Assembly (NCBI GenBank): GCA_003694635.1
Contig: RFKQ01000123.1
Span: 1-50,889, forward strand
Length of the DNA: 50,889 nt
Direction of reading: 5' to 3'
Source of the DNA: Planctomycetota bacterium
GTDB taxonomy: Bacteria > Planctomycetota > J132
The notes beneath the pieces were generated by a model, which worked only from the letters and a program-made list of their open reading frames with translations, ran no database searches and had not been told where the DNA came from. The translations under genes were made by a program, and so were the position numbers. Positions 1 to 50,889 of the stretch are shown here, in pieces; within the stretch, counting starts at the first letter, position 1; each line of letters starts with the position of its first letter.

Positions 1-116
1 CTCTAGAATTGGGTTTAAAGTGGAAGTCAAGGAGTGTCGATTTTCTAGGATAGAGATAGAAAAGTAGAAAGTATTTGTGCGGATAGAAATCTTAGAGCTC
101 TTGTGGAGATTCGGTT

Positions 117-458
117 ATGGGAAAAAGTGCAAAGATGCTTTTGATAGGAAATATGATGTTATTTCTTGTGCTTTTTATGTTAATGGAGCGGGATCGCTCT
201 CTTTACAATTTGCGGGATAAAAAAGTTTCTCCCCCGTCTTTCGAGGAAACCATTTTAGACTTCAGGCCTCCCTCTAGGCCGAAGCTTCGCTATTATCGAG
301 TGAGGCGTGGAGACACTTTTCCCAAAATCGCCCAAAGATGTTATGGAGATAAAAGGCTATGGCGGAAAATTTTTGAAGCAAACCGCCAAACTGTTCCTCA
401 TCAGGCGAAGTTGATCGCCGGACAGCTTCTCTACATTCCCCCGAAAGAATCATTTTGA
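117..458 (+). CDS. LysM domain protein with N-terminal membrane anchor
   Basis: 113-aa ORF. Hydrophobic N-terminus (LLIGNMMLFLVLFMLM). C-terminal LysM-like signature YYRVRRGDTFPKIAQRCYGD..WRKIFEANR..LIAGQLLYIP. TGA stop. Confidence 0.7.
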   Translation: MGKSAKMLLIGNMMLFLVLFMLMERDRSLYNLRDKKVSPPSFEETILDFRPPSRPKLRYYRVRRGDTFPKIAQRCYGDKRLWRKIFEANRQTVPHQAKLIAGQLLYIPPKESF

Positions 459-466
459 CAATGTAC

Positions 467-730
467 TTAACTTTGAGGAATTTTTTCCTTGGACAAGCCA
501 AGAATTTTGGTTAGAATTTTTTGACTTTGGCAGCCATTTTGGCTGTAGTAGTGAAACAATTGGAAGGACTTTTGGGTTTGCTGTTGAAGAAGTTTTAGGG
601 CTTCCAGCTCTTTTTGGCACTTTTTGCAGTTTTGGGTGTGTTGTTCAAATTTTTTCTTTTGCGTACCATTTAACTCTTGATCGAGGTACAGGGAATAGAT
701 CATCTTATCTTCTGGGCAGGCTACGAACAT
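467..730 (-). CDS. Putative zf-HC2 type anti-sigma factor-like protein
   Basis: 87-aa ORF with ATG start. Pattern C-x11-YLDQEL...H-x3-C-x2-C (HTQNCKKCQKEL) resembles the zf-HC2 anti-sigma zinc finger. No TM segment and no sigma factor gene nearby. Confidence 0.45.
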   Translation of the reverse strand: MFVACPEDKMIYSLYLDQELNGTQKKKFEQHTQNCKKCQKELEALKLLQQQTQKSFQLFHYYSQNGCQSQKILTKILGLSKEKIPQS

Positions 731-1062
731 TGGATATCACCTTTTTATATGAACTTGAAAAAACACGAAAACAATGATTATAAACTAAAATTTACCTATT
801 CATCGAACACTCTCTATTTTTTTGAGATTTTAGGACTTCTAAATTTGATCCCAAAATCTGCTGACAAAATAATTGGCTTCATTCCCTGCCTATCCTAGCT
901 CGATTGAATTCTCTGCGAACTCTGCCCTAAAAGAGGCCAAACCTTCTTTGCTATACACTGCCCCAAAGGAGTATTGATGATCTCCTAATTTAGTAAGTCG
1001 ATAATCTTCTAAAAAATTTTAAAGAAAAAGCTAAATTTTCAGAACTTTTTGTTATGATGAAC

Positions 1063-1350
1063 TCATTCCGTTTCAGATTCTGAGCTTGAAGTTTCCGCAC
1101 TCTTTTTATTCAGCTCTAGCGCATCCGTATACGCATCGTAAATACCATACGCCCAAATCAAGATAAATACAAGTTGATAGTAATGGAAACCCTTGAAATA
1201 AACAATACTAGCAATAAGAGCCACCCAAAATACAATAAAATAAAGTATACAATAAAAAATATCTTTTAAGTACGCATGTCCCAAACCTGGCACAATGGCT
1301 AGCAAAGCCGCCACTACTGGGCTCTTTTCCTGATCTAAATAATCGTCCAT
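1063..1350 (-). CDS. Small integral membrane protein (2-3 TM helices), unknown function
   Basis: 95-aa ORF with hydrophobic stretches (VVAALLAIVPGLGHAYL, ILYFIVFWVALIASIVYF, LVFILIWAYGIY) and an acidic Ser/Glu C-terminal tail. Confidence 0.5.
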   Translation of the reverse strand: MDDYLDQEKSPVVAALLAIVPGLGHAYLKDIFYCILYFIVFWVALIASIVYFKGFHYYQLVFILIWAYGIYDAYTDALELNKKSAETSSSESETE

Positions 1351-1470
1351 AGTACCTTACCTCCTTTAAAAGAAAATAAATTTCAAAAGAAAATCATTTA
1401 TAAAACTTCCGAGAAATCTCTTTTTCTAAATCATAGGAAAAAAAATCTATTTTTCAAGGAAATTTTTACC

Positions 1471-1497
1471 TAATAAAAAAGAGGCAAAAGTTGCCTC
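1471..1497 (-). terminator. Rho-independent terminator of the minus-strand metal operon
   Basis: Perfect 7-bp hairpin GAGGCAA-(3 nt)-TTGCCTC at 1481-1497. On the minus strand it is followed by TTTTTTATTA. It lies ~110 nt downstream of the 1606 stop. Confidence 0.6.
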
Positions 1498-1605
1498 CCT
1501 CTTATATAGGAGCGGTTTTTCATCTTTATCTGAAATTTGGTTTCATCCTCTTTGGAGTGGGTCGAAATATCCTCAAATAAGTTTGGCTATACTCGGATTT
1601 TAAAA

Positions 1606-2010
1606 CTAAAACTCGTAGGAAATCTCTTGCAAAGCCTTTTTTATCTCCCCTAAACAGCAACGACCCTGGGGATTTTTGGTCTTACAAGAACATTCTTTGG
1701 CTTTGATTTTAGCGGTAATTTCCTCAAGCACCGTGGTTTTACCCGTCTTTTGAATCTCGTTCTGAATTCTCTCCAGCGTATACCCAAAACAGTAGCACAA
1801 CCATCGAGATTTGGCTGAGCTTTCTTTCAGCCCTACTTTAACACGAAGGCCATTTTTCTCAATGGTCTCCTCCCCGCGAAAATACACCACCTCGCATCCC
1901 CGAGAAGGGCAAAAGGAAAAACCGGATAAACTTTTAAAATTTTTTTGCACCTCTATCTTCACCAGACTCTTTAGAGTGATTTCCGGGAACCCTCCTGCCC
2001 CTAAAGCCAC
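1606..2010 (-). CDS. CopZ-like / putative Fe-S-cluster-binding metallochaperone family protein; N-terminus apparently displaced into another frame
   Basis: Motifs FCPSRGCEVVYF, WLCYCFGYT, ECSCKTKNPQGRCCLGEI match the Cys-rich metallochaperone family found in metal-resistance operons. The expected N-terminal CPxCG motif (KPCPKCGFRGRRV) is encoded in a different frame from a GTG at 2053-2051. That GTG overlaps the upstream stop as GTGA and follows GGGAGGAAAAG. Confidence 0.6.
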   Translation of the reverse strand: MALGAGGFPEITLKSLVKIEVQKNFKSLSGFSFCPSRGCEVVYFRGEETIEKNGLRVKVGLKESSAKSRWLCYCFGYTLERIQNEIQKTGKTTVLEEITAKIKAKECSCKTKNPQGRCCLGEIKKALQEISYEF

Positions 2011-2049
2011 ATTTCGGGCAGGGTTTAACTGTGGGTATAGATGCGTTGT

Positions 2050-2712
2050 TCACTTTTCCTCCCTAGATGAGGGGTTGACAAATCTTTTCTTTTCAATAAA
2101 GAGTACTTTTGCCCGATAACCTCTTTTCTTTAACGCCTCCAACATTGCAGAAACAGAAGCCTTAGGAGCAGCGTAAACCAAAACCCGCTTTTTTTCAAAC
2201 TCCACCTCTACCCGCCGGATACCTTCTAGCTCTTCCAGAGCTTTTCTGACCCTTGGTGGTCATCCCACCGGTCAGGTCATGCCCTGCACCTCTAATAGAA
2301 TTTTAGAAAACTGCGAAGAAGAACTCCCTGCAGGCTGTGGAGAGCGATAAGCAACTTTCGTAGAAGAAGCAGGGGCGATAACCAAAGAGAAAAGGTAAGG
2401 GTAAGCAAGAAAAAAAATCACCACACATAGAGCAGTCCAGTGAAAAAAATAAAAGAGCTTCTTCCTTGACCTCTGAGATTCGCAACAATCCGTCTTTCTT
2501 CTATAAACCCAATAAAAACTAAATCCCACGCACACCAAAGCAAAAATTCCGAAGAAAAAACGATACTTCTCAAACCATCCCCCCAGAGCCATTCCACCTC
2601 CTCCTAAAAGAAGTAAAAGAGGTGGAAGCCAACAACAAGCTGAAGAGGCCAAAGCGCCTAAAACAGCTAAAAGAGAAAAGACGATGGATTTTCGTTTGGT
2701 ATCTTCTTTCAT
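2050..2712 (-). CDS. MerT-like transporter fused to a C-terminal MerP/HMA domain, with two in-frame TGA codons at the metal-binding Cys positions (candidate selenoprotein)
   Basis: The N-terminal 146 aa are colinear with MerT: TM1 LASSACCWLPPLLLL, loop Cys pair DCCES, three TM helices. The frame continues EVQGMT-TGA-PVG-TGA-PPRVRKALEELEGIRRVEVEFEKKRVLVYAAPKASVSAMLEALKKRGYRAKVL, a complete HMA fold with TGA (2272-2274, 2260-2262) where GMTCxxC cysteines are expected. A third TGA at 2050-2052 ends the domain. Confidence 0.55.
2228..2242 (-). other. Candidate bacterial SECIS-like hairpin
   Basis: On the mRNA strand: AGCUCU-GGA-AGAGCU, a perfect 6-bp stem with a G-containing apical loop. The loop starts ~23 nt after the second UGA and ~35 nt after the first. 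A second nested hairpin UGACC-GGUGG-GAUGA-CCACC-AAG-GGUCA (2274-2247) encloses both UGAs. Confidence 0.35.
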
Positions 2713-2791
2713 TTTTCCTCCCGTACTATAAAACTTTTTGTGTCAAATTAACGTTTATCTCAACATTTACCTTCGTCTCCGTATCTTCCTA

Positions 2792-3241
2792 TCACTTTTT
2801 TGCCTCCTTTGTCTCTGTCTCTGCCCTACTTCCTTCGCCTAAAGCGGCCAAAATAGGACAAGTACTGGTGGTCGAAGAAGTGCATTTCTCCAGCATAGCC
2901 TCCAAAGACTTTTTAAGCTCTTGCAACCGCTCTATTTTCTCCTCCAGTTCAGATATTTTCTTTCGAACCTCTTTTTGGACCGAAGAACAAAGATTCTCCG
3001 AATTGTCCCTCTTTTGCTCCAAGTCCGAAAGATAAAGAAAATACCCAATCTCACTCAAACTAAACCCCAATCTTTGAGCATTTTTGATAAATCGAACTCT
3101 TTCTAAGTCCCTTAGACTATATTTTCGATAGCCAGAAGAGGTCCGAATTGGAGAGGGCAAAAGCCCAATGCTCTCATAATATCGAATAGACGCTGGAGAA
3201 ATCCCCACGTATTTTGCCATCTTACCGATCGTGAATTCCAT
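2792..3241 (-). CDS. MerR/CueR-family heavy-metal-responsive transcriptional regulator
   Basis: N-terminal HTH IGKMAKYVGISPASIRYYESIGLL, SGYRKYSLRDLERVRFIKNAQRLGFSLSEI, a long coiled-coil helix, and C-terminal loop C-x7-C-P-I-L (CTSSTTSTCPILAAL) as in CueR. There is an additional Cys (NLCSS) near the start of the dimerisation helix, as in MerR/ZntR. Confidence 0.9.
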   Translation of the reverse strand: MEFTIGKMAKYVGISPASIRYYESIGLLPSPIRTSSGYRKYSLRDLERVRFIKNAQRLGFSLSEIGYFLYLSDLEQKRDNSENLCSSVQKEVRKKISELEEKIERLQELKKSLEAMLEKCTSSTTSTCPILAALGEGSRAETETKEAKK

Positions 3242-3293
3242 TTTTCTTCCTTCAATACCAAGAATTTTTGCTTATTCCTTCTTCCTCACTAAA

Positions 3294-3324
3294 AGTGTAA
3301 CCTTAAAGGCGACTACAAGGTCAA
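3294..3324 (-). promoter_or_regulatory. MerR-type promoter with 19-bp spacer and operator dyad
   Basis: Minus strand reads cTTGACC-TTGTAGTCGCCTTTAAGGT-TACACT: -35 TTGACC, 19-nt spacer, -10 TACACT. Dyad ACCTT-N12-AAGGT sits in the same register as the E. coli copA/CueR promoter as I remember it (TTGACCTTcc..ggAAGGTTtaacct). It lies ~53 nt upstream of the regulator ATG. Confidence 0.5.
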
Positions 3325-3511
3325 GGGATTTTTCCAAAATTTTCGAATACTTTAAAAATACTCCCCCAATTGCCCGAAAGAGACTTGCAATTAGGCTCCA
3401 CAGCTAGTAAAATAAATTTCTTGCTGCTCCGCTGTTTTTCATTTGAAAAAACACTGCCAAAAACTTGCTCAAAGTTGCCGAAATCCATAAAGGAACACCC
3501 GAACGGGAAAC

Positions 3512-3946
3512 ATGTCAAAACAAAAAGGAATGCAACAGCGGATTAAAATCTGGTTTATCGACGATTTTGAGGGAAATTTGCGCGCCTGGAAAAGGGGCTT
3601 TCCTCCCAAGATCGCTCAATCCTGCGAACTACGCACCTTCTTGCGCTGGAATACCCTCAAAAACGAACTGGAGCGCAATCGCCTTCCAGATATCCTTTTT
3701 CTCGACTACTTCTTAGCCGAAACCTACGGCAGCGATATCCTCCACTGGATGCAGCAAAACCTACGAGAACTCCCCGTCATCGTCGCCCACTCCAGCGTCC
3801 CCCAAGCCAACCAAAAAATGCTAGCTCTAGGCGCCCACTGCGCTTTGAAAAAATACCGGGGCGAAGAAATTTCTTCCCCCATCCAAGAGCACTTCCACGA
3901 TCTTGAAGATATCAAATTCCTTCTCAAATACAAAAAAATCCCCTAA
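3512..3946 (+). CDS. Single-domain response-regulator receiver-like protein
   Basis: 144 aa. IKIWFIDDFEGN (acidic pocket), PDILFLDYFL (putative phospho-acceptor Asp), PVIVAHSS and ALGAHCALKK fit a CheY-like receiver layout. Confidence 0.55.
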   Translation: MSKQKGMQQRIKIWFIDDFEGNLRAWKRGFPPKIAQSCELRTFLRWNTLKNELERNRLPDILFLDYFLAETYGSDILHWMQQNLRELPVIVAHSSVPQANQKMLALGAHCALKKYRGEEISSPIQEHFHDLEDIKFLLKYKKIP

Positions 3947-4024
3947 TCTAATCTTGACAACCCTCTACTTTGCAACAAAATTTTTTACTGAAAACCTTCC
4001 CTCAGCAAGAAACGGAAAAATCCC

Positions 4025-4993
4025 TTGAAATACCAACAAATCGTAGATCTCAATAAATATCAAATCGTACGGGAAATCGCCGTCGGCGGCATGGGAATTG
4101 TGTATGAAGCCATCCAACACGGAATTGAGGGGTTTCGAAAAACAGTGGCCCTTAAGATTATTCAAGAAGAATTCTCCAATGACGCAGAATTCGTGGAAAT
4201 GTTTATCGGAGAAGCTAAACTCGTCGCCGATCTTGTCCATCAAAATATCGTCCAAATCTATCAACTAGGCAAAATGGCCCACTCCTACTACATTGCCATG
4301 GAATACATCAATGGCGTGGATTTGAAAAAATTTATCGATCGGCACATTGAACTGAAACGCCAAGTTCCCCCCGATATCGCTGCCTTTATCATCAGCCGCA
4401 TCTGCCGCGGGCTGGAATATGCTCATAAAAAAAAAGATAGACAAGGCCGCCCCCTCAACGTCGTCCATCGCGATATCTCCCCCGCCAATATCATGCTCAC
4501 CTGGGAAGGGGTGGTCAAAATCACCGACTTCGGTGTGGCCAAAGCCGCCAACCTTATGCGGGATCGCGAAGGGGAAATCCTAATGGGCAAAGTCCGCTAT
4601 ATGTCGCCGGAACAAGCCAAATACCTCCCCACAGACGCCCGTTCCGATATCTTCTCCCTCGGCGTAGTTATGTATGAACTGCTCACTTCTCAGCCCCTTT
4701 TCGAAGCAAGCAATACACAAAAAACCATCCACAATATTGTCCACTCCTCTCCAATTCCCCTAGAAAATATCTGCCCCCATCTCGACCAAGAACTCATTGA
4801 TATAAATAAAAAAGCTCTCGAAAAAAACCCAAAAAAACGCTACCAAAGCGCCGGAAAAATGGGATATGACCTGGAGCATTATATGTATCATGACCGATTT
4901 GGCCCAACAAATGTAACCCTGGAAAAATATCTGCGAGAACTCTTCCCCGACGGAGATTACCAAACCCTCGACAGCTCCTTTGAAGCCAAATAA
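4025..4993 (+). CDS. Hanks-type Ser/Thr protein kinase (kinase domain only)
   Basis: GGMGIVYEA glycine loop, VALKII, HRDISPANIM catalytic loop, DFGVAK, YMSPEQ, DIFSLGVVMYELLT. Start is probably TTG at 4025; there is no in-frame ATG upstream of the glycine loop. Confidence 0.9.
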   Translation: MKYQQIVDLNKYQIVREIAVGGMGIVYEAIQHGIEGFRKTVALKIIQEEFSNDAEFVEMFIGEAKLVADLVHQNIVQIYQLGKMAHSYYIAMEYINGVDLKKFIDRHIELKRQVPPDIAAFIISRICRGLEYAHKKKDRQGRPLNVVHRDISPANIMLTWEGVVKITDFGVAKAANLMRDREGEILMGKVRYMSPEQAKYLPTDARSDIFSLGVVMYELLTSQPLFEASNTQKTIHNIVHSSPIPLENICPHLDQELIDINKKALEKNPKKRYQSAGKMGYDLEHYMYHDRFGPTNVTLEKYLRELFPDGDYQTLDSSFEAK

Positions 4994-5076
4994 TCCTCCA
5001 CCAATCCCCTCCGCTTAAGCCCAACTATAAGAAAATTTGAGAATGAAAAACGAAAAATTCTCCACCCTAAGTAAGG

Positions 5077-5095
5077 GTGTCCCAAAATGGGACAC
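5077..5095. promoter_or_regulatory. Candidate enhancer (bEBP) binding dyad upstream of sRNA copy 1
   Basis: Near-perfect palindrome GTGTCCCAAAATGGGACAC (TGT-N11-ACA) ~183 nt upstream of the -24 GG. The same core GTGTCCCAAAAcGaGACA recurs upstream of copy 2 in otherwise dissimilar flanks. Confidence 0.35.
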
Positions 5096-5267
5096 TTCCG
5101 GAAAAATTCCCTCTTTTGCCTCCGAAAATTTTCAAACAACCTATTTTTTTAAATACTTTTAATCATCCATCAAAAATCCATAACTCCCTGTAAACAAAAA
5201 AGATAGATATTTAAGCTCAAAAATACACTAAAAACTAAAAAAATTTTTTCTTCAAAAAATAATAAAA

Positions 5268-5283
5268 TGGAACAACTTTTGCT
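5268..5283 (+). promoter_or_regulatory. Sigma54-type -24/-12 promoter (TGGAAC-N5-TTGCT)
   Basis: TGGAACAACTTTTGCT matches TGGCAC-N5-TTGCW in spacing and at the GG/GC core. It is conserved as TGGAACAGTTTTTGCT at 36229. Confidence 0.5.
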
Positions 5284-5293
5284 TAAACAACTT

Positions 5294-5480
5294 TTCCACA
5301 TATCAGGGTTTTCTTCCTATCCCCTCGCCCTCGGGAGGCGGGTCGGTATAGGGCGAATCCGGGTGGGAGAAAACCCTCCCTATTTTACCGTATAAGCCAA
5401 CTCAACATCGCCGCTTATACATAAGGGTAAGGTACGCATTTATTTTACCTCCCCCCACCCTGGGTGGGGCATTCTATATT
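5294..5480 (+). ncRNA. Structured small RNA, copy 1 of a two-member paralogous family (unknown family)
   Basis: No credible ORF. Long-range stem GGGUUUUCU (5306-5314) / AGAAAACCC (5368-5376) encloses hairpin CUCGCC-loop-GGCGGG. A perfect 8-bp hairpin GUAUAAGC..GCUUAUAC follows, then terminal hairpin CCCCACCC-U-GGGUGGGG (5453-5469) followed by a weak, interrupted U-tract (CAUUCUAUAUU). The 5' domain and terminator are near-identical to 36255-36427. The 5' end is inferred from the promoter, not observed. Confidence 0.5.
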
Positions 5481-5831
5481 GTGTTCCTGTTAATAAATTT
5501 GATTTTTTAAACCAATCTTATTTTAGGCAATTTCCTTTAAACCATTCTCGCTTTCTCACTTTAGACAACTTCCTCTAAGAAAAAAACTTTTGACACAAGA
5601 TAAAGTAAAACCTCCTCCTGTGTTTTTTGAGCTATTTCTTTGATCGAATTTCCTTTCTTCTGACAAGAAGAAAGAGGGGCATCGATTTCTTTCCTGTTTT
5701 TAGCTATTTTTCGGTTCTATGGTTTTCCCATTTCGCTGTAATTTTTCTCATAGCGAGACTTCAGCTTTTTCAGTGCTTCACCCTGGCGGGAACTTGCAGC
5801 GTATGTTTTGCTTTTGAAATGAAAAATCGTG

Positions 5832-7208
5832 ATGAAATGGAAGTTTTCTTTGTTTCGCTGGACAAATCGTAAATTCTTACTCCGCGCCGCTTTTTTGGTT
5901 TTCTCTTTTGGTGTTTTGCTGTTTTTGGGGTATCGCTTTTTCACCCTCGAGCGCCCTATTCCTCCTCCGCCGCGCCTGTTAGTACCTCGTCCTTTGCCTG
6001 TGGAAATAGATAGAAACCGCAATGGGGTACCCGACAAATGGGAGTTGGGATTGTCCAAAAAATTCAACCCTTGCATGGCGTTTACAGGCAAAAAGATCTG
6101 GCCTATTGATCACAATTATCTTTGGGCGAATAACAGCCCTTTAAAGGCGCGCATTTACCTTCAGAAAGGAAATCACTTAACTTTCTTGCGGGAGAAGACC
6201 GTTCTCTCTTCCCAGGACTTACTCACGCGAAATTGGTCCAACCTCCCCCGGCGCTATGTAAAGCGGATAAATGGCAAGAAGTACACCTTTCTGGTGCGCT
6301 ATTACTCCGACGGACCTGGCGAAAATTTAGGCCCTGGAAAGGATCGGATGAGCTGGGATAAGGCATTTCTCGCTCTCCAAGGGGGGACCTTGAAAAATCC
6401 TTCTCAGCGGCCTTATCCGCCCACGCAGTACGTTCATTTTTTTTGGAAATCCCCCGATATTCTCGGAATTCAGTACTGGTTTTACTACCCTTTTAACAAG
6501 TGCATCAATAACCATGAAGGGGATTGGGAGCACATCAATATCCTTTTGCGTTTAAAAGGAAAGACCCTTGAAAAGTTCAACCCTCAAAAAAATCACCAAA
6601 CACCCCTTCGCTATCAGTTTTTTTTTCATCACTACTACATCGAAACTTCAAATGTCTATCGATTTCGGGACAAAAATGGAGTTCGCGGCGATCACGTCCT
6701 TGTTTTTGTGGGCGGCTACAGTTCCTTTCTTATCCCGGATATCCAGTGGAAAACCGCCCTTGGAGGTTGGTTCCCTTTTGCCGTTCCCCGCTGGGAAGGC
6801 GAATATTCTGGCGGGAGCTATCCCCAGCCCGGCTGGTATGCCAACGTGGGAGGATTTGGACCACTGCAGGCTAGGGAAGAGGTGCTTCCTCGTCGTCTCA
6901 TCCATGCCAATGACTTTCGTTTGGTGCTTCTAGCGGATCCGGAGCACATGGATTTTGATCGCTATCCCCATTTAAGCTGGTTAAATTTGGAATTTTACAG
7001 TGGAAATTGGAGCTGCGATTGGAATGCGCAAATCATCAAGTGGGCCAAAGGTCATAGAGCCCCTCTCCAACCTGCGTTTAAGCCCAATTGGAATGGGAAC
7101 TCTATTTTTCCTCCATGGAAGGCTTGGCAAAAATCAAAGCTTTCTATTTTCCACCCCCCCGCTCACTGGAAAGTCATCCAAAAAGCGGACCCTAAACTAT
7201 TTCGCTAA
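5832..7208 (+). CDS. Membrane-anchored protein with Vps62/DUF946-like domain
   Basis: N-terminal TM (LLRAAFLVFSFGVLLFLGY). Motif QYWFYYPFNKCINNHEGDWEHINILL resembles the YWxFYxxN...HxGDWEH signature of the Vps62/DUF946 family. ATG at 5832, one codon after a GTG at 5829. Confidence 0.5.
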   Translation: MKWKFSLFRWTNRKFLLRAAFLVFSFGVLLFLGYRFFTLERPIPPPPRLLVPRPLPVEIDRNRNGVPDKWELGLSKKFNPCMAFTGKKIWPIDHNYLWANNSPLKARIYLQKGNHLTFLREKTVLSSQDLLTRNWSNLPRRYVKRINGKKYTFLVRYYSDGPGENLGPGKDRMSWDKAFLALQGGTLKNPSQRPYPPTQYVHFFWKSPDILGIQYWFYYPFNKCINNHEGDWEHINILLRLKGKTLEKFNPQKNHQTPLRYQFFFHHYYIETSNVYRFRDKNGVRGDHVLVFVGGYSSFLIPDIQWKTALGGWFPFAVPRWEGEYSGGSYPQPGWYANVGGFGPLQAREEVLPRRLIHANDFRLVLLADPEHMDFDRYPHLSWLNLEFYSGNWSCDWNAQIIKWAKGHRAPLQPAFKPNWNGNSIFPPWKAWQKSKLSIFHPPAHWKVIQKADPKLFR

Positions 7209-7270
7209 TCGCCGCACTAAGGCAGGTTTTCTTATCGTCTGCCAAACCAACGGGAACGGGAAAGCGAAAT

Positions 7271-7540
7271 TTAAAATCCGAGTTCATAGAGCATGTTCGA
7301 AACGGCCTGTTCGAGTTTTTCCCCTTTTAGATAGGTGCCGTTTTGAATTTGTTCGCGAATAGCATCGATTTTTTCTTGACGGATTTGTCCGCTTTCCGCG
7401 AGTTTTTCCAGATACTGGGCCTCTTTTGAGATGGTGATCTGATCCGGAGTATCCAAGCTGGAAGGCGTTTTCAAATCCCCATCCCTCCACTGTCCGATAG
7501 AGAGGTGGCTATCTGCTCCGCCGATGCCGGAAATGTTCAT
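7271..7540 (-). CDS. flgM: Anti-sigma-28 factor FlgM
   Basis: 89 aa. The C-terminal half ISKEAQYLEKLAESGQIRQEKIDAIREQIQNGTYLKGEKLEQAVSNML matches the FlgM signature (IRxEKVxxIKxxIxxGxY..d..kia). Confidence 0.75.
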   Translation of the reverse strand: MNISGIGGADSHLSIGQWRDGDLKTPSSLDTPDQITISKEAQYLEKLAESGQIRQEKIDAIREQIQNGTYLKGEKLEQAVSNMLYELGF

Positions 7541-7727
7541 TTTACAGACTCCTTTGCATAAATAGGGGAAAAATAATCATCATAACGGCGATAGAGGCTT
7601 CATTTCTCTAGGATTTGCTTCCGGACTTACCGTCCTTTTCTCTGGTTTTGTTCAGCCATTTACTCTATCGGCAAAAACAGGCCAAAGCATAAAAAAATTT
7701 TCCAAAATTGCAACTTACTCGCCGCTT

Positions 7728-8123
7728 CTATTGCTCATTTGCTCGCAACCGCTCCAACTCAAAGCGGTCGATTTTCACAGGCACCGCACCGTGGACAATA
7801 TAGCCCTCGCCTCGGCATTCGTAGCAAAGCCCCGTTTTGCGGCAGAGCTGGCAGTCCACCCAGATTTTTTCCTCATTCAGGTATTTTCCGCTACCGTGGC
7901 AGCTAGGGCAGTATCCCTCCCCTTCGCAGTGCCAGCAAACCTCAATCCCGCTGGTGTAGCGGAAAAACTTCTTGCATCTGTAGCAAAATTCCGTATGTGG
8001 TGCCACCACTTCCTTGCAGTAAGGGCACACCGGCACCCCCTGCTTGCTGTATTCCACCCCAGCTTGACAGCCGAACAGGAGGCAAACTCCCAAAACAATT
8101 ATCAAAATTTGCGCCAATTTCAT
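7728..8123 (-). CDS. Cys-rich lipoprotein with DnaJ-type CxxCxGxG zinc-finger repeats
   Basis: Lipobox LLFGC. Repeats CPYCKE, CYRCKK, CWHCEGEGYCPSCHGSGKY and CQLCRKTGLCYECRGEGY. Confidence 0.65.
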   Translation of the reverse strand: MKLAQILIIVLGVCLLFGCQAGVEYSKQGVPVCPYCKEVVAPHTEFCYRCKKFFRYTSGIEVCWHCEGEGYCPSCHGSGKYLNEEKIWVDCQLCRKTGLCYECRGEGYIVHGAVPVKIDRFELERLRANEQ

Positions 8124-8369
8124 AGTTTTTTACCTTATCTTTGGAGTTCATAATGCATTTTTACCGCCTTTTTTTAATTATAGCACTTGTTTGTTTGGTG
8201 TCAAGAAGAGGAAAGTATTCGTCCCTTCCAGAAAATAAATTAAAAAAAAATAATCCTTAAATTTAGGAAACCTCCCTCCCACTTCCCTGTCTAAGTGAGA
8301 GAAAACGCTCAAAAACACCTTATGCTTTCTTTCTCAAAATCTTCAAACAATTCAATAAGGAGAGAAAAA

Positions 8370-9983
8370 ATGCGGAGAAAAAAATCTGGATGGATTTTCG
8401 CTGCCATTGCTCTGACCTTTTCGATGATCGGCTGCTCCTCAAGAGCCTATAAATCCTCACCACTCACGGAGGCCAAAGGAAAAACCTGGGCAGCTCCTCA
8501 GTACGCAGGCGAAGAGCGATGGCAAGCCTCCTTAGATCGCCCTCACCAAGAAGAGAAAAACCAATGGAATCGCGAGCGCTATAAACGCATCTATGAAAAT
8601 CCCTTCCGGAGCGTCAAAGACCACCCTCTCTCCACCTTCTCCATCGACGTGGACACCGCTTCCTATTCCAACATTCGCCGCTTCCTGAATCGGAACCAAC
8701 GTCCCCCCAAGGATGCCGTCCGGATCGAAGAGCTGATCAACTACTTCTCCTACAACTACCCCAACCCCAAAGGCGAGGTCCCCTTCTCGGTCAATGTGGA
8801 AATCGCCGGCTGCCCTTGGAACCTAAAACATCGCCTGGTGCGCATTGGGCTCAAGGCCAAAACGGTGGAGTTTTCCAAACGCCCCCCGAGCAATTTGGTT
8901 TTCCTAATCGATGTCTCCGGCTCTATGGCCGCTCCCAATAAACTCCCCCTTTTGAAGAAGGCGTTTCGAATACTTCTCCAAAACCTTGGCGAAAAGGATA
9001 GGGTGGCCATCGTGGTCTACGCCGGCCAAGAAGGCCTAGTACTCCCTTCCACACCGTGCTCGCAAAAGGAAACCATCTTAAGCGCCCTGAACAACCTCGA
9101 ATCCGGAGGCTCCACCAATGGCGGAGCAGGCATTCAACTGGCTTATCGCGTGGCGGTGGAAAACTTTATCCCCGGCGGCATCAACCGCGTAATCCTCGCC
9201 ACAGACGGCGACTTCAACGTAGGCATCACCGACGAAGGCGCCTTGACCCGCCTGATCGAAGAAAAGGCCAAAAGCGGAATTTTCCTCACCGTTTTGGGGT
9301 TTGGCATGTACAACCTCAACGACTCCACCATGGAACAGCTCGCCGATAAGGGAAACGGAAACTACGCCTATATCGATACCATCCAAGAAGCGAGAAAAGT
9401 CCTCTCCGAAGAAATCAGCTCCACCCTGATCACCGTCGCCAAAGATGTGAAAATCCAAGTGGAATTCAACCCCCTCCAGGTGAGCGCCTATCGACTGATT
9501 GGCTATGAAAATCGAATTTTGAGAAAAGAAGACTTCAACGACGACAAAAAAGATGCCGGCGAAATCGGCGCCGGGCACACCGTCACCGCACTCTACGAAG
9601 TGGTGCCCGCTTGGCAATCCTCTCCCACCACCAACGTGGAACCTCTAAAATATCAGAGCGAACGAACCCTGACCAGCGCAGCCAAATCGGGGGAAATGCT
9701 CACCATTAAACTCCGCTACAAAGAACCCAACAGCGAGAAAAGCAAGCTGATCTCCTTCCCCATCACCGATCCGGGCAAAAAATGGTCCCAAGCTACCCCG
9801 GAATTTAAGTTTGCCGCCGCGGTGGCCGCCTTTGGAATGCTGCTAAGGGATTCAAAATTTAAAGGCAATTCCAACTTCAACATGGTCCTTGAGCTCGCCC
9901 AAGAAGGCCTCCCCTACGATAAATATGGCTACCGGCGAGAGTTCCTCTCTCTGGTGCAAAAAGCCAAAGAACTAAGCCAATAA
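8370..9983 (+). CDS. YfbK-like von Willebrand factor type A lipoprotein
   Basis: ATG at 8370 preceded by AAGGAGAG. Lipobox SMIGC. NPFRSVKDHPLSTFSIDVDTASYSNIRRFLNRNQRPPKDAVRIEELINYFSY (YfbK N-terminal signature), MIDAS DVSGSM, ATDGDFNVG, and a C-terminal DUF3520-like region. Confidence 0.85.
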   Translation: MRRKKSGWIFAAIALTFSMIGCSSRAYKSSPLTEAKGKTWAAPQYAGEERWQASLDRPHQEEKNQWNRERYKRIYENPFRSVKDHPLSTFSIDVDTASYSNIRRFLNRNQRPPKDAVRIEELINYFSYNYPNPKGEVPFSVNVEIAGCPWNLKHRLVRIGLKAKTVEFSKRPPSNLVFLIDVSGSMAAPNKLPLLKKAFRILLQNLGEKDRVAIVVYAGQEGLVLPSTPCSQKETILSALNNLESGGSTNGGAGIQLAYRVAVENFIPGGINRVILATDGDFNVGITDEGALTRLIEEKAKSGIFLTVLGFGMYNLNDSTMEQLADKGNGNYAYIDTIQEARKVLSEEISSTLITVAKDVKIQVEFNPLQVSAYRLIGYENRILRKEDFNDDKKDAGEIGAGHTVTALYEVVPAWQSSPTTNVEPLKYQSERTLTSAAKSGEMLTIKLRYKEPNSEKSKLISFPITDPGKKWSQATPEFKFAAAVAAFGMLLRDSKFKGNSNFNMVLELAQEGLPYDKYGYRREFLSLVQKAKELSQ

Positions 9984-10098
9984 CTCCCTCCTCTGCACCG
10001 CTGGAAAATCCTCGTCCAGGGTTTTCCAGCCCTCCCTCCTCCAGCATTTTGTTCCTCTAGGCGATACCTGAAGACTTCGCAACTTCGAAAACCTCCCT

Positions 10099-12129
10099 CT
10101 AAAGCCAAAACGGAAACTGGCACCCTAGCCCTCCCTTCCAGCCCTGTTCAACCAAACGACCAATCTCCTCCCCCCTCAACAGCGGCGCCGGAAGAGAGGA
10201 AAAGCGCCTGATCCCCGATAAAAAACAAAAAGGAACCATCCCCCGCAACGCCCGCTCTATCCCCCCCTCCGACCTCAACCACAACGGCTGAGCAAGTGTC
10301 CCTCCATAAGGCGGGGTTTTGCTCACCCAAAACGCCTCCGTGTCGCTGATCCGAAACACCGCCCCCAACGGAGGCGATTCCACCCACCCGCGGCGAAGAG
10401 CATAAATCCTAGGCGCACCCTTGGTCATTAGCTCCAACAAATCCCCACCCCTTGGCCGAGCAAATTCCTCCCACTCCTGGCGCTCCTTCTGAGAAAGCCT
10501 CCCCCACACCTGCACAAAAATCCGCCTCTCCACCCAATTTCCCAAAAGAGCAGGCCAGCTCTCCCCTTCCTCCAACACCCCAAGCCGGTAGCCCAAAAAA
10601 ACCCCCTCATGGGAATACGCGCGCAAAAAATAACCCCGCCTCCCCTCCCATTCCGGAGAAAATACCCTCTGCAGCCCCACCACCACCTCCCCCACCTCGG
10701 ACTGAATCCGGAAAAGACTATGCCCCGTTCGCACCAAAATCGCCACCACCACATCCTGCAAACGCTCCCGACGGCGCAGCCCCGAAGGGTACACCCATAC
10801 GCAGGGAACACCGCCAGATTTTTGTAGCGTCAGATAGCGCAAACGAAGAAGGGCATTCCGCTGGGACAGAGGAGAAGAGCGAGGCAAAAAATAAAGAAAA
10901 ATATGACTATCTTCCCGCCTTTCCAAAAACGCCTCTAGCTTGGAAAAATCCGCCGTGTAAAGCTTCGTTTGAAAAGCTAGCACGGATTGGATCCCAAAGC
11001 TTTTCAACTCTTGCCGGAGATGATACAAAAAATTTTTTACAGAAAGCCTGGTAAAATGGACAATTCCTAAGCGAATTTCCTCAGAGAGAAAAGGACTCCG
11101 CCCGCAAATACCCGCCCGCTGAATGCAGCTGTACATTTCCGTCCCTCCCCACTCCACCTCCTCCCCCGTCGCTAGCCTTACCTTGCGGCCAAGCCCCAAC
11201 TCCTCTAAAGAAGGAAAGCAACTCGGATGGGTGTCGCTCCGGTAAGCGTCCGAAAGGTAGCCCCGAGCCTTCAAAAGAGCGGCAACCTTTCCAATAAGCT
11301 GAATCCGCAACCGCACCGGCATGGAAAGCGCTTTCCACGCCAGGGAGGACTTTAGGCCAAACCGCTCAAAGTCCCTCGGGCGCAGATGAATGTAAAGGGC
11401 ACCACTTGCGTAGTCGTAAGTGTAGCGCTCCGTCTGAATCTGGACCACCCATTGCTCCCCGCCAGCCCGCTCCAAAAAACGCTGCATCCAAGGCTCCTGC
11501 GAAAGGGAGATCAAACGCCTCCGATGATCCGATAAGCGCCCGATAACCTTGCCAACCCTTCCCTCCAAAAACGTATCCTTGGCCAACACCCCCAACCCCA
11601 CCAACCCCTGCAAGTCCGCAGAGGTTTGGCTAAATTCCCAAAGATCCAGCTTGTGAACCAAGTACGAGCGAATGGAGAGGGAAAGGGAGGGCCTACCCTC
11701 CACCACCCACGGGCGCAATTCGCACCAGCGCAACACCTTCGCCACCCCAAAACTCTGGCCTTGAGCCAAAAGTATCTTGGGAGTGAGCAAATCCTGCAAA
11801 ATCATCCCCCGACGCAGAAATTCCAAACGAGCCAGATCATCGCCCTGCCAATCGGGCAACAGCTCCAGGTTTTGCAAAGGGCTAAAAACCTCCCGCTGCC
11901 GCTGCCATAAACGCTCCAAAAACTCCCATTTTTGCGCCTCCTCCAGCCGATAATCGCTCAAAATCCACTCCCGATGCCATATCCAATGCCCCGTGGGAAA
12001 AGCCCGATGCAGCTCGTACAACAGCTTGCCAATCAGGGAAAAATCCCCCGCCTCCGCCACAGGACGATAGGCGTAAAGAGAAGGGAGCTTTTGAAAACTT
12101 ACCGGAAAAACCTCCGCCAATAGGCGCAT
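10099..12129 (-). CDS. Highly diverged long prokaryotic Argonaute-like protein, predicted catalytically inactive
   Basis: ~676 aa, similar to TtAgo at 685 aa. C-terminal blocks are colinear with the remembered TtAgo MID/PIWI sequence: GEVVVGLQRV vs AELAVGFDAG, RRIFVQVWGRLSQKE vs SRVLLLRDGRVPQDE, DLLELMTKGAPRIYALRRG vs DLVSVRKSGGGRVYPVQG, GTLAQPLWLRSE vs GTPRPLKLVHE, SSLPAPLLRGEEIGRLVEQG vs RLPAPLHLADRLVKEVGRLG. Hydrophobic C-terminus. ATG at 12129, two codons after a TTG at 12135. Confidence 0.55.
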   Translation of the reverse strand: MRLLAEVFPVSFQKLPSLYAYRPVAEAGDFSLIGKLLYELHRAFPTGHWIWHREWILSDYRLEEAQKWEFLERLWQRQREVFSPLQNLELLPDWQGDDLARLEFLRRGMILQDLLTPKILLAQGQSFGVAKVLRWCELRPWVVEGRPSLSLSIRSYLVHKLDLWEFSQTSADLQGLVGLGVLAKDTFLEGRVGKVIGRLSDHRRRLISLSQEPWMQRFLERAGGEQWVVQIQTERYTYDYASGALYIHLRPRDFERFGLKSSLAWKALSMPVRLRIQLIGKVAALLKARGYLSDAYRSDTHPSCFPSLEELGLGRKVRLATGEEVEWGGTEMYSCIQRAGICGRSPFLSEEIRLGIVHFTRLSVKNFLYHLRQELKSFGIQSVLAFQTKLYTADFSKLEAFLERREDSHIFLYFLPRSSPLSQRNALLRLRYLTLQKSGGVPCVWVYPSGLRRRERLQDVVVAILVRTGHSLFRIQSEVGEVVVGLQRVFSPEWEGRRGYFLRAYSHEGVFLGYRLGVLEEGESWPALLGNWVERRIFVQVWGRLSQKERQEWEEFARPRGGDLLELMTKGAPRIYALRRGWVESPPLGAVFRISDTEAFWVSKTPPYGGTLAQPLWLRSEGGIERALRGMVPFCFLSGIRRFSSLPAPLLRGEEIGRLVEQGWKGGLGCQFPFWL

Positions 12130-12306
12130 GATCAAAATTTTTCCTTCGGGCTATTGAATGAAACTGTGCCGGAGGAAACCTACTCGCTCCTGTCCAAAAA
12201 CCGTCAGTATAGCGTCGCTAAATCTGAACGAAATTCCTATTTTATGCAAATCAAGAGAGCATTCAAGAAAAAAACGATAATCTTTGTCCTTAAAGTCCTT
12301 AAACAA

Positions 12307-13080
12307 TCATTCCGCCCCCACTTGAGCGGAAATGGGAGGGAGGACAAATACCTCCGAAAAGTCCGTCAGCGAATGAAATGGCTCCACCTCCACTCGCAGA
12401 AATACCTTGGCCCGCCCTTGGACCGACTTCACCCGCCCCACAAGCGCCCCCGGCGGGAAACATCCCTCCCAACCAGTGGCCACCAGTACATCCCCCTCGC
12501 GGACATCGGCATCAAACTGCAAATGCTTGGAGACCAATTTCCCCACCGCCTCCCCCTGCAAAATAAACGTCTGCCGAGTTCGCCGGTTGCGCACAGAAAT
12601 CTTAAAACTCCCTAGCAAAGCCACTCTCGCAAGATGGGAATAGACCATCTCCACCCTTCCCACCACCTGCTTTCCCACTAAAACAGCAGAATGAAGGCGC
12701 ACCCCTTCCCTCTCTCCTGCCGAAATGTAGAGCTTTTTCTCAAACGGCGACGGGGAAAACACCCAAACCACCTGAGCCGAAATCACCTCCCGACGGGAAG
12801 AGAGCACCACCCTCAACTGCCGAAATTGCGCCAATATTTCCTTGAAACGAAGGATTTGAACCTGAAGCTGAGCCAATTTCTCAGAAGTGCCCTCCCCTCG
12901 TTTGGAAACAGACACACGAGGCAAATGCCTCCAAAACAAAGGGGAAATCCAACCATATACCCCCGCATATTTCAACAACAGCGGCGTAGCCAACAAAATA
13001 AAAAACAAAAGCACTCCCCAAATACGCCGATCAAGCATAACCCTAAGCCGCCTCCTCCATATCCTCCAATAAGCTCGCAT
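12307..13080 (-). CDS. mreC: Rod shape-determining protein MreC
   Basis: N-terminal TM, coiled-coil (LAQLQVQILRFKEILAQ), then beta-rich core ISAQVV..LYISAGEREGVRLHSAVLVGKQVVGRVEMV..ARVALL..REGDVLVATGWEGCFPPGALVGRVKSV. An alternative ATG at 13038 (MLDRRIW) would remove the 38-nt overlap with mreB. TGA stop. Confidence 0.85.
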   Translation of the reverse strand: MRAYWRIWRRRLRVMLDRRIWGVLLFFILLATPLLLKYAGVYGWISPLFWRHLPRVSVSKRGEGTSEKLAQLQVQILRFKEILAQFRQLRVVLSSRREVISAQVVWVFSPSPFEKKLYISAGEREGVRLHSAVLVGKQVVGRVEMVYSHLARVALLGSFKISVRNRRTRQTFILQGEAVGKLVSKHLQFDADVREGDVLVATGWEGCFPPGALVGRVKSVQGRAKVFLRVEVEPFHSLTDFSEVFVLPPISAQVGAE

Positions 13081-14092
13081 AAAAATCCAAATTCTCCAAA
13101 AACACCCCCGTCCCCCGCACCACGCAAGTCAACGGATCCTCCGCCACCCGAACCTCCAACCCCAAACGGCTCGCAAAAAACGCATCGATCTTTGGCAACA
13201 ATGCACCACCGCCCGATAGGGTGATGCCCTTTTCCGCTAAATCCGCCGCCAACTCCGCCGACGCCTTCTCCAACACCCCCTCAATGGCCTGCCCAATCTT
13301 CTCCAAACACGGCACAATCGCCTCGCGAACCTCCTGCGAATGCAGCTCCACCGACGCAGGCCTCCCGTCTAACCCCTTCCCCCGCACCAGCATGCTCAAC
13401 TCCTGCTCCAGCTCCATCGCCGAACCCAAGCGAAGCTTGATCCGCTCCGTGGTCTGCTCCCCCACCACAAGCTGATGGCGCTGGCGCACATAGTCCCGTA
13501 TCGCCTTGTCCATCTCGTCCCCCCCGATTTTCACGCTGTCAGCGATCACAATATCGGTGAGCGAAAGAATGGCAATCTCCGTGGTCCCCCCCCCAATATC
13601 CACGATCATATTGGCGCTAGGCTCCTCAATCTTCAAACCGGCCCCAATGCCCGCAGCCAAACACTCCTCAATCAAGTACACCTGCCGCGCTCCAGCCTTT
13701 TGCGCAGACGTGTAAACCGCTTTCCTACCCACCTGAGGAATGTTGTAAGGCACAGCAATCACCACAAGAGGACGCACAAACATCCTCTGATTGTGCACCT
13801 TTCTGATAAAATAGCGCAACATCATCTCCGCCACATCGTAATCGGAAATGACCCCCTCCCGCAACGGCCGCACCACCTCCACCTTCGACGGAGCCTTGCC
13901 TAGCATCTCTTTGGCTAAATGCCCCACCGCCTCCCCCTCCATCAACACCTCTTGAGTATCCCGCCTCACCGCCACCACCGACGGCTCTCGCAACACCACC
14001 CCCTCCCCACGAACATACACCAGCGTGTTCGCTGTGCCCAAATCTATCCCCATATCAGTGGAAAATCGACCCCAAAGCTTATTCCAAAACAT
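13043..14092 (-). CDS. mreB: Rod shape-determining actin homologue MreB
   Basis: 349 aa. DMGIDLGTANTLVYVRGEGVVLREPSVVA, IAVPYNIPQVGRKAVYTSAQKAGARQVYLIEECLAAGIGAGL, MIVDIGGGTTEIAILSL, ITLSGGGALL. Confidence 0.95.
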   Translation of the reverse strand: MFWNKLWGRFSTDMGIDLGTANTLVYVRGEGVVLREPSVVAVRRDTQEVLMEGEAVGHLAKEMLGKAPSKVEVVRPLREGVISDYDVAEMMLRYFIRKVHNQRMFVRPLVVIAVPYNIPQVGRKAVYTSAQKAGARQVYLIEECLAAGIGAGLKIEEPSANMIVDIGGGTTEIAILSLTDIVIADSVKIGGDEMDKAIRDYVRQRHQLVVGEQTTERIKLRLGSAMELEQELSMLVRGKGLDGRPASVELHSQEVREAIVPCLEKIGQAIEGVLEKASAELAADLAEKGITLSGGGALLPKIDAFFASRLGLEVRVAEDPLTCVVRGTGVFLENLDFYASLLEDMEEAA

Positions 14093-14478
14093 TTCATCTT
14101 CTGCTCTTAAATGAAAGCGCTTTTATGAGAATTGCTGAGGTGCATGTGTTTCCCTTCTTGAAAATGCGCTTGATTCAACAACATGTTGTGATAAAATAAT
14201 AAATAAAATGTTCTCTCCTCTCCACCACCGCATCTCTTCTCCTAAAAACAACCCCAAACAGGGGAGGTAAAGAAAAATCTTCTTCTTTCGTTCGTTAACC
14301 CTTCAGAATTTCCTATGAAGTTATCGTCCAAAAAAATAAAAAAGTTTATAAAAAACTCCATAAACCTTAAATTTTCTACCTAACCCGTGAAACGAAAAAA
14401 AGTAAAAAATGAATGGAAAAATGGAACAGAATCTTAAAACAAAGAATATCACCGCTCCGACCCAAGGGAGATATGCCA

Positions 14479-16422
14479 ATGGGACCAAACGCATATAATT
14501 TAAAGACATGCGGCTTTCTGCTAGCTGCTGGACTACTTTCCCTCCTCAGCGGCTGCTCCACCGCAGACTACCGGGAATTAACCCAATCCAAACTGAAAAC
14601 AAAAAAGAAAACCTACGCCTTCTCCACCCTTCAAAAAACCTCCCCCCTCTCCCTAAAAGTCGCCCTTATGCCCCTCAAAACCTCCTACCTAGACAAAGAA
14701 AAAGAGCGAAAAAAAATCGAAAAAAACAACCCCGAAATCCATACCGTCCAAATCGAAAAAAACAAATTCCTCCAGCGCATCCAATCAGTGCTGAAAAAAG
14801 CAAACGTCTTCCAAAGCGTGGATATAGCCCAACCCATCGACGAAGAAGAACTCCACATCAAAAATCCAACCGAACGAAGGAAAAAACTCCTAGAACTTTA
14901 CCTCACCCAAGCTTGGATGAAACAACAAGACCTCCTCCTTGAATTCGACTTGAAAGAGTACAAACTCGCTTACAAAGGCGTAAGCACATGGCGCTACATT
15001 TTTGCCATGTTTACGTGGTTCTACGTCTGGTTCCCCTCCTGGTGGATAGCGGATGAAAAATACGAAGCCCATATTATTCTTAAAACAAAAGTATATAGCG
15101 TTCATTCCAAAAAACTATTGGCTACGTATCGCATCGAAAAAAAACACCTCGACTACCTCGATGACTGGGACCGAGGCTGGAAAATTCTCGGAATCTGGAC
15201 CGTTCCCTCCTACCTCTCCAACTCCAACTGGGAAGATATCAACAACTGCACCGGCAAATATACCCTCAACCAGGTCTGGCTCGCACTCATCAAAAAGTTT
15301 AAAGTGGACTTCCGCCGCTATCTGCGAACTCCTGAATTTGAGGATAAAATGAAAAAAACCCTGGCGATTGTCATCGGCCTTTCCAAATACGAAGATACCG
15401 CCATCCCTAGCGGAGTGCAGTACGGAGCAAACGATGCGAGAAAACTCGCTCAGTTCCTCACCCCAAAAGTACGTCGCCTCCACCTCCTCGTGGACAGCCA
15501 GGCTAGCAAAGCGAAAATCGAGGAACTCCTCGAGAATTTTTTTGCCAAAAGAGTGCGTTCTTGGGACACGGTTGTGTTTTATTTCTCCGGATTTGGCGTC
15601 GCCCTACCCACTGACAAGAGGGACTACACGCTCTACCTCGTGCCCTACCGGGCAAAAGTAAACAACCTCGCCAATACGGCGATTCCTGTCCAAAAGCTGC
15701 TCCAAGCCATCACCGCCCTTCCCGCCAAGCACCACTGGATCTTTCTAGACACCTCCTTCGGGGGTACCAGCGAGGGAAAATCCCTCACCCGGGAAGTGCT
15801 AGGCATAGAGACGAAATGGAAGCGAGTGTCTTTTGACCAGCGGAACCAGTGGAAAAATCAATTTGCCCAGCAACTGGAGAAAGCCGCCCAAAAAACCTTT
15901 AGCTCCCTTGCAAATACCACCGTCCTCCTACCCTGCCACCCCGTCCAAGACTGCCTACAACTCCACGAAAACCAGCAGGGCCTGTTCAATTTTTTCCTTC
16001 TGAAATCGTTTTCAAAATACACCAAAGGACGCTCGATATCCTTTTTCGAAGCCTATCGGTATATGAAGCGAAAAATTCTTTCTCAGGCAAAACGGAGAAA
16101 CCGAAAAAAGCAAATTCTCCAACGCTTTTACAAAAAATTTATTTTCGATATGAATTATTCCCTAAAAAAAGACCTAAACTCTGGCAAGTGGACTCCATCC
16201 TTGCAAGAAGTGTTTCAACTCAACCAAATCTCCCTCCCGGCCAATATCATCGTGCGGGTTATCGAACCCAATCAGCGTTGGAGAATCCATAGCCCCGATA
16301 CCAACCAAGTGTTCATCATTCAAGCCAAAAAGGAAAACCTTCAAGTCTTTGAAGAGGTTCCACTCGCCCTTAGCTATGCCATTCCAACCCATTCCATCCA
16401 CCACTGCCCAAAGGGAGCCTAA
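14479..16422 (+). CDS. Lipoprotein with caspase-fold (Peptidase C14-like) domain lacking the catalytic His/Cys dyad
   Basis: GGGAG sits 8 nt before the ATG at 14479. Lipobox LLSGC. Caspase-like core LAIVIGLSKYEDTAIPSGVQYGANDARKLAQFL..VVFYFSGFGVAL..YLVPYRA..HHWIFLDTSFGG, where SGHG is SGFG (Phe codon 15592-15594) and D-x-C-H-S-G is DTSFGG (Ser codon 15754-15756). Confidence 0.6.
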   Translation: MGPNAYNLKTCGFLLAAGLLSLLSGCSTADYRELTQSKLKTKKKTYAFSTLQKTSPLSLKVALMPLKTSYLDKEKERKKIEKNNPEIHTVQIEKNKFLQRIQSVLKKANVFQSVDIAQPIDEEELHIKNPTERRKKLLELYLTQAWMKQQDLLLEFDLKEYKLAYKGVSTWRYIFAMFTWFYVWFPSWWIADEKYEAHIILKTKVYSVHSKKLLATYRIEKKHLDYLDDWDRGWKILGIWTVPSYLSNSNWEDINNCTGKYTLNQVWLALIKKFKVDFRRYLRTPEFEDKMKKTLAIVIGLSKYEDTAIPSGVQYGANDARKLAQFLTPKVRRLHLLVDSQASKAKIEELLENFFAKRVRSWDTVVFYFSGFGVALPTDKRDYTLYLVPYRAKVNNLANTAIPVQKLLQAITALPAKHHWIFLDTSFGGTSEGKSLTREVLGIETKWKRVSFDQRNQWKNQFAQQLEKAAQKTFSSLANTTVLLPCHPVQDCLQLHENQQGLFNFFLLKSFSKYTKGRSISFFEAYRYMKRKILSQAKRRNRKKQILQRFYKKFIFDMNYSLKKDLNSGKWTPSLQEVFQLNQISLPANIIVRVIEPNQRWRIHSPDTNQVFIIQAKKENLQVFEEVPLALSYAIPTHSIHHCPKGA

Positions 16423-16426
16423 AAAA

Positions 16427-19400
16427 ATGTCCAATAGAAAGAAATGGGAAACCTCCGTTGTCTCCAAGATCGCGCTGAGAAAAGGCATTATCGATCAAGA
16501 AACCCTCCAAGACTGCATTCTAGAATTAGAGATCAGTCCAGAAGACTCCTCCCTTTTAGAAATCCTAGAATCAAAAACCAATATCGATGCCAAAACCTTT
16601 AAAAACCTCAAGGCGATGGTGGATTTCGCCCTCTCCCAAGACAAAGATACCCAAGAGGATGTCCTTCTAGCGCAAATCCTAGTGGACGTCCAATTTCTCA
16701 CCCAAGGACAGCTGGAAAATGCCCTCCTCGAGCAAAAACGCCGCCTAAACCAAACCGGGAAGTCCCTAAAATTGGAGCATATCCTCGTGGAGAAGGGTTT
16801 CATCTCAGAAGAACGCCTGCAAAGCGTGCTACAAATGATGGCCAAAATCCCCCTGCAGTGCGAAGAATGCGGCACCAAATACGTTTGGGGAGATTTCCAC
16901 AACACCAACCACGCCCGATGCCAGAAATGCGACTTTGCCCTGGTCCCCTACCTGGAGGAGGAAATGGATGAGGCCGCCACCCTAGTGGCCGATGAAAGCG
17001 GTGTGCAAAATCCTCCAAGCCAGTCATCCATAGAGCAACAAGACACTTTGGCGGCCAATGAAACCGCTGCGGCAGACCAACCTCCCCACAAAGCAGTGAG
17101 AGCTTCCGAAGGAAATTCCACTCATTCCCCCGCAGGAACCGACTCCCACGATATCGGCAACCTCACCTCCGCAGAAACCTACGCCGGCAACAAAATCGAC
17201 ACAGGAGACCCAGCCGCACAGACCTCAGGAGGGCAAAAAGGGACCGATCCGTTCATCGGCCAAGTGCTCGGGGAGGTGAAGCTGATAAAAAAACTCGGCC
17301 AGGGCGGTATGGGAGCCGTCTACCTTGGCGAACACCTCCACCTCGCCAGACAAGAGGCCATCAAAATCCTCCCCAGAGAGTTCGCCAACAACCCCGAACA
17401 AGTCACCAGATTCAAGCGAGAAGCCCGCGCCGCCGGAACCCTGGACTCGCCTCACATTGTACGAGTGCACCACATTGGCGAACACAAAGGAATCCACTAT
17501 ATCTCCATGGAGTTTGTCAAAGGCTGTAGCCTGCAAGATATCGTCAACGAGAAGAAAAAACTCGACGCCAAGGAAGCCATTGAGTATATGAAACAGGCCG
17601 CCAAAGGGCTGATTGTAGCGCATAAAAAAGATATTGTCCATAGAGACATCAAGCCGGATAACCTTATGGTCACCGAAGAGGGAGTGGTCAAGGTAGCCGA
17701 CTTTGGCTTGGCCCGAAAAACCCAAGATACCATGGGAGTAACCCAATCCGGCTCCATTTTGGGCACCCCTTATTTTATGTCTCCCGAACAGTGCCGCGGT
17801 GAAAAAACCGATATCCGCTCAGATATCTACTCCCTCGGCGCTACCTTCTACTATATCCTCACAGGCCAGCATCCCTTTGTGGGCGATTCGCCCATGACCA
17901 TCCTGCTAAAACATATCCACGAGGAAGTGCCCGATATCAAAAAATTTGCCCCCGAGGTCCCCGATTCGCTCAAAAATATCATCGAAAAAATGATGGAAAA
18001 ACTCCCCGAAGATCGCTACCAGACCTTGGAGGAATTCCTCGAGGATATCAAAAAGCTCGAAGAGGGCGAGGAAATCGCCATGTCCGAGGGCAAGCGGCGG
18101 CGCATATTTCGCCGAAGGCTGCGCCGGGCTATCGCCTTTGCCCTCTTTGTGGCCGTGGTGGTCTTTCTCTTCTCTTACAAACCAGGCCAAAGCGAGGCGG
18201 AAATTCGACAAAAACTCTACCAAGAAAAACTCCAACAGGCCCAACAACTCCTTACCGCCGGGGACTTGGAAAACGCCATCGAACAATTCGAGGATGCTCG
18301 GAAGCAACAGAATACCTCAGAAATTCGCCACGCCCTGCTTAAGAGCTATACCCAACTCCTCAAAAATCTTCTAAAAAAAGCCGATCAACAGGCTCCCCAA
18401 CTTCCCAAAACCAAAGAGAAACTCGTTCAGCTTCTCCAACAGGCCAAATCTATCCTGAGAAAAGCCCAAAACATCAACCCCCAATTTGACCTCTCTTCCG
18501 AAGAAAAGCGCCTCTTTCAACACTACCTCCTTCTAGCACAACATCAAATCAAAAGCGCCCAAAAACTCTTTCCGCTCTTGAAAAAGAAAGGAGCGGAAAA
18601 AACAAGAAATCTTGCGCGCTTGCTGATCGAAGAAGCCAAGAAATACTTTCAAGAAGCCCGCTCCCTAAAGGGCGATAAACTTGCCCTCGCCCAATCCCAT
18701 CAAAAAATCTTCTCCCTATTTATCCCCCTCATCGCCTCTTTTTTGCAAGATGAAGACGCCAAAAACGCCCAATCCACCTTGAATCAAGCCAAAAAATTTT
18801 ATCCAGAGGGGCAAAAGACCCTAGAATCCTGGGAGGCGAAAATCCAACAGCTGGTCCTGCTCAAACAAGCTAGAGCCCTTCTTCTAAAAGCAGTCCGGTT
18901 TATCCAACCCAACATTTCCACCCTCTCCCCCTCCACCCTTCCCTCGATAAAAAACTCTCTTCCTAAGGTCTCCGAACTTCAACTCAACAACGCCGAAAAG
19001 TACGCCAACCAAGCCATCCTCAAATCCCCCAACTACTCCTTAGCTGCCAAAGTCCGAGCTATGCTTCGCTCAGAGCAGCAACGTAGGCTTGAACTGCGCA
19101 AACAGGAACAAGCGCGCTTGAAAAGAAAAGAAGAGACCACCAAAAAAGCAAAAGGCTACCTCAGCCTTCTCGAAGAAATCTCGAAAACACATACCCTGGC
19201 CCAATTTCCCCTCGAGAAAGCTCAGCTTGCCCTAAAACAACTCCAAACTCTAATCGCCGCCTATCAAAAAGATAAGTTTTTCCAAGAAGCCAAAAACCTA
19301 GAAAAAAACTATCTCTTTCACCAACATTACTTTGAAATCGCTCAAACATATCAAAACATCTTGGCCAAAATCCAAGAAAATTTCCTCGAGGACCGGGGAA

Positions 19401-20671
19401 AAAATCTAGGCGCCCTCTCCCTCTCCAAACAACTCCTCCAACAACTCAACCACAACCCCAAATACCAACCCTTTGCCAACTATATTCCCACCATCTCCAA
19501 AACTCTCCAAAGCATCCGAATGCGCCTATTTGATACATACAAGGAAAAAGCGGAAAAAATCAAACGCATCGACAAGGAAAAAGCCAAAATTTACGTCAAA
19601 AAAGCCCTGAGCTTCGTCCACGACGATCAATCCGTTATTGAACTACTTGCCGAACTCAATACCCCTGAAAATATGGTCTACATTCCCGCCGGAGAATACC
19701 AGCGCTTCTACGAAGACCTCCCTCCCAACACCACAACCCCCGAACAGTACTTTCGCCTAAACTCTAGCATCTATATGGGCAAATACGAAGTCACCAACCA
19801 AGAATATTTCCAATTTGTCAAAGCCGGTGGCTACAACAACCCAAAATTCTGGTCCCCCCAAGGCTGGGCCCTCTTTCACGGCAAAACCAAAATCTACAAA
19901 CCCTGGCCAGAAACTTGGCAAAACGGCAAATACCCCGCCGGCACTGAGCGTTTTCCCGTCTCGGGAATTAGTTACTGCGAAGCAGAAGCCTACTGCCGCT
20001 GGAAAAGCCTAACTCTACCCGGTACCCGACTTCCTACCCATTGGGAATGGGAAGCCGCGGCGGGATTCCTGCAGCAAAAAAACTATATCTTTAAGGCCAG
20101 CCTCGCCTATCTAAAAGAATTAGAAGCAAAAAAAATTTCCCTCAACTTCCTCAAACTCCTCTCGGAAAAATCCAACCTCGCCCTTCAAAACCTAACCGTG
20201 ACCAAATCCCCCCTAGCTCCCATCTGGTTCCTCGTGGATAAATCTAGAAATCTTCAGCTGCAAATCGTCCGCGAAAACCAAGGACTAAAAGTCTATAAAA
20301 TTGTCCACCGACGGGCCCAATATCCCTTACTAGGCGGGAAGTGGAAAGCGGACTTTGGCCAAATTATCACCCAATACGAAGCCCCTAGACCCGTGGGGAA
20401 ATGGCGGCTGGATGTAAGCTTAACCGGCTGCTATGATATGGCGGGCAACGTCTCCGAATGGGTGAAGCGTCCAGACCTTAGAAATAAAGAAGAGGCCTCG
20501 TTCAAAGGAGCATCCTTCGATTCCACCAATCCAAAAGTGCACGCTCACGTTACCTACAACGAATTTATCGCCTCAAAAAGCGACAGATTCGAAGATGTAG
20601 GCTTTCGAATCTGTGTGGACACAAGCACCTATTTGCAGAAAAAGGAGACCAAGCGTGCAAAAAAGAAGTAA
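16427..20671 (+). CDS. Giant multidomain Ser/Thr kinase: T2SSE_N/MshEN-like repeats, zinc ribbon, Hanks kinase, TM, long helical region, C-terminal FGE-sulfatase (SUMF1) domain
   Basis: ATG at 16427, 5 nt after the upstream stop. Kinase motifs GQGGMGAVYLG, HRDIKPDNLM, DFGLAR, SPEQ. TM IAFALFVAVVVFLFS. FGE motifs YMGKYEVTNQEYFQFVKAGGY, RFPVSGISYCEAEAYCRW, LPTHWEWE, GCYDMAGNVSEWV, KGASF. Confidence 0.9.
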   Translation: MSNRKKWETSVVSKIALRKGIIDQETLQDCILELEISPEDSSLLEILESKTNIDAKTFKNLKAMVDFALSQDKDTQEDVLLAQILVDVQFLTQGQLENALLEQKRRLNQTGKSLKLEHILVEKGFISEERLQSVLQMMAKIPLQCEECGTKYVWGDFHNTNHARCQKCDFALVPYLEEEMDEAATLVADESGVQNPPSQSSIEQQDTLAANETAAADQPPHKAVRASEGNSTHSPAGTDSHDIGNLTSAETYAGNKIDTGDPAAQTSGGQKGTDPFIGQVLGEVKLIKKLGQGGMGAVYLGEHLHLARQEAIKILPREFANNPEQVTRFKREARAAGTLDSPHIVRVHHIGEHKGIHYISMEFVKGCSLQDIVNEKKKLDAKEAIEYMKQAAKGLIVAHKKDIVHRDIKPDNLMVTEEGVVKVADFGLARKTQDTMGVTQSGSILGTPYFMSPEQCRGEKTDIRSDIYSLGATFYYILTGQHPFVGDSPMTILLKHIHEEVPDIKKFAPEVPDSLKNIIEKMMEKLPEDRYQTLEEFLEDIKKLEEGEEIAMSEGKRRRIFRRRLRRAIAFALFVAVVVFLFSYKPGQSEAEIRQKLYQEKLQQAQQLLTAGDLENAIEQFEDARKQQNTSEIRHALLKSYTQLLKNLLKKADQQAPQLPKTKEKLVQLLQQAKSILRKAQNINPQFDLSSEEKRLFQHYLLLAQHQIKSAQKLFPLLKKKGAEKTRNLARLLIEEAKKYFQEARSLKGDKLALAQSHQKIFSLFIPLIASFLQDEDAKNAQSTLNQAKKFYPEGQKTLESWEAKIQQLVLLKQARALLLKAVRFIQPNISTLSPSTLPSIKNSLPKVSELQLNNAEKYANQAILKSPNYSLAAKVRAMLRSEQQRRLELRKQEQARLKRKEETTKKAKGYLSLLEEISKTHTLAQFPLEKAQLALKQLQTLIAAYQKDKFFQEAKNLEKNYLFHQHYFEIAQTYQNILAKIQENFLEDRGKNLGALSLSKQLLQQLNHNPKYQPFANYIPTISKTLQSIRMRLFDTYKEKAEKIKRIDKEKAKIYVKKALSFVHDDQSVIELLAELNTPENMVYIPAGEYQRFYEDLPPNTTTPEQYFRLNSSIYMGKYEVTNQEYFQFVKAGGYNNPKFWSPQGWALFHGKTKIYKPWPETWQNGKYPAGTERFPVSGISYCEAEAYCRWKSLTLPGTRLPTHWEWEAAAGFLQQKNYIFKASLAYLKELEAKKISLNFLKLLSEKSNLALQNLTVTKSPLAPIWFLVDKSRNLQLQIVRENQGLKVYKIVHRRAQYPLLGGKWKADFGQIITQYEAPRPVGKWRLDVSLTGCYDMAGNVSEWVKRPDLRNKEEASFKGASFDSTNPKVHAHVTYNEFIASKSDRFEDVGFRICVDTSTYLQKKETKRAKKK

Positions 20672-23600
20672 AATCTTGCTGAGCGGACTTCTCTTCTCTA
20701 TCCTATTCCTCTCCGGCTGCGGCGCCATCGGAACAGGGGTGGGCTTCTGGCTGGGGAGTAAAAAGAACTCCTCGCAAAACCAACCCCCTGTGGTCACCCT
20801 CTTAGAACCTGACAAGGATGAAGTGGACATCAACCACGTGGTGGTGATCCACTACCGACTGTACGATGTGGAAAGCAATCCTGCCAACGTCAAGGTAGAA
20901 TACAGCCTGGACCAAGGGAAAACCTGGAGCATCGCCACGGAAGTCGCCTCCTACCCCGGCTACACCAGCTCAGGAACCATCGGCCTCACCACCTCTCCCC
21001 TTGGCCAGGAACACTACTTCCTATGGAATTCCTTCCAAGACCTACCAGCGGTCAATATCAGCAACGTCCTCGTCCGAGTTAGCCCTACCGATGCCTCTTC
21101 CGGAAAAGCGGGAAGCGCCGATACTTCTATCCCCATCAACATCAAAAATGAATACACCGCCACCTTCGCCGGCACCCTTCCTCCCAATGCAATCGGCGCT
21201 ATCAAACGACCACGCTATATCTACTATGATAGCCAAAACAAAAAAATCTATTTCACCAATATCACCACAAACGCCATCCTCGCCCTAGATGAAAATGGTA
21301 CCTTAACCAGAGTGAGTGGCACCGGCCTCACCCCTTTCAACAGCGATTACGTTTTTGCCAAAAACGCAAACCTTGGCCTACCCGCCGCCATCGACCGGTG
21401 GGAAGAAGGACCATCTAAAGAAGATGCCATCGTTTTTGCCGACACCCTAAACGTCCGTATTCGCCAGGTCAATCTCATCACCGAAATCATCTCCACCTTC
21501 TCGGGCAACGGCGTTTTTGCCTTCTCCACCGATGTCCTCCCTTTCCAATCCTCCATCACCGCTCCTTGGGGAGTATCTGCCTTCGCAAATAACGGTAAGA
21601 TTGCGGGTCTTTTCTTCAGCGAACCGTTTACCCAAACCATCCGCTTTATCAACATTTCAGGTGGCCCCATTACCCTCTACCAAGGCGTAATAAAAGCGGG
21701 GAAACAACTTGAGCTACGCATTCCAAACATGACAATGAAAACCATCCTAGGAAACCCAGGAGCCACCCCTAGACCTGCGGATGGATTCGCCTGGACAACC
21801 GACAATCAACTCAACGGTATGGCCACCCTAAACTATCCCACCGCCCTTCGGTATACCCCTTCGCCTAAACGACTCCTCTATTTTATAGACAGCGAACAAA
21901 CCATCCGAGTGGTTAATCTGGACGCCAATGGCTCCAATGCAACCCTATACCCAAATGCCTACTACACCACCGCCACCCTTACCCTCAATGCTAGCGAAGT
22001 AAAAACTATTTTTGGCACACAAAGCCTATCCACCACCCTCAGCCAAGCTCTCAACTCCACCACCGCCAATATCTGGGACGTTCGATCAGATGGTAAAATC
22101 GAAGATATCTTTGTTCTCCCCAACGACCAAGATAACTCCGTCAACGACATCTACTTCACCGATGGCTTCGGCACCAGCAGCGTCTGGAAAATCGATGGCA
22201 AAACCGGCCTCCTCACCCGCGTGGCCGGCAATGGAGTCTTTGATCCCATCAACTTCCAAAGCGAAGGAAAGGCCACGGAAATACCCCTCGCAGGCCCCAC
22301 AGGGATTTATATTTACAACAAAATTCTACTTATCGCCGACCAAATCAACAACAGCATCCGCGCCGTAAATCTGGATACCACCCCCCAAGTCTTCTTCAAT
22401 AAAACCATCCAACCAGGAGATATGGTCACCCTGTATCGGGGAGAAACCGTCCAACAAACCGAACTTATTGAACCGAAAGAAGTGGCCGTAGATAATGAAG
22501 ATAAAAAAATCTATATTTTAGACATCCAAGGCCAAGTCCTCGAAATCGATGCCATCTCCCTCACCCAAACCCCCATCGCAGGCCTCGGGATTAAACCAGC
22601 TCCAACTACCGGAACCGATGAGTATGTTCCCGCTGCCCAAGTGCGACTTTCTCTACCAGAAGGAATAGCTTTTTGGCGAGGCAATGTAAACAACCAAACC
22701 ATGCGCCTGCTCTTTATCACAGATAACTCCTTCCCCAAATCCCGCATCCGCCTGGTAAATCTCGGCGATAATCCAATCCAGTTCGGCCCTATCACCAACC
22801 TCCAACCAGGACATATCGCCACCCTGATCGGCCAAGGGAACACCCAAACCGACGGAGGAACCACCTATGACCTCTCCCCGACCCCCGTCGAAAATGTCCG
22901 CTTAGCCAAACTGATCGATGTAGCGGTAGTAAAAGATAAAAATAACCTCCCCCTTGTCTATGTGCTGGAAGAAATTCAAGACTCAAATTCCGGAAGTTTG
23001 ATTTATCGGGTCCTTGCCTATAACCCCCGCTCTTCGAACGCTTCCTTCTACATCAACGGTATCAACGGCAATCAACGCACCATCGGAAGCGGACAAATCG
23101 CCGCGATCCTCGTCGGACAAAGAACAAATATAGACTTCTCCCAACCCCTAAACTTCCACCTAAGTAAACCCGGCATTATGGACATTATGGAAATCCAAAA
23201 TCAACCCATCCTCTTCCTCCCCCTCGCCGGAAGCCACGTTGTGGTGGGAGTAAACTATAGCAACAAAAACCAAAATGTATTTGGTCAAAACATTCTGCCA
23301 GGACAGGGGGCTGCGATTGCCGGCCAAAAAAGTATTACAGGAGGATTCTCCGGAGACTTCGGCCCCGCTAGCAACTCCCAACTCAACGAACCAACAGGGG
23401 TGACCTACTTGCCCAAAAACGCAGATTTCCAAGCGGAAATCTTGCTCATCGCCGACTCCGGCAACCAAAGAATCCGAGCGGTCTATGGCAACGCTTCCGG
23501 AGAATTTCAAAACTTAAGCGGGAAAATCCAAACCCTAGCAGGGACCGGCTTTGCAGGATTTAACGGGGATGTCTTCCCCCCAGAAGATACCTACTTTAAT

Positions 23601-23711
23601 TTCCCCAACCACGCCACCGGTCTACTGGTGAAAAATCTCCAAGGAAAACCAAGAATGATCATCTATGTCTCCGATCAAGGAAACACCAGAATTCGTCGAT
23701 TTGCAAGATAG
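20655..23711 (+). CDS. NHL-repeat beta-propeller lipoprotein, paralogue 1
   Basis: GTG at 20655 preceded by AAAGGAGA, overlapping the kinase stop by 17 nt. Lipobox FLSGC followed by GAIGTGVGFWLGS. Ig-like N-domain (NVKVEYSLDQGKTWS). Repeated NHL signatures DTLNVRIRQVNL, ADQINNSIRAVNL, ADSGNQRIRAV, DQGNTRIRRF. Confidence 0.8.
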   Translation: MQKRSKILLSGLLFSILFLSGCGAIGTGVGFWLGSKKNSSQNQPPVVTLLEPDKDEVDINHVVVIHYRLYDVESNPANVKVEYSLDQGKTWSIATEVASYPGYTSSGTIGLTTSPLGQEHYFLWNSFQDLPAVNISNVLVRVSPTDASSGKAGSADTSIPINIKNEYTATFAGTLPPNAIGAIKRPRYIYYDSQNKKIYFTNITTNAILALDENGTLTRVSGTGLTPFNSDYVFAKNANLGLPAAIDRWEEGPSKEDAIVFADTLNVRIRQVNLITEIISTFSGNGVFAFSTDVLPFQSSITAPWGVSAFANNGKIAGLFFSEPFTQTIRFINISGGPITLYQGVIKAGKQLELRIPNMTMKTILGNPGATPRPADGFAWTTDNQLNGMATLNYPTALRYTPSPKRLLYFIDSEQTIRVVNLDANGSNATLYPNAYYTTATLTLNASEVKTIFGTQSLSTTLSQALNSTTANIWDVRSDGKIEDIFVLPNDQDNSVNDIYFTDGFGTSSVWKIDGKTGLLTRVAGNGVFDPINFQSEGKATEIPLAGPTGIYIYNKILLIADQINNSIRAVNLDTTPQVFFNKTIQPGDMVTLYRGETVQQTELIEPKEVAVDNEDKKIYILDIQGQVLEIDAISLTQTPIAGLGIKPAPTTGTDEYVPAAQVRLSLPEGIAFWRGNVNNQTMRLLFITDNSFPKSRIRLVNLGDNPIQFGPITNLQPGHIATLIGQGNTQTDGGTTYDLSPTPVENVRLAKLIDVAVVKDKNNLPLVYVLEEIQDSNSGSLIYRVLAYNPRSSNASFYINGINGNQRTIGSGQIAAILVGQRTNIDFSQPLNFHLSKPGIMDIMEIQNQPILFLPLAGSHVVVGVNYSNKNQNVFGQNILPGQGAAIAGQKSITGGFSGDFGPASNSQLNEPTGVTYLPKNADFQAEILLIADSGNQRIRAVYGNASGEFQNLSGKIQTLAGTGFAGFNGDVFPPEDTYFNFPNHATGLLVKNLQGKPRMIIYVSDQGNTRIRRFAR

Positions 23712-23818
23712 GAAAGATCTGCACTCAAATTCTAATACCAACGCCAGTATTGGCGCACCGCTAGAATTTTTATACAAAAATCTTCCATCGAAATTTTCCT
23801 CATGAAAAGGAAAATGCC

Positions 23819-26800
23819 ATGAGAACCACATTGCAGCGTAAACTTATCCTCCCCCTCTTCCTCCTCCTAAGCGGTTGCGGGGCCATAGGAACTGGAGTAG
23901 GTATCTGGCTCGGCTCCCAACGAAACCTCCGCAACAACTCCAAACCCTCTATCTCCATCTCTTCCCCCTCTTTCTCCCAAAATGTCAACGATATGATCTC
24001 CATCGTCTATGAAATCCGAGACACAGAATCCGATGCCGCCAATGTCAAAGTGGAATGGAGCACGGATGAACAAACCTGGTATACCTGCACAGAGCAAGTC
24101 AACCGCTTAATCGATTTGCAAAGCGATGGAACACAAAATCTCACCACCTCCCCCGGAGGCATCCAACACACCTTCGTCTGGAACTCCCTTATGGACATCT
24201 TTGCCGCCAACCTCCCCAATGTCTCCGTTCGTATCACCCCCACAGATACTACCACCAAAAAAACTGGATTTAGCGCAACTGTCAAAATCAATGTGGTCAA
24301 TGAGTATATCACAACCCTTCTAGGAAGAACCCCAACCGGCAGCAATAAACGCCTCCATATACCCCGCTATATCGCCTCTGATGGCAAGAATCTGCTCTAC
24401 ATTAGCAACAAAAAAGGCAATTCCATCGTCAAACTCGACCTAAACAGCCCGGACTTTCAAGCCTTTCCCCCCTTTCTCAACCAAGGCATCCTCTCCCTCG
24501 CAGGCACCGGACTCACCCCCTTCAACGGCGATAACCTCGCCGCGAACCTGAGCAATCTCAACAACCCCGCCCAAGTCGCCCTAACCACCGATCGCTCCAC
24601 AGGGGACGCCGTTGTGATCTTTGCCGATAGCTTTAATCACCGGCTGCGTCAAGTCAATCTACGTACCAACTTCATTAGCACCCTTGCAGGCACCAGCACT
24701 CCCGGCTATGACAATAACTTCGCCTCCGACGCCTTCAACGACCCCCTCCAAACCTCTCTCGATACCCCCTTCGGAATCGCTATCCCCCCCAAAGGAGCCG
24801 CCTTTTCCGGAATATTCTTCAGCGAAAAAGGTAACCGTACCATCCGATTTATCAACTGGTCCACCTCCCCTGCCGTTTTCTACTCCACCCCCCAAATCAC
24901 CGTGGAACCCAACGAAATGCTCACCATCGCTGGAGATCCTGGGAAGGCCGGAACCTACCCAGTCAGCGGCTCACTCTGGACAGATGCCGGGGGAGGTAAT
25001 CTTTCTCCCAACATCGGCTTGCCTAGCCCAGGTGCCCTCGCCTACGCCAACGGCTCCCCCCCTCTTCTCTACGTGGCAGACGGGCCCCACATCCTGGTCA
25101 TCAACCTAGGAAATGCCGATGCCACAATCTACCCCAATGCCTCACCACCTATGCAACCTATTACCATCAAAGCTGGCGAAGTCCAAACTATCGCAGGTTC
25201 TTCAGGCGCAACTTCTCAACAACCCAACGATGGCGTCGAAGCAAGAGTGGCCTCCTTGGGCACCATCCTGGACCTTTACTTAAAAGAAAATGGCTCGGTG
25301 TTTAATGTGGTCTTCTCCGAAGATAAAACCCAAAGCATCTGGCGCATCGATGGAAACACTGGCCTGCTAGAGCGAATTGCCGGAAATGGCAAATTCCAAG
25401 AAGAAGGAGAGAGCGAAACCTCCCAAATCGGAGATAAAGGCCCCGCCAAAAACGCCAGCTTCGCCTTCCCCTCCGGCCTGCAAAAGTGGAATGATTTCCT
25501 CCTTGTGGCCGATCAACTCAACAACCGTATCCGAGCCATCAACCTCTCCAACCAACCCCAAACCATCGCAGGAAAGGTCATCCAACCCCAATACATCGAT
25601 ACCATTTCCAAAGGCCTAAACCTCGGCGGCTCTGAACTCACAGAACCTGTGGAGGTGGTGGTGGATAACTTCGATCCAACCATACCAGAAATCTACGTCA
25701 GCGATAGAGGGGCCAACAGAATCCTGAAAATCAACGCCAATACCAGAAAACAAGAAATCGTCGTCGGCACCGGAACCCAAGGATCCGGGCCAGATGGCGG
25801 GCTTGCCAACAAAACCCCCATCGGAGAAAACGGCGGTATCCACTTATTCCATGACAACGAGAAAAAATTCCTCCTACTCACCGACGATGGGGATGAGAAT
25901 AAAGGCGGCCTAGTGCGCGTTGTCAACCTCCATACCTCCAACCTTAATTTTGGCCACATCACCAACCTACCACCAGGAACGATCGCAACACTTGTGGGAG
26001 GCGGAACCATCACAAAAACTACCTCTAGCTCAATAGAAAACAACTTAGATAACGAAGATCCTAAGAATGTCAAATTGGATGATGTGATCGATGTGGCCAT
26101 GTCCGAAGGCACCCTACCCGCCGTTTATATCCTCGAAAGAATCGACCAAAACAATGTCTATCGCGTCCTAGCCTATAACCCTAACGCCTCCGACAATCTG
26201 GTGTTTGCCCGTGGCAATAGTAAGCAGATCACCATCCAACCCGGTAAGATCTCCGCTATCGCTATCTTTAACTCCAGTACACCCTCTGAAAATTTCCTAG
26301 ATCCCCTCGCCCTCAACCCATTCCAATACTTAGGAATCATGGCCCTGCGTGGAGTGGCTAGCAGCCAAGCCGGGCAGACAAATCTTATCCTAATGCTCCC
26401 CTCCGAGGATCATTATGTGATCGCCATCAACTATAGCAACACCTCGCAAACCATCGTAGGAACCTCCATTCCCCCAGGAGAGGGAAAACGCATCGCCGGA
26501 CTGTACGATAATTCAGCCGGAGTATACAAACAAGGCTACAATGGCGATTTTATTCAAGCTGTCAACGCAAAAGTGGACACCCCTCTGGGGCTTACCTTCC
26601 TCCCAAAAGATAAGGTAGGAGACGCGGATATCCTATTCATCGCTGACGGAGGAAATAACCGCATACGAGCGGTGTTCGGAGACACCTCCGGCGACCTCGC
26701 CGGACTAGATGGCACCATTTTCACCATCGTGGGCACCGGGGAGGAAGGCTACAACGGCGAAACCCTCCCCGCCCAAAATGTGATCCTCGCCGGCCCAACC

Positions 26801-26923
26801 CACCTCGCCGCAGTGCTAAGGAAGAACTTTCTCAACCAGGACCGCCTCATTCTTTATTTTGTCGATGAAAACAGCGGCCGGCTAAGGCAGCTGGCCATCC
26901 CTGTGAGCTTCAATAAACCCTAA
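23819..26923 (+). CDS. NHL-repeat beta-propeller lipoprotein, paralogue 2
   Basis: Same architecture and length (1034 vs ~1018 aa). LLSGCGAIGTGVGIWLGS; NVKVEWSTDEQTWY; DSFNHRLRQVNL, ADQLNNRIRAINL, ADGGNNRIRAV. Confidence 0.8.
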   Translation: MRTTLQRKLILPLFLLLSGCGAIGTGVGIWLGSQRNLRNNSKPSISISSPSFSQNVNDMISIVYEIRDTESDAANVKVEWSTDEQTWYTCTEQVNRLIDLQSDGTQNLTTSPGGIQHTFVWNSLMDIFAANLPNVSVRITPTDTTTKKTGFSATVKINVVNEYITTLLGRTPTGSNKRLHIPRYIASDGKNLLYISNKKGNSIVKLDLNSPDFQAFPPFLNQGILSLAGTGLTPFNGDNLAANLSNLNNPAQVALTTDRSTGDAVVIFADSFNHRLRQVNLRTNFISTLAGTSTPGYDNNFASDAFNDPLQTSLDTPFGIAIPPKGAAFSGIFFSEKGNRTIRFINWSTSPAVFYSTPQITVEPNEMLTIAGDPGKAGTYPVSGSLWTDAGGGNLSPNIGLPSPGALAYANGSPPLLYVADGPHILVINLGNADATIYPNASPPMQPITIKAGEVQTIAGSSGATSQQPNDGVEARVASLGTILDLYLKENGSVFNVVFSEDKTQSIWRIDGNTGLLERIAGNGKFQEEGESETSQIGDKGPAKNASFAFPSGLQKWNDFLLVADQLNNRIRAINLSNQPQTIAGKVIQPQYIDTISKGLNLGGSELTEPVEVVVDNFDPTIPEIYVSDRGANRILKINANTRKQEIVVGTGTQGSGPDGGLANKTPIGENGGIHLFHDNEKKFLLLTDDGDENKGGLVRVVNLHTSNLNFGHITNLPPGTIATLVGGGTITKTTSSSIENNLDNEDPKNVKLDDVIDVAMSEGTLPAVYILERIDQNNVYRVLAYNPNASDNLVFARGNSKQITIQPGKISAIAIFNSSTPSENFLDPLALNPFQYLGIMALRGVASSQAGQTNLILMLPSEDHYVIAINYSNTSQTIVGTSIPPGEGKRIAGLYDNSAGVYKQGYNGDFIQAVNAKVDTPLGLTFLPKDKVGDADILFIADGGNNRIRAVFGDTSGDLAGLDGTIFTIVGTGEEGYNGETLPAQNVILAGPTHLAAVLRKNFLNQDRLILYFVDENSGRLRQLAIPVSFNKP

Positions 26924-27142
26924 AGTGGGACGGCCGTGCGCCCTTTTCAAAGAGAAATCCCAAACAACAACAGAAGAGATCGATGAGAAGACACTTCAGG
27001 GGCCTTTAGAAAAAATCTCCCTTCCTCTGGCAAAAAGGACAATATTTTCGTAAATATAATCGTAATTCCTCGCAATCCTAAGCTTCTGAGAATGGCGAAA
27101 AGCAACGTAGAAAAGTTGGAGCACAGAACAAAAGCGAAGATC

Positions 27143-27254
27143 GGCGGGTACCCCGCCTAAGTTGACTTAGAGGTTAGTGCCCTAACCTCGCCCCTATTGC
27201 CCAGCAAAGCCTGTTCCCGCATCTATCCGCTCTAGCTTGCCTTCGAGAAGCGGA
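27143..27254 (+). other. Three stable hairpins in the 400-nt leader of the VWA membrane-protein gene
   Basis: GGCGGG-UAC-CCCGCC (27143-27157); GAGGUUAG-UGCC-CUAACCUC (27170-27189); UCCGCU-N17-AGCGGA (27226-27254). No ORF. The strand of any RNA is not determined. Confidence 0.3.
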
Positions 27255-27330
27255 GCGAAATCAACACAGGACAAAACAGTCATTCGTATCCTATGGTCCC
27301 TATTTACGCTCATAGCAAGGAAACACCACA

Positions 27331-30144
27331 ATGAACCCTTGGGTAATTCTTCAACTGGACTGGAATATCGAACATATAGAAAATCTCACCTGGCTAAATC
27401 TGCCCAAACCCCTCTATATCGCAATTGGTGGCGCCATTTTTCTAGCCATTTGTGCACTGATCTACCTCAAAGAAAAGCCCACCGCTCCCGGACTAGCCAA
27501 GGGGGTGATGGCCTTGTTGCGCCTCTGCGCCCTCGCCATCTGCTTTCTGGTCCTATTCCAGCCCATCCAGCGCTTTGAGCGAAAATACACCAAAAACGCC
27601 TATGTGCTGGTGGTGATCGATCAGTCCCGCAGTATGTCCTACCTCGATCGCTACCGCAATCCCACCCATTACCAAAGCCTACAAGAGCTCACCGGCATCC
27701 ATCCAACAAAGGTTTTAAAGAAAAAGAAACAACTTGCCTCTCGCTTGGATATCGTCAAAAGCCTACTCCTGGATAAAGACAAAGCCTTCCTCAGCCACCT
27801 TCGGGCCAACAATCACCTCCGCCTGGTCGCCTTTTCCGATACTGTCGAAAGTGTTGTAGGCGACCTCAAACGCTCTTCCACCGACGACTTCCAAGCCAGA
27901 GAAAACGCCATCTCTAACCTCAAACCCCTCGGCCAATTCACCCAACTTGGCGCCTGCTTGGCCGCTGCAAAAGAGGATTTGCGACGCAACGGGCACGATA
28001 TCGCCGCCATTATCCTCTTCACCGACGGACAATCCAACGCCGGAGATCCCTCCGCCATACAGGCGGCCAAAGACCTCGCCACCAGCAAAATCCCCCTCTA
28101 TATCTTCGGCATCGGCAACCCGGAGCCCGAAAAAGACGTGGAAATCTTCCACCTCGAAGCCCCCCAAAAAGCAAAGGTGGGAGAGAGTATCTACTTTAAC
28201 TTCAAACTCCGCGCCCGAGGCTACACCCAACCCCTCTCCCTCCAAGCCAAACTCTACCACAATGGCAAACAAATCAATGAAAAAACTCTCCACCTCTCCC
28301 CCTCCCAAATCCTCTCCGCCAAGTTTCGATACGTGATCAGCGAACTTACCCTCCAAAATCCACCCGTCCGCCCCCCGTACCATAAATTTGAAGTGCGCAT
28401 TCAACCACTCTCCGATGAGTGGAACCTTAAAAATAACCAGCAAACTATTTATGTTCAAATCCAAAACAAAAAGCTCTTTATCCTCTACGTCGAAGGATAC
28501 CCCCGCTGGGAATACCGCTACCTAAAAAATGAACTCATCCGCCACCAAAAAACTCTAAAAGTCCAATGCATCCTCCTCACCGCCAACCCTAAAGATCAAG
28601 CGGTTAGCGCCGATGTCCGCCCCGAAGAATACATTGGCTCATTCCCCGATAGCTCCATCCCCTTTGACCCAAGCCGCGCTACCCTAGAGGAAAAAAAACA
28701 AGGATACCTCGAAAAACAAAAGGAAGAAATCTTTAAAAAACTCCAACGCTATAACGTCATCATCTGGGGCGATGTCCCCTACTGGGAACTCAACGCAGAA
28801 GGGGAAAAACGCTACTACTTCAACAAAGCACAACTGGCCGCACTGCGCCAATTTGTCGAATTCGGCGGCGGATTTATCGCCATCGCCGGGGTAAAATATT
28901 TCCCCCACCAATACCGAGAAACCCCCCTGGCAGATATCCTCCCCATCGAAATTCCTAAATCCAGCCTGAACGCCCTTCCCTTCGAGCATACCTACACCGA
29001 ATCCTTCCGACCACGCCTTACCCCCGCCGGGCTAAAAAGCAAAATCCTCAACTTTCACGAAAACGATCGCAAAAATAAACTCCTCTGGGAAAGCGAACGA
29101 GGCCTACCCGGCTTCTTCTGGTACTACCAAGCCAAAAAAGTGAAAGAAACCGCCGTGGTCCTCGCCCATCATCCCTACCATAAAAGTCGCTTTGGCTACG
29201 CGCCTATTTTTGTCGTCCACAACTACGGCAACGGACGAGTTATGTTCAGCGCCGTCGATTCCACCTGGCGCTGGCGAGCCGGCGTAGGCTCACGCTACTT
29301 CTATCCCTTCTGGCGAGAAGCCATCCGCTATGTCTCCAAAGGTAAAATCCGCAACCAACGGCGAAAATACGTCCTCAAAACCGATAAAACCTTCTACACC
29401 CAAGGAAAAGATAATATCTACGTCTACGCCCTCATCAAATCCTCAAAAAAGAAAAGAAAAAAAGTCGCCCAAGTTCAAGTCTTCGGCCCCTACCCAAAAT
29501 CCCGCTGGAAACAACTCCGCCTCGCCCAAAATAAAAAAACTCCCTCCCAAGAACAAAAACGCTACCGGCGCACCCTACTCAAAGCCATCAAGGAAAAAAA
29601 ATCCCCCTCCCTCCAACTCTCCCTCGCTTCCACCTTCACCGATGTGGAAGATCAACACTTCGAAGGGAAATTTAAAGCCATCGAACCCGGTATCTATATC
29701 CTACAACTCGGCCAACCCTACCTAAGCTCCAGCGGCGATCTAAAAGGCGGCGCTCTCCGCTCCATCCTCGTGGAAAAATATGATCTCGAAATGGCCAATG
29801 TTCAACTCAATGAAACACTCCTGAAAAAAATGGCCAAAATCACCAAAATCGGATCCCAAGGCGGCTACTGGCCTATCTTCCACAAAACCCTCTTCCAAAA
29901 AGAAAAACTCCCCCACTACCAAACCACCTACCCCGGCCTCATAAGCTACCGACCAGATATCCAACAAAAAAATCTAAAACTCTTCACCTTCGAAACCCTC
30001 CCCTTCCGCATCCTACCTCAACAAAAACAGCTCACCGAACCCCACTCCGTACGGCATATCTGGCAAAACCCCCTCTGGCTGATCGCACTAATCACCCTGC
30101 TCACCCTCGAATGGATACTCAGAAAAATCTTCCGCCTAATGTAA
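27331..30144 (+). CDS. BatA-like membrane protein with VWA domain and GATase1-like domain
   Basis: N-terminal double TM, MIDAS VVIDQSRSM, ILFTDGQSNAGD, later YNVIIWGDVPY..LRQFVEFGGGFIAIAG, C-terminal TM (LWLIALITLLTLEWIL). Confidence 0.8.
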   Translation: MNPWVILQLDWNIEHIENLTWLNLPKPLYIAIGGAIFLAICALIYLKEKPTAPGLAKGVMALLRLCALAICFLVLFQPIQRFERKYTKNAYVLVVIDQSRSMSYLDRYRNPTHYQSLQELTGIHPTKVLKKKKQLASRLDIVKSLLLDKDKAFLSHLRANNHLRLVAFSDTVESVVGDLKRSSTDDFQARENAISNLKPLGQFTQLGACLAAAKEDLRRNGHDIAAIILFTDGQSNAGDPSAIQAAKDLATSKIPLYIFGIGNPEPEKDVEIFHLEAPQKAKVGESIYFNFKLRARGYTQPLSLQAKLYHNGKQINEKTLHLSPSQILSAKFRYVISELTLQNPPVRPPYHKFEVRIQPLSDEWNLKNNQQTIYVQIQNKKLFILYVEGYPRWEYRYLKNELIRHQKTLKVQCILLTANPKDQAVSADVRPEEYIGSFPDSSIPFDPSRATLEEKKQGYLEKQKEEIFKKLQRYNVIIWGDVPYWELNAEGEKRYYFNKAQLAALRQFVEFGGGFIAIAGVKYFPHQYRETPLADILPIEIPKSSLNALPFEHTYTESFRPRLTPAGLKSKILNFHENDRKNKLLWESERGLPGFFWYYQAKKVKETAVVLAHHPYHKSRFGYAPIFVVHNYGNGRVMFSAVDSTWRWRAGVGSRYFYPFWREAIRYVSKGKIRNQRRKYVLKTDKTFYTQGKDNIYVYALIKSSKKKRKKVAQVQVFGPYPKSRWKQLRLAQNKKTPSQEQKRYRRTLLKAIKEKKSPSLQLSLASTFTDVEDQHFEGKFKAIEPGIYILQLGQPYLSSSGDLKGGALRSILVEKYDLEMANVQLNETLLKKMAKITKIGSQGGYWPIFHKTLFQKEKLPHYQTTYPGLISYRPDIQQKNLKLFTFETLPFRILPQQKQLTEPHSVRHIWQNPLWLIALITLLTLEWILRKIFRLM

Positions 30145-30359
30145 AATTCATCTCCTCTCTCTCGGAAAGCTAAAAAAACCGCGCAAAGACTCCTTCTCAA
30201 TCCTTAAAGCCGTCGCTCCATGAATACTCCCTCAGAGCCCATTGGCTCTTAAGAAAAAATCCCCAAAAACCCGAAAAATCCCTAACCCTCCCCTTGACAA
30301 AGCCGCAAAAATTTGGCAAAATGCCCCCAAAACCCTCTAGCGGATTAGGAACGGCTTCC

Positions 30360-30911
30360 ATGAAAAATCCTATCGAAGAAGCCATAGAACTCCTCCTCCA
30401 AGAAATAGATAGCGAAATCGCACAAACCCAAACCTACGCCGAAAAAGCTCTAAAAGAAAAAAAATTCACTCAAGTCGAAACATATATCCAGCAAATCCAA
30501 CAATTGGAAAACTTCCACCAAAAAGTAAAACTCCTCCTCCAAGACTGGAAACAGCTCCACCCCTCGCCACCACCTGCCAAATCCAACCAAACACCCGTTA
30601 AAAGACTCTCCAAAGGCAAAGCTACCCCCCAAAACGCCTACCGCCGCGCTATCCTCGAAAGCCTCGTAGAGTTGGGAGGCGCAGCTAAGGTCCAAAACGT
30701 CCTAAACAAAGTCGAGCAAAAAATGAAATCCAACCTCAATTCCTATGACTACCAACCCCTCCCCTGCAGCGGAGAAATCCGCTGGCGAAACCGGGCAATG
30801 TGGTGCCGCCTACACCTCGTCCGAGAAGGTTTGCTTCACCCCAACTCCCCTCACGGAATTTGGGAAATCTCCAAAAAAGGCCGCAAAGCCCTAGAAAATG
30901 GCTCTATCTAA
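30360..30911 (+). CDS. Coiled-coil protein with C-terminal Mrr_N-like winged-helix domain
   Basis: ATG at 30360 after AGGA. C-terminal YRRAILESLVELGGAAKVQNVLNKVEQKM..GEIRWRNRAMWCRLHLVREGLL..GIWEISKKGRKAL resembles the Mrr N-terminal winged helix. No nuclease domain. Confidence 0.45.
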   Translation: MKNPIEEAIELLLQEIDSEIAQTQTYAEKALKEKKFTQVETYIQQIQQLENFHQKVKLLLQDWKQLHPSPPPAKSNQTPVKRLSKGKATPQNAYRRAILESLVELGGAAKVQNVLNKVEQKMKSNLNSYDYQPLPCSGEIRWRNRAMWCRLHLVREGLLHPNSPHGIWEISKKGRKALENGSI

Positions 30912-30990
30912 CGGCTCCAACCGCTCTATTTCCCTCCCCCCCCCAATGTTTTCCAAAATATTTTCCCTAATCTGCAAGGAAAAACCTACC

Positions 30991-32205
30991 ATGCCATCCA
31001 ACACCACCAACGCCTATATCCAAAAGGATCTCCAATTTAGCGCCAAAAACTACCACCCCCTCCCCATCGTCCTCTCAAGAGGAGAAGGCATCTGGGTCTA
31101 CGATGTTGAGGGCCAAAAATACCTAGACTGCCTGAGCGCCTACTCCGCCCTAAGCCACGGCCATGTCCACCCCAAAATCCTACAAGCCTTGACCACCCAA
31201 GCCCAACGCCTTACCCTCACCTCCCGCGCCTTTCACAACGACCAAATGGGGAACTTCCTCGAAAAACTCTGCAAACTCTGCCAAATGGAAATGGCACTCC
31301 CCATGAACACCGGCGCAGAAGCCGTAGAAACCGCCATCAAAGCCGCACGGAAATGGGGCTACCAAATCAAAGGAGTTCCCCCCAACCAAGCCCATATCCT
31401 CGCCTGTACCAACAACTTCCACGGGCGCACCACCACCATCATTAGCTTTTCGTCCGAACCCCAATACAAAGAAGGCTTCGGTCCCTTCACGCCCGGCTTT
31501 GAACTGATCGAATTCGGCAACCTCCAACAGCTCCAAAACGCCATCACCCCCAACACCGTCGCCTTCCTCACCGAACCCATCCAAGGCGAAGGCGGCATTA
31601 TTCTCCCTCCCCAAGGCTTTCTGCAACAGGCCAAAAAACTCTGCCGCCAACACAACGTCCTCTTTATGCTCGACGAAATCCAAACCGGGTTAGGACGTAC
31701 GGGGAAAATGTTTGCATTCCAACACGAAGAGGACGCCAAACCCGATGTTCTCATCCTCGGCAAAGCCCTCGGCGGCGGCGTCTACCCCGTCTCCGCCGTC
31801 CTCGCTTCCAAAGAAATCCTCGGCGTCTTCCAACCCGGCGACCACGGCAGCACCTTCGGCGGCAACCCCCTCGCCGCCGCGGTGGCAAGCGCCGCCCTAG
31901 ACGTGCTTCTGGAAGAAAAACTAGTGGAAAACTCCCAAAAAATGGGACAATATCTACTCGAACAATTGCAAAAAATCAACTCCCCCCACATCCAAGAAAT
32001 CCGAGGCAAAGGCCTCTTTGTCGCTATCGAAATTAAAACCACCTCCGGACCAGCGCGGCCATTCTGCGAAAAACTCAAAGACCTCGGAATTCTGTGCAAA
32101 GAAACCCACCAACAAGTCATCCGACTCGCCCCCCCACTGATTATCCAAAAACCAGAAATCAAACTCATCGTCGAAAAAATCCAAACCGTTCTCCAAGAAA
32201 AATAA
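30991..32205 (+). CDS. rocD: Ornithine--oxo-acid aminotransferase (class III PLP aminotransferase)
   Basis: NYHPLPIVLSRGEGIWVYDVEGQKYLDCLSAYSALSHGHVHPKI, FHGRTTTIISFS, DEIQTGLGRTGKMFA, LILGKALGGGVYPVSAV (PLP Lys), GDHGSTFGGNPLA. ATG at 30991 after AAGGAAAAA. Confidence 0.9.
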   Translation: MPSNTTNAYIQKDLQFSAKNYHPLPIVLSRGEGIWVYDVEGQKYLDCLSAYSALSHGHVHPKILQALTTQAQRLTLTSRAFHNDQMGNFLEKLCKLCQMEMALPMNTGAEAVETAIKAARKWGYQIKGVPPNQAHILACTNNFHGRTTTIISFSSEPQYKEGFGPFTPGFELIEFGNLQQLQNAITPNTVAFLTEPIQGEGGIILPPQGFLQQAKKLCRQHNVLFMLDEIQTGLGRTGKMFAFQHEEDAKPDVLILGKALGGGVYPVSAVLASKEILGVFQPGDHGSTFGGNPLAAAVASAALDVLLEEKLVENSQKMGQYLLEQLQKINSPHIQEIRGKGLFVAIEIKTTSGPARPFCEKLKDLGILCKETHQQVIRLAPPLIIQKPEIKLIVEKIQTVLQEK

Positions 32206-32253
32206 ACCTTTCCTCCCCCCACTTCTCCAGCCCTTACAAAGGAGGTGAAACCT

Positions 32254-35202
32254 ATGAAACGTCTCTTCTACCCATACGGAACCATCCTAGCACTCTGCGC
32301 CCTCACCTTCTTTACCCTGCTTCTACCTAGCTGCGGCGGCGATAAAATCACCATCGACCCCGAAAACGATAGCTCCACCTTCAACTTTGGACAAGCGGTC
32401 TACCAACTCAGCCGCAACTACCTCTACCAAACCCCCCCCAATTCTCTCGAAAAAGTGCAAGCCCTCGATAACAATAGAGAAAACCTGGTCTACGCCGTCA
32501 ATACCATCATCCCCGAAGAAGTCAACCAAAATATCCTCGCCCCCCTAAAACTGATCCTCCCCCTCGTGGACGATGGAACCCTACCTAAAGTCACCGACGA
32601 CCTCCAAGAAATCCTCAGCTACCTCCTCCAACACCCCAATGACCCCAACAAAGAAACCCTCCAAGCCATTGTGGATCTTGCCCGCACCAAGGGACTTAGC
32701 CTGCGGGATTGGAGCCTGCTACTAGGACGGCTGATCCAATACCCTGAGCTGGAAAAGGTGATGCTTGCCATCTCCCAACTGGTGCGAGAAAACGATGGTG
32801 TCGATGATCTAGGCAACCCCAACGGCGAAAAAAACCTCCTACAAGACCTCCTCGCCTTCCTCTCCCGAAAACTGAGGGAAATGAAGCCATCCCCAAACGC
32901 CTCCAACTCCTCCCTCTTCTCCCTAATCTCCCTTCAAAAGGAACTTCTGAGCGAAATCACCGTCCGCTCTCCCCTCGGTGCTCCCGCCTACAGCGTGCGA
33001 TTGGATAAAAATGGCAATCCACAACCAGCCATCAACCCCTCCACAGGTACCTTTTTCCCTCCGTTTGTGGACCAAAATAACGACGGATACGCCGATACCA
33101 ACGCAGAAGGGAATTTTGTCGACGCCCAAGGGCAGGAAATTCAGCTCAAACCCTTTGGGAAAAACGGCATCCGGGACCAATACGGACGCCTTCTCAACTC
33201 CCCGGGAGGCTCCCCCGTCTTCGTTTACTTTAATACAAAAAAAACCCTTCTTAGCGTGCTTCTGCATCTCATCGGAGTCGCAGTCCAGAAAAAACTGCCC
33301 TCCCACTCCCTTCAACTCCTAGAAAGCATCCTCCCCCCCGCTCAAAACCACGACAATGGCACCCCCGCCGATCCTAGCGATGACTTCAAAACCTATCCCG
33401 CCACCAATAACCCCCTCCTAGATCTGCTCTATGGCCTGCTCGAACTCTTTAAATACAACGACTCCCCCAAACTCCTAAGCGCTTTTGAAAATATAACCAA
33501 AAATCAACCGAAACTCACCGAAAATCTTCTGATCAGCTTAGGAAAAGTCTTCCATATCCTGCAAAATACCCCGATCCCCCTCTCCAAACCCGATCTCTAC
33601 AAACTCATCGAAGATCTTATCCCACTCCTCGAAGATGTAAGCAAAAAACCAAACAACTCCTCCACCTCCACCGCTCGCGTGCTCATGCAAACCATCTATA
33701 ACCTCGGCCAAATCGCCCGCAATCTCCCCGGCCAACTGGCCAATATGTCCCGCTATACCACCTTTACCACCAAACAACTAGTGGACTTTAGCCAACCGCC
33801 TACCCCAAACAATCGCTCCACCCTCCAACAAATGCTCAACCTCTGGTACGATATGGACCAATGTAAACTCCCCATCATCAATCAAACCATCACCGAAGTC
33901 ACCCTTAACCTCGTTGCAGATATGAATCCCACCACCGTTAAAAATCTTATCCTAAAACTCGATGGCGTGCTAGCTACCTTTTCCTGGTTTATCAACCTCT
34001 ATTGCCCCGGTTTCACTCAAAACCGCACTGCCCTCAATGAACTTGCTCTTAGCGGCGCACTCGACGCTTTTATCCCTATTGTCAAAGTTTTTAAAGATAG
34101 AGGCGAAATCCGACTACTTATCGAAATTCTCAATAAACTTCACCTAAACTTTAACACCGTCCTTCGCAAAGCAGAACCAACACTGATCAAGATTTTAGAT
34201 AGCGGGGCCGTACAAAACCTCTTTGATGTGATCGCCCTTACCACCCAAATCCAAGTGCCCAACAGTACGGATAAAGCCGCTGATGTGATCGCAGATTCCA
34301 TCGCCAATCTTCTCGATTCCACCAAAACCGTCTTCTATCGCAACGGAACACAAGCTCCAAGGCTGCTCAGCCTACTCTATGAACCCTGGAAAACGCTGGA
34401 CACAAAAATATCTTCAGCTGGCAAAACCTCTCAGCTCGACCAACTCCTCAAAGGCCTCCTCGACTATATCGCCGAAACCGTTGTCAACAACAATGGCACC
34501 CCCAACGACCCTAGCGATGATTTCGAGGAACTAAAATACCCGGATCTCATTCCACTTCTGGCCAAAGTCAGCGCTAAAATCAGCGCACAACTCGGAACCA
34601 ATGCAAGCAATCGCTCCCAAAAAGTACAATCCTATCAAAAAGATCTAGAGAATTTCCTAACCAGTAAGGATTTTTACGCTCTGTTGGATTTGTTGCGGGT
34701 GATAGAAAATTCCCCCACAAAAACCACTCTTTATCAAGCGCTCGAAAATTTATTTACTCCGCAAAACAACTATAGCGATGATGTTTTCGGCGCCCTCTTA
34801 GCCGTTTTGGCCTCCGCCCTTCAAGTCAAATCCAATCAGTCCACCCTACAACAACTCGCCTGGTTTATCGGAGATATGCTCCAGCCAAGCCGTCCCTATG
34901 CCAAGGACTTTGTCTTGGCTATCCAACGGATTATCGTAAAAGATGAGGGCAAAATTGTCCTCACAATGCTACGCAACCTCTTTATTCAAAATCCCCAATC
35001 CCCCTACAATATGCCCATCCTAGAGATCTACAATACCTTCTCAGCCGTCCAAAAAGCAGCCAAATCCAACGCATCCTCTCCCCCCCTTACCGCCGCAGAG
35101 CTAGAGAGCACCATTCGCTCCCTACTTAAATTTATGAAGGATCCCAAAGCCGGCTTGCCCAAGTTTTACGAACAAATCCGCAAACGACGAAGGCGCCAAT
35201 AG
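32254..35202 (+). CDS. Large helical lipoprotein of unknown function
   Basis: GGAGG sits 8 nt before the ATG at 32254. Lipobox LLPSCGG. 982 aa. Internal repeat NGTP(A/N)DPSDDF occurs twice. Confidence 0.7.
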   Translation: MKRLFYPYGTILALCALTFFTLLLPSCGGDKITIDPENDSSTFNFGQAVYQLSRNYLYQTPPNSLEKVQALDNNRENLVYAVNTIIPEEVNQNILAPLKLILPLVDDGTLPKVTDDLQEILSYLLQHPNDPNKETLQAIVDLARTKGLSLRDWSLLLGRLIQYPELEKVMLAISQLVRENDGVDDLGNPNGEKNLLQDLLAFLSRKLREMKPSPNASNSSLFSLISLQKELLSEITVRSPLGAPAYSVRLDKNGNPQPAINPSTGTFFPPFVDQNNDGYADTNAEGNFVDAQGQEIQLKPFGKNGIRDQYGRLLNSPGGSPVFVYFNTKKTLLSVLLHLIGVAVQKKLPSHSLQLLESILPPAQNHDNGTPADPSDDFKTYPATNNPLLDLLYGLLELFKYNDSPKLLSAFENITKNQPKLTENLLISLGKVFHILQNTPIPLSKPDLYKLIEDLIPLLEDVSKKPNNSSTSTARVLMQTIYNLGQIARNLPGQLANMSRYTTFTTKQLVDFSQPPTPNNRSTLQQMLNLWYDMDQCKLPIINQTITEVTLNLVADMNPTTVKNLILKLDGVLATFSWFINLYCPGFTQNRTALNELALSGALDAFIPIVKVFKDRGEIRLLIEILNKLHLNFNTVLRKAEPTLIKILDSGAVQNLFDVIALTTQIQVPNSTDKAADVIADSIANLLDSTKTVFYRNGTQAPRLLSLLYEPWKTLDTKISSAGKTSQLDQLLKGLLDYIAETVVNNNGTPNDPSDDFEELKYPDLIPLLAKVSAKISAQLGTNASNRSQKVQSYQKDLENFLTSKDFYALLDLLRVIENSPTKTTLYQALENLFTPQNNYSDDVFGALLAVLASALQVKSNQSTLQQLAWFIGDMLQPSRPYAKDFVLAIQRIIVKDEGKIVLTMLRNLFIQNPQSPYNMPILEIYNTFSAVQKAAKSNASSPPLTAAELESTIRSLLKFMKDPKAGLPKFYEQIRKRRRRQ

Positions 35203-35226
35203 TACAGCCCATTGCTCTGCAAACCA

Positions 35227-35265
35227 GAAGAAGCTCCCTCAACCAAGAGAGAGCTTCTTTTTTGG
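35227..35265 (+). terminator. Rho-independent terminator
   Basis: GAAGAAGCUC-(14 nt)-GAGCUUCUU followed by UUUUGG, 25 nt after the 35202 stop. Confidence 0.6.
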
Positions 35266-35302
35266 ATTTTCTCAGAAAGAGAGACTCAAAATCCTATTTA
35301 TT

Positions 35303-35752
35303 CTAGGATTTCATCTTCTTTCCTTTCCTTCCTTGTCGAGAATTCTTCTTTTTTCGCACCTTCTTGCTCGCTTTACCCTTGAAACTCTTTCCATTTAAGC
35401 TCTTTCTAAAAGCAAGGCTCGCTCGAAATCGAAGATACTTGCGGGCAGGGATTTGAATGATCTTTCTGGTCTTGGGATGATAGCCCTTACGCGCCTTCGC
35501 CTTCTTTACATAAAAGGTACCCAAACCCCTTAAATTTATCTCTTTACCATGCTGAAGCCTCTTCTTTAAAATCGCTAGAAAATTCCTCAAAACCACTCTA
35601 GTTTTCTGTTGGGAAAGAGTAGATTTCTGAGCCACCATTTTTACCAGCTCTTCAAAAGTTACCCTTTTGGAAGAAGGCTGAGCTGCAAGTACTCCCTGTC
35701 CACACCAAAATATCGAAAGCAAGAGTGCAAAAGAAGCGAAATGATTTTTCAT
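35303..35752 (-). CDS. HU/IHF-family DNA-binding protein with signal-peptide-like N-terminus and Lys-rich tail
   Basis: Core FEELVKMVAQKSTLSQQKTRVVLRNFLAILKKRLQHGKEINLRGLGTFYVKKAKARKGYHPKTRKIIQIPARKYLRFRAS matches the HU fold (GFGtF..r.aR.GrNP.Tge.i.Ipa...v.Fk). It is preceded by MKNHFASFALLLSIFWCGQGVLAAQP and followed by a KKVRKKKNSRQGRKGKK tail. Confidence 0.7.
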   Translation of the reverse strand: MKNHFASFALLLSIFWCGQGVLAAQPSSKRVTFEELVKMVAQKSTLSQQKTRVVLRNFLAILKKRLQHGKEINLRGLGTFYVKKAKARKGYHPKTRKIIQIPARKYLRFRASLAFRKSLNGKSFKGKASKKVRKKKNSRQGRKGKKMKS

Positions 35753-36003
35753 GACCTATCTCCTTTCTTAAAAGCAAAAATTAACTTTCTTGTTGCCTCA
35801 CAGTCCTCAACGCGTTGAGCGATTCACAAGTTTTTATAGCAATAACTGTGCCATTTGTTTGAACGCTGCAAAAAAATAAATCCAGAAATTCTCTATTTCA
35901 ACTTTAACTTCTTTAAAATCAACAGGTTATTCACTAAAAAAAATCTTTCCGATTTCTTGGAAGCACCCTCAAAATCTTAAAATTCTGCCATCTTTCAAAC
36001 GTA

Positions 36004-36021
36004 GTGTCCCAAAACGAGACA
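36004..36021. promoter_or_regulatory. Candidate enhancer dyad upstream of sRNA copy 2
   Basis: GTGTCCCAAAACGAGACA (TGT-N11-ACA) ~217 nt upstream of the -24 GG. It shares its core with 5077-5095. Confidence 0.3.
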
Positions 36022-36228
36022 GGGTTACTTGAAATATTTTGACAAAAGGCCTAAAGATACCCAAACGATGAGAAAATTTCTCTCAAAATAGCCCCCCCAC
36101 CTTTTCCAATCAAAAATCTTCGAATAAAATCTCGCAAAAATACCATAAAAATTTACTCCATATTTCCCTCATTTAATTCAATGGAAAATAAGCAATTATA
36201 AAAAACACAAACATATACTCGGCCAATA

Positions 36229-36244
36229 TGGAACAGTTTTTGCT
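36229..36244 (+). promoter_or_regulatory. Sigma54-type -24/-12 promoter (TGGAAC-N5-TTGCT)
   Basis: TGGAACAGTTTTTGCT, a paralogue of the element at 5268. Confidence 0.5.
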
Positions 36245-36254
36245 AATAATATTG

Positions 36255-36427
36255 CCCAAATAGCGGGTTTTCTCCTCGCCCTCGTCCTCGGGAGGCGGGT
36301 CGGTATAGGATGAGCTAAAAGGAGAAAACCCTTTTCCTCATACCAATACATCTTCGCAAGCAAGCTAAGATGAGTGGAGGAATATTAATATATAATTCCC
36401 CCACCCTTGGGTGGGGCATTTTTATAA
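36255..36427 (+). ncRNA. Structured small RNA, copy 2 of the paralogous family
   Basis: GGGUUUUCUCC / GGAGAAAACCC long-range stem. The same CUCGCC..GGCGGG hairpin as copy 1, with a 6-nt loop insertion (CUCGUC). A different central hairpin (CAUCUU..AAGAUG). Terminator CCCCACCC-UU-GGGUGGGG then CAUUUUUAUAAA. The overlapping minus-strand ORF 36315-36530 has no support. Confidence 0.5.
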
Positions 36428-36707
36428 ACACTAAATATAAACAAAATTCTCCGAAAAAGTTATTTACTTTTGCTCGTCTATCAAAAATATTTAAAAATGC
36501 CGAATGATGAGTAACATGAAAATCCGACAAGAGCTAAAGAACACGAACTTTTATCCCACTGCCTAAGGCAAAAAAGTTTCTATCAATTTTCTCTATCTTT
36601 GGTATAGTTTTTGCTAAAAATTCTAAAATCCCACGGAAGTCAAGCTCTTCAAGTGGGATCGGATTTCCCAACAGTTTTCCATCTTTATTTTTTCTTTGGA
36701 GGTAACA

Positions 36708-37796
36708 ATGGACGAAAAAACCAAAAAGCAAGCCCTGGATTACGCTTTGGCTCAGATCAAGAAAAAGTGCGGACCGGGCTCCATTATGCGCTTGGGGACA
36801 AAGCACACAGCAAAAGTGGATACCATCTCCACCGGCTCCCTCTCTTTGGACTATGCCCTAGGAATTGGAGGGGTCCCCAAAGGAAGAATTGTAGAAATCT
36901 TTGGCGCCGAGTCCTCTGGCAAAACCACACTGGCTTTACATATTATCGCTAACGTTCAGAAGAACAAAGGAGTAGCGGTATTCATCGACGCAGAACACGC
37001 CTTAGATCCCAACTATGCCAAGAAATTAGGTGTGAACTTGGATACCCTTTTGGTCTCGCAGCCGGACTCTGGAGAACAAGCCCTAGAGATAGCCTCTTTA
37101 CTTACCCAAAGCAACGCCATTGACCTATTTGTCATAGACTCCGTGGCAGCCCTTGTTCCCCAAGCCGAATTAAATGGTGAAATGGGAGATGTCCACGTTG
37201 GTCTGCAAGCTCGCCTGATGTCCCAAGCATTGCGCAAAATAACTGGATACATTCATAAAAGCAACACATGCGGGATTTTTATCAATCAAATCCGAGAAAA
37301 AATAGGCGGCTATGGCAACCCAGAAGTAACCACCGGTGGAAATGCTCTAAAATTCTACGCATCCATACGAATCGCCATCCGCAAATCCAGCGCCATCAAA
37401 GATGGAGATCGCTTAAAAGGACACCGGGCTGTGGCAAAAGTGGTAAAAAACAAACTGGCTCCTCCTTTTCGAAGCGCCGAGTTTGACATTCTGTTCGACA
37501 AAGGCATCAACTGGGCCGGTGATGTGCTGGATTTAGCTGTGGCAGAAGGAATCGTAACGCGAAGCGGATCCTGGTATTCCTACGGAAATGTAAAGCTAGG
37601 CCAAGGCAGAGATAAAGTGGTGGAGTTTTTGGAAGAAACCCCTTCCGTACTGGTGGATATCGAAAGCGATGTCTTGGCAAAAGTCTATCCACAAGAACTA
37701 GCGCCCTCTACGAATACCAAAACAGAAGGGGAAAAGGAAAAAAAAGAGGAAAAAAAACCAGAGAATAAAGCGAAGAAAAAAATTATCAAATCCTAA
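36708..37796 (+). CDS. recA: Recombinase RecA
   Basis: GGAGG before the ATG at 36708. [60 protein letters not shown] (Walker A), [40 protein letters not shown]. Unusual Lys/Glu-rich C-terminal tail. Confidence 0.97.
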
Positions 37797-37816
37797 ACCA
37801 GCCTTTAAAACCAAAG

Positions 37817-37841
37817 GGAGTCCTTTCTGAAAAAGGGCTCC
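37817..37841 (+). terminator. Hairpin downstream of recA (possible terminator)
   Basis: GGAGUCCUUU-CUGA-AAAGGGCUCC (10 bp with one G-U). Only a weak U tract follows. Confidence 0.4.
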
Positions 37842-38272
37842 TCTTGCCAACTCCCCCTCAAATTTTATAAAAAAAACCCTTTTGACAAAAAATTTTTTTC
37901 AAACAAGCCCCTACTAACCCTCCCTCAAAACCATTTTGTCAAAAAAATTTTCTAACCCATTTCTCAAAAACGTTCATACCTAAACCCACTTAGAAAAAGA
38001 AGGCTAGACTTTCCAACAAACATTTCCTCTCGGCCCCCTTTTCCCAAAAAGTTTCGTAGCTCCAACAATACCACCAAAATTTCTTACTTTTCCCCAACCT
38101 CCTTCCCTCTTCATCAATCCCTTTCCCTATCCGCACATTTTCTGAGAATCCAGCACCCCAAAAGCAAAACAAGCTCCCTCAACAACTCCGCAGACTCCAC
38201 AGCTCTGTCCTCCATAAACAGCAAAATTCCCCCCAAACTAAGATGGACTCCCGCAAAAATCGCAGACAACCC

Positions 38273-39403
38273 TTAAGTACTTTTTTCCCGATTCAAACGG
38301 CGAATGGATGATAAAAACTCCTTCAATCCTACTTCTTTGTTTTTCAAAAACCAATCTAGGTCGGGATATTGGAATTTCCTTGGATCTTCCTCTGCGTAAA
38401 GAAGCATAGCCCGCAGTTGCTTTAACAGCTGAGAGTCATATTCGCCGCCTAGATGGTACTTTTCCTTCTCTTGCCGAATGCGGTCCCACTCCTCCTCTGT
38501 GATTGAGCCGGAGGTTTTAAAATCCCGATAGCGATCCTGACAGCGATAAAAATCCTCTCTCTTCGCCTCAAACTCCAGTGCCAAACTCCCCAAACCATAC
38601 GGTCGAGCTCCTCCAATTTTATGGTGTAGATCCCCGCTTAAAGTCAGCTCAGTTTTTTTCCCTTTTAGGCTTTGATCCGGACATTCCACCTTAACCTCTA
38701 TCCCCTTCTCCAGCTCCAGGCAATAGAGCAAAACCCCTAATTCCTCTAAGGTAAGATTGTAAAATGTAAGGGCAAAATCAAACTCCACCCCCGCTGGGAG
38801 ATATTTAATTTTTCTATTTAATTTTGAGTCCTCCTTAAAAGGAGCGTTGGTCCAAATATTAGGTTGATGGAAATAGAATTTGCGCCGCCGACGATCGGAG
38901 TAAAAAGCCTCGTGCTTGGGTTGAGGCGCCCCAGGACGAATGGTAAGCGTCCCTCTACTCGGTGTTTTTCCACTCTTTTGTCTCAAAACTAAATCCTGGA
39001 AAAATACCTTGCCAGGAAACACCACATTTTTTGAATTTTCATCCCTCTGGGCCATACCAAACATAGCGCAAGCCATGCACAGTTGCTTGTCCGATTTGCA
39101 AGCGTTTTTTACCCCATCTCCTGCTACCACGTTGCAGCCTTTTCCTACCACTTCCACAAGGTTGCGAAGCATTCCCTTAAAAGAGGTGGCGGGAATGGCA
39201 TCTACTTTGGTATCAGCTACCTTCGTTCTAAAAGTATTTCCATCTCTTCCCCCAACAAAGATTGGGGTAATGGCCCGGGCGATTCCCTGAATTTTTCCCC
39301 CAAATCCTTGGTACTTTTCGTGGGTTTGCGGCTCATAGCGACGAACCTCCTCCGTAGGGCCAATAAGCCGGTAAGGGTTCCAGAAGGCTTCATTTTTAGG
39401 CAT
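38273..39403 (-). CDS. Type III RAMP protein (Cas7-group, TIGR03986-like)
   Basis: N-terminal FWNPYRLI, IPATSFKGMLRNLVEVV (RAMP motif), CMACAMFG zinc-knuckle/FG motif, C-terminal glycine loop HKIGGARPYGLGSL. AGAGGAG RBS. Confidence 0.7.
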   Translation of the reverse strand: MPKNEAFWNPYRLIGPTEEVRRYEPQTHEKYQGFGGKIQGIARAITPIFVGGRDGNTFRTKVADTKVDAIPATSFKGMLRNLVEVVGKGCNVVAGDGVKNACKSDKQLCMACAMFGMAQRDENSKNVVFPGKVFFQDLVLRQKSGKTPSRGTLTIRPGAPQPKHEAFYSDRRRRKFYFHQPNIWTNAPFKEDSKLNRKIKYLPAGVEFDFALTFYNLTLEELGVLLYCLELEKGIEVKVECPDQSLKGKKTELTLSGDLHHKIGGARPYGLGSLALEFEAKREDFYRCQDRYRDFKTSGSITEEEWDRIRQEKEKYHLGGEYDSQLLKQLRAMLLYAEEDPRKFQYPDLDWFLKNKEVGLKEFLSSIRRLNREKST

Positions 39404-39497
39404 ATCGATTTTACTCCTCTTTCATGGGATTAGAAAAGTTATACTGCTAAGATGGGATAGAAAAAAAGATGTCCCGTCCGGTTAAGAAGAAGTGGAA

Positions 39498-40034
39498 TTA
39501 GGAATATCCGACCAAACTATGGTAGCGAAGAAACTGAACTTCATGAGCTTGATTGCACCACGCTTCCAGAACAAGTTTCACTCGCTTTGCCGGCGTCTCC
39601 AGCGGATAGAAAATCGGGCGGGGAAGGATGGATTCTAACCAGGCGCCGGCAAGGCTCAAATCTTGTTTGCCGGCGGATTCTCCTTCGGAAGAGGTGAGGG
39701 AGTTTCTCTCACCCCAAAGAATATGAGCTTTTTGTTGCGTGGTAAGTCCCACCAGATGGGAGGAATGGTCCGCATCCAGTAAGCTCCAATCTTCCTCACC
39801 AAGAAAAACAGTGCGAAACACACCATCGGGCAATTTGCGCCACCTCCACTCCCCCGAAGGGCAAAATACCCGCCCCCAACTGTGATCATCGGAAATCCTT
39901 TCCTTCTGGAAGAAGTCAAAACACAGTTCGCTAGGCGAGGTGAGTACCATCCAAGCTCCTGAGGGAGGAGCCAGTTGTTGAAGCTTTGCTCTCCAATTTT
40001 CGAGGGATAGATCCTCGGCTTTTAAAACGGCCAT
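39498..40034 (-). CDS. Type III-D accessory protein, tentatively Csx19-like
   Basis: 178-aa Trp-rich ORF with a strong RBS (AAAGGAGGACCAAATG). It sits between two RAMP genes, the position Csx19 takes in III-D operons. No motif that I can recognise. Confidence 0.35.
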   Translation of the reverse strand: MAVLKAEDLSLENWRAKLQQLAPPSGAWMVLTSPSELCFDFFQKERISDDHSWGRVFCPSGEWRWRKLPDGVFRTVFLGEEDWSLLDADHSSHLVGLTTQQKAHILWGERNSLTSSEGESAGKQDLSLAGAWLESILPRPIFYPLETPAKRVKLVLEAWCNQAHEVQFLRYHSLVGYS

Positions 40035-40061
40035 TTGGTCCTCCTTTCCAGCATCAACAGC

Positions 40062-41033
40062 TTACCATTGATGGATAGCAGACCACCAGCGAACGGATTC
40101 TAAGTAGCGATGGAAATAAGGGGCAAGCTTTCCCAAAAGTCCGTCCTTTTTGATTCGATTCTCCTCCACCGTCAGCGGCAACAGATCGTAGCGAATTTGC
40201 ACCCCTCTGGCTTCCTTTTTGGCTTCCTTGAGGGAAAAACGGGGGAGATCAAAACGTTGGATTTGGTAATTCTCCCGCTCTTCTGAAGAAAGAAAGTCCT
40301 CCAATCCCAAAAGCTCGTCCTTAGGGTTTTGGTAATAAATAGCCTGAAACGACTGGAGCGTTCCTCGAATCCCCCCCATTCCTCTAGACTTATGAGCCCC
40401 TAAGCGTAGAAGCCCATCCTCTAGGTCCCAGAGCAAATAACCTAAGGCGCCTAGCATCCACAGCTCTGGGTTGCGCAAGGTAAGACTTGTGTGGAAGCTA
40501 CATTGAGCGGGCAAACATTCGTAGGTGAATAGAGCTCCCTTGACGGGTTTGCTGGTATAGCGATCAAGAGCAACACTTGTACGCTGCTCCGGGCTAACCT
40601 TTTTTTCCAAATAAGCGTCGGAGGTGGAGAGGCGCCCGGTAAAAAAAGCCGAGCCAAACAGCCTACAAGCTGGGCAAGAGTGGCCATAAATCTCAGCAGT
40701 GATTGTGGATTTGGTGTTATTTCTCGACGGTTTATCCTTTTTTTCTTTGAAAAACTGACTGCAACTGGCGGATTTTGGCTCCTTTGTCTCTCTCCCGTAG
40801 GGAACACAAACAGAGTCTTCCTTTAAGGTGCGGCAAATTCTCTCCATATGACTGCGCAATAGCCCCTTTAGAGAACTGCCTGGTAAAAAGCATTCTGGCT
40901 TATCCTCTCTTTTGGTCTGGATAAACGCCATATCCGCATCGCTTAGAGAAGCCATGCCGGATTTGACTAAAATGGGATCGGTGTTGACGATTTGCAGCTT
41001 AAGCTGAAAGACAGAATAAAGTTTTTTGAGCAT
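40062..41033 (-). CDS. cas7: Type III Cas7-family RAMP protein
   Basis: FLPGSSLKGLLRSHMERI, CPACRLFGSAFFTGRL, VALDRYT, glycine loop LGAHKSRGMGGIRG. Confidence 0.75.
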   Translation of the reverse strand: MLKKLYSVFQLKLQIVNTDPILVKSGMASLSDADMAFIQTKREDKPECFLPGSSLKGLLRSHMERICRTLKEDSVCVPYGRETKEPKSASCSQFFKEKKDKPSRNNTKSTITAEIYGHSCPACRLFGSAFFTGRLSTSDAYLEKKVSPEQRTSVALDRYTSKPVKGALFTYECLPAQCSFHTSLTLRNPELWMLGALGYLLWDLEDGLLRLGAHKSRGMGGIRGTLQSFQAIYYQNPKDELLGLEDFLSSEERENYQIQRFDLPRFSLKEAKKEARGVQIRYDLLPLTVEENRIKKDGLLGKLAPYFHRYLESVRWWSAIHQW

Positions 41034-41054
41034 AAAACTCTCCTTTCTAAGGAT

Positions 41055-41900
41055 CTACTGAGAAGCAAACCGCTGCTCCAGCGCTTTTGTTAATTCTGGA
41101 TAAGCATTCTCTGAGGGCTCTTTTTTAAGAAGCCAATTTAGCCAACTTTCTGCATTTTGAAAATCCACTTTATGAACCTCAATATCCTGGAGCTCGGCCA
41201 AACCTATCCCCCGAGAGGTCCCTTTCCCTAGCCGAACCCCCTCCTCCCATTCCAAAAGCACAGCGGTGATCAAGCACAGCTCATCGTTGGAGGGATTTTC
41301 CACCTCAAAGCGCACCCGAAATGAGGTGGAAGCCGGAACCACCTCGTAGTCAAATTTGAATTTATCCACCGCCGTTTCGCTGTCCCTGTCAATGACCACC
41401 CCATCGCGCCTTTCCAGGGTGCCCGCCCAATGTTCGAGCTGGCCATCCTCAAAAAAAACCCGACTTCCCCAAGCGGTGGAGCCAAACAGCTGGCAAATAT
41501 CACAGATTTTTGCCCCCTTGCCCCCACTCAACCCAAGCTGTTGATATCGCTCAAATCCAGAGCTTTTTCGCAGCTCCTCAGGAAGACGGCTCCAGTATTT
41601 TGTATTTGAGACACACTTGTCCAACTCTGCAGGCAAATTATCCGGATCCACCTGGAGCAAAAAACAGCTGCGCAGCCCTAGCAAATGAGCGATTTTCTCG
41701 CAATCGGAGCGGAATTTGCCCTTGAGCGTGGACCCGGGAAGGACCGGCTTACCATCCGAGGAAAGCAACACCCCAAAATCGCTGCCAGTGACTCCCTCAC
41801 GGCCAGAACCAATATGAAAGGGGGTACGGAAAACCAGCTTTCCAGAAACGAAATACTTTTCTTTCCAGCGAAGATGTTGAGCCAAGGATTCTGTCATCAT
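41055..41900 (-). CDS. cas7: Type III Cas7-family RAMP protein (Csm3/Cmr4-like)
   Basis: FHIGSGREGVTGSDFGVLLSSDGKPVLPGSTLKGKFRS, CDICQLFGSTAWGSRVFF, VVIDRDSETAV, glycine loop LGKGTSRGIGLAEL. Start at ATG 41900/41897 after AAAGGAG. Confidence 0.75.
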   Translation of the reverse strand: MMTESLAQHLRWKEKYFVSGKLVFRTPFHIGSGREGVTGSDFGVLLSSDGKPVLPGSTLKGKFRSDCEKIAHLLGLRSCFLLQVDPDNLPAELDKCVSNTKYWSRLPEELRKSSGFERYQQLGLSGGKGAKICDICQLFGSTAWGSRVFFEDGQLEHWAGTLERRDGVVIDRDSETAVDKFKFDYEVVPASTSFRVRFEVENPSNDELCLITAVLLEWEEGVRLGKGTSRGIGLAELQDIEVHKVDFQNAESWLNWLLKKEPSENAYPELTKALEQRFASQ

Positions 41901-41913
41901 CACTCCTTTCTGT

Positions 41914-42384
41914 TTAGGATGGGGATATAGATGGATCATTTTTATTTATCTGATATAGGGCATGGCAGTAAAAATGCTCCAATAACGTGGCACCTAGTTT
42001 TTCTTGAAGAAGTTTTTGCAAGTTTTGCTTTTCTTTTTTGGAGGGAAAACTCTTCTTTTCTAAAAAGGAATCCAACTTCTGTTTAAGATAACTTTTTTTC
42101 TGGAGGTGAAAAATATCAAGAAAAATTTCCCAAAACTCAACGCCCTTATTCTCTTTTTTCAACTTTTCCCTCTGATGGCTAGCATAGGAGATAGCTTCCT
42201 GTAAGCCCCCTAAAGTAAAATAATTTTGTATAGACTTAATCTGATGCTTGGCGGGAAAGTTAGAACTAGAAAGTCTACCTAGCTCTTCTTCTATGTAAGA
42301 ATAGGAATCTTTTTCTAAAAATTCTTGACAATCTTGGCTTTGCAAAATCTCTTGCACCTTTTGTAAAATTTTCTCACTCACCAT
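41914..42384 (-). CDS. Helical small-subunit-like protein (second Cas11-like paralogue)
   Basis: 156 aa, composition looks helical. AKHQIKSIQNYF resembles the Cas11 (T/S)QLRKFY motif. Confidence 0.4.
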   Translation of the reverse strand: MVSEKILQKVQEILQSQDCQEFLEKDSYSYIEEELGRLSSSNFPAKHQIKSIQNYFTLGGLQEAISYASHQREKLKKENKGVEFWEIFLDIFHLQKKSYLKQKLDSFLEKKSFPSKKEKQNLQKLLQEKLGATLLEHFYCHALYQINKNDPSISPS

Positions 42385-42412
42385 TTTTTATCCTTCGCAA
42401 AAAGCCAACGTT

Positions 42413-42772
42413 TTATTTCTTCGCCAAATAAAGGTATTCGTTTACTGCCCCATCGATATAAGCTCTGGCCAAGTAGAGAAGATGGGTGGAAGAAAGTTTT
42501 CCTTTTTCCATTTCTTGCAACCCCTTAAGCTCCTCTAGAAGTTCTTCTCCAAAGGAAGTCCATTTTCTTTGAGTATCTTTGCCTATTTGATTTTTGATAA
42601 AATTGAGGATTTCCGTAAACCTTGAGGTGGAGTAGGCCAAGGTCTGGAGTTTTCTTAGCTGGCTTTTTCCTTCCCCGCGAAAGGCGTCATAGAATTTTTT
42701 TCCCATCTCTACGGATTTTGGATAGATTTTTTTATCTATGATTTCATCCAGATATTTTGGGGATTTATCCAT
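42413..42772 (-). CDS. cas11: Type III small subunit Cas11 (Csm2-like)
   Basis: 119 aa, helical. KSQLRKLQTLAYS matches the Csm2/Cmr5 hallmark. The start overlaps the upstream stop (ATGGATAA). Confidence 0.5.
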   Translation of the reverse strand: MDKSPKYLDEIIDKKIYPKSVEMGKKFYDAFRGEGKSQLRKLQTLAYSTSRFTEILNFIKNQIGKDTQRKWTSFGEELLEELKGLQEMEKGKLSSTHLLYLARAYIDGAVNEYLYLAKK

Positions 42773-43949
42773 TGTTCTCCTCCTTTTTTACAGCGTATTG
42801 AACATGAAATGAGTGAGAGATCCAAACCTGACCAAAGCCCTCTTCTTGGCGTAAGCCAATGCCTTGGTGATGAATGTGGTGGAGGCGTTTGAGGTTTTCC
42901 TTGGAACGACGGGCAGAGCAAAGATAGACGCTGGAGGGTGCTATGGCCCACTCTTCTTCTTTTGGCATGCCATGGGCCATATTCCAACCCCAAACGGGTT
43001 GAAGCTCGCTGTAGGAGTAAAGGAGCTCGGCCGCTTCCAATCCTAGCCACCGCAAGATTTCTTTTTCTTGAGCTGTGTAGCGCAAAAAGGCATCCACCAA
43101 AATCGTGGGGGTTTGCACCGTCAGTGAAAAGATCCAACGCTCTTTTTGAACCTTACAATACTCTGCTGCTTCCTTGCTAAAGCTCTCCAGCGTTTGCTCA
43201 AACGCATCCAGAGAAGGGGGATTTTGGATCTGCAATTGCCACGAGCATTCCCCATAACCCCGAGTGCGACTTTTGCCCAAAAACAGAGGATAATGTTCCA
43301 ATTCCTTGAGCTTTTCAAACGCTTTTTCTTCCCATCTCCCTACACCCCGCAAGCAATAATCTGATGATTGATCTGGCAGCTGGACAAACTCCAAAAAGTA
43401 GAGGATTTGGGGACGAGCGGTTCCACTCCAGCGGTCGATTCCTACATGTGTCCGCTGCCCTTTGAAAAGTTTCACTTGCCGATTTTCCAGAAAGTACCCT
43501 TGCAGAGGTTTTCTGTCCTCATGGCAAACACTGCAGCGGTAGGAACTATCAAAATAGTTTTGAAAAGAGAGAGACTCTTTGCCCCGATGGCAAGTGCCCT
43601 TAAGCGCCTCTAGAAAGAGCAAATCCACCACCCCATGGTGGTTTCGGCCGTTTTTGTCCACCTCTGTCTCAAATCCGTTATATCGCTTGCAGCTATAGGC
43701 GGTCTTGGGAAAAGGAAAGGCCGTTTGTCCGGATTGACTGAGAAAGAGGTAGGGAAAGCGATTGCTCGCGCTAAAAATCTTTTGAAAATCCCCATCCATG
43801 CCGTTGACCGATTGGTAGAGGGCTGCGAACGCCCCTCGAAGAGTGGAGCCGGAGACGTACTCTAAGCTGGAAAGCATCTGATTGTTCCGACTCTGGGAAA
43901 GCACCAGAGGCGATCTTGGAATCAATTTAATCTCCACAAATTGCGCCAT
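42765..43949 (-). CDS. Cas5-group large RAMP (Csx10-like)
   Basis: LEYVSGSTLRGAFAALY near the N-terminus, Cys cluster (CKRYNG..CSVCHED), C-terminal glycine loop HHQGIGLRQEEGFGQVW. ~394 aa, in the Csx10 position of III-D operons. Confidence 0.6.
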   Translation of the reverse strand: MAQFVEIKLIPRSPLVLSQSRNNQMLSSLEYVSGSTLRGAFAALYQSVNGMDGDFQKIFSASNRFPYLFLSQSGQTAFPFPKTAYSCKRYNGFETEVDKNGRNHHGVVDLLFLEALKGTCHRGKESLSFQNYFDSSYRCSVCHEDRKPLQGYFLENRQVKLFKGQRTHVGIDRWSGTARPQILYFLEFVQLPDQSSDYCLRGVGRWEEKAFEKLKELEHYPLFLGKSRTRGYGECSWQLQIQNPPSLDAFEQTLESFSKEAAEYCKVQKERWIFSLTVQTPTILVDAFLRYTAQEKEILRWLGLEAAELLYSYSELQPVWGWNMAHGMPKEEEWAIAPSSVYLCSARRSKENLKRLHHIHHQGIGLRQEEGFGQVWISHSFHVQYAVKKEENNG

Positions 43950-43959
43950 AGTCAAGCTC

Positions 43960-44730
43960 CTAATCGAGTTCTTTGAGTTCTTTTAGATTGTCTTCTGCTC
44001 TTTTCTCAGGCTCAAATTGAGCCATTTTTAGAGCTTTGAGAAGGGGGGAAAGTTCCGAGCTTTCCACTTTCTCACCTTGGAATTGAATGCTAAGCTGATC
44101 TCTATCCACATTTAGCCTGCCTAACCCATGGCTTTTCCCTCCTCCCATTCGTTCTAAAGCCAGAAGAGAGGCCAGAAGTAGGGAGTACTCAAACGGCCAG
44201 GGCTCTCGGGCTAGAGCAATCTTATCTAATCCATCATCGTACGCAGGGTAGAGGTGCTCTTTGGGATGGATGGCTAAGATCCTTCCTCGAAAAGCAAGAG
44301 GGGGCACTTGCTCGGTAGAATAGAGGTGCCCGGCGATGGCGGTGCGGGCCACTCTATCGTACATATTCCTCGTGATCACTTCGTATTCAATTTCCTCTTC
44401 TTCTGGGGTAGCATTGGAGAAATAAAGTCGGTCGCCTTGGGATTTTGAACCAAACAGCCGATCGATCAGGTAAGGGCTAGGAGCGATGTACAACCTTTCC
44501 AAAGGCCAGTCTTGGTGAGGGTCGGCAATGTTCTCAAATCCTAGCGTGGCGGCGAGGCGCTCGGCGGCATATCGACAGCAGCCTTTGATGGTCGAACCAG
44601 GCAAAAATGGGCGACCATCTCTATCCTTTAGGACTTTTCTATCGATCAGCGAGCCGCCTTTGCCACTTCCAATGTGCAAGGGGGTCTGAAAGACAATACG
44701 ATAAGAAATTTCTAGCCGATACATAAACAT
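43960..44730 (-). CDS. cas7: Type III Cas7-family RAMP protein (Csm3-like)
   Basis: PLHIGSGKGGSLIDRKVLKDRDGRPFLPGSTIKGCCRYAAERL, LFGSKSQGDRLYFSN, glycine loop MGGGKSHGLGRL. Confidence 0.8.
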   Translation of the reverse strand: MFMYRLEISYRIVFQTPLHIGSGKGGSLIDRKVLKDRDGRPFLPGSTIKGCCRYAAERLAATLGFENIADPHQDWPLERLYIAPSPYLIDRLFGSKSQGDRLYFSNATPEEEEIEYEVITRNMYDRVARTAIAGHLYSTEQVPPLAFRGRILAIHPKEHLYPAYDDGLDKIALAREPWPFEYSLLLASLLALERMGGGKSHGLGRLNVDRDQLSIQFQGEKVESSELSPLLKALKMAQFEPEKRAEDNLKELKELD

Positions 44731-44747
44731 ATTCCAGGCTCCTTTAT

Positions 44748-46469
44748 TTAGAGAGATGGGACGTTTTCGATCAAATCCACCGCTTCGATCAAATCGAGCA
44801 GCGGCAATTCCAAAACGCCTTCATTGGATGAGGATTTGGGCTCACTTATCGAAAGCTGCATCAATTTCTCCAAAATGTGATCTTCGCCCTTACCATTGCC
44901 GTGGTTAGGATGCAACTCGTTCAGGGCCCCAAGGAGAGCGCGGAGCTGCTGTTTTTGCACTCTGGAGAGGAGGAAGACCAATTTTCTTCGCAAGGAATGG
45001 GAAGAGTGAAAGCAAATTTCCCGAATTTGATGGAGCTTGGAATTGGGCCATTTTTCCTCTTTGAGGCGCCGGGCACAGTCTAGAAGTTTCCTAAGCATTT
45101 CTCGGCAATAGGGCCGTTGGCTCAGCTGCACTCTTGAGAAGGAACGAGCAGAAGAGGAAAACCCCGCTTCCTCTCGAAAACTGAAGATATCCGACCAAAA
45201 GGGAAGTTCAGTGGTGTCCTGAAAGTCAATGTAGCAAGGGGCGGGATTTCCTCCATGCTGACTACCCCTAGCTTTGGCTTGCTTCAATAGCGCTTCCGCT
45301 TGCTGGAGAAGAATAGAAATATTCTGGTTGAGCTTGCCGATGGCCACGCCGAAGGAGAGAGTAAAACCGATTTTTTTAAAGATCGCTCTTTCCTTGCTAT
45401 AGAATTGTGCGACTTTCTTATCCTTTTCGGTGTATAGCTTTAGCTTTTTGGCACTAATCTCTTCAAATTTCTCAGAAATCTCCATCGCAACCGGCAGCAC
45501 CTTTGTGTGGGGCAGCAAGAGGATGAGGTCGTCGCCACCGAGGAGCAAAATTCGAGCATATAGATTTTGACCTATTCGACAATGCTTTCTAAGAGCCTCA
45601 TAGGTGGCTTCTTTGAGAGAGGAATCCACCACTTCTGAGAAGCATTGCAAAGCAGCCTCACTGTCCAACGCCTTCACCAGGCGGCCCATGGAGTTTCCAT
45701 CGCCGTAGAGCAAACCCATGCGCGGGAAATTTACTCGGTTTCCTTTCCGCTGGCTGTCTTGATTCACTTCCTCATCGTCTTTCGAAAAAAATACCCCTTG
45801 ATTCCACTCTTCCACACTCCCCCTCTGGAGAGATTGCCACCGGAATGTGGCAAATTCCTCCGGATAATGCTTCTGGACGTACTCGACAAAGCCCTGCCAT
45901 ATTTTTGGAACCCAAACGTTATCTTTTGCTCTCACAACGAAGCCTTCTTTGTAATAGAAATTCTGTTTACGACTACAAACGGCACAAAGCCATCGTTTTT
46001 CCCCAAACTCCTCGAGCAACTCCTCCGCCGCTTGCTGAAAGCAGCTTTGGCAGTCTTTGGAAAAGGGGGAACGCCCCGCGGGAACGCAGCGGTGGCGTTG
46101 CTTTTGGCGTGAAAGCTGGCGATGAGCCTGACGGAGAGTCTGGCGAAAGTCATTTGAACCGTATTCTTCAATGGTATACAAAAGCGTCGCTCCCCCACAG
46201 GTTTCTTGGTGATAGAGAGCCTTGAGCCTGTCCATGACGTTTTCAATAGTGGCGCGATCGGATGAGCTGAGAAAAAGACCACTTCCTCCATTGAGGTAGA
46301 CAATCGTTGCGTCGGGTAAGCTCTTTTTAAGAAAGCTTGCCGTTTCTTCTCTGTTCAAATGGTCAAGCAAAGCGCTCGCGCCTGCAATTTGAGCAAGCGT
46401 ATTTGTGGAAAAGAGGTACTTTTTGATCGAAGGCGTCTCCAAAAGAATAAGATATTTGGTCGCAGGCAT
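44748..46469 (-). CDS. cas10: Cas10 large subunit, minimal form without HD domain, cyclase motifs intact
   Basis: ATG at 46469 after GGAG. YLILLETPSIKKYLFSTNTLAQIAGAS (Palm1 / GIQxFI-like), Zn-finger CQSC..CAVC, LLYGDGNSMG, ILLLGGDDLILLLP (GGDD), helical C-terminal domain. There is no His-Asp motif N-terminal to Palm1. Confidence 0.85.
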   Translation of the reverse strand: MPATKYLILLETPSIKKYLFSTNTLAQIAGASALLDHLNREETASFLKKSLPDATIVYLNGGSGLFLSSSDRATIENVMDRLKALYHQETCGGATLLYTIEEYGSNDFRQTLRQAHRQLSRQKQRHRCVPAGRSPFSKDCQSCFQQAAEELLEEFGEKRWLCAVCSRKQNFYYKEGFVVRAKDNVWVPKIWQGFVEYVQKHYPEEFATFRWQSLQRGSVEEWNQGVFFSKDDEEVNQDSQRKGNRVNFPRMGLLYGDGNSMGRLVKALDSEAALQCFSEVVDSSLKEATYEALRKHCRIGQNLYARILLLGGDDLILLLPHTKVLPVAMEISEKFEEISAKKLKLYTEKDKKVAQFYSKERAIFKKIGFTLSFGVAIGKLNQNISILLQQAEALLKQAKARGSQHGGNPAPCYIDFQDTTELPFWSDIFSFREEAGFSSSARSFSRVQLSQRPYCREMLRKLLDCARRLKEEKWPNSKLHQIREICFHSSHSLRRKLVFLLSRVQKQQLRALLGALNELHPNHGNGKGEDHILEKLMQLSISEPKSSSNEGVLELPLLDLIEAVDLIENVPSL

Positions 46470-46856
46470 AGAAAAGCTCCATTTCTTAAATTGAAACCAA
46501 TTGCCCAAAGTTTACTGGAAAAATCTCCTCTGCTAGGGATTTTTACAAACCCCTCAAATATAAATTCGATTTCCCCCATGAGCTTTCTAACGCGATTGTA
46601 GGCCGCCTTTTCCAAAACGATAAAAGAAAAACGCTTTTTTTCCTAAACCTCAACGTCCAAATTCTACATCCACACAAAATAGAAAAAATTAACAAAATTT
46701 TTCAAAAATTTTGGAAATGTCCAAATAAAAGGGAGAAATTTTTTTCGAAGAATAGAAATTTACGGAATTCTATGTATAATAAAAATAAACGCTGGAATAA
46801 GCGTCAAATAAACGAGGAGGTTTCGCAAATTTTTGAGAAATAGAGAAGAAAAGTAA

Positions 46857-47645
46857 ATGATGGAAACTCCAAAAAATATCCGAGAACTCTCCCGCATCCT
46901 ACATAGGGCTAAAAGCACAGAAGAACAAAGCCGCTTGCTCAAAGAATTTGCCCAAAAAGTCCCCCTGGTTGTCTTAGATTTGCTGCTACTGGAGATTCAA
47001 GAAGACGCTAAAAATGCCGTGCTTACGGCCCTAAACCTGTTTTGCCCCGACCTCTTTCAAAAGTACATCAATCGACAAAATTTTGTGGTCCCCTCTACCC
47101 TAGAGGAATTGGAGGAAATCCTGGAAAGCCTGCCAGACAATCGCAGCCGAGTGGGATTGCTAGAAGCTACCAAACGAGAAAAACCGGAAATGTTCCAAAG
47201 ATTTTTCGCCAAAAAACGAGAAGAACAAAAAAAATGGGAAGTCAGCCAACCCACCCTAGAAGAGATAGAAGTGGATGAGGAAACCACAGAAATTGAAATC
47301 GAAGAGCTGGAATCCCCCGAAGAAGATAAGAAAGCGACCTTGAAACAACAAGCAGAAGAAAGCGAAAACGAAAACAAAACCCTAGAAACCAACAAAAATC
47401 TGGAAGATCTCGAACCCGAGCCAGAAGAAACTTCCAACTCGTCCACAACCTCCAACGAACAAGAAGAAACCATTTCCCCCCCTTGCCCCATCCAAGACGC
47501 CTCAGAAGAAACCACCACCCTTCAAGAGACAAACAATTCTCCCTCCCACCAAGAGGAAGAAACAAACTCAACACCCTCTTCATCCGTTCTCTCCGAACCT
47601 TCTTCTAGCTCATCCCCCGATGAAGACCTCTCGCCAGAAAATTAA
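46857..47645 (+). CDS. Acidic Glu/Ser/Thr-rich hypothetical protein
   Basis: 262-aa ORF divergent from cas10. Helical N-terminal ~110 aa, then a low-complexity acidic tail. Confidence 0.5.
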   Translation: MMETPKNIRELSRILHRAKSTEEQSRLLKEFAQKVPLVVLDLLLLEIQEDAKNAVLTALNLFCPDLFQKYINRQNFVVPSTLEELEEILESLPDNRSRVGLLEATKREKPEMFQRFFAKKREEQKKWEVSQPTLEEIEVDEETTEIEIEELESPEEDKKATLKQQAEESENENKTLETNKNLEDLEPEPEETSNSSTTSNEQEETISPPCPIQDASEETTTLQETNNSPSHQEEETNSTPSSSVLSEPSSSSSPDEDLSPEN

Positions 47646-47911
47646 ATTTCCTGAACACCGGAGAGCAAACAAAAGAAAAATTTGCTCATGAAAATTTTAT
47701 CCAAAAAGCCATGGAACATGTCCCACGCTTTCCGCTTATTATCCAACAAATTCTTCAACTCTAAAATACACAATCTACAGAGAAGAATACTATTTTCCCC
47801 CCTTCCAATGCTCTCTCAAACTCAAAATACAAAGGTTGGTGCCATAAATGAAATCTAATCCTCGGGTGCCTTTGCCTTCACCCTCCATTCAAATCGTAAG
47901 GAGCTGAAACC

Positions 47912-50203
47912 ATGCTTAGGCGGATAGCGGTTGCTCTTTTGCTGTTGCCACTGGCTGTTTTTGCCAACAACACCGATCATTTGGATCAAAAAAAGCTGTT
48001 TCAAAAAGCAGCCCCAGCAGTGGTATTGATCTACCAATACAAGTTCAACACAAAAGGAGAAGTCATCGGTGTACACTTTGGAACCGGTTCGATTATCCGC
48101 TCCGATGGAGTGATACTCACCAACGCCCATGTGGTCGGTAAAGCAAAATGGGTGTACGTTCTTCTCAAAAATAAGGAGAAAATTCTCGCCAAAAATATTT
48201 TTATCTATATCGCCAAAAATCGTAAGAATGCCTTGATCGCAAAAGTAATCGCACGCTTTCCGGAAAAAGATATCGCCCTGCTAAAGCTGCCGGGCCAGTA
48301 TAACCACTTCCCCACCATCCCGCTAGGGGATTCGGACAAAGTTAGCGCCGGCGATGAAGTGGTGGTCATCGGACACCCACGAGGACTGGTTTGGAGCTTA
48401 ACCAAAGGAATCGTAAGCTCCAACCGAGGCGATATCCAAACCGATGCGGCGATCAATCCCGGCAACTCCGGCGGCCCTCTGCTCAATAGCCAAGGGGAAA
48501 TCATAGGGGTAAACAGCTATGTTTTGGAAAATGCGGAAAATATCGGCTTCGCCCGTCCCATCAATATGGTAAAAAAACTTTTGAAACAATCTCTGATCAC
48601 CCTCTCTCCTCAGCCCCACAAAAATACCTCTCCCTCTAGCCCCAAATCAACCCTCAAACGAGCTTTGCGCGCCATCCTGCTTCATCAATATGCTCTGGTC
48701 AGCGGCAAAAAAATCAAAAAAAATGTGGGCAAATTCTTTGCCGAAAATGCCCTCCAAAAAGACGTGGAACTTGTCCTGCGCTTTCGGCATATCGCCCAAC
48801 ATGCCCCCCAAATCGTCAAAGTTCAAGTGCAAGGCCCCAAAGCCACCATCACCCTTGTCTACTCCCGCCCCAACCAAAAAAACTCCACCCCATCCTACCA
48901 AAAAGTGGATATCGTCATGAAGCTGAACAAAGGAACGTGGAAAATTATTCAACTTGGCCAACCCCAACCTCACTCTAAAACCATTCCATACGCCCAAAAA
49001 ACACCAACTCCGTCCAACACTCCCCCTAGACAAAAACCTATCTCTACTCCACCCTCCACAAAACCAACTCCTCCAATAAACCCCTCTACCCTCAAAACCA
49101 AACAACAGCTAAAATCTCTTCTAGCCAAACTCTGGCAAGCTGTAGAAACCGAGGACTATCCCACCTACCTCTCCCTCTTCCACCTCCCCGCCTTTACACC
49201 AACTAGCGATATAATCCTAGCTGTCTATGGCCCTAACGGTAAACTGGCGAGAATAGAAACGGATTCCGGGCGCCTCTTGCCTCTAAACTCAGAAGGCTGG
49301 AGCGCAGCGGGAAGCTGGGCACTAGCCCGCAATAAGCTCTACATTACCTCAAAAGCCTCCGGAAAACTATACCAAATCCTTCCATACAGCGGCCGAGAAA
49401 AAGTGATCTCACAACAAGGCTGGAAATATATCTCCCATTTAACCTCTATCGGTGAAAATCTCTTTGCCATCAATCCCCGCTTAAAACTTATTTTCGCATT
49501 CCATCCAGCTAAATATCAATTACGAAAAATCGCCATCGGTTATCAAGAAGTCGGTGCCTTTGTCCCCCTCAACGATAAGATTTATATCACCTCCCGCATC
49601 ACCGGACGTCTCTATGAGCTCAACCCTCTCACCGGCAAAGAAAAAATCCTACAACAAAAAGGCTGGCAAGAAATCAGAACCGGCTGCGCCTTCCAAGGGA
49701 AACTCTACCTGCTCTCCAGAAACTCCGGAAATATCTACGAAATAAATCCAATAACCGGCCAAGAACGAGTGGTCTCCAGTGGCTGGCAAAACGCCATATC
49801 AATGAGAGCTAGCCAGAAAGAGATCTACCTAGCCGCGCCAAACGGCAATATTTACCAACTACATCCCCTAACAGGTATACATAAGCTAATTTGTAAAAAT
49901 CTTCCACACCTTCGAAAAATCATTGTTTTCTCCCCACAACAATGGACGCAAATACTGCTCCTTGAAGAACTTTTCTCCTATCTACAAACCATTGTCCAAA
50001 ACGGTGAAATCCGGCACACCTCCCTCAAAATCAGCACCTCCAAAAGCATAATCCTATGTTCGGCCAAAATCTCTCTCCCTCAAAAACCCGCTAAATCCTC
50101 TCTCGTCAACTTAACTCTAACAATTCAAAACCAAAAAATTACCCAAGTCCAATTCCAATTCTCCTCCAATGGTAAAAAACAAGTTGTTAATTTTGGACGA
50201 TAA
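47912..50203 (+). CDS. Secreted trypsin-like (S1C/HtrA-type) serine protease with C-terminal repeat (propeller-like) domain
   Basis: Signal peptide LLLLPLAVFA. Triad motifs LTNAHVV, KDIALLKL, GNSGGPLLNSQGEIIGVNS. Pro/Thr linker. At least four ~45-aa repeats G(K/R/N)(L/I)Y(Q/E)(I/L)xP(Y/L/I)(S/T)G(R/K/Q)E(K/R)..(Q)GW. No PDZ domain seen. Confidence 0.85.
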   Translation: MLRRIAVALLLLPLAVFANNTDHLDQKKLFQKAAPAVVLIYQYKFNTKGEVIGVHFGTGSIIRSDGVILTNAHVVGKAKWVYVLLKNKEKILAKNIFIYIAKNRKNALIAKVIARFPEKDIALLKLPGQYNHFPTIPLGDSDKVSAGDEVVVIGHPRGLVWSLTKGIVSSNRGDIQTDAAINPGNSGGPLLNSQGEIIGVNSYVLENAENIGFARPINMVKKLLKQSLITLSPQPHKNTSPSSPKSTLKRALRAILLHQYALVSGKKIKKNVGKFFAENALQKDVELVLRFRHIAQHAPQIVKVQVQGPKATITLVYSRPNQKNSTPSYQKVDIVMKLNKGTWKIIQLGQPQPHSKTIPYAQKTPTPSNTPPRQKPISTPPSTKPTPPINPSTLKTKQQLKSLLAKLWQAVETEDYPTYLSLFHLPAFTPTSDIILAVYGPNGKLARIETDSGRLLPLNSEGWSAAGSWALARNKLYITSKASGKLYQILPYSGREKVISQQGWKYISHLTSIGENLFAINPRLKLIFAFHPAKYQLRKIAIGYQEVGAFVPLNDKIYITSRITGRLYELNPLTGKEKILQQKGWQEIRTGCAFQGKLYLLSRNSGNIYEINPITGQERVVSSGWQNAISMRASQKEIYLAAPNGNIYQLHPLTGIHKLICKNLPHLRKIIVFSPQQWTQILLLEELFSYLQTIVQNGEIRHTSLKISTSKSIILCSAKISLPQKPAKSSLVNLTLTIQNQKITQVQFQFSSNGKKQVVNFGR

Positions 50204-50219
50204 CTTTTTTCTATGAAAT

Positions 50220-50552
50220 ATGAAAGAAAACAATATCATCCGCTACTACGAAAGTGTCATTGAAAAAGGGGAAGCCCTCTGGATATTAAAAGGAAAAAAC
50301 CCTCGAAATATCGAAGATTCTCATCGCCAACGCCTGCAAAAAGAAGTTTATAATTTTCTGCAAGATGCCCACTCCCTCCCTCCTACCTTCTGCCTAATGG
50401 TGGCCGAGTGCCTTCACGCTATCCTGGAAAAGTACAAAATGCAAGTTCCTCTCTACCTAAAATTCGAACTTGCTGCAAAACCACTGATAGAAATGCTAGG
50501 AGAAGAGCTAAGCGAATGGCAAAAAATCCTTCGTCAAAAGGTTTTAGAATAA
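50220..50552 (+). CDS. Hypothetical protein
   Basis: 110-aa ORF with ATG start, 16 nt after the protease stop. No recognisable motif. Confidence 0.4.
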   Translation: MKENNIIRYYESVIEKGEALWILKGKNPRNIEDSHRQRLQKEVYNFLQDAHSLPPTFCLMVAECLHAILEKYKMQVPLYLKFELAAKPLIEMLGEELSEWQKILRQKVLE

Positions 50553-50889
50553 CCCGAAGAAAACTCCACCTCCTCGAACCTCTCGCCCAAAATCTGTACT
50601 CCTTTCCATGTCTATCCCTACTCCACTTCGATGAAGGAAATAAATATCCCTCTTCCTCAAAACTACCTATTTGTTGAGGAAAATATTCCCTCAAAAACTC
50701 CCCTAAGATTGAGAAGATTTGTTTGAGCTCTTCCTAAGCGCAATTTGCTAAAATCCAAACGCTAAAACTTCCTCCAACCAGGCCAAGCAGCTTTTCTATA
50801 CTCCCTTTCAAGAGACCTTTCCCTCTGCCCCAAATATTTTGCGCAAATACTTCTATAAACTTAACAACATTTTGCCACCACCCCCTTTC

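Follow-up and report, generated by a model that had tools for sequence, protein, structure and literature searches.

A gene on the minus strand of the window (the whole stretch of DNA analysed, an entire contig of 50,889 nt) very probably encodes a selenoprotein, in which a three-helix MerT-type transporter is joined to a C-terminal MerP-like HMA domain and both ligands of the metal-binding loop are predicted to be selenocysteine (GMT-U-PVG-U-P). The selenocysteine reading is well supported, because the TGA codons are conserved in divergent relatives and Cys occupies the same sites in others. A double-selenocysteine metal transporter had been put forward in an earlier note made from the DNA letters, and the divergent homologues that keep TGA now lend support to this idea. 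The gene and its parts are as follows.

2050..2712, minus strand: recoded ORF with MerT, linker and HMA and two in-frame TGAs (sequence, Pfam)
2383..2679, minus strand: MerT transmembrane domain, aa 12-110 (PF02411, homologues)
2116..2295, minus strand: HMA (MerP/CopZ-like) domain, aa 140-199 (PF00403)
2272..2274, minus strand: UGA1, predicted Sec147, aligned with the first Cys of GMTCxxC or GMTCx3C
2260..2262, minus strand: UGA2, predicted Sec151, aligned with the second Cys

The single frame runs from the ATG at 2712 to the terminal TGA at 2052..2050, i.e., 220 codons and the stop, and reads MKEDTK...SACCWLPP...TDCCES...ILLEVQGMT-TGA-PVG-TGA-PPRVRKALEELEGIRRVEVEF...GYRAKVL...REEK-TGA on the minus strand (2712..2050), PPRVRKAL being the first residues after the second TGA. 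An SD-like GGGAGG is found 5′ of the ATG, and the terminal TGA overlaps the GTG start of the downstream zf_CopZ/BFD gene (GTGA). With Cys written at both TGAs, the Pfam MerT model (PF02411) gave 33.9 bits, marginally above its cut-off of 32.9, and the HMA model (PF00403) gave 33.2 bits for a gathering threshold of 24.8, bearing out the initial observation that the same frame continues past the TGAs as a full HMA domain. Pfam and the alignment with Cys homologues also place the TGAs at both metal-binding Cys positions of the MerT-fused HMA, as first noticed. The canonical GMTCxxC loop is absent from this domain, with three residues (PVG) rather than two between the ligand positions. All other Cys of the gene are encoded by TGT or TGC. 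The MerT domain keeps the CC pair of TM1 (SACCWLPP), and its second CC pair (TDCCES) lies in the positively charged TM2-TM3 loop (RRKTDCCESQRSRKK). In the full-length product of about 24 kDa, the HMA domain comes after the third TM helix of MerT. Since the N-terminus and the TM2-TM3 loop carry the positive charges, this domain is predicted to be periplasmic, as are MerP and the HMA of MerTP fusions. The lipoprotein signals carried by most stand-alone relatives are consistent with this placement.

We compared the window with an independent Logan assembly of SRR7905022 (locus L021), which matches positions 1..4417 (4.4 kb) with 99.95% identity and contains both TGAs. The window is a metagenome-assembled contig, and the two assemblies do differ at two other sites, as one might expect if both TGAs were sequencing or assembly errors. 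That explanation is nevertheless barely conceivable: assembly error is excluded for both TGAs because the independent contig has them, and homologues from unrelated samples have them as well.

We also determined how TGA is used in the rest of the window. The 35 plausible genes end in TAA (22), TAG (8) or TGA (5), the last set being the LysM, small membrane protein, MerR and MreC genes and the recoded MerT-HMA gene itself. The only in-frame TGAs across these genes are the two in the MerT-HMA gene, and no interruption occurs in ORFs as long as 1,497 codons. TGA is thus an ordinary though infrequent stop that is not reassigned genome-wide, and on this point the earlier note, which had taken TGA as a genuine stop elsewhere and global reassignment as unlikely, was right. 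The five genes ended by TGA are confined to the first 13.1 kb of the contig, and all but one to its first 3.3 kb; the G+C content of the contig is 47.5%.

The contig is placed in the Planctomycetota by its RecA sequence, for which all named top matches are Planctomycetota MAGs, the best with 80% identity. Complete sets of Sec-insertion genes have been reported in several Planctomycetes (PMC4807772). No match to selA, selB or selD was obtained among the scanned ORFs of the 50.9-kb contig, and tRNA scans revealed no tRNA in the window and no tRNA-Sec in the window or 18 related loci. The Sec machinery is thus not demonstrated in the organism from which the contig comes, which leaves some room for read-through of the UGAs by a near-cognate Trp or Cys tRNA, or under a lineage-specific reassignment of the code. 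We consider read-through of this kind very unlikely, given the stop usage described above and the TGT or TGC codons used for the other Cys of the same gene. In addition, metal binding would be lost with Trp at both ligand positions, and TGA selected specifically at Cys-equivalent sites is the signature of selenocysteine.

Searches for relatives provided the main evidence for selenocysteine. Approximately 25 genes from metagenomes or MAGs have retained one or both TGAs and then continue in an intact HMA frame, with the motif U-[PA]-[VLI]-[GN]-[U/C]-P; the UGA2 position is Cys in some of them (U-x3-C forms), and some have only about 40% amino acid identity to the window protein. The first protein search returned MerT-HMA fusions with Cys (GMTC-xG-C) together with a 145-aa protein, P0005, ending at GMT. 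The corresponding DNA (L001) reads IEGMT-TGA-PVG-TGA-PSRVKKAL, with about 40% overall identity to the window protein, and the gene order MerR, Trx-like, MerT-HMA and zf_CopZ provides a context as in the window. An exact DNA-pattern scan of metagenome contigs for GGNATGACNTGACCNGTNGGNTGACC, which is conditioned on TGA, yielded 17 loci. In 17/17 the pattern is in frame inside an HMA domain, with about 65 aa of uninterrupted frame after it. Their architectures are the following.

Most of the 17 loci: signal-peptide or lipoprotein N-terminus with one HMA
L015: MerT-HMA
L014: zf_CopZ-BFD-MerT-HMA
L017: zf_CopZ-MerT-HMA(Cys)-HMA(Sec)

The single ORF of L017 (reverse-complement 490..2139) comprises zf_CopZ, BFD, MerT, a Cys-type HMA (GMTCEGC) and a Sec-type HMA (GMT-U-PVG-U), so both loop types occur side by side in one protein.

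As the pattern scan presupposed TGA, protein-based searches were added. We searched 1.84 billion representative proteins with a profile of the MerT portion. Of the 150 best matches, 113 carry an HMA with Cys (CxxC), 28 lack an HMA and 6 terminate precisely at ...GMT; the DNA of four of these last proteins showed U-PLG-U (L024, an NCBI MAG), U-PIG-C (L026), U-AVG-U (L029) and U-PVG-U (L030). A search with a profile of the Sec-type HMA domain gave Cys homologues with the x3 spacing (GMTCPVGCPPR, GMTCPVGCAPK, GMTCPVECPPK, GMTCDKGCPPR and GMSCAKGCAPR). It also matched 58-aa gene-caller fragments (MGCPAGVRKAL...), which proved to be the lipoproteins L022 (U-PVG-C) and L023 (U-PVN-C). Six TGA loci (L022, L023, L024, L026, L029 and L030) were therefore reached by searches that were not conditioned on TGA. 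A profile built from a two-sequence alignment and run against genome contigs found only two Cys-type Planctomycetota loci, the window's own genome not being among the matches.

More distant MerT-HMA fusions have GMTCxxC, and alignment with classical MerP (GMTCPV-CPITVRKAL) indicates that the loop of the family is the CPVCP of MerP plus one Gly. The extra residue is a trait of the subfamily and not a peculiarity of the Sec forms, because the Cys homologues share the C-x3-C spacing. The three residues between the TGAs described in the earlier note are thus confirmed, but the U-x3-U spacing is not Sec-specific and is common to the Cx3C/Ux3U subfamily. The mixture of C-x3-C, U-x3-C and U-x3-U members is the classic pattern of Sec/Cys exchange at the sequence level, which the same note had proposed from the codons of the window.

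The relatives were also checked for decay of the HMA part, which could be the remnant of a pseudogenised MerTP fusion with both Cys codons mutated to stops. TGC or TGT becomes TGA by a single-base change, and the adjoining zf_CopZ gene is frameshifted in the window assembly, as would suit such a remnant. Against this, more than 20 independent sequences of varied architectures and G+C content have TGA at these very sites, and their HMA frames are intact, with no further stops or frameshifts. The HMA of the window itself still scores above the Pfam gathering threshold. Decay is thus contradicted by the comparison and is a most improbable explanation.

Another possibility is that translation mostly or always stops at UGA1, the functional product being a stand-alone MerT of 146 aa and the HMA being made rarely or never. 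This product contains the entire MerT domain and is what gene callers annotate. Sec insertion is generally inefficient, at 30-40% per UGA in E. coli (PMC4513850), and two serial UGAs would compound the loss. We nevertheless regard it as unlikely that the HMA goes unused, since the protein sequence encoded past the TGAs is conserved among relatives with about 40% identity, and no usable start codon follows UGA2. Moreover, a stop at UGA1 would reduce the lipoprotein-type relatives to a signal peptide and a linker, and selection in those genes must therefore favour read-through. The entries found for family members at NCBI and JGI are truncated fragments of 58 or about 150 aa.

One lipoprotein gene has an additional TGA. 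In L008 (reverse-complement 11196..12314), the HMA (U-PVG-U) is followed by a PDZ domain and by ...LVGLSGADT-TGA-RPTTRF..., with about 80 aa more in frame, and this third in-frame TGA may specify another Sec, with which a further C-terminal region, so far uncharacterised, would begin. Compared with the Trx7/PDZ selenoprotein model NF041199, the region scored 34 bits for a cut-off of 300, and membership of that family was not established.

We then looked for RNA structures that might direct selenocysteine insertion. Two hairpins are predicted in the window.

2228..2242, minus strand: candidate SECIS hairpin AGCUCU-GGA-AGAGCU, 6-bp stem and GGA loop (folding, bSECIS model)
2247..2274, minus strand: nested hairpin enclosing both UGAs, CUGACC/GGUCAG around GGUGG-GAUGA-CCACC (folding)

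The bacterial SECIS model describes a stem of 4-16 bp, a loop of 3-9 nt with a G in one of its first two positions, a UGA-to-loop distance of 16-37 nt and an MFE of at most -7.5 kcal/mol (PMC13188914). The candidate hairpin falls within all these limits for both UGAs: its loop starts 35 nt past UGA1 and 23 nt past UGA2, and the MFE of the region is -21.5 kcal/mol, that of the hairpin itself being -5.7 kcal/mol. A hairpin compliant with the model was present in 23/23 of the Sec-type genes tested, at a spacing of 25 nt in the lipoprotein group and 34-35 nt in the group of the window.

In the lipoprotein class, the RVxxAL codons make up the first hairpin (H1), whose loop lies 25 nt past UGA1. Across this class, 94.6% of cells are paired, compared with 25-42% with slid partners, and three pairs show compensatory change. 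A second hairpin (H2), CCUUACC-GUG-GGUAAGG, is found approximately 20 nt beyond the first. The assignment of H1 to UGA1 and H2 to UGA2 was not adopted; the single-Sec genes L022 and L023 retain both hairpins. The class of the window has a single hairpin 34-35 nt from UGA1 (GCCCU-GGA-AGGGC, AAGCCC-UGUAU-GGGCUU or GGCCUU-GGUC-AAGGUC). Compensatory changes occur at 3/6 of its stem positions, even though the 3′ strand codes for non-conserved residues (EEL, YGL, EGL, VRA and VKV).

Shuffling of synonymous codons gave a modest signal for the window (z = -1.5, p = 0.08) and no excess structure for four relatives of its hairpin group; the test therefore does not count among the main evidence. Of all the TGA triplets of the window, 6.7% are accompanied by a model-fitting hairpin of at most -5 kcal/mol. 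Partial hairpins also persist in two of the four Cys controls, and the amino acid sequence may thus account for some of the pairing. The hairpin described in the earlier note at 35 and 23 nt is thus consistent with a SECIS and conserved in position, but alone it is weak evidence and not proof. The nested hairpin of that note does fold in the window but is not kept in register among the relatives; it appears to be largely a product of the complementarity of Pro and Gly codons (CCN/GGN), and its function is doubtful. No relevant Rfam family was detected, either at gathering thresholds over the whole window or at E values up to 10 in 2100-2400.

The genes on both sides of the MerT-HMA gene are on the same strand.

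2792..3241, minus strand: MerR-family metal-sensing regulator, directly upstream (CueR and MerR models, sequence)
1606..2053, minus strand: zf_CopZ and BFD-like [2Fe-2S] metallochaperone gene, downstream (NF047645 CopZ_Nterm_CC; profile)

The regulator scores about equally with the CueR, MerR and ZntR models, all below cut-off (CueR 115 bits, MerR 109 bits). It has Cys85, Cys120 and Cys128; we take the distance of 35 residues between Cys85 and Cys120 to match MerR numbering, and its C-x7-C-P-I-L tail presumably resembles that of CueR. The TGA stop of its gene directly abuts another stop. The zf_CopZ/BFD gene is split in the window by a frameshift (1934..2053 and 1606..2010) near 1987, where the window has CCC and L021 has CC. 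In L021 the gene is intact and encodes 148 aa; the frameshift reflects strain variation or a pseudogene, unless it is a homopolymer error of the window assembly. In relatives, the zf_CopZ domain is fused to the N-terminus of MerT. No mercuric reductase (MerA) was matched among the scanned ORFs of the window, and scans for sigma-70 promoters and terminators around the operon found sites no more frequently than in shuffled sequence.

The regulators differ by locus, being of MerR type in the window and of the CsoR family in L030 (600..902), where the repressor lies with a CMD/AhpD-like gene. A small Thioredoxin_3 gene is located just upstream of MerT-HMA in L001 (555..809) and L029 (293..550), and a glutaredoxin gene just downstream in L024 (3192..3383) and L026 (820..1011). 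These thioredoxin and glutaredoxin partners hint at a dedicated reductant for the Sec/Cys pairs.

The domains suggest how the system might work. SelB with Sec-tRNA(Sec) would be recruited by the hairpin at 2242..2228, which may serve both UGAs, as it is within the permitted 16-37 nt of each. We know of no experimental demonstration of one bacterial SECIS decoding two UGAs 12 nt apart. The relay of metal from MerP to MerT is known, and by analogy the diselenolate site facing the periplasm would capture a soft, thiophilic metal ion, Hg(II) or Cu(I). The ion would then pass to the CC pair of TM1 and next to the cytoplasmic CC loop of MerT, to be received by the zf_CopZ/[2Fe-2S] protein made from the translationally coupled downstream gene, with the adjacent MerR-family sensor probably controlling the operon. 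As a stop at UGA1 still gives a complete MerT, one may speculate that the selenium supply sets the ratio of MerT to MerT-HMA.

To our knowledge, few transporters or metal chaperones with selenocysteine are known, and none of the predicted ones has been studied experimentally. The two-Sec MerT-HMA gene is a subfamily within the known HMA/MerT selenoproteins and not a new principle. Neither the window protein nor any of five relatives reaches the cut-offs of the related selenoprotein models, and we found no curated family model or paper describing a two-Sec MerT-HMA arrangement. In the literature, no paper mentioning UxxxU or UPVGU was found.

A protein of the NF041115 type is listed as a 'putative mercuric reductase' with UxxU and two Sec (PMC9312934, PMC13188914). 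Like the window gene, NF041115 (UxxU_metal_bind) describes a small HMA-type domain with Sec in place of both metal-ligating Cys. However, its spacing is U-x2-U, whereas that of the window is U-x3-U with a conserved [PA]-[VLI]-G insert, and the Ux3U domains, unlike NF041115, are fused to MerT or occur on lipoproteins. The window domain reaches 56.2 bits and the best relative 69 bits with this model, for a cut-off of 95. The UxxU 'putative mercuric reductase' entry reportedly stems from Zhang and Gladyshev in 2007.

NF045683, a 'MerT/CopZ fusion-like heavy metal transport selenoprotein', shares with the window a Sec-containing MerT-type transporter with a fused or related CopZ/HMA domain; the window scores 60.8 bits and its relatives at most 74, for a cut-off of 375. 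The MerT-family selenoproteins of the literature have CU or C/SxxU motifs with one Sec (Haft & Gwadz preprint, 10.1101/2022.07.06.499078), whereas in the window the Cys pairs of MerT stay Cys and both Sec are in the HMA loop. Sec-containing P-type ATPases are also among the related selenoproteins catalogued in reviews and NCBIfam.

MerTP fusions (NF033556) and MerP-MerT pairs have the same order of MerT then MerP-like HMA, and the TM1 CC and cytoplasmic Cys pairs are kept in the window, which scores 79.4 bits with NF033556 for a cut-off of 180. It differs from MerTP and mer operons by Sec in place of Cys, one extra loop residue, the lack of merA or other mer genes among the scanned ORFs of the window, and a zf_CopZ/[2Fe-2S] protein as partner. 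The direct Cys counterparts are Cx3C periplasmic HMA lipoproteins (P0013 and P0017; GMTCPVGCPPR), with the same spacing, flanks and predicted fold, but with Cys at both positions and mostly stand-alone rather than fused to MerT. The P0013 model has an HMA fold (beta-alpha-beta-beta-alpha-beta) at a domain pLDDT above 90, and its second ligand is where helix 1 begins. The best PDB matches include MerP (1osd, 1afi) as well as metal-binding domains of CopZ type and of P-type ATPases.

A broader interpretation is plausible but tentative, and we lean slightly against it. The U-[PA]-[VLI]-G-[U/C]-P HMA domains might form a distinct, uncatalogued selenoprotein family, seemingly centred on the Planctomycetota, that presents a periplasmic diselenolate site on lipoproteins or MerT. 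Its two UGAs, 12 nt apart, would be decoded via one hairpin, as in the window type, or via two in tandem, as in the lipoprotein type, and the selenium supply would select between MerT and a Sec-armed MerT-HMA.

A conserved Sec pair in an extracytoplasmic HMA loop offers a way to test what selenium gains in the capture of Hg or Cu (affinity, exchange kinetics and resistance to oxidation), for which the natural Cx3C and Ux3C variants are usable as controls for Ux3U. With its UGAs 12 nt apart and only one or two small hairpins, the family is likewise a compact natural system to study the spacing tolerance of bacterial SECIS elements. Gene callers now split or truncate all these genes, and a curated profile would correct their annotation in many MAGs.

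Elsewhere in the window, positions 14413..16422 (plus strand) encode a 669-aa protein between mreB and a large kinase gene, with a weak, below-cut-off match to a caspase-like model (EACC1-associated type). The kinase (16349..20671, plus strand) is a Ser/Thr kinase of 1,440 aa with an N-terminal MshE-like c-di-GMP-binding motif just below cut-off and, in its C-terminal region, EgtB/SenA/OvoA matches well below cut-offs, an unusual combination. A type III-D-like CRISPR-Cas effector module is found at 38273..46508 (minus strand), with a Cas10/Cmr2-like protein, Csx10, three Csx7 RAMPs, Csx19 and a TIGR03986 RAMP.

Follow-up and report, generated by a model that had tools for sequence, protein, structure and literature searches.

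Within the 50,889-nt stretch of DNA that was analysed (the window), an uninterrupted open reading frame (ORF) of 678 codons on the minus strand encodes a genuine full-length long prokaryotic Argonaute (pAgo), as established by a PADLOC model, by comparison with PDB sequences, and by AF2 modeling with Foldseek. The protein is assigned to the long-A lineage on the basis of profile E-values and an NJ tree with active CtAgo-like relatives, and its residues predict both that it is unable to perform canonical slicing and that the canonical 5'-phosphate/base-stacking pocket of the MID domain is absent. The explanation that we favor, at roughly even chances, is a stand-alone inactive long-A pAgo with its own promoter that still binds nucleic acid and acts without cutting.

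An earlier interpretation made from the letters alone (the sequence-only reading) had placed a long, 678-aa Argonaute-like ORF beside mreBC, which agrees with the uninterrupted frame and the same-strand mreC and mreB genes found here; the spacing to mreC measures 171 nt where 170 nt had been given, and the convergent vWA lipoprotein gene named as the other neighbor indeed ends at 9983. The TTG start codon of the pAgo gene is preceded by AAGGA 6 nt upstream, and an alternative start at ATG 12129 gives a 676-aa product (P0001). The gene, its parts, and its immediate surroundings are as follows:

10099 to 12135, minus strand: long pAgo gene, 678 aa from TTG 12135, with complete N-L1-PAZ-L2-MID-PIWI architecture, predicted to be catalytically inactive
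11206 to 12135, minus strand: N/L1/PAZ/start of L2 half of the pAgo, residues 1 to ~310, with approximate boundaries inferred from the secondary structure of the model
10729 to 10851, minus strand: MID 5'-end pocket segment of the pAgo, with L429 at 10851-10849, R433 at 10839-10837, V446 at 10800-10798, and R469 at 10731-10729
10168 to 10671, minus strand: PIWI tetrad positions of the pAgo, with Q489 at 10671-10669, E525 at 10563-10561, W544 at 10506-10504, and E656 at 10170-10168
10099 to 10113, minus strand: C-terminal PFWL and stop codon of the pAgo, the conserved C-terminus of the family
12136 to 12306, minus strand: AT-rich spacer (38% GC) from mreC to the pAgo gene, with a promoter-like TTGAAT-16-TAAAAT at 12266-12239 (consensus match only)
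12310 to 12331, minus strand: terminator-like hairpin at the mreC stop codon, with an 8-bp stem and a weak T tail
12307 to 13080, minus strand: mreC, upstream neighbor of the pAgo gene (context)
13043 to 14092, minus strand: mreB, upstream neighbor of the pAgo gene (context)
8295 to 9983, plus strand: vWA/YfbK-type lipoprotein gene, convergent and downstream of the pAgo gene (context)

The proposal that this ORF is a highly diverged Argonaute holds for both sequence and fold. The PADLOC pAgo model PDLC02396 covers almost the entire protein (E 1.8e-78, ORF residues 4-678 against 2-683 of 683), phmmer against PDB sequences returned CtAgo (9iad_A, E 1.4e-17, residues 43-648), and an exhaustive HMMER search of 1.84 billion representatives found 226 relatives (best E 2.7e-76), 83 of them below 1e-30 and nearly all about 700 aa long, among which the closest is only 32% identical to the window pAgo. 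The N and PAZ domains are present as well: the alignment with CtAgo begins at residue 43 and those with family members at residue 4. Pfam, including the PIWI family PF02171, gave no match to the protein even at E<=10, yet the PADLOC profile matches it at full length; an NCBIfam scan also gave no match, and the window pAgo shows that Pfam and NCBIfam annotation can overlook such Argonautes entirely. It is a singleton among ~15 billion proteins, in which a word-indexed homologue search, run with the single sequence and with a 40-sequence alignment, recovered only the window pAgo itself. No match was obtained in a scan of genome contigs with the pAgo or by tblastn against plasmids, and an exact-sequence look-up of P0001 gave no record.

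Structure comparison led to the same identification. AF2 modeling from the 40-sequence alignment yielded a pLDDT of 88 and a pTM of 0.87, against a pLDDT of 34 from the single sequence alone. Foldseek with this model returned exclusively full-length Argonautes, in alignments of 734-809 columns, with CtAgo as the top match over all domains (TM 0.76, E 5e-44), followed by AaAgo and CbAgo (TM 0.66-0.74), TtAgo (TM ~0.62), PfAgo, PIWI, and hAgo2. TtAgo, which the sequence-only reading had used as its reference, is thus only a distant relative (profile E 4e-16 against PDB sequences), and CtAgo is the nearest.

The same family profile gave E-values of 2.3e-136 for CtAgo, 4.3e-66 for AaAgo, 6.9e-42 for CbAgo, and 2e-29 for KmAgo, all of which are long-A proteins like TtAgo, compared with 1e-10 for the long-B protein RsAgo and 1e-10 to 1e-7 for the short pAgos in the PDB. 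Because the matches to CtAgo, AaAgo, and CbAgo are far stronger than that to RsAgo, the family falls on the long-A side. From 96 full-length representatives, we compared an active set of 51 sequences with an inactive set of 41. The tetrad DEDD is found in 46/51 of the active set and in 0/41 of the inactive set. The pocket residues are similarly uniform among the active sequences (Y in 50/51, K in 49/51, Q in 50/51, and K in 51/51), whereas the inactive ones keep the stacking Tyr in only 4/41 and mostly have His or Leu in place of the Gln, with the Lys positions basic (K or R) in 35/41 and 37/41 and the C-terminal PFWL present in 30/41. The core of the inactive set was monophyletic in 56/60 NJ bootstraps. 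The window pAgo grouped with the inactive set in 49/60, a grouping that could partly be long-branch attraction between its own long branch and fast-evolving sequences, and it scored 400 bits with the inactive-clade HMM against 351 bits with the active one (+49), which together place it inside the tetrad-less set. P0002 and P0014 score higher on the active HMM and would thus seem to have lost the tetrad separately and more recently.

The tetrad columns were fixed by the published CtAgo residues D533/E574/D600/D721 (PMC12094033); the His of LLHYG was considered as the fourth tetrad residue and rejected, as the published CtAgo tetrad points to the Asp of HYSD. At these positions the window pAgo has Q489-E525-W544-E656 where its active relatives have DEDD, from which we infer that it lacks slicing ability, and with these residues in place of DEDX it is not classed among the slicing Argonautes. 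The replacements described from sequence were read correctly, that is, GLD to GLQ at Q489, RDGR to VWGR at W544, and a fourth position without Asp (E656). A 2-residue deletion after L639 has also removed the conserved His of LLHYG from the window pAgo. In the MID domain, L429-R433-V446-R469 stand where the active family has Y-K-Q-K, which indicates a remodeled 5'-end pocket where conservative replacement is limited to the two basic positions; with Y/R-K-Q-K absent, membership among canonical 5'-phosphate guide binders was rejected. The sequence-only reading had therefore been right to call the protein catalytically dead with an altered MID pocket. Its change of K to R corresponds to R433, and its "Q to C" was off by one, since a Ser has become C445 and the Gln itself V446. 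The hydrophobic C-terminus that it noticed is the family-typical PFWL, which the window pAgo retains. The C-terminal carboxylate of pAgos takes part in the MID pocket.

With the N/PAZ lobe, two basic pocket residues, and PFWL retained, the window pAgo most likely still binds nucleic acid, although the pocket Tyr and Gln are gone and with them, perhaps, all canonical binding of 5'-phosphate guides. It is likely a non-cleaving nucleic-acid binder comparable to RsAgo, with an altered 5'-end preference. In such a mechanism, the protein would take up a short guide, or else the end of a nucleic acid, with a 5'-end preference that departs from the canonical one, and would then recognize complementary DNA or RNA. 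Its action would come from binding rather than cutting: the bound protein could sterically hinder invading or repeated DNA from being replicated or expressed, and might pass targets on to host nucleases encoded elsewhere, along the lines reported for RsAgo.

A partner effector had been expected beside an inactive pAgo, and its apparent absence had been remarked on. Pfam and PADLOC scans of the flanking genes in the window indeed revealed no nuclease, SIR2, TIR, APAZ, or Cas4, and nothing specific to defence, with only generic kinase/caspase models matching. The expectation itself applies to long-B and short pAgos; in the genomic contexts of ten inactive-clade, long-A relatives, no nuclease, SIR2, TIR, or membrane effector adjoins the pAgo, and the lack of an effector thus appears typical of the clade. 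Several of these contexts fall into synteny groups. Group A (L005/L006, L018) has the order FGGY kinase, LspA, acetyltransferase, pAgo, CDP-alcohol phosphatidyltransferase, LGT. Group B (L007/L008, L019, L020) has ZnuA/ABC, PMT_2, rhodanese, and pAgo, followed by ParA in two cases; rhodanese and pAgo overlap by 4 bp at one extreme and lie 70 nt apart at the other. Group C (L001, L021) has EPSP synthase upstream and a ~1030-aa adenylate-cyclase/AAA_16 protein downstream of the pAgo. Separately, the L018 locus carries a SIR2-family gene (PF02146) on the opposite strand ~3.2 kb upstream, beside an EndoIII-type glycosylase gene and with four genes between it and the pAgo.

Two of the relatives' contigs are 1.1 and 2.5 Mb long, and these loci are thus chromosomal. 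The flanking FGGY (~70% identity) and ParA (73-85%) genes link the synteny groups to related hosts. Positional pAgo orthologues are 33-46% identical compared with 52-85% for their flanks, so that the pAgo of this clade appears to evolve faster than the genes around it. The single active relative whose context was examined (P0004) sits among NurA/HerA, SMC-like ATPases, and a DEAD/ResIII helicase in what looks like a defence island, a contrast with the inactive clade that consists of one case.

These contexts bear most directly on the possibility that the inactive clade, including the window pAgo, has left defence and been domesticated, i.e., kept at fixed housekeeping positions for work on the chromosome, which could be gene regulation or DNA binding linked to replication or segregation. 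The relatives do occupy conserved housekeeping positions (the LspA/LGT, rhodanese/ParA, and EPSP synthase groups) on contigs of up to megabase size, the divergence of positional orthologues between well-conserved flanks indicates long vertical inheritance, the one active relative has a different neighborhood, and TtAgo has been reported to aid the completion of replication (cited in PMC10620215). However, a pAgo that changes faster than its flanks is equally what a defence or arms-race gene, or one under relaxed constraint, would show; the window pAgo shares no synteny with groups A-C, and the active contrast set is that one context. We consider domestication rather unlikely on balance. A more specific version, in which a whole long-A clade without slicing and with a rebuilt 5'-end pocket was inherited vertically at fixed housekeeping loci of related bacterial lineages and domesticated for a non-defence role that is guide-independent or uses unconventional guides, with the window pAgo as an independent deep offshoot placed after mreBC in an unsampled lineage, is to our minds unlikely.

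Similarly unlikely is that the window pAgo acts as the sensor of a two-part abortive-infection system, in the manner of long-B and short pAgos, whose effector is encoded elsewhere. All characterized inactive pAgos depend on accessory effectors (PMC10620215, PMC12094033), and the window brings only about 50 kb of the genome into view. Other defence genes do occur in the window, namely a Cmr module resembling type III-B (38273-46508) and the gene of a protein with an Mrr_N domain. Known partners, however, are co-encoded in operons with their pAgo, and none adjoins it here or in the ten relatives. The Cmr module belongs to another block of genes ~26 kb from the pAgo gene, the window showed no CRISPR array, and at E<=0.01 the family profile did not match MpAgo, the CRISPR-associated type, among PDB sequences.

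A further question is whether any function is left at all. The window pAgo keeps 48 of 66 family-conserved columns (at least 80% conserved), where the inactive clade keeps 47-65 with a median of 59, and so appears to be among the most degenerate members of the clade. Its losses are unevenly distributed: 16 of the 18 lie at or after residue 433 (15 substitutions and the deletion of the His) and only 2 before it, which marks the N/L1/PAZ half as the constrained part. Across the family, mean pairwise identity in PIWI is 53.5% among active members against 33.8% among inactive ones, and the lower value would fit relaxed constraint on PIWI after the loss of catalysis. As to composition, the gene had been described as G-rich on its coding strand, together with mreB and mreC. 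The skew is real for the pAgo gene but is a property of the DNA strand, since the plus strand has C>G across the whole window whatever the orientation of the genes, and it says nothing specific to mreBC. The pAgo gene shares this strand skew and the GC content of the neighboring genes, a match that argues for long residence in the genome without disruption.

A formerly active pAgo that is now a decaying relic, drifting toward a pseudogene with no function left, could account for the low end of family conservation, for the concentration of losses in MID and PIWI, for the missing His of LLHYG, and for the position of the protein as a singleton on the longest branch. Such a relic is nonetheless highly unlikely given 678 codons without a stop or frameshift, an N/PAZ half in which only two conserved columns are lost, a full-length model of high confidence, and the long undisturbed residence suggested by composition and skew.

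The remaining peculiarity of the locus is its position directly after mreBC, and whether this linkage is conserved in relatives had been raised as a check. It does not appear to be: mreBC is absent from the contexts of all ten inactive-clade relatives, and no pAgo occurs in the flanks of seven mreB loci from species-representative genomes, a weak test given that these loci are distant (<=50% MreB identity). The genome scan with MreB relies on shared 8-mers, and the loci that it recovered, with Latescibacterota MAGs as the best, all stayed at or below that identity. With no relative's pAgo beside mreBC, the linkage looks incidental, and the position of the window pAgo after mreBC is probably incidental too. 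The spacer between mreC and the pAgo gene has a GC content of 38% compared with 53-57% for the flanking genes, and the pAgo gene is probably monocistronic and transcribed from its own predicted promoter. Both the promoter-like and the terminator-like site match their consensus only weakly. A functional coupling to MreB/MreC, e.g., expression linked to cell shape or the cell cycle from the usual mreD slot, would suit a same-strand gene that begins 171 nt after mreC with no mreD-sized ORF between, but is extremely improbable in view of the terminator-like site at the end of mreC and the promoter-like site in the spacer, the relatives' contexts without mreBC, and the seven mreB loci without a pAgo.

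The favored reading, a stand-alone inactive long-A pAgo that binds without cutting, concerns a group of proteins that has been counted rather than characterized. About 21% of long-A pAgos lack the tetrad and are uncharacterized, and non-canonical MID domains, likewise uncharacterized, occur in 75 pAgos on several branches, some of them near the MID-OH long-A group, according to the accessible text of PMC6299218 and PMC12094033. The window pAgo is a very divergent, extreme member of this already recorded category of long-A PIWI*/MID* proteins. A literature search on inactive long-A or non-canonical-MID pAgos found no paper addressing them; every characterized inactive pAgo works through a co-encoded effector. 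The pattern at the level of the clade is of more interest than the single gene, as it combines the coupled loss of tetrad and pocket with the absence of partners, vertical housekeeping synteny, and fast evolution, and the ~40-cluster clade is a defined set in which the role of inactive long-A pAgos becomes testable, for instance in the syntenic rhodanese-pAgo or LspA-pAgo-LGT lineages.

Among known systems, several can be set aside by locus or architecture. The short pAgo systems (SPARTA/SPARSA/SPARDA) were rejected because the window pAgo is full length and has no adjacent APAZ, TIR, SIR2, or DREN protein, and the long-B systems (BPAN/BPAS/BPAM) because no nuclease, SIR2, or membrane effector is co-encoded and the neighbors are mreC and the vWA lipoprotein gene. 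MpAgo-type MID-OH pAgos of type III-B CRISPR loci are long-A proteins in which the first pocket Tyr is hydrophobic, as in the window pAgo, and the window also contains a Cmr module, but membership was rejected by locus and profile, since the gene does not lie between cas1 and cas2, the Cmr module is distant, and an array is lacking. The nearest solved relative by both sequence and fold is CtAgo of Chroococcidiopsis thermalis (APACE1, PDB 9IAD), which has the same six-domain architecture and a similar length at an identity of only ~20%. Unlike the window pAgo, with its QEWE and L-R-V-R, CtAgo slices with an intact DEDD tetrad and has a conserved MID pocket, and its locus also encodes the Cas4-family nuclease ACE1, which has no counterpart beside the window pAgo; APACE1 membership was rejected, as the scan of flanking ORFs gave no Cas4 or PD-(D/E)xK match. 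AaAgo (Aquifex aeolicus) and CbAgo (Clostridium butyricum), the second and third closest solved relatives by profile, are stand-alone long-A proteins like the window pAgo but, unlike it, active slicers. By category, the window pAgo belongs with the long-A PIWI*/MID* pAgos of Ryazansky et al. 2018 (PMC6299218), which share a long-A affiliation, a substituted tetrad, and a non-canonical MID domain; the accessible text of that paper treats the category statistically and does not describe the coupled loss, the housekeeping synteny, or the window singleton. RsAgo of Rhodobacter sphaeroides belongs to another clade, the long-B pAgos (profile E only 1e-10), retains a pocket of the canonical YK type, and is followed by a predicted nuclease gene, but as an inactive full-length pAgo with guide-directed DNA binding it provides the best functional analogy for the window pAgo.

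In the window (12136-14092), none of mreD, pbp2 and rodA comes after the mreB-mreC pair, and the usual mreD slot is taken by the gene for the catalytically inactive long-A Argonaute (window pAgo). Species-representative genomes yielded seven mreB loci, whose products share no more than 50% identity with the window MreB, the best being from Latescibacterota MAGs, and because of this low identity the host lineage seems to be poorly sampled. The strand asymmetry of the window is unusually pronounced, with a strong and nearly uniform negative plus-strand GC skew (-0.1 to -0.43 over 1-50889) that is accompanied by a positive AT skew whatever the orientation of the genes. Several defence-type, DNA-processing or kinase genes are encoded elsewhere on the same contig:

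4025-4993 and 16349-20671, two Ser/Thr kinases
30294-30911 and 36696-37796, Mrr_N-domain protein (restriction-enzyme N-terminal domain) and recA
38273-46508, minus strand, type III-B-like CRISPR-Cas effector module
42765-43955, minus strand, Cmr3-like protein of this module
44748-46508, minus strand, Cas10/Cmr2 of this module

The CRISPR-Cas module also includes several RAMP proteins, and no CRISPR array was detectable across the entire window. Both kinases, the larger of which is fused to an FGE-sulfatase domain, were matched by PADLOC as "PD-T4-6", matches that are due to the generic kinase domain only. A caspase-like (Peptidase_C14) lipoprotein is encoded 2.3 kb away from the window pAgo (14413-16422, plus strand), and a CHAT/caspase-like protein is directly convergent to the pAgo of a relative's locus, L020 (10143-12308); the presence of caspase-like proteins near both is probably a coincidence.

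None of the family members of the window pAgo was recovered by a word-indexed homologue search, even with members supplied in the query alignment, and the members missed are representatives in the same collection. At three loci of one sub-group of inactive relatives (L007, 7144-10139; L019, 7080-10220; L020, 7153-10142), a rhodanese-domain gene lies immediately 5' of the pAgo on the same strand, with a 4-bp overlap, a 12-nt gap and a 70-nt gap among them, and may be its operon partner; in two of the three, a ParA/CbiA ATPase gene is found just 3' of the pAgo. Large proteins of ~1030 aa combining Guanylate_cyc and AAA_16 domains recur 3' of the inactive pAgos in the EPSP synthase group (L001, 11446-14523; L021, 12400-15519) and are 57% identical to each other. 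One further locus, L018, carries the following gene near the inactive pAgo P0045:

3961-4785, minus strand, SIR2-family gene (PF02146, 274 aa)

This gene, which adjoins an EndoIII-type glycosylase gene, is located ~3.2 kb upstream of P0045 on the opposite strand with four genes between them, and is neither adjacent to nor co-oriented with the pAgo. The syntenic locus L005 has a GAF histidine kinase in the position of the SIR2-family gene.

Follow-up and report, generated by a model that had tools for sequence, protein, structure and literature searches.

A complete, unfused type III-D1 CRISPR-Cas effector operon from an uncultured planctomycete, probably supplied with crRNA in trans

How does a type III CRISPR-Cas effector operon operate on a contig that carries no CRISPR array, no processing enzyme and no sensor of its signal? 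This question is raised by the window analysed in this study, i.e. an entire contig of 50,889 bp from a MAG of an uncultured bacterium of the Planctomycetota, for which a cluster look-up returned no relatives at a level of at least 90 %. An earlier note on this DNA described nine minus-strand genes (38273-46469) as a III-D-like effector module, either provided with crRNA in trans or repurposed for guide-independent or differently guided action. Our analysis favours, with a probability of roughly 70 %, a complete stand-alone III-D1 effector module residing in the planctomycete chromosome, with crRNA and other components supplied in trans.

The operon comprises nine co-directional genes, whose ORFs are all intact and of full length, with no frameshifts. 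Neighbouring genes overlap or are separated by 17-30 nt, the sole exception being a 94-nt gap preceding the last gene. From cas10 onwards they are:

44748..46469, minus strand: cas10, large subunit, 573 aa; Palm2 with D257 and GGDD (311-314), zinc-finger-like CxxC...CxxC, no HD
43960..44730, minus strand: first cas7, 256 aa; candidate catalytic D30
42765..43955, minus strand: csx10 (cas5), 396 aa from a TTG start (394 aa if translated from the ATG at 43949)
42413..42772, minus strand: cas11, 119 aa, small subunit; 8-nt overlap with csx10 at its stop codon
41914..42384, minus strand: second small subunit, putative Cas11 paralogue, 156 aa; predicted all-helical
41055..41939, minus strand: second cas7, 294 aa (280 aa if translated from the ATG at 41897); candidate catalytic D54
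40062..41033, minus strand: third cas7, 323 aa; candidate catalytic D34
39498..40034, minus strand: csx19, 178 aa; TIGR03984 at 38.3 bits, above the cut-off of 35
38273..39403, minus strand: TIGR03986-like cas7, 376 aa; counterpart of the III-Dv "Cas7-insertion", much shorter

The type III effector module thus consists, besides Cas10 and Csx19, of four RAMP/Cas7 proteins, Csx10, Cas11 and the second small subunit, and since each ORF has its own start and stop codon, Cas7, Cas5 and Cas11 are unfused. Such separate genes distinguish III-D1 from III-Dv and III-D2, in which Cas7-Cas5-Cas11, Cas7-2x or Cas7x3 fusions occur (PMC13294483). Judged from its gene content, the operon is assigned to subtype III-D with the unfused III-D1 layout. 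The III-D assignment, already proposed in the earlier note, draws on the presence of Csx10, Csx19 and an HD-less Cas10 and on synteny: the same nine-gene order recurs in about 60 of the 80 related III-D1 loci of our comparison set, in members of the Desulfobacterota, Planctomycetota, Chloroflexota, Poribacteria and other phyla. The identities that the note had given to the nine proteins were upheld by profile searches, in one case (the 156-aa protein) by a family HMM and hhalign.

Cas10 was recognized by Pfam (Cas10-Cmr2_palm2, 1.1e-14, 55 bits against a cut-off of 27; GGDEF, 5e-5) and by PADLOC (Cas10, 2.4e-54), and the best solved match of the clade profile was the III-Dv Cas10 of Synechocystis (8s9t_C, 3e-41). 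Single sequences of Cas10, Csx10 and Csx19 gave no phmmer matches in the PDB; of these proteins only the Cas10 profile was successful. The ATG at 46469, with GGAG 8 nt upstream, agrees with the N-termini of homologues, and the protein begins directly at the Palm1 motif, a feature common to homologues of 500-550 aa. No match to an HD family was detected in Cas10 with Pfam or NCBIfam. D257 and GGDD are conserved in 100 % of the 80 loci, and with this catalytic motif retained the protein is a predicted cyclase. The remainder of the sequence is unusually divergent: the window Cas10 keeps 83 % of the clade-conserved positions (median 96 %; a lower share is found in only 2 of 79 relatives), eight such positions outside GGDD and D257 are substituted (the changes include E27Q, R29A and P383N), and the best identity to any relative is 34 %, with no close relative found. 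Because of this divergence at clade-conserved sites, cyclase competence is not assured.

Subtype III-D is characterized by csx10, a variant of Cas5. The window protein matched TIGR02674 over its full length (2.5e-36; 125.7 bits, below the curated cut-off of 177.3), as well as PADLOC Cas5_IIId (3.2e-38) and Pfam Cas_Cmr3 (2.3e-5). The 119-aa Cas11 was identified by PADLOC as Csm2 (2.6e-8) and matched, at 2.4e-32, an HMM built from 52 relatives' proteins encoded at the same operon position. The 156-aa protein had no match in Pfam, NCBIfam or PADLOC, but did match (4.6e-8) the HMM of a conserved ORF family found between cas11 and cas7 in relatives, and this family aligned with the Cas11 family in hhalign (91.7 % probability, E 7.8e-7). 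A single-sequence AlphaFold2 model consisted entirely of helices at low confidence (pLDDT about 59), and a Foldseek comparison of this model with the PDB gave nothing significant. The modelling being uninformative, it is the profile-profile comparison by which the protein is assigned as a Cas11 paralogue. Csx19, which represents the all1473 family, matched its clade HMM at 1.4e-43. In III-Dv it is a core structural subunit placed between Cas5 and Cas10 (PMC11026444).

Three of the four Cas7-type proteins keep a candidate catalytic aspartate. The first (Pfam RAMPs, 6.6e-20; PADLOC Csm3/Cas7_IIId, 2.8e-22) has D30, conserved in 85 % of 69 orthologues and aligned with D33 of the III-Dv Cas7-2x. 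The second (TIGR02581 Csx7, 3.2e-30; Pfam RAMPs, 8.6e-27) matched the III-Dv Cas7-2x (8s9t_D, 3.2e-12), D33 of which aligns with its D54, a residue present in 88 % of 63 orthologues. The third (TIGR02581, 4.1e-30; Pfam RAMPs, 1.2e-19; PDB matches 9wxh_D, Cas7-11 and 8s9t_D) carries D34, conserved in 84 % of 57 orthologues. In the last-gene Cas7, the conservation profile revealed no Asp of the N-terminal loop that is conserved across the clade. This protein matched TIGR03986 (7.6e-39; 134.6 bits, below the cut-off of 161) with 376 aa against a model of 568 positions, PADLOC Csm3/Cas7_IIId (9.2e-42) and the PDB entries 9wxh_D, Cas7-11 and 8s9t_E; clade orthologues are of similarly reduced length.

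The Synechocystis III-Dv complex suggests, by homology, how the nine proteins would assemble around one Cas6-processed crRNA: Csx10, Csx19 and Cas10 at the end bearing the 5' tag, the four Cas7-type subunits along the guide, and a minor filament made of the two different Cas11 proteins. Such a complex is expected to bind complementary RNA and to cleave it at those three Cas7 subunits in which the catalytic Asp is retained, while the Cas10 palm domain, with GGDD intact, probably makes a nucleotide second messenger. Since Cas10 lacks an HD domain, no DNase activity is predicted. If the genome encodes no sensor, the module may act by RNA cleavage alone.

None of the usual partners was detected in the window, as the earlier note had reported for arrays, cas6, cas1/cas2, RT and CARF genes. 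No CRISPR array or repeats were found in the 50.9 kb with TRF, a direct-repeat search or a k-mer array finder; a search for solitary repeats with the repeat end typical of the clade (GGRATTGMRAC) gave 3 one-mismatch matches, all inside genes, against 8.4 expected. There were no Rfam or tRNA matches in the contig and no structured or repeated RNA candidate in the operon flanks. HMMs built from the relatives' neighbouring genes detected no Cas6, Cas1 or RT better than E=0.5 among the six-frame ORFs, four clade-derived CARF HMMs matched none of the six-frame ORFs, and tblastn of the contig for Cas6, CARF, Cas1 and RT found nothing. Likewise, no CARF or SAVED domain was detected by Pfam, NCBIfam or PADLOC in the main ORFs (at least 120 aa) and in some smaller ones near the contig ends. 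This set of absences implies that other loci would provide the crRNAs as well as the enzyme that processes them and whatever effector the messenger may activate.

The operon is flanked by recA and, on the cas10 side, by a 262-aa acidic protein followed by a trypsin-like protease whose N-terminus resembles a signal peptide, both genes being divergent to cas10; the note had likewise named recA and a secreted protease. Two flanking or distant features are referred to below:

36696-37796, plus strand: recA, beyond the last operon gene
14413-16422: caspase-domain protein; lipoprotein-type signal, sensor domain absent

The 262-aa protein (helical in a single-sequence AlphaFold2 model of low confidence, pLDDT about 59), the protease and the caspase-domain protein were considered as type III accessory effectors and rejected, since they have no sensor domains, carry secretion or lipoprotein signals or are of acidic low complexity, and have no homologues beside related operons. 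More generally, no protein of the window outside the operon has a homologue beside related operons, except for generic kinases.

The surroundings of related loci are different. In the 32 well-covered relatives, the operon adjoins an array in 11 cases, cas6 in 18 and a CARF gene in 25; 30 of the 32 have an adjacent array, cas6, CARF gene or cas1, and two are bare. Three further candidates for bare loci were rejected: L021 and L071 contain other CARF families (NCBIfam, Pfam), and L020 has a weak match. The relatives' arrays have repeats of 36-37 nt and, like cas6 and CARF genes, are located next to this same operon, which indicates that the clade constitutes a bona fide crRNA-guided, CARF-signalling system. 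The bare state is a minority condition in this clade and is not unique to the window operon: in the Gemmatales MAG KatS3mg105 a bare copy (L059) is flanked by housekeeping genes, and a second III-D1 locus of the same MAG (L056) carries a Csm6 HEPN gene.

For type III modules, a supply of crRNA in trans is the usual explanation (PMC12669027, PMC5576922), and in most type III systems Cas6 is provided in trans (PMC12669027). This reading, one of the two offered in the note, fits the retained catalytic residues, whereas nothing was found in favour of the repurposed, guide-independent one; the rarity of bare operons (2 of 32) speaks against trans supply. The same figure lends some weight to the view that the operon is an orphan remnant, inert and decaying, which lost its array, cas6 and CARF gene by deletion or rearrangement and has no compatible source of crRNA. 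In complete genomes, about 12 % of cas clusters lie far from any array or have none (PMC7145637), and few Cas10 proteins of the clade diverge as much at conserved sites as that of the window. We consider such decay rather unlikely, as all nine ORFs are undamaged, both GGDD and the catalytic Asp residues have been kept, and seven of the eight operon proteins tested (Cas10 being the exception) retain 85-100 % of the clade-conserved columns. Searches of the 476-nt spacer between recA and the TIGR03986-like gene and of other intergenic DNA for degraded CARF, Cas6 or Cas1 gave only chance-level matches, i.e. no pseudogene fragments, and the nearest relative (L002) partly shares several of the substitutions in Cas10, an indication that the lineage has diverged rather than decayed.

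Assemblies are often broken by repeats. The window ends 4.4 kb upstream of cas10, the side on which several relatives carry cas6, CARF genes or arrays, and an independent Logan assembly (an 11-kb contig with Cas10) breaks 635 bp upstream of this gene, so that an ordinary complete III-D locus might have been cut off by fragmentation, its array, cas6 or CARF gene lying more than 4.4 kb upstream. However, arrays in relatives are found within about 3 kb and cas6 or CARF genes are directly adjacent and co-directional, whereas here two divergent non-cas genes precede cas10 and 38 kb of unrelated genes occupy the other side, which renders this explanation improbable. Even less credible is a module that dispenses with CRISPR guides, acting guide-independently or loaded with cellular or mobile-element RNA, in regulation or non-canonical defence. 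The contig-wide absence of array, cas6 and CARF and the unusual Cas10 substitutions are all that speaks for it; the architecture and motifs are indistinguishable from those of array-adjoining relatives, and there is no novel fused domain, no conserved unusual neighbour and no RNA candidate in the flanks. It is equally hard to credit that the entire genome lacks an array, Cas6 and CARF/SAVED proteins while an intact nine-gene III-D1 complex is kept under selection. In that event the complex would be loaded with non-CRISPR RNA or act free of cOA, with a purpose beyond canonical adaptive immunity, the Palm1 substitutions E27Q and R29A of Cas10 could reflect a changed output, and an intact cyclase-bearing effector with neither guide source nor receiver would call for a new explanation.

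The architecture itself is that of ordinary III-D1, and type III effector modules that stand alone are familiar. Bacterial III-D1 loci (named in PMC11026444 and PMC13294483) have the unfused order cas10-cas7-csx10-cas11-cas7-cas7-csx19-cas7, with which the window operon is identical in gene content and order, including the second small-subunit ORF; an HD-less Cas10 with GGDD and the conserved catalytic Asp residues are also shared. Identity is only 25-34 % (Cas10) to about 46 % (Cas7), and the array, cas6 or CARF gene mostly adjacent in these loci is lacking in the window. In the nearest of them, L002, Cas7 and Csx10 are fused, whereas they are separate here. The closest solved relative of the window Cas10 and Cas7 genes is the III-Dv system of Synechocystis sp. 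PCC 6803 (PDB 8s9t; PMC11026444), which likewise has Csx19 as a core subunit and a Cas10 with GGDD, and whose fusion domain order (Cas7-Cas5-Cas11, Cas7-2x, Csx19, Cas7-insertion) mirrors the window gene order. It differs in having fused subunits, a 795-aa Cas7-insertion (376 aa in the window) and one Cas11 domain instead of two paralogues, and in its neighbours, which are cas6-2a, adaptation genes, an array of 56 spacers and Csm6/Csx1.

A parallel is provided by array-less III-B modules (Marinomonas mediterranea III-B/I-F; Sulfolobus islandicus REY15A Cmr), which also lack their own array and Cas6 and use crRNAs processed by another system of the same genome (PMC5576922). They are of the Cmr subtype with an HD-bearing Cas10, and in their case trans supply was shown experimentally, whereas for the III-D window operon it is inferred. 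The III-G and III-H systems (PMC12669027) resemble the window in lacking adaptation modules, and III-G also lacks arrays, its crRNAs being presumably recruited in trans. In contrast to the window operon, which keeps the Asp residues, lacks HD and possesses Csx10 and Csx19, they have lost the Cas7 catalytic Asp, have an HD-active Cas10 and carry other signature genes such as Csx26.

If the preferred reading, i.e. a complete module supplied in trans, is correct, the operon is a divergent planctomycete example, with a Cas10 at most 34 % identical to anything known, of the widespread and biochemically unstudied unfused III-D1, the ancestor of III-Dv, III-D2 and Cas7-11. It would also mean that bare modules persist between housekeeping genes even where CARF genes, Cas6 and arrays usually abut the operon.

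The operon promoter is presumably located in the following region, in which repeat searches found none:

46470..46856, no strand assigned: intergenic region upstream of cas10, AT-rich, divergent; presumed operon promoter

It contains a sigma-70-like match, by consensus only, at 46705-46676 on the minus strand, upstream of cas10.

The nine co-directional ORFs of the operon (38273-46469, minus strand) overlap or are separated by 17–30 nt, with the sole exception of a 94-nt gap before the last gene. Profile searches named them, in order, as cas10, cas7, csx10, cas11, a small ORF, cas7, cas7, csx19 and a TIGR03986-like gene. Since this is the order of the gene list in the earlier note, that list is correct, and it is borne out by Pfam, TIGRFAM-type and PADLOC matches.

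44748-46469, minus strand: Cas10 (573 aa; Pfam Cas10-Cmr2_palm2, 1.1e-14; PADLOC Cas10, 2.4e-54)
Second gene, minus strand: first Cas7 (RAMP by profile search)
Third gene, minus strand: Csx10/Cas5 (TIGR02674, 2.5e-36, full length; PADLOC Cas5_IIId, 3e-38)
Fourth gene, minus strand: Cas11 (119 aa; PADLOC Csm2, 2.6e-8)
Fifth gene, minus strand: second Cas11 paralogue (156 aa; no library match)
Sixth and seventh genes, minus strand: two Csx7-type Cas7 (TIGR02581, about 1e-30 each)
Eighth gene, minus strand: Csx19 (TIGR03984, 38.3 bits, exceeding the cut-off)
Ninth gene, minus strand: TIGR03986-like Cas7 (376 aa; 7.6e-39)

The 156-aa protein, described at the outset as a second Cas11-like protein, matched an HMM built from the ORFs found at its position in 18 related operons (E=4.6e-8). 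Profile-to-profile alignment with hhalign then related this positional family to the Cas11 family with a probability of 91.7% (E 7.8e-7), and its sister families with probabilities of 96.8–98.4%. Both results bear out the original description, and the protein is, as judged from these profiles, a second Cas11 paralogue. Its single-sequence AlphaFold2 model contained only helices, at low confidence, and a Foldseek search with this model gave no match.

The operon was compared with 80 loci encoding related Cas10 proteins, taken from a total of more than 515 Cas10-profile matches and spanning Desulfobacterota, Planctomycetota, Chloroflexota, Poribacteria, Latescibacterota and other phyla. The same gene order recurs in about 60 of them, which supports the III-D layout initially recognized; published work names this unfused arrangement "type III-D1" (PMC11026444, PMC13294483). 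Among solved complexes, III-Dv of Synechocystis comes closest (Cas10 profile against 8s9t_C, 3e-41); its fusions (Cas7-Cas5-Cas11 and Cas7-2x) run in the gene order of the present operon, and in it Csx19 is an essential core subunit (PMC11026444). The operon is a divergent stand-alone type III-D1 effector module, a kind already known, and both the observation and the interpretation of the earlier note were judged correct. In L002, the locus nearest to the window operon, Cas7 and Csx10 form a single 680-aa ORF (3487-5529, plus strand), which resembles an intermediate on the way from III-D1 to the III-Dv Cas7-Cas5-Cas11 fusion; an RtcR-type CARF gene lies 3' of that operon.

No CRISPR array was detected in the 50.9 kb by TRF, a direct-repeat search or a k-mer array finder, and Rfam and ARAGORN scans of the window returned nothing. 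HMMs built from accessory genes that flank the operons of relatives, covering two families of Cas6, four of CARF, Cas1 and RT, gave no match better than E=0.1 against any ORF of 40 aa or longer in the six frames, and tblastn searches for cas remnants, intergenic DNA included, found none in the window. Arrays near III-D1 operons of different phyla (L011, L012, L013, L018, L026, L030, L050, L053, L062, L067, L069 and L078) have repeats of 36–37 nt ending in ATTG[A/C][A/G]AC, with the 3' end variants GGGATTGAGAC, GGGATTGCGAC or GGATTGAAAC, and this conservation implies a common 8-nt crRNA 5' tag. The window shows no excess of this motif (3 matches versus 8.4 expected, every one intragenic). Repeat finders, HMMs and tblastn thus agree with the first reading that array, cas6, cas1/cas2, RT and CARF genes are missing from the contig, of which the window is the full 50,889 bp; likewise, inspection of its genes turned up neither a CARF or SAVED sensor nor a transposase or integrase, as had been stated.

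The neighbourhood was surveyed in the 32 relatives with a whole operon and at least 3 kb of upstream and 2 kb of downstream sequence. An array adjoins the operon in 11 of these, always within about 3 kb, cas6 in 18, a CARF gene in 25 (APE2256/ring-nuclease-like, Csx14/NE0113, TM1812, TIGR02710 and CARF-histidine kinase families were found near relatives) and cas1 or RT in 6, while only two operons (L032 and L059) have none of these neighbours. These counts mark the clade as an ordinary type III system with crRNA guides and CARF signalling, in which the bare state is that of a minority. L059, which lies between genes for histidinol dehydrogenase and arginine dihydrolase, is closely analogous to the window operon. 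The same MAG (Gemmatales bacterium KatS3mg105) carries a second III-D1 operon, L056, which has a Csm6 HEPN gene on its upstream side and an IS66 transposase on its downstream side, and such a pair is what component sharing in trans would look like. In another relative, L071, the gene directly after the operon (13539-16335) encodes a Csx14/NE0113-like CARF domain fused to a histidine kinase, and the next one a sigma54-type response regulator. Regulators of NtrC-like type adjoin 11 of the 80 loci, L071 included, which suggests a cOA-sensing two-component transcriptional output.

The state of the encoded proteins bears on whether the operon is an orphan remnant, which we consider unlikely. Cas10 retains 83% of the clade-conserved columns, versus a median of 96%, and, of 47 highly conserved positions, 8 depart from the consensus (27, 29, 250, 256, 321, 324, 339 and 383, including E27Q, R29A and P383N), the Palm1 motif EIRGAS being changed to QIAGAS; a larger deviation was found in only 2 of 79 relatives. 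Because some of these substitutions are common to L002, the aligned sequences suggest lineage divergence rather than decay. D257 and GGDD311-314, invariant across all 80 related proteins, are kept, and the remaining operon proteins tested retain 85–100% of conserved columns. The three middle Cas7 proteins keep a candidate catalytic Asp in the loop that follows a HIGSG-type motif (D30, D54 and D34; present in 84–88% of orthologues), and two of the three align with D33 of Synechocystis Cas7-2x, part of the D29/D31/D33 cluster that was mutated in that protein (PMC11026444). An array or cas6 just past the contig end is improbable, since two divergently oriented non-cas genes separate cas10 from that end while in relatives these elements abut the operon. 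Repurposing as a guide-independent system has no positive evidence in its favour and appears most improbable.

The best-supported reading is that of a functional stand-alone interference module, with crRNA and Cas6 presumably supplied in trans. Use of Cas6 and crRNA in trans is the norm for type III modules in the 2025 classification (PMC12669027) and has been demonstrated experimentally for III-B (PMC5576922), and among the cas clusters of complete genomes about 12% have only a distant array or none (PMC7145637). A Cas6 from another locus would process the pre-crRNA of a distant array, and the nine proteins would build onto the crRNA as in III-Dv, capturing complementary RNA and cutting it at the three Cas7 active sites. 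Cas10 lacks an HD domain, its N-terminus opening straight with the Palm1 motif of its 500–550-aa homologues, and is therefore without DNase activity; it would probably make cOA for CARF effectors encoded elsewhere or, if there is no such signalling, immunity may proceed via RNA cleavage alone.

The best named relatives of the window's RecA are from Planctomycetota MAGs (80% and about 70% identity), and searches of 5.8 billion clusters and of 185,579 species genomes gave no protein more than 34% identical to the window's Cas10. Besides recA, HU and mreB/mreC, the rest of the window encodes, among others, an aminotransferase, Ser/Thr kinases, giant VWA and NHL proteins, a lipoprotein with a caspase domain, a secreted trypsin-like protease and a pAgo. 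The recA gene and the last cas gene converge on a pyrimidine-rich, non-coding spacer of unusual length (37797-38272, 476 nt), with no ORF, repeat, Rfam match or cas pseudogene remnant. Divergent from cas10 is a gene (46857-47645, plus strand) for a 262-aa protein whose N-terminal half is predicted to be helical and whose tail is acidic, rich in Glu, Ser and Thr, and of low complexity; the protein had no family match and no homologue beside related operons. The pAgo (678 aa; 10099-12135, minus strand) directly adjoins mreC/mreB, about 26 kb from the operon, and matches PADLOC PDLC02396 over its full length (1.8e-78) and no Pfam family even at E 0.1. The three large genes at 14413-23711 (plus strand) begin with one for a caspase-domain (Peptidase_C14) protein that carries a lipoprotein-type signal; next come a Ser/Thr kinase of 1440 aa with a fused FGE-sulfatase domain and then NHL-repeat proteins, each about 1030 aa long. 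Such clusters of giant genes are typical of planctomycetes, and these genes have no link to the CRISPR module. A small metal-resistance-like cluster (1606-3241, minus strand) encodes a regulator of the MerR family, a transporter resembling MerT and a CopZ-type zinc-binding/BFD-like [2Fe-2S] protein.
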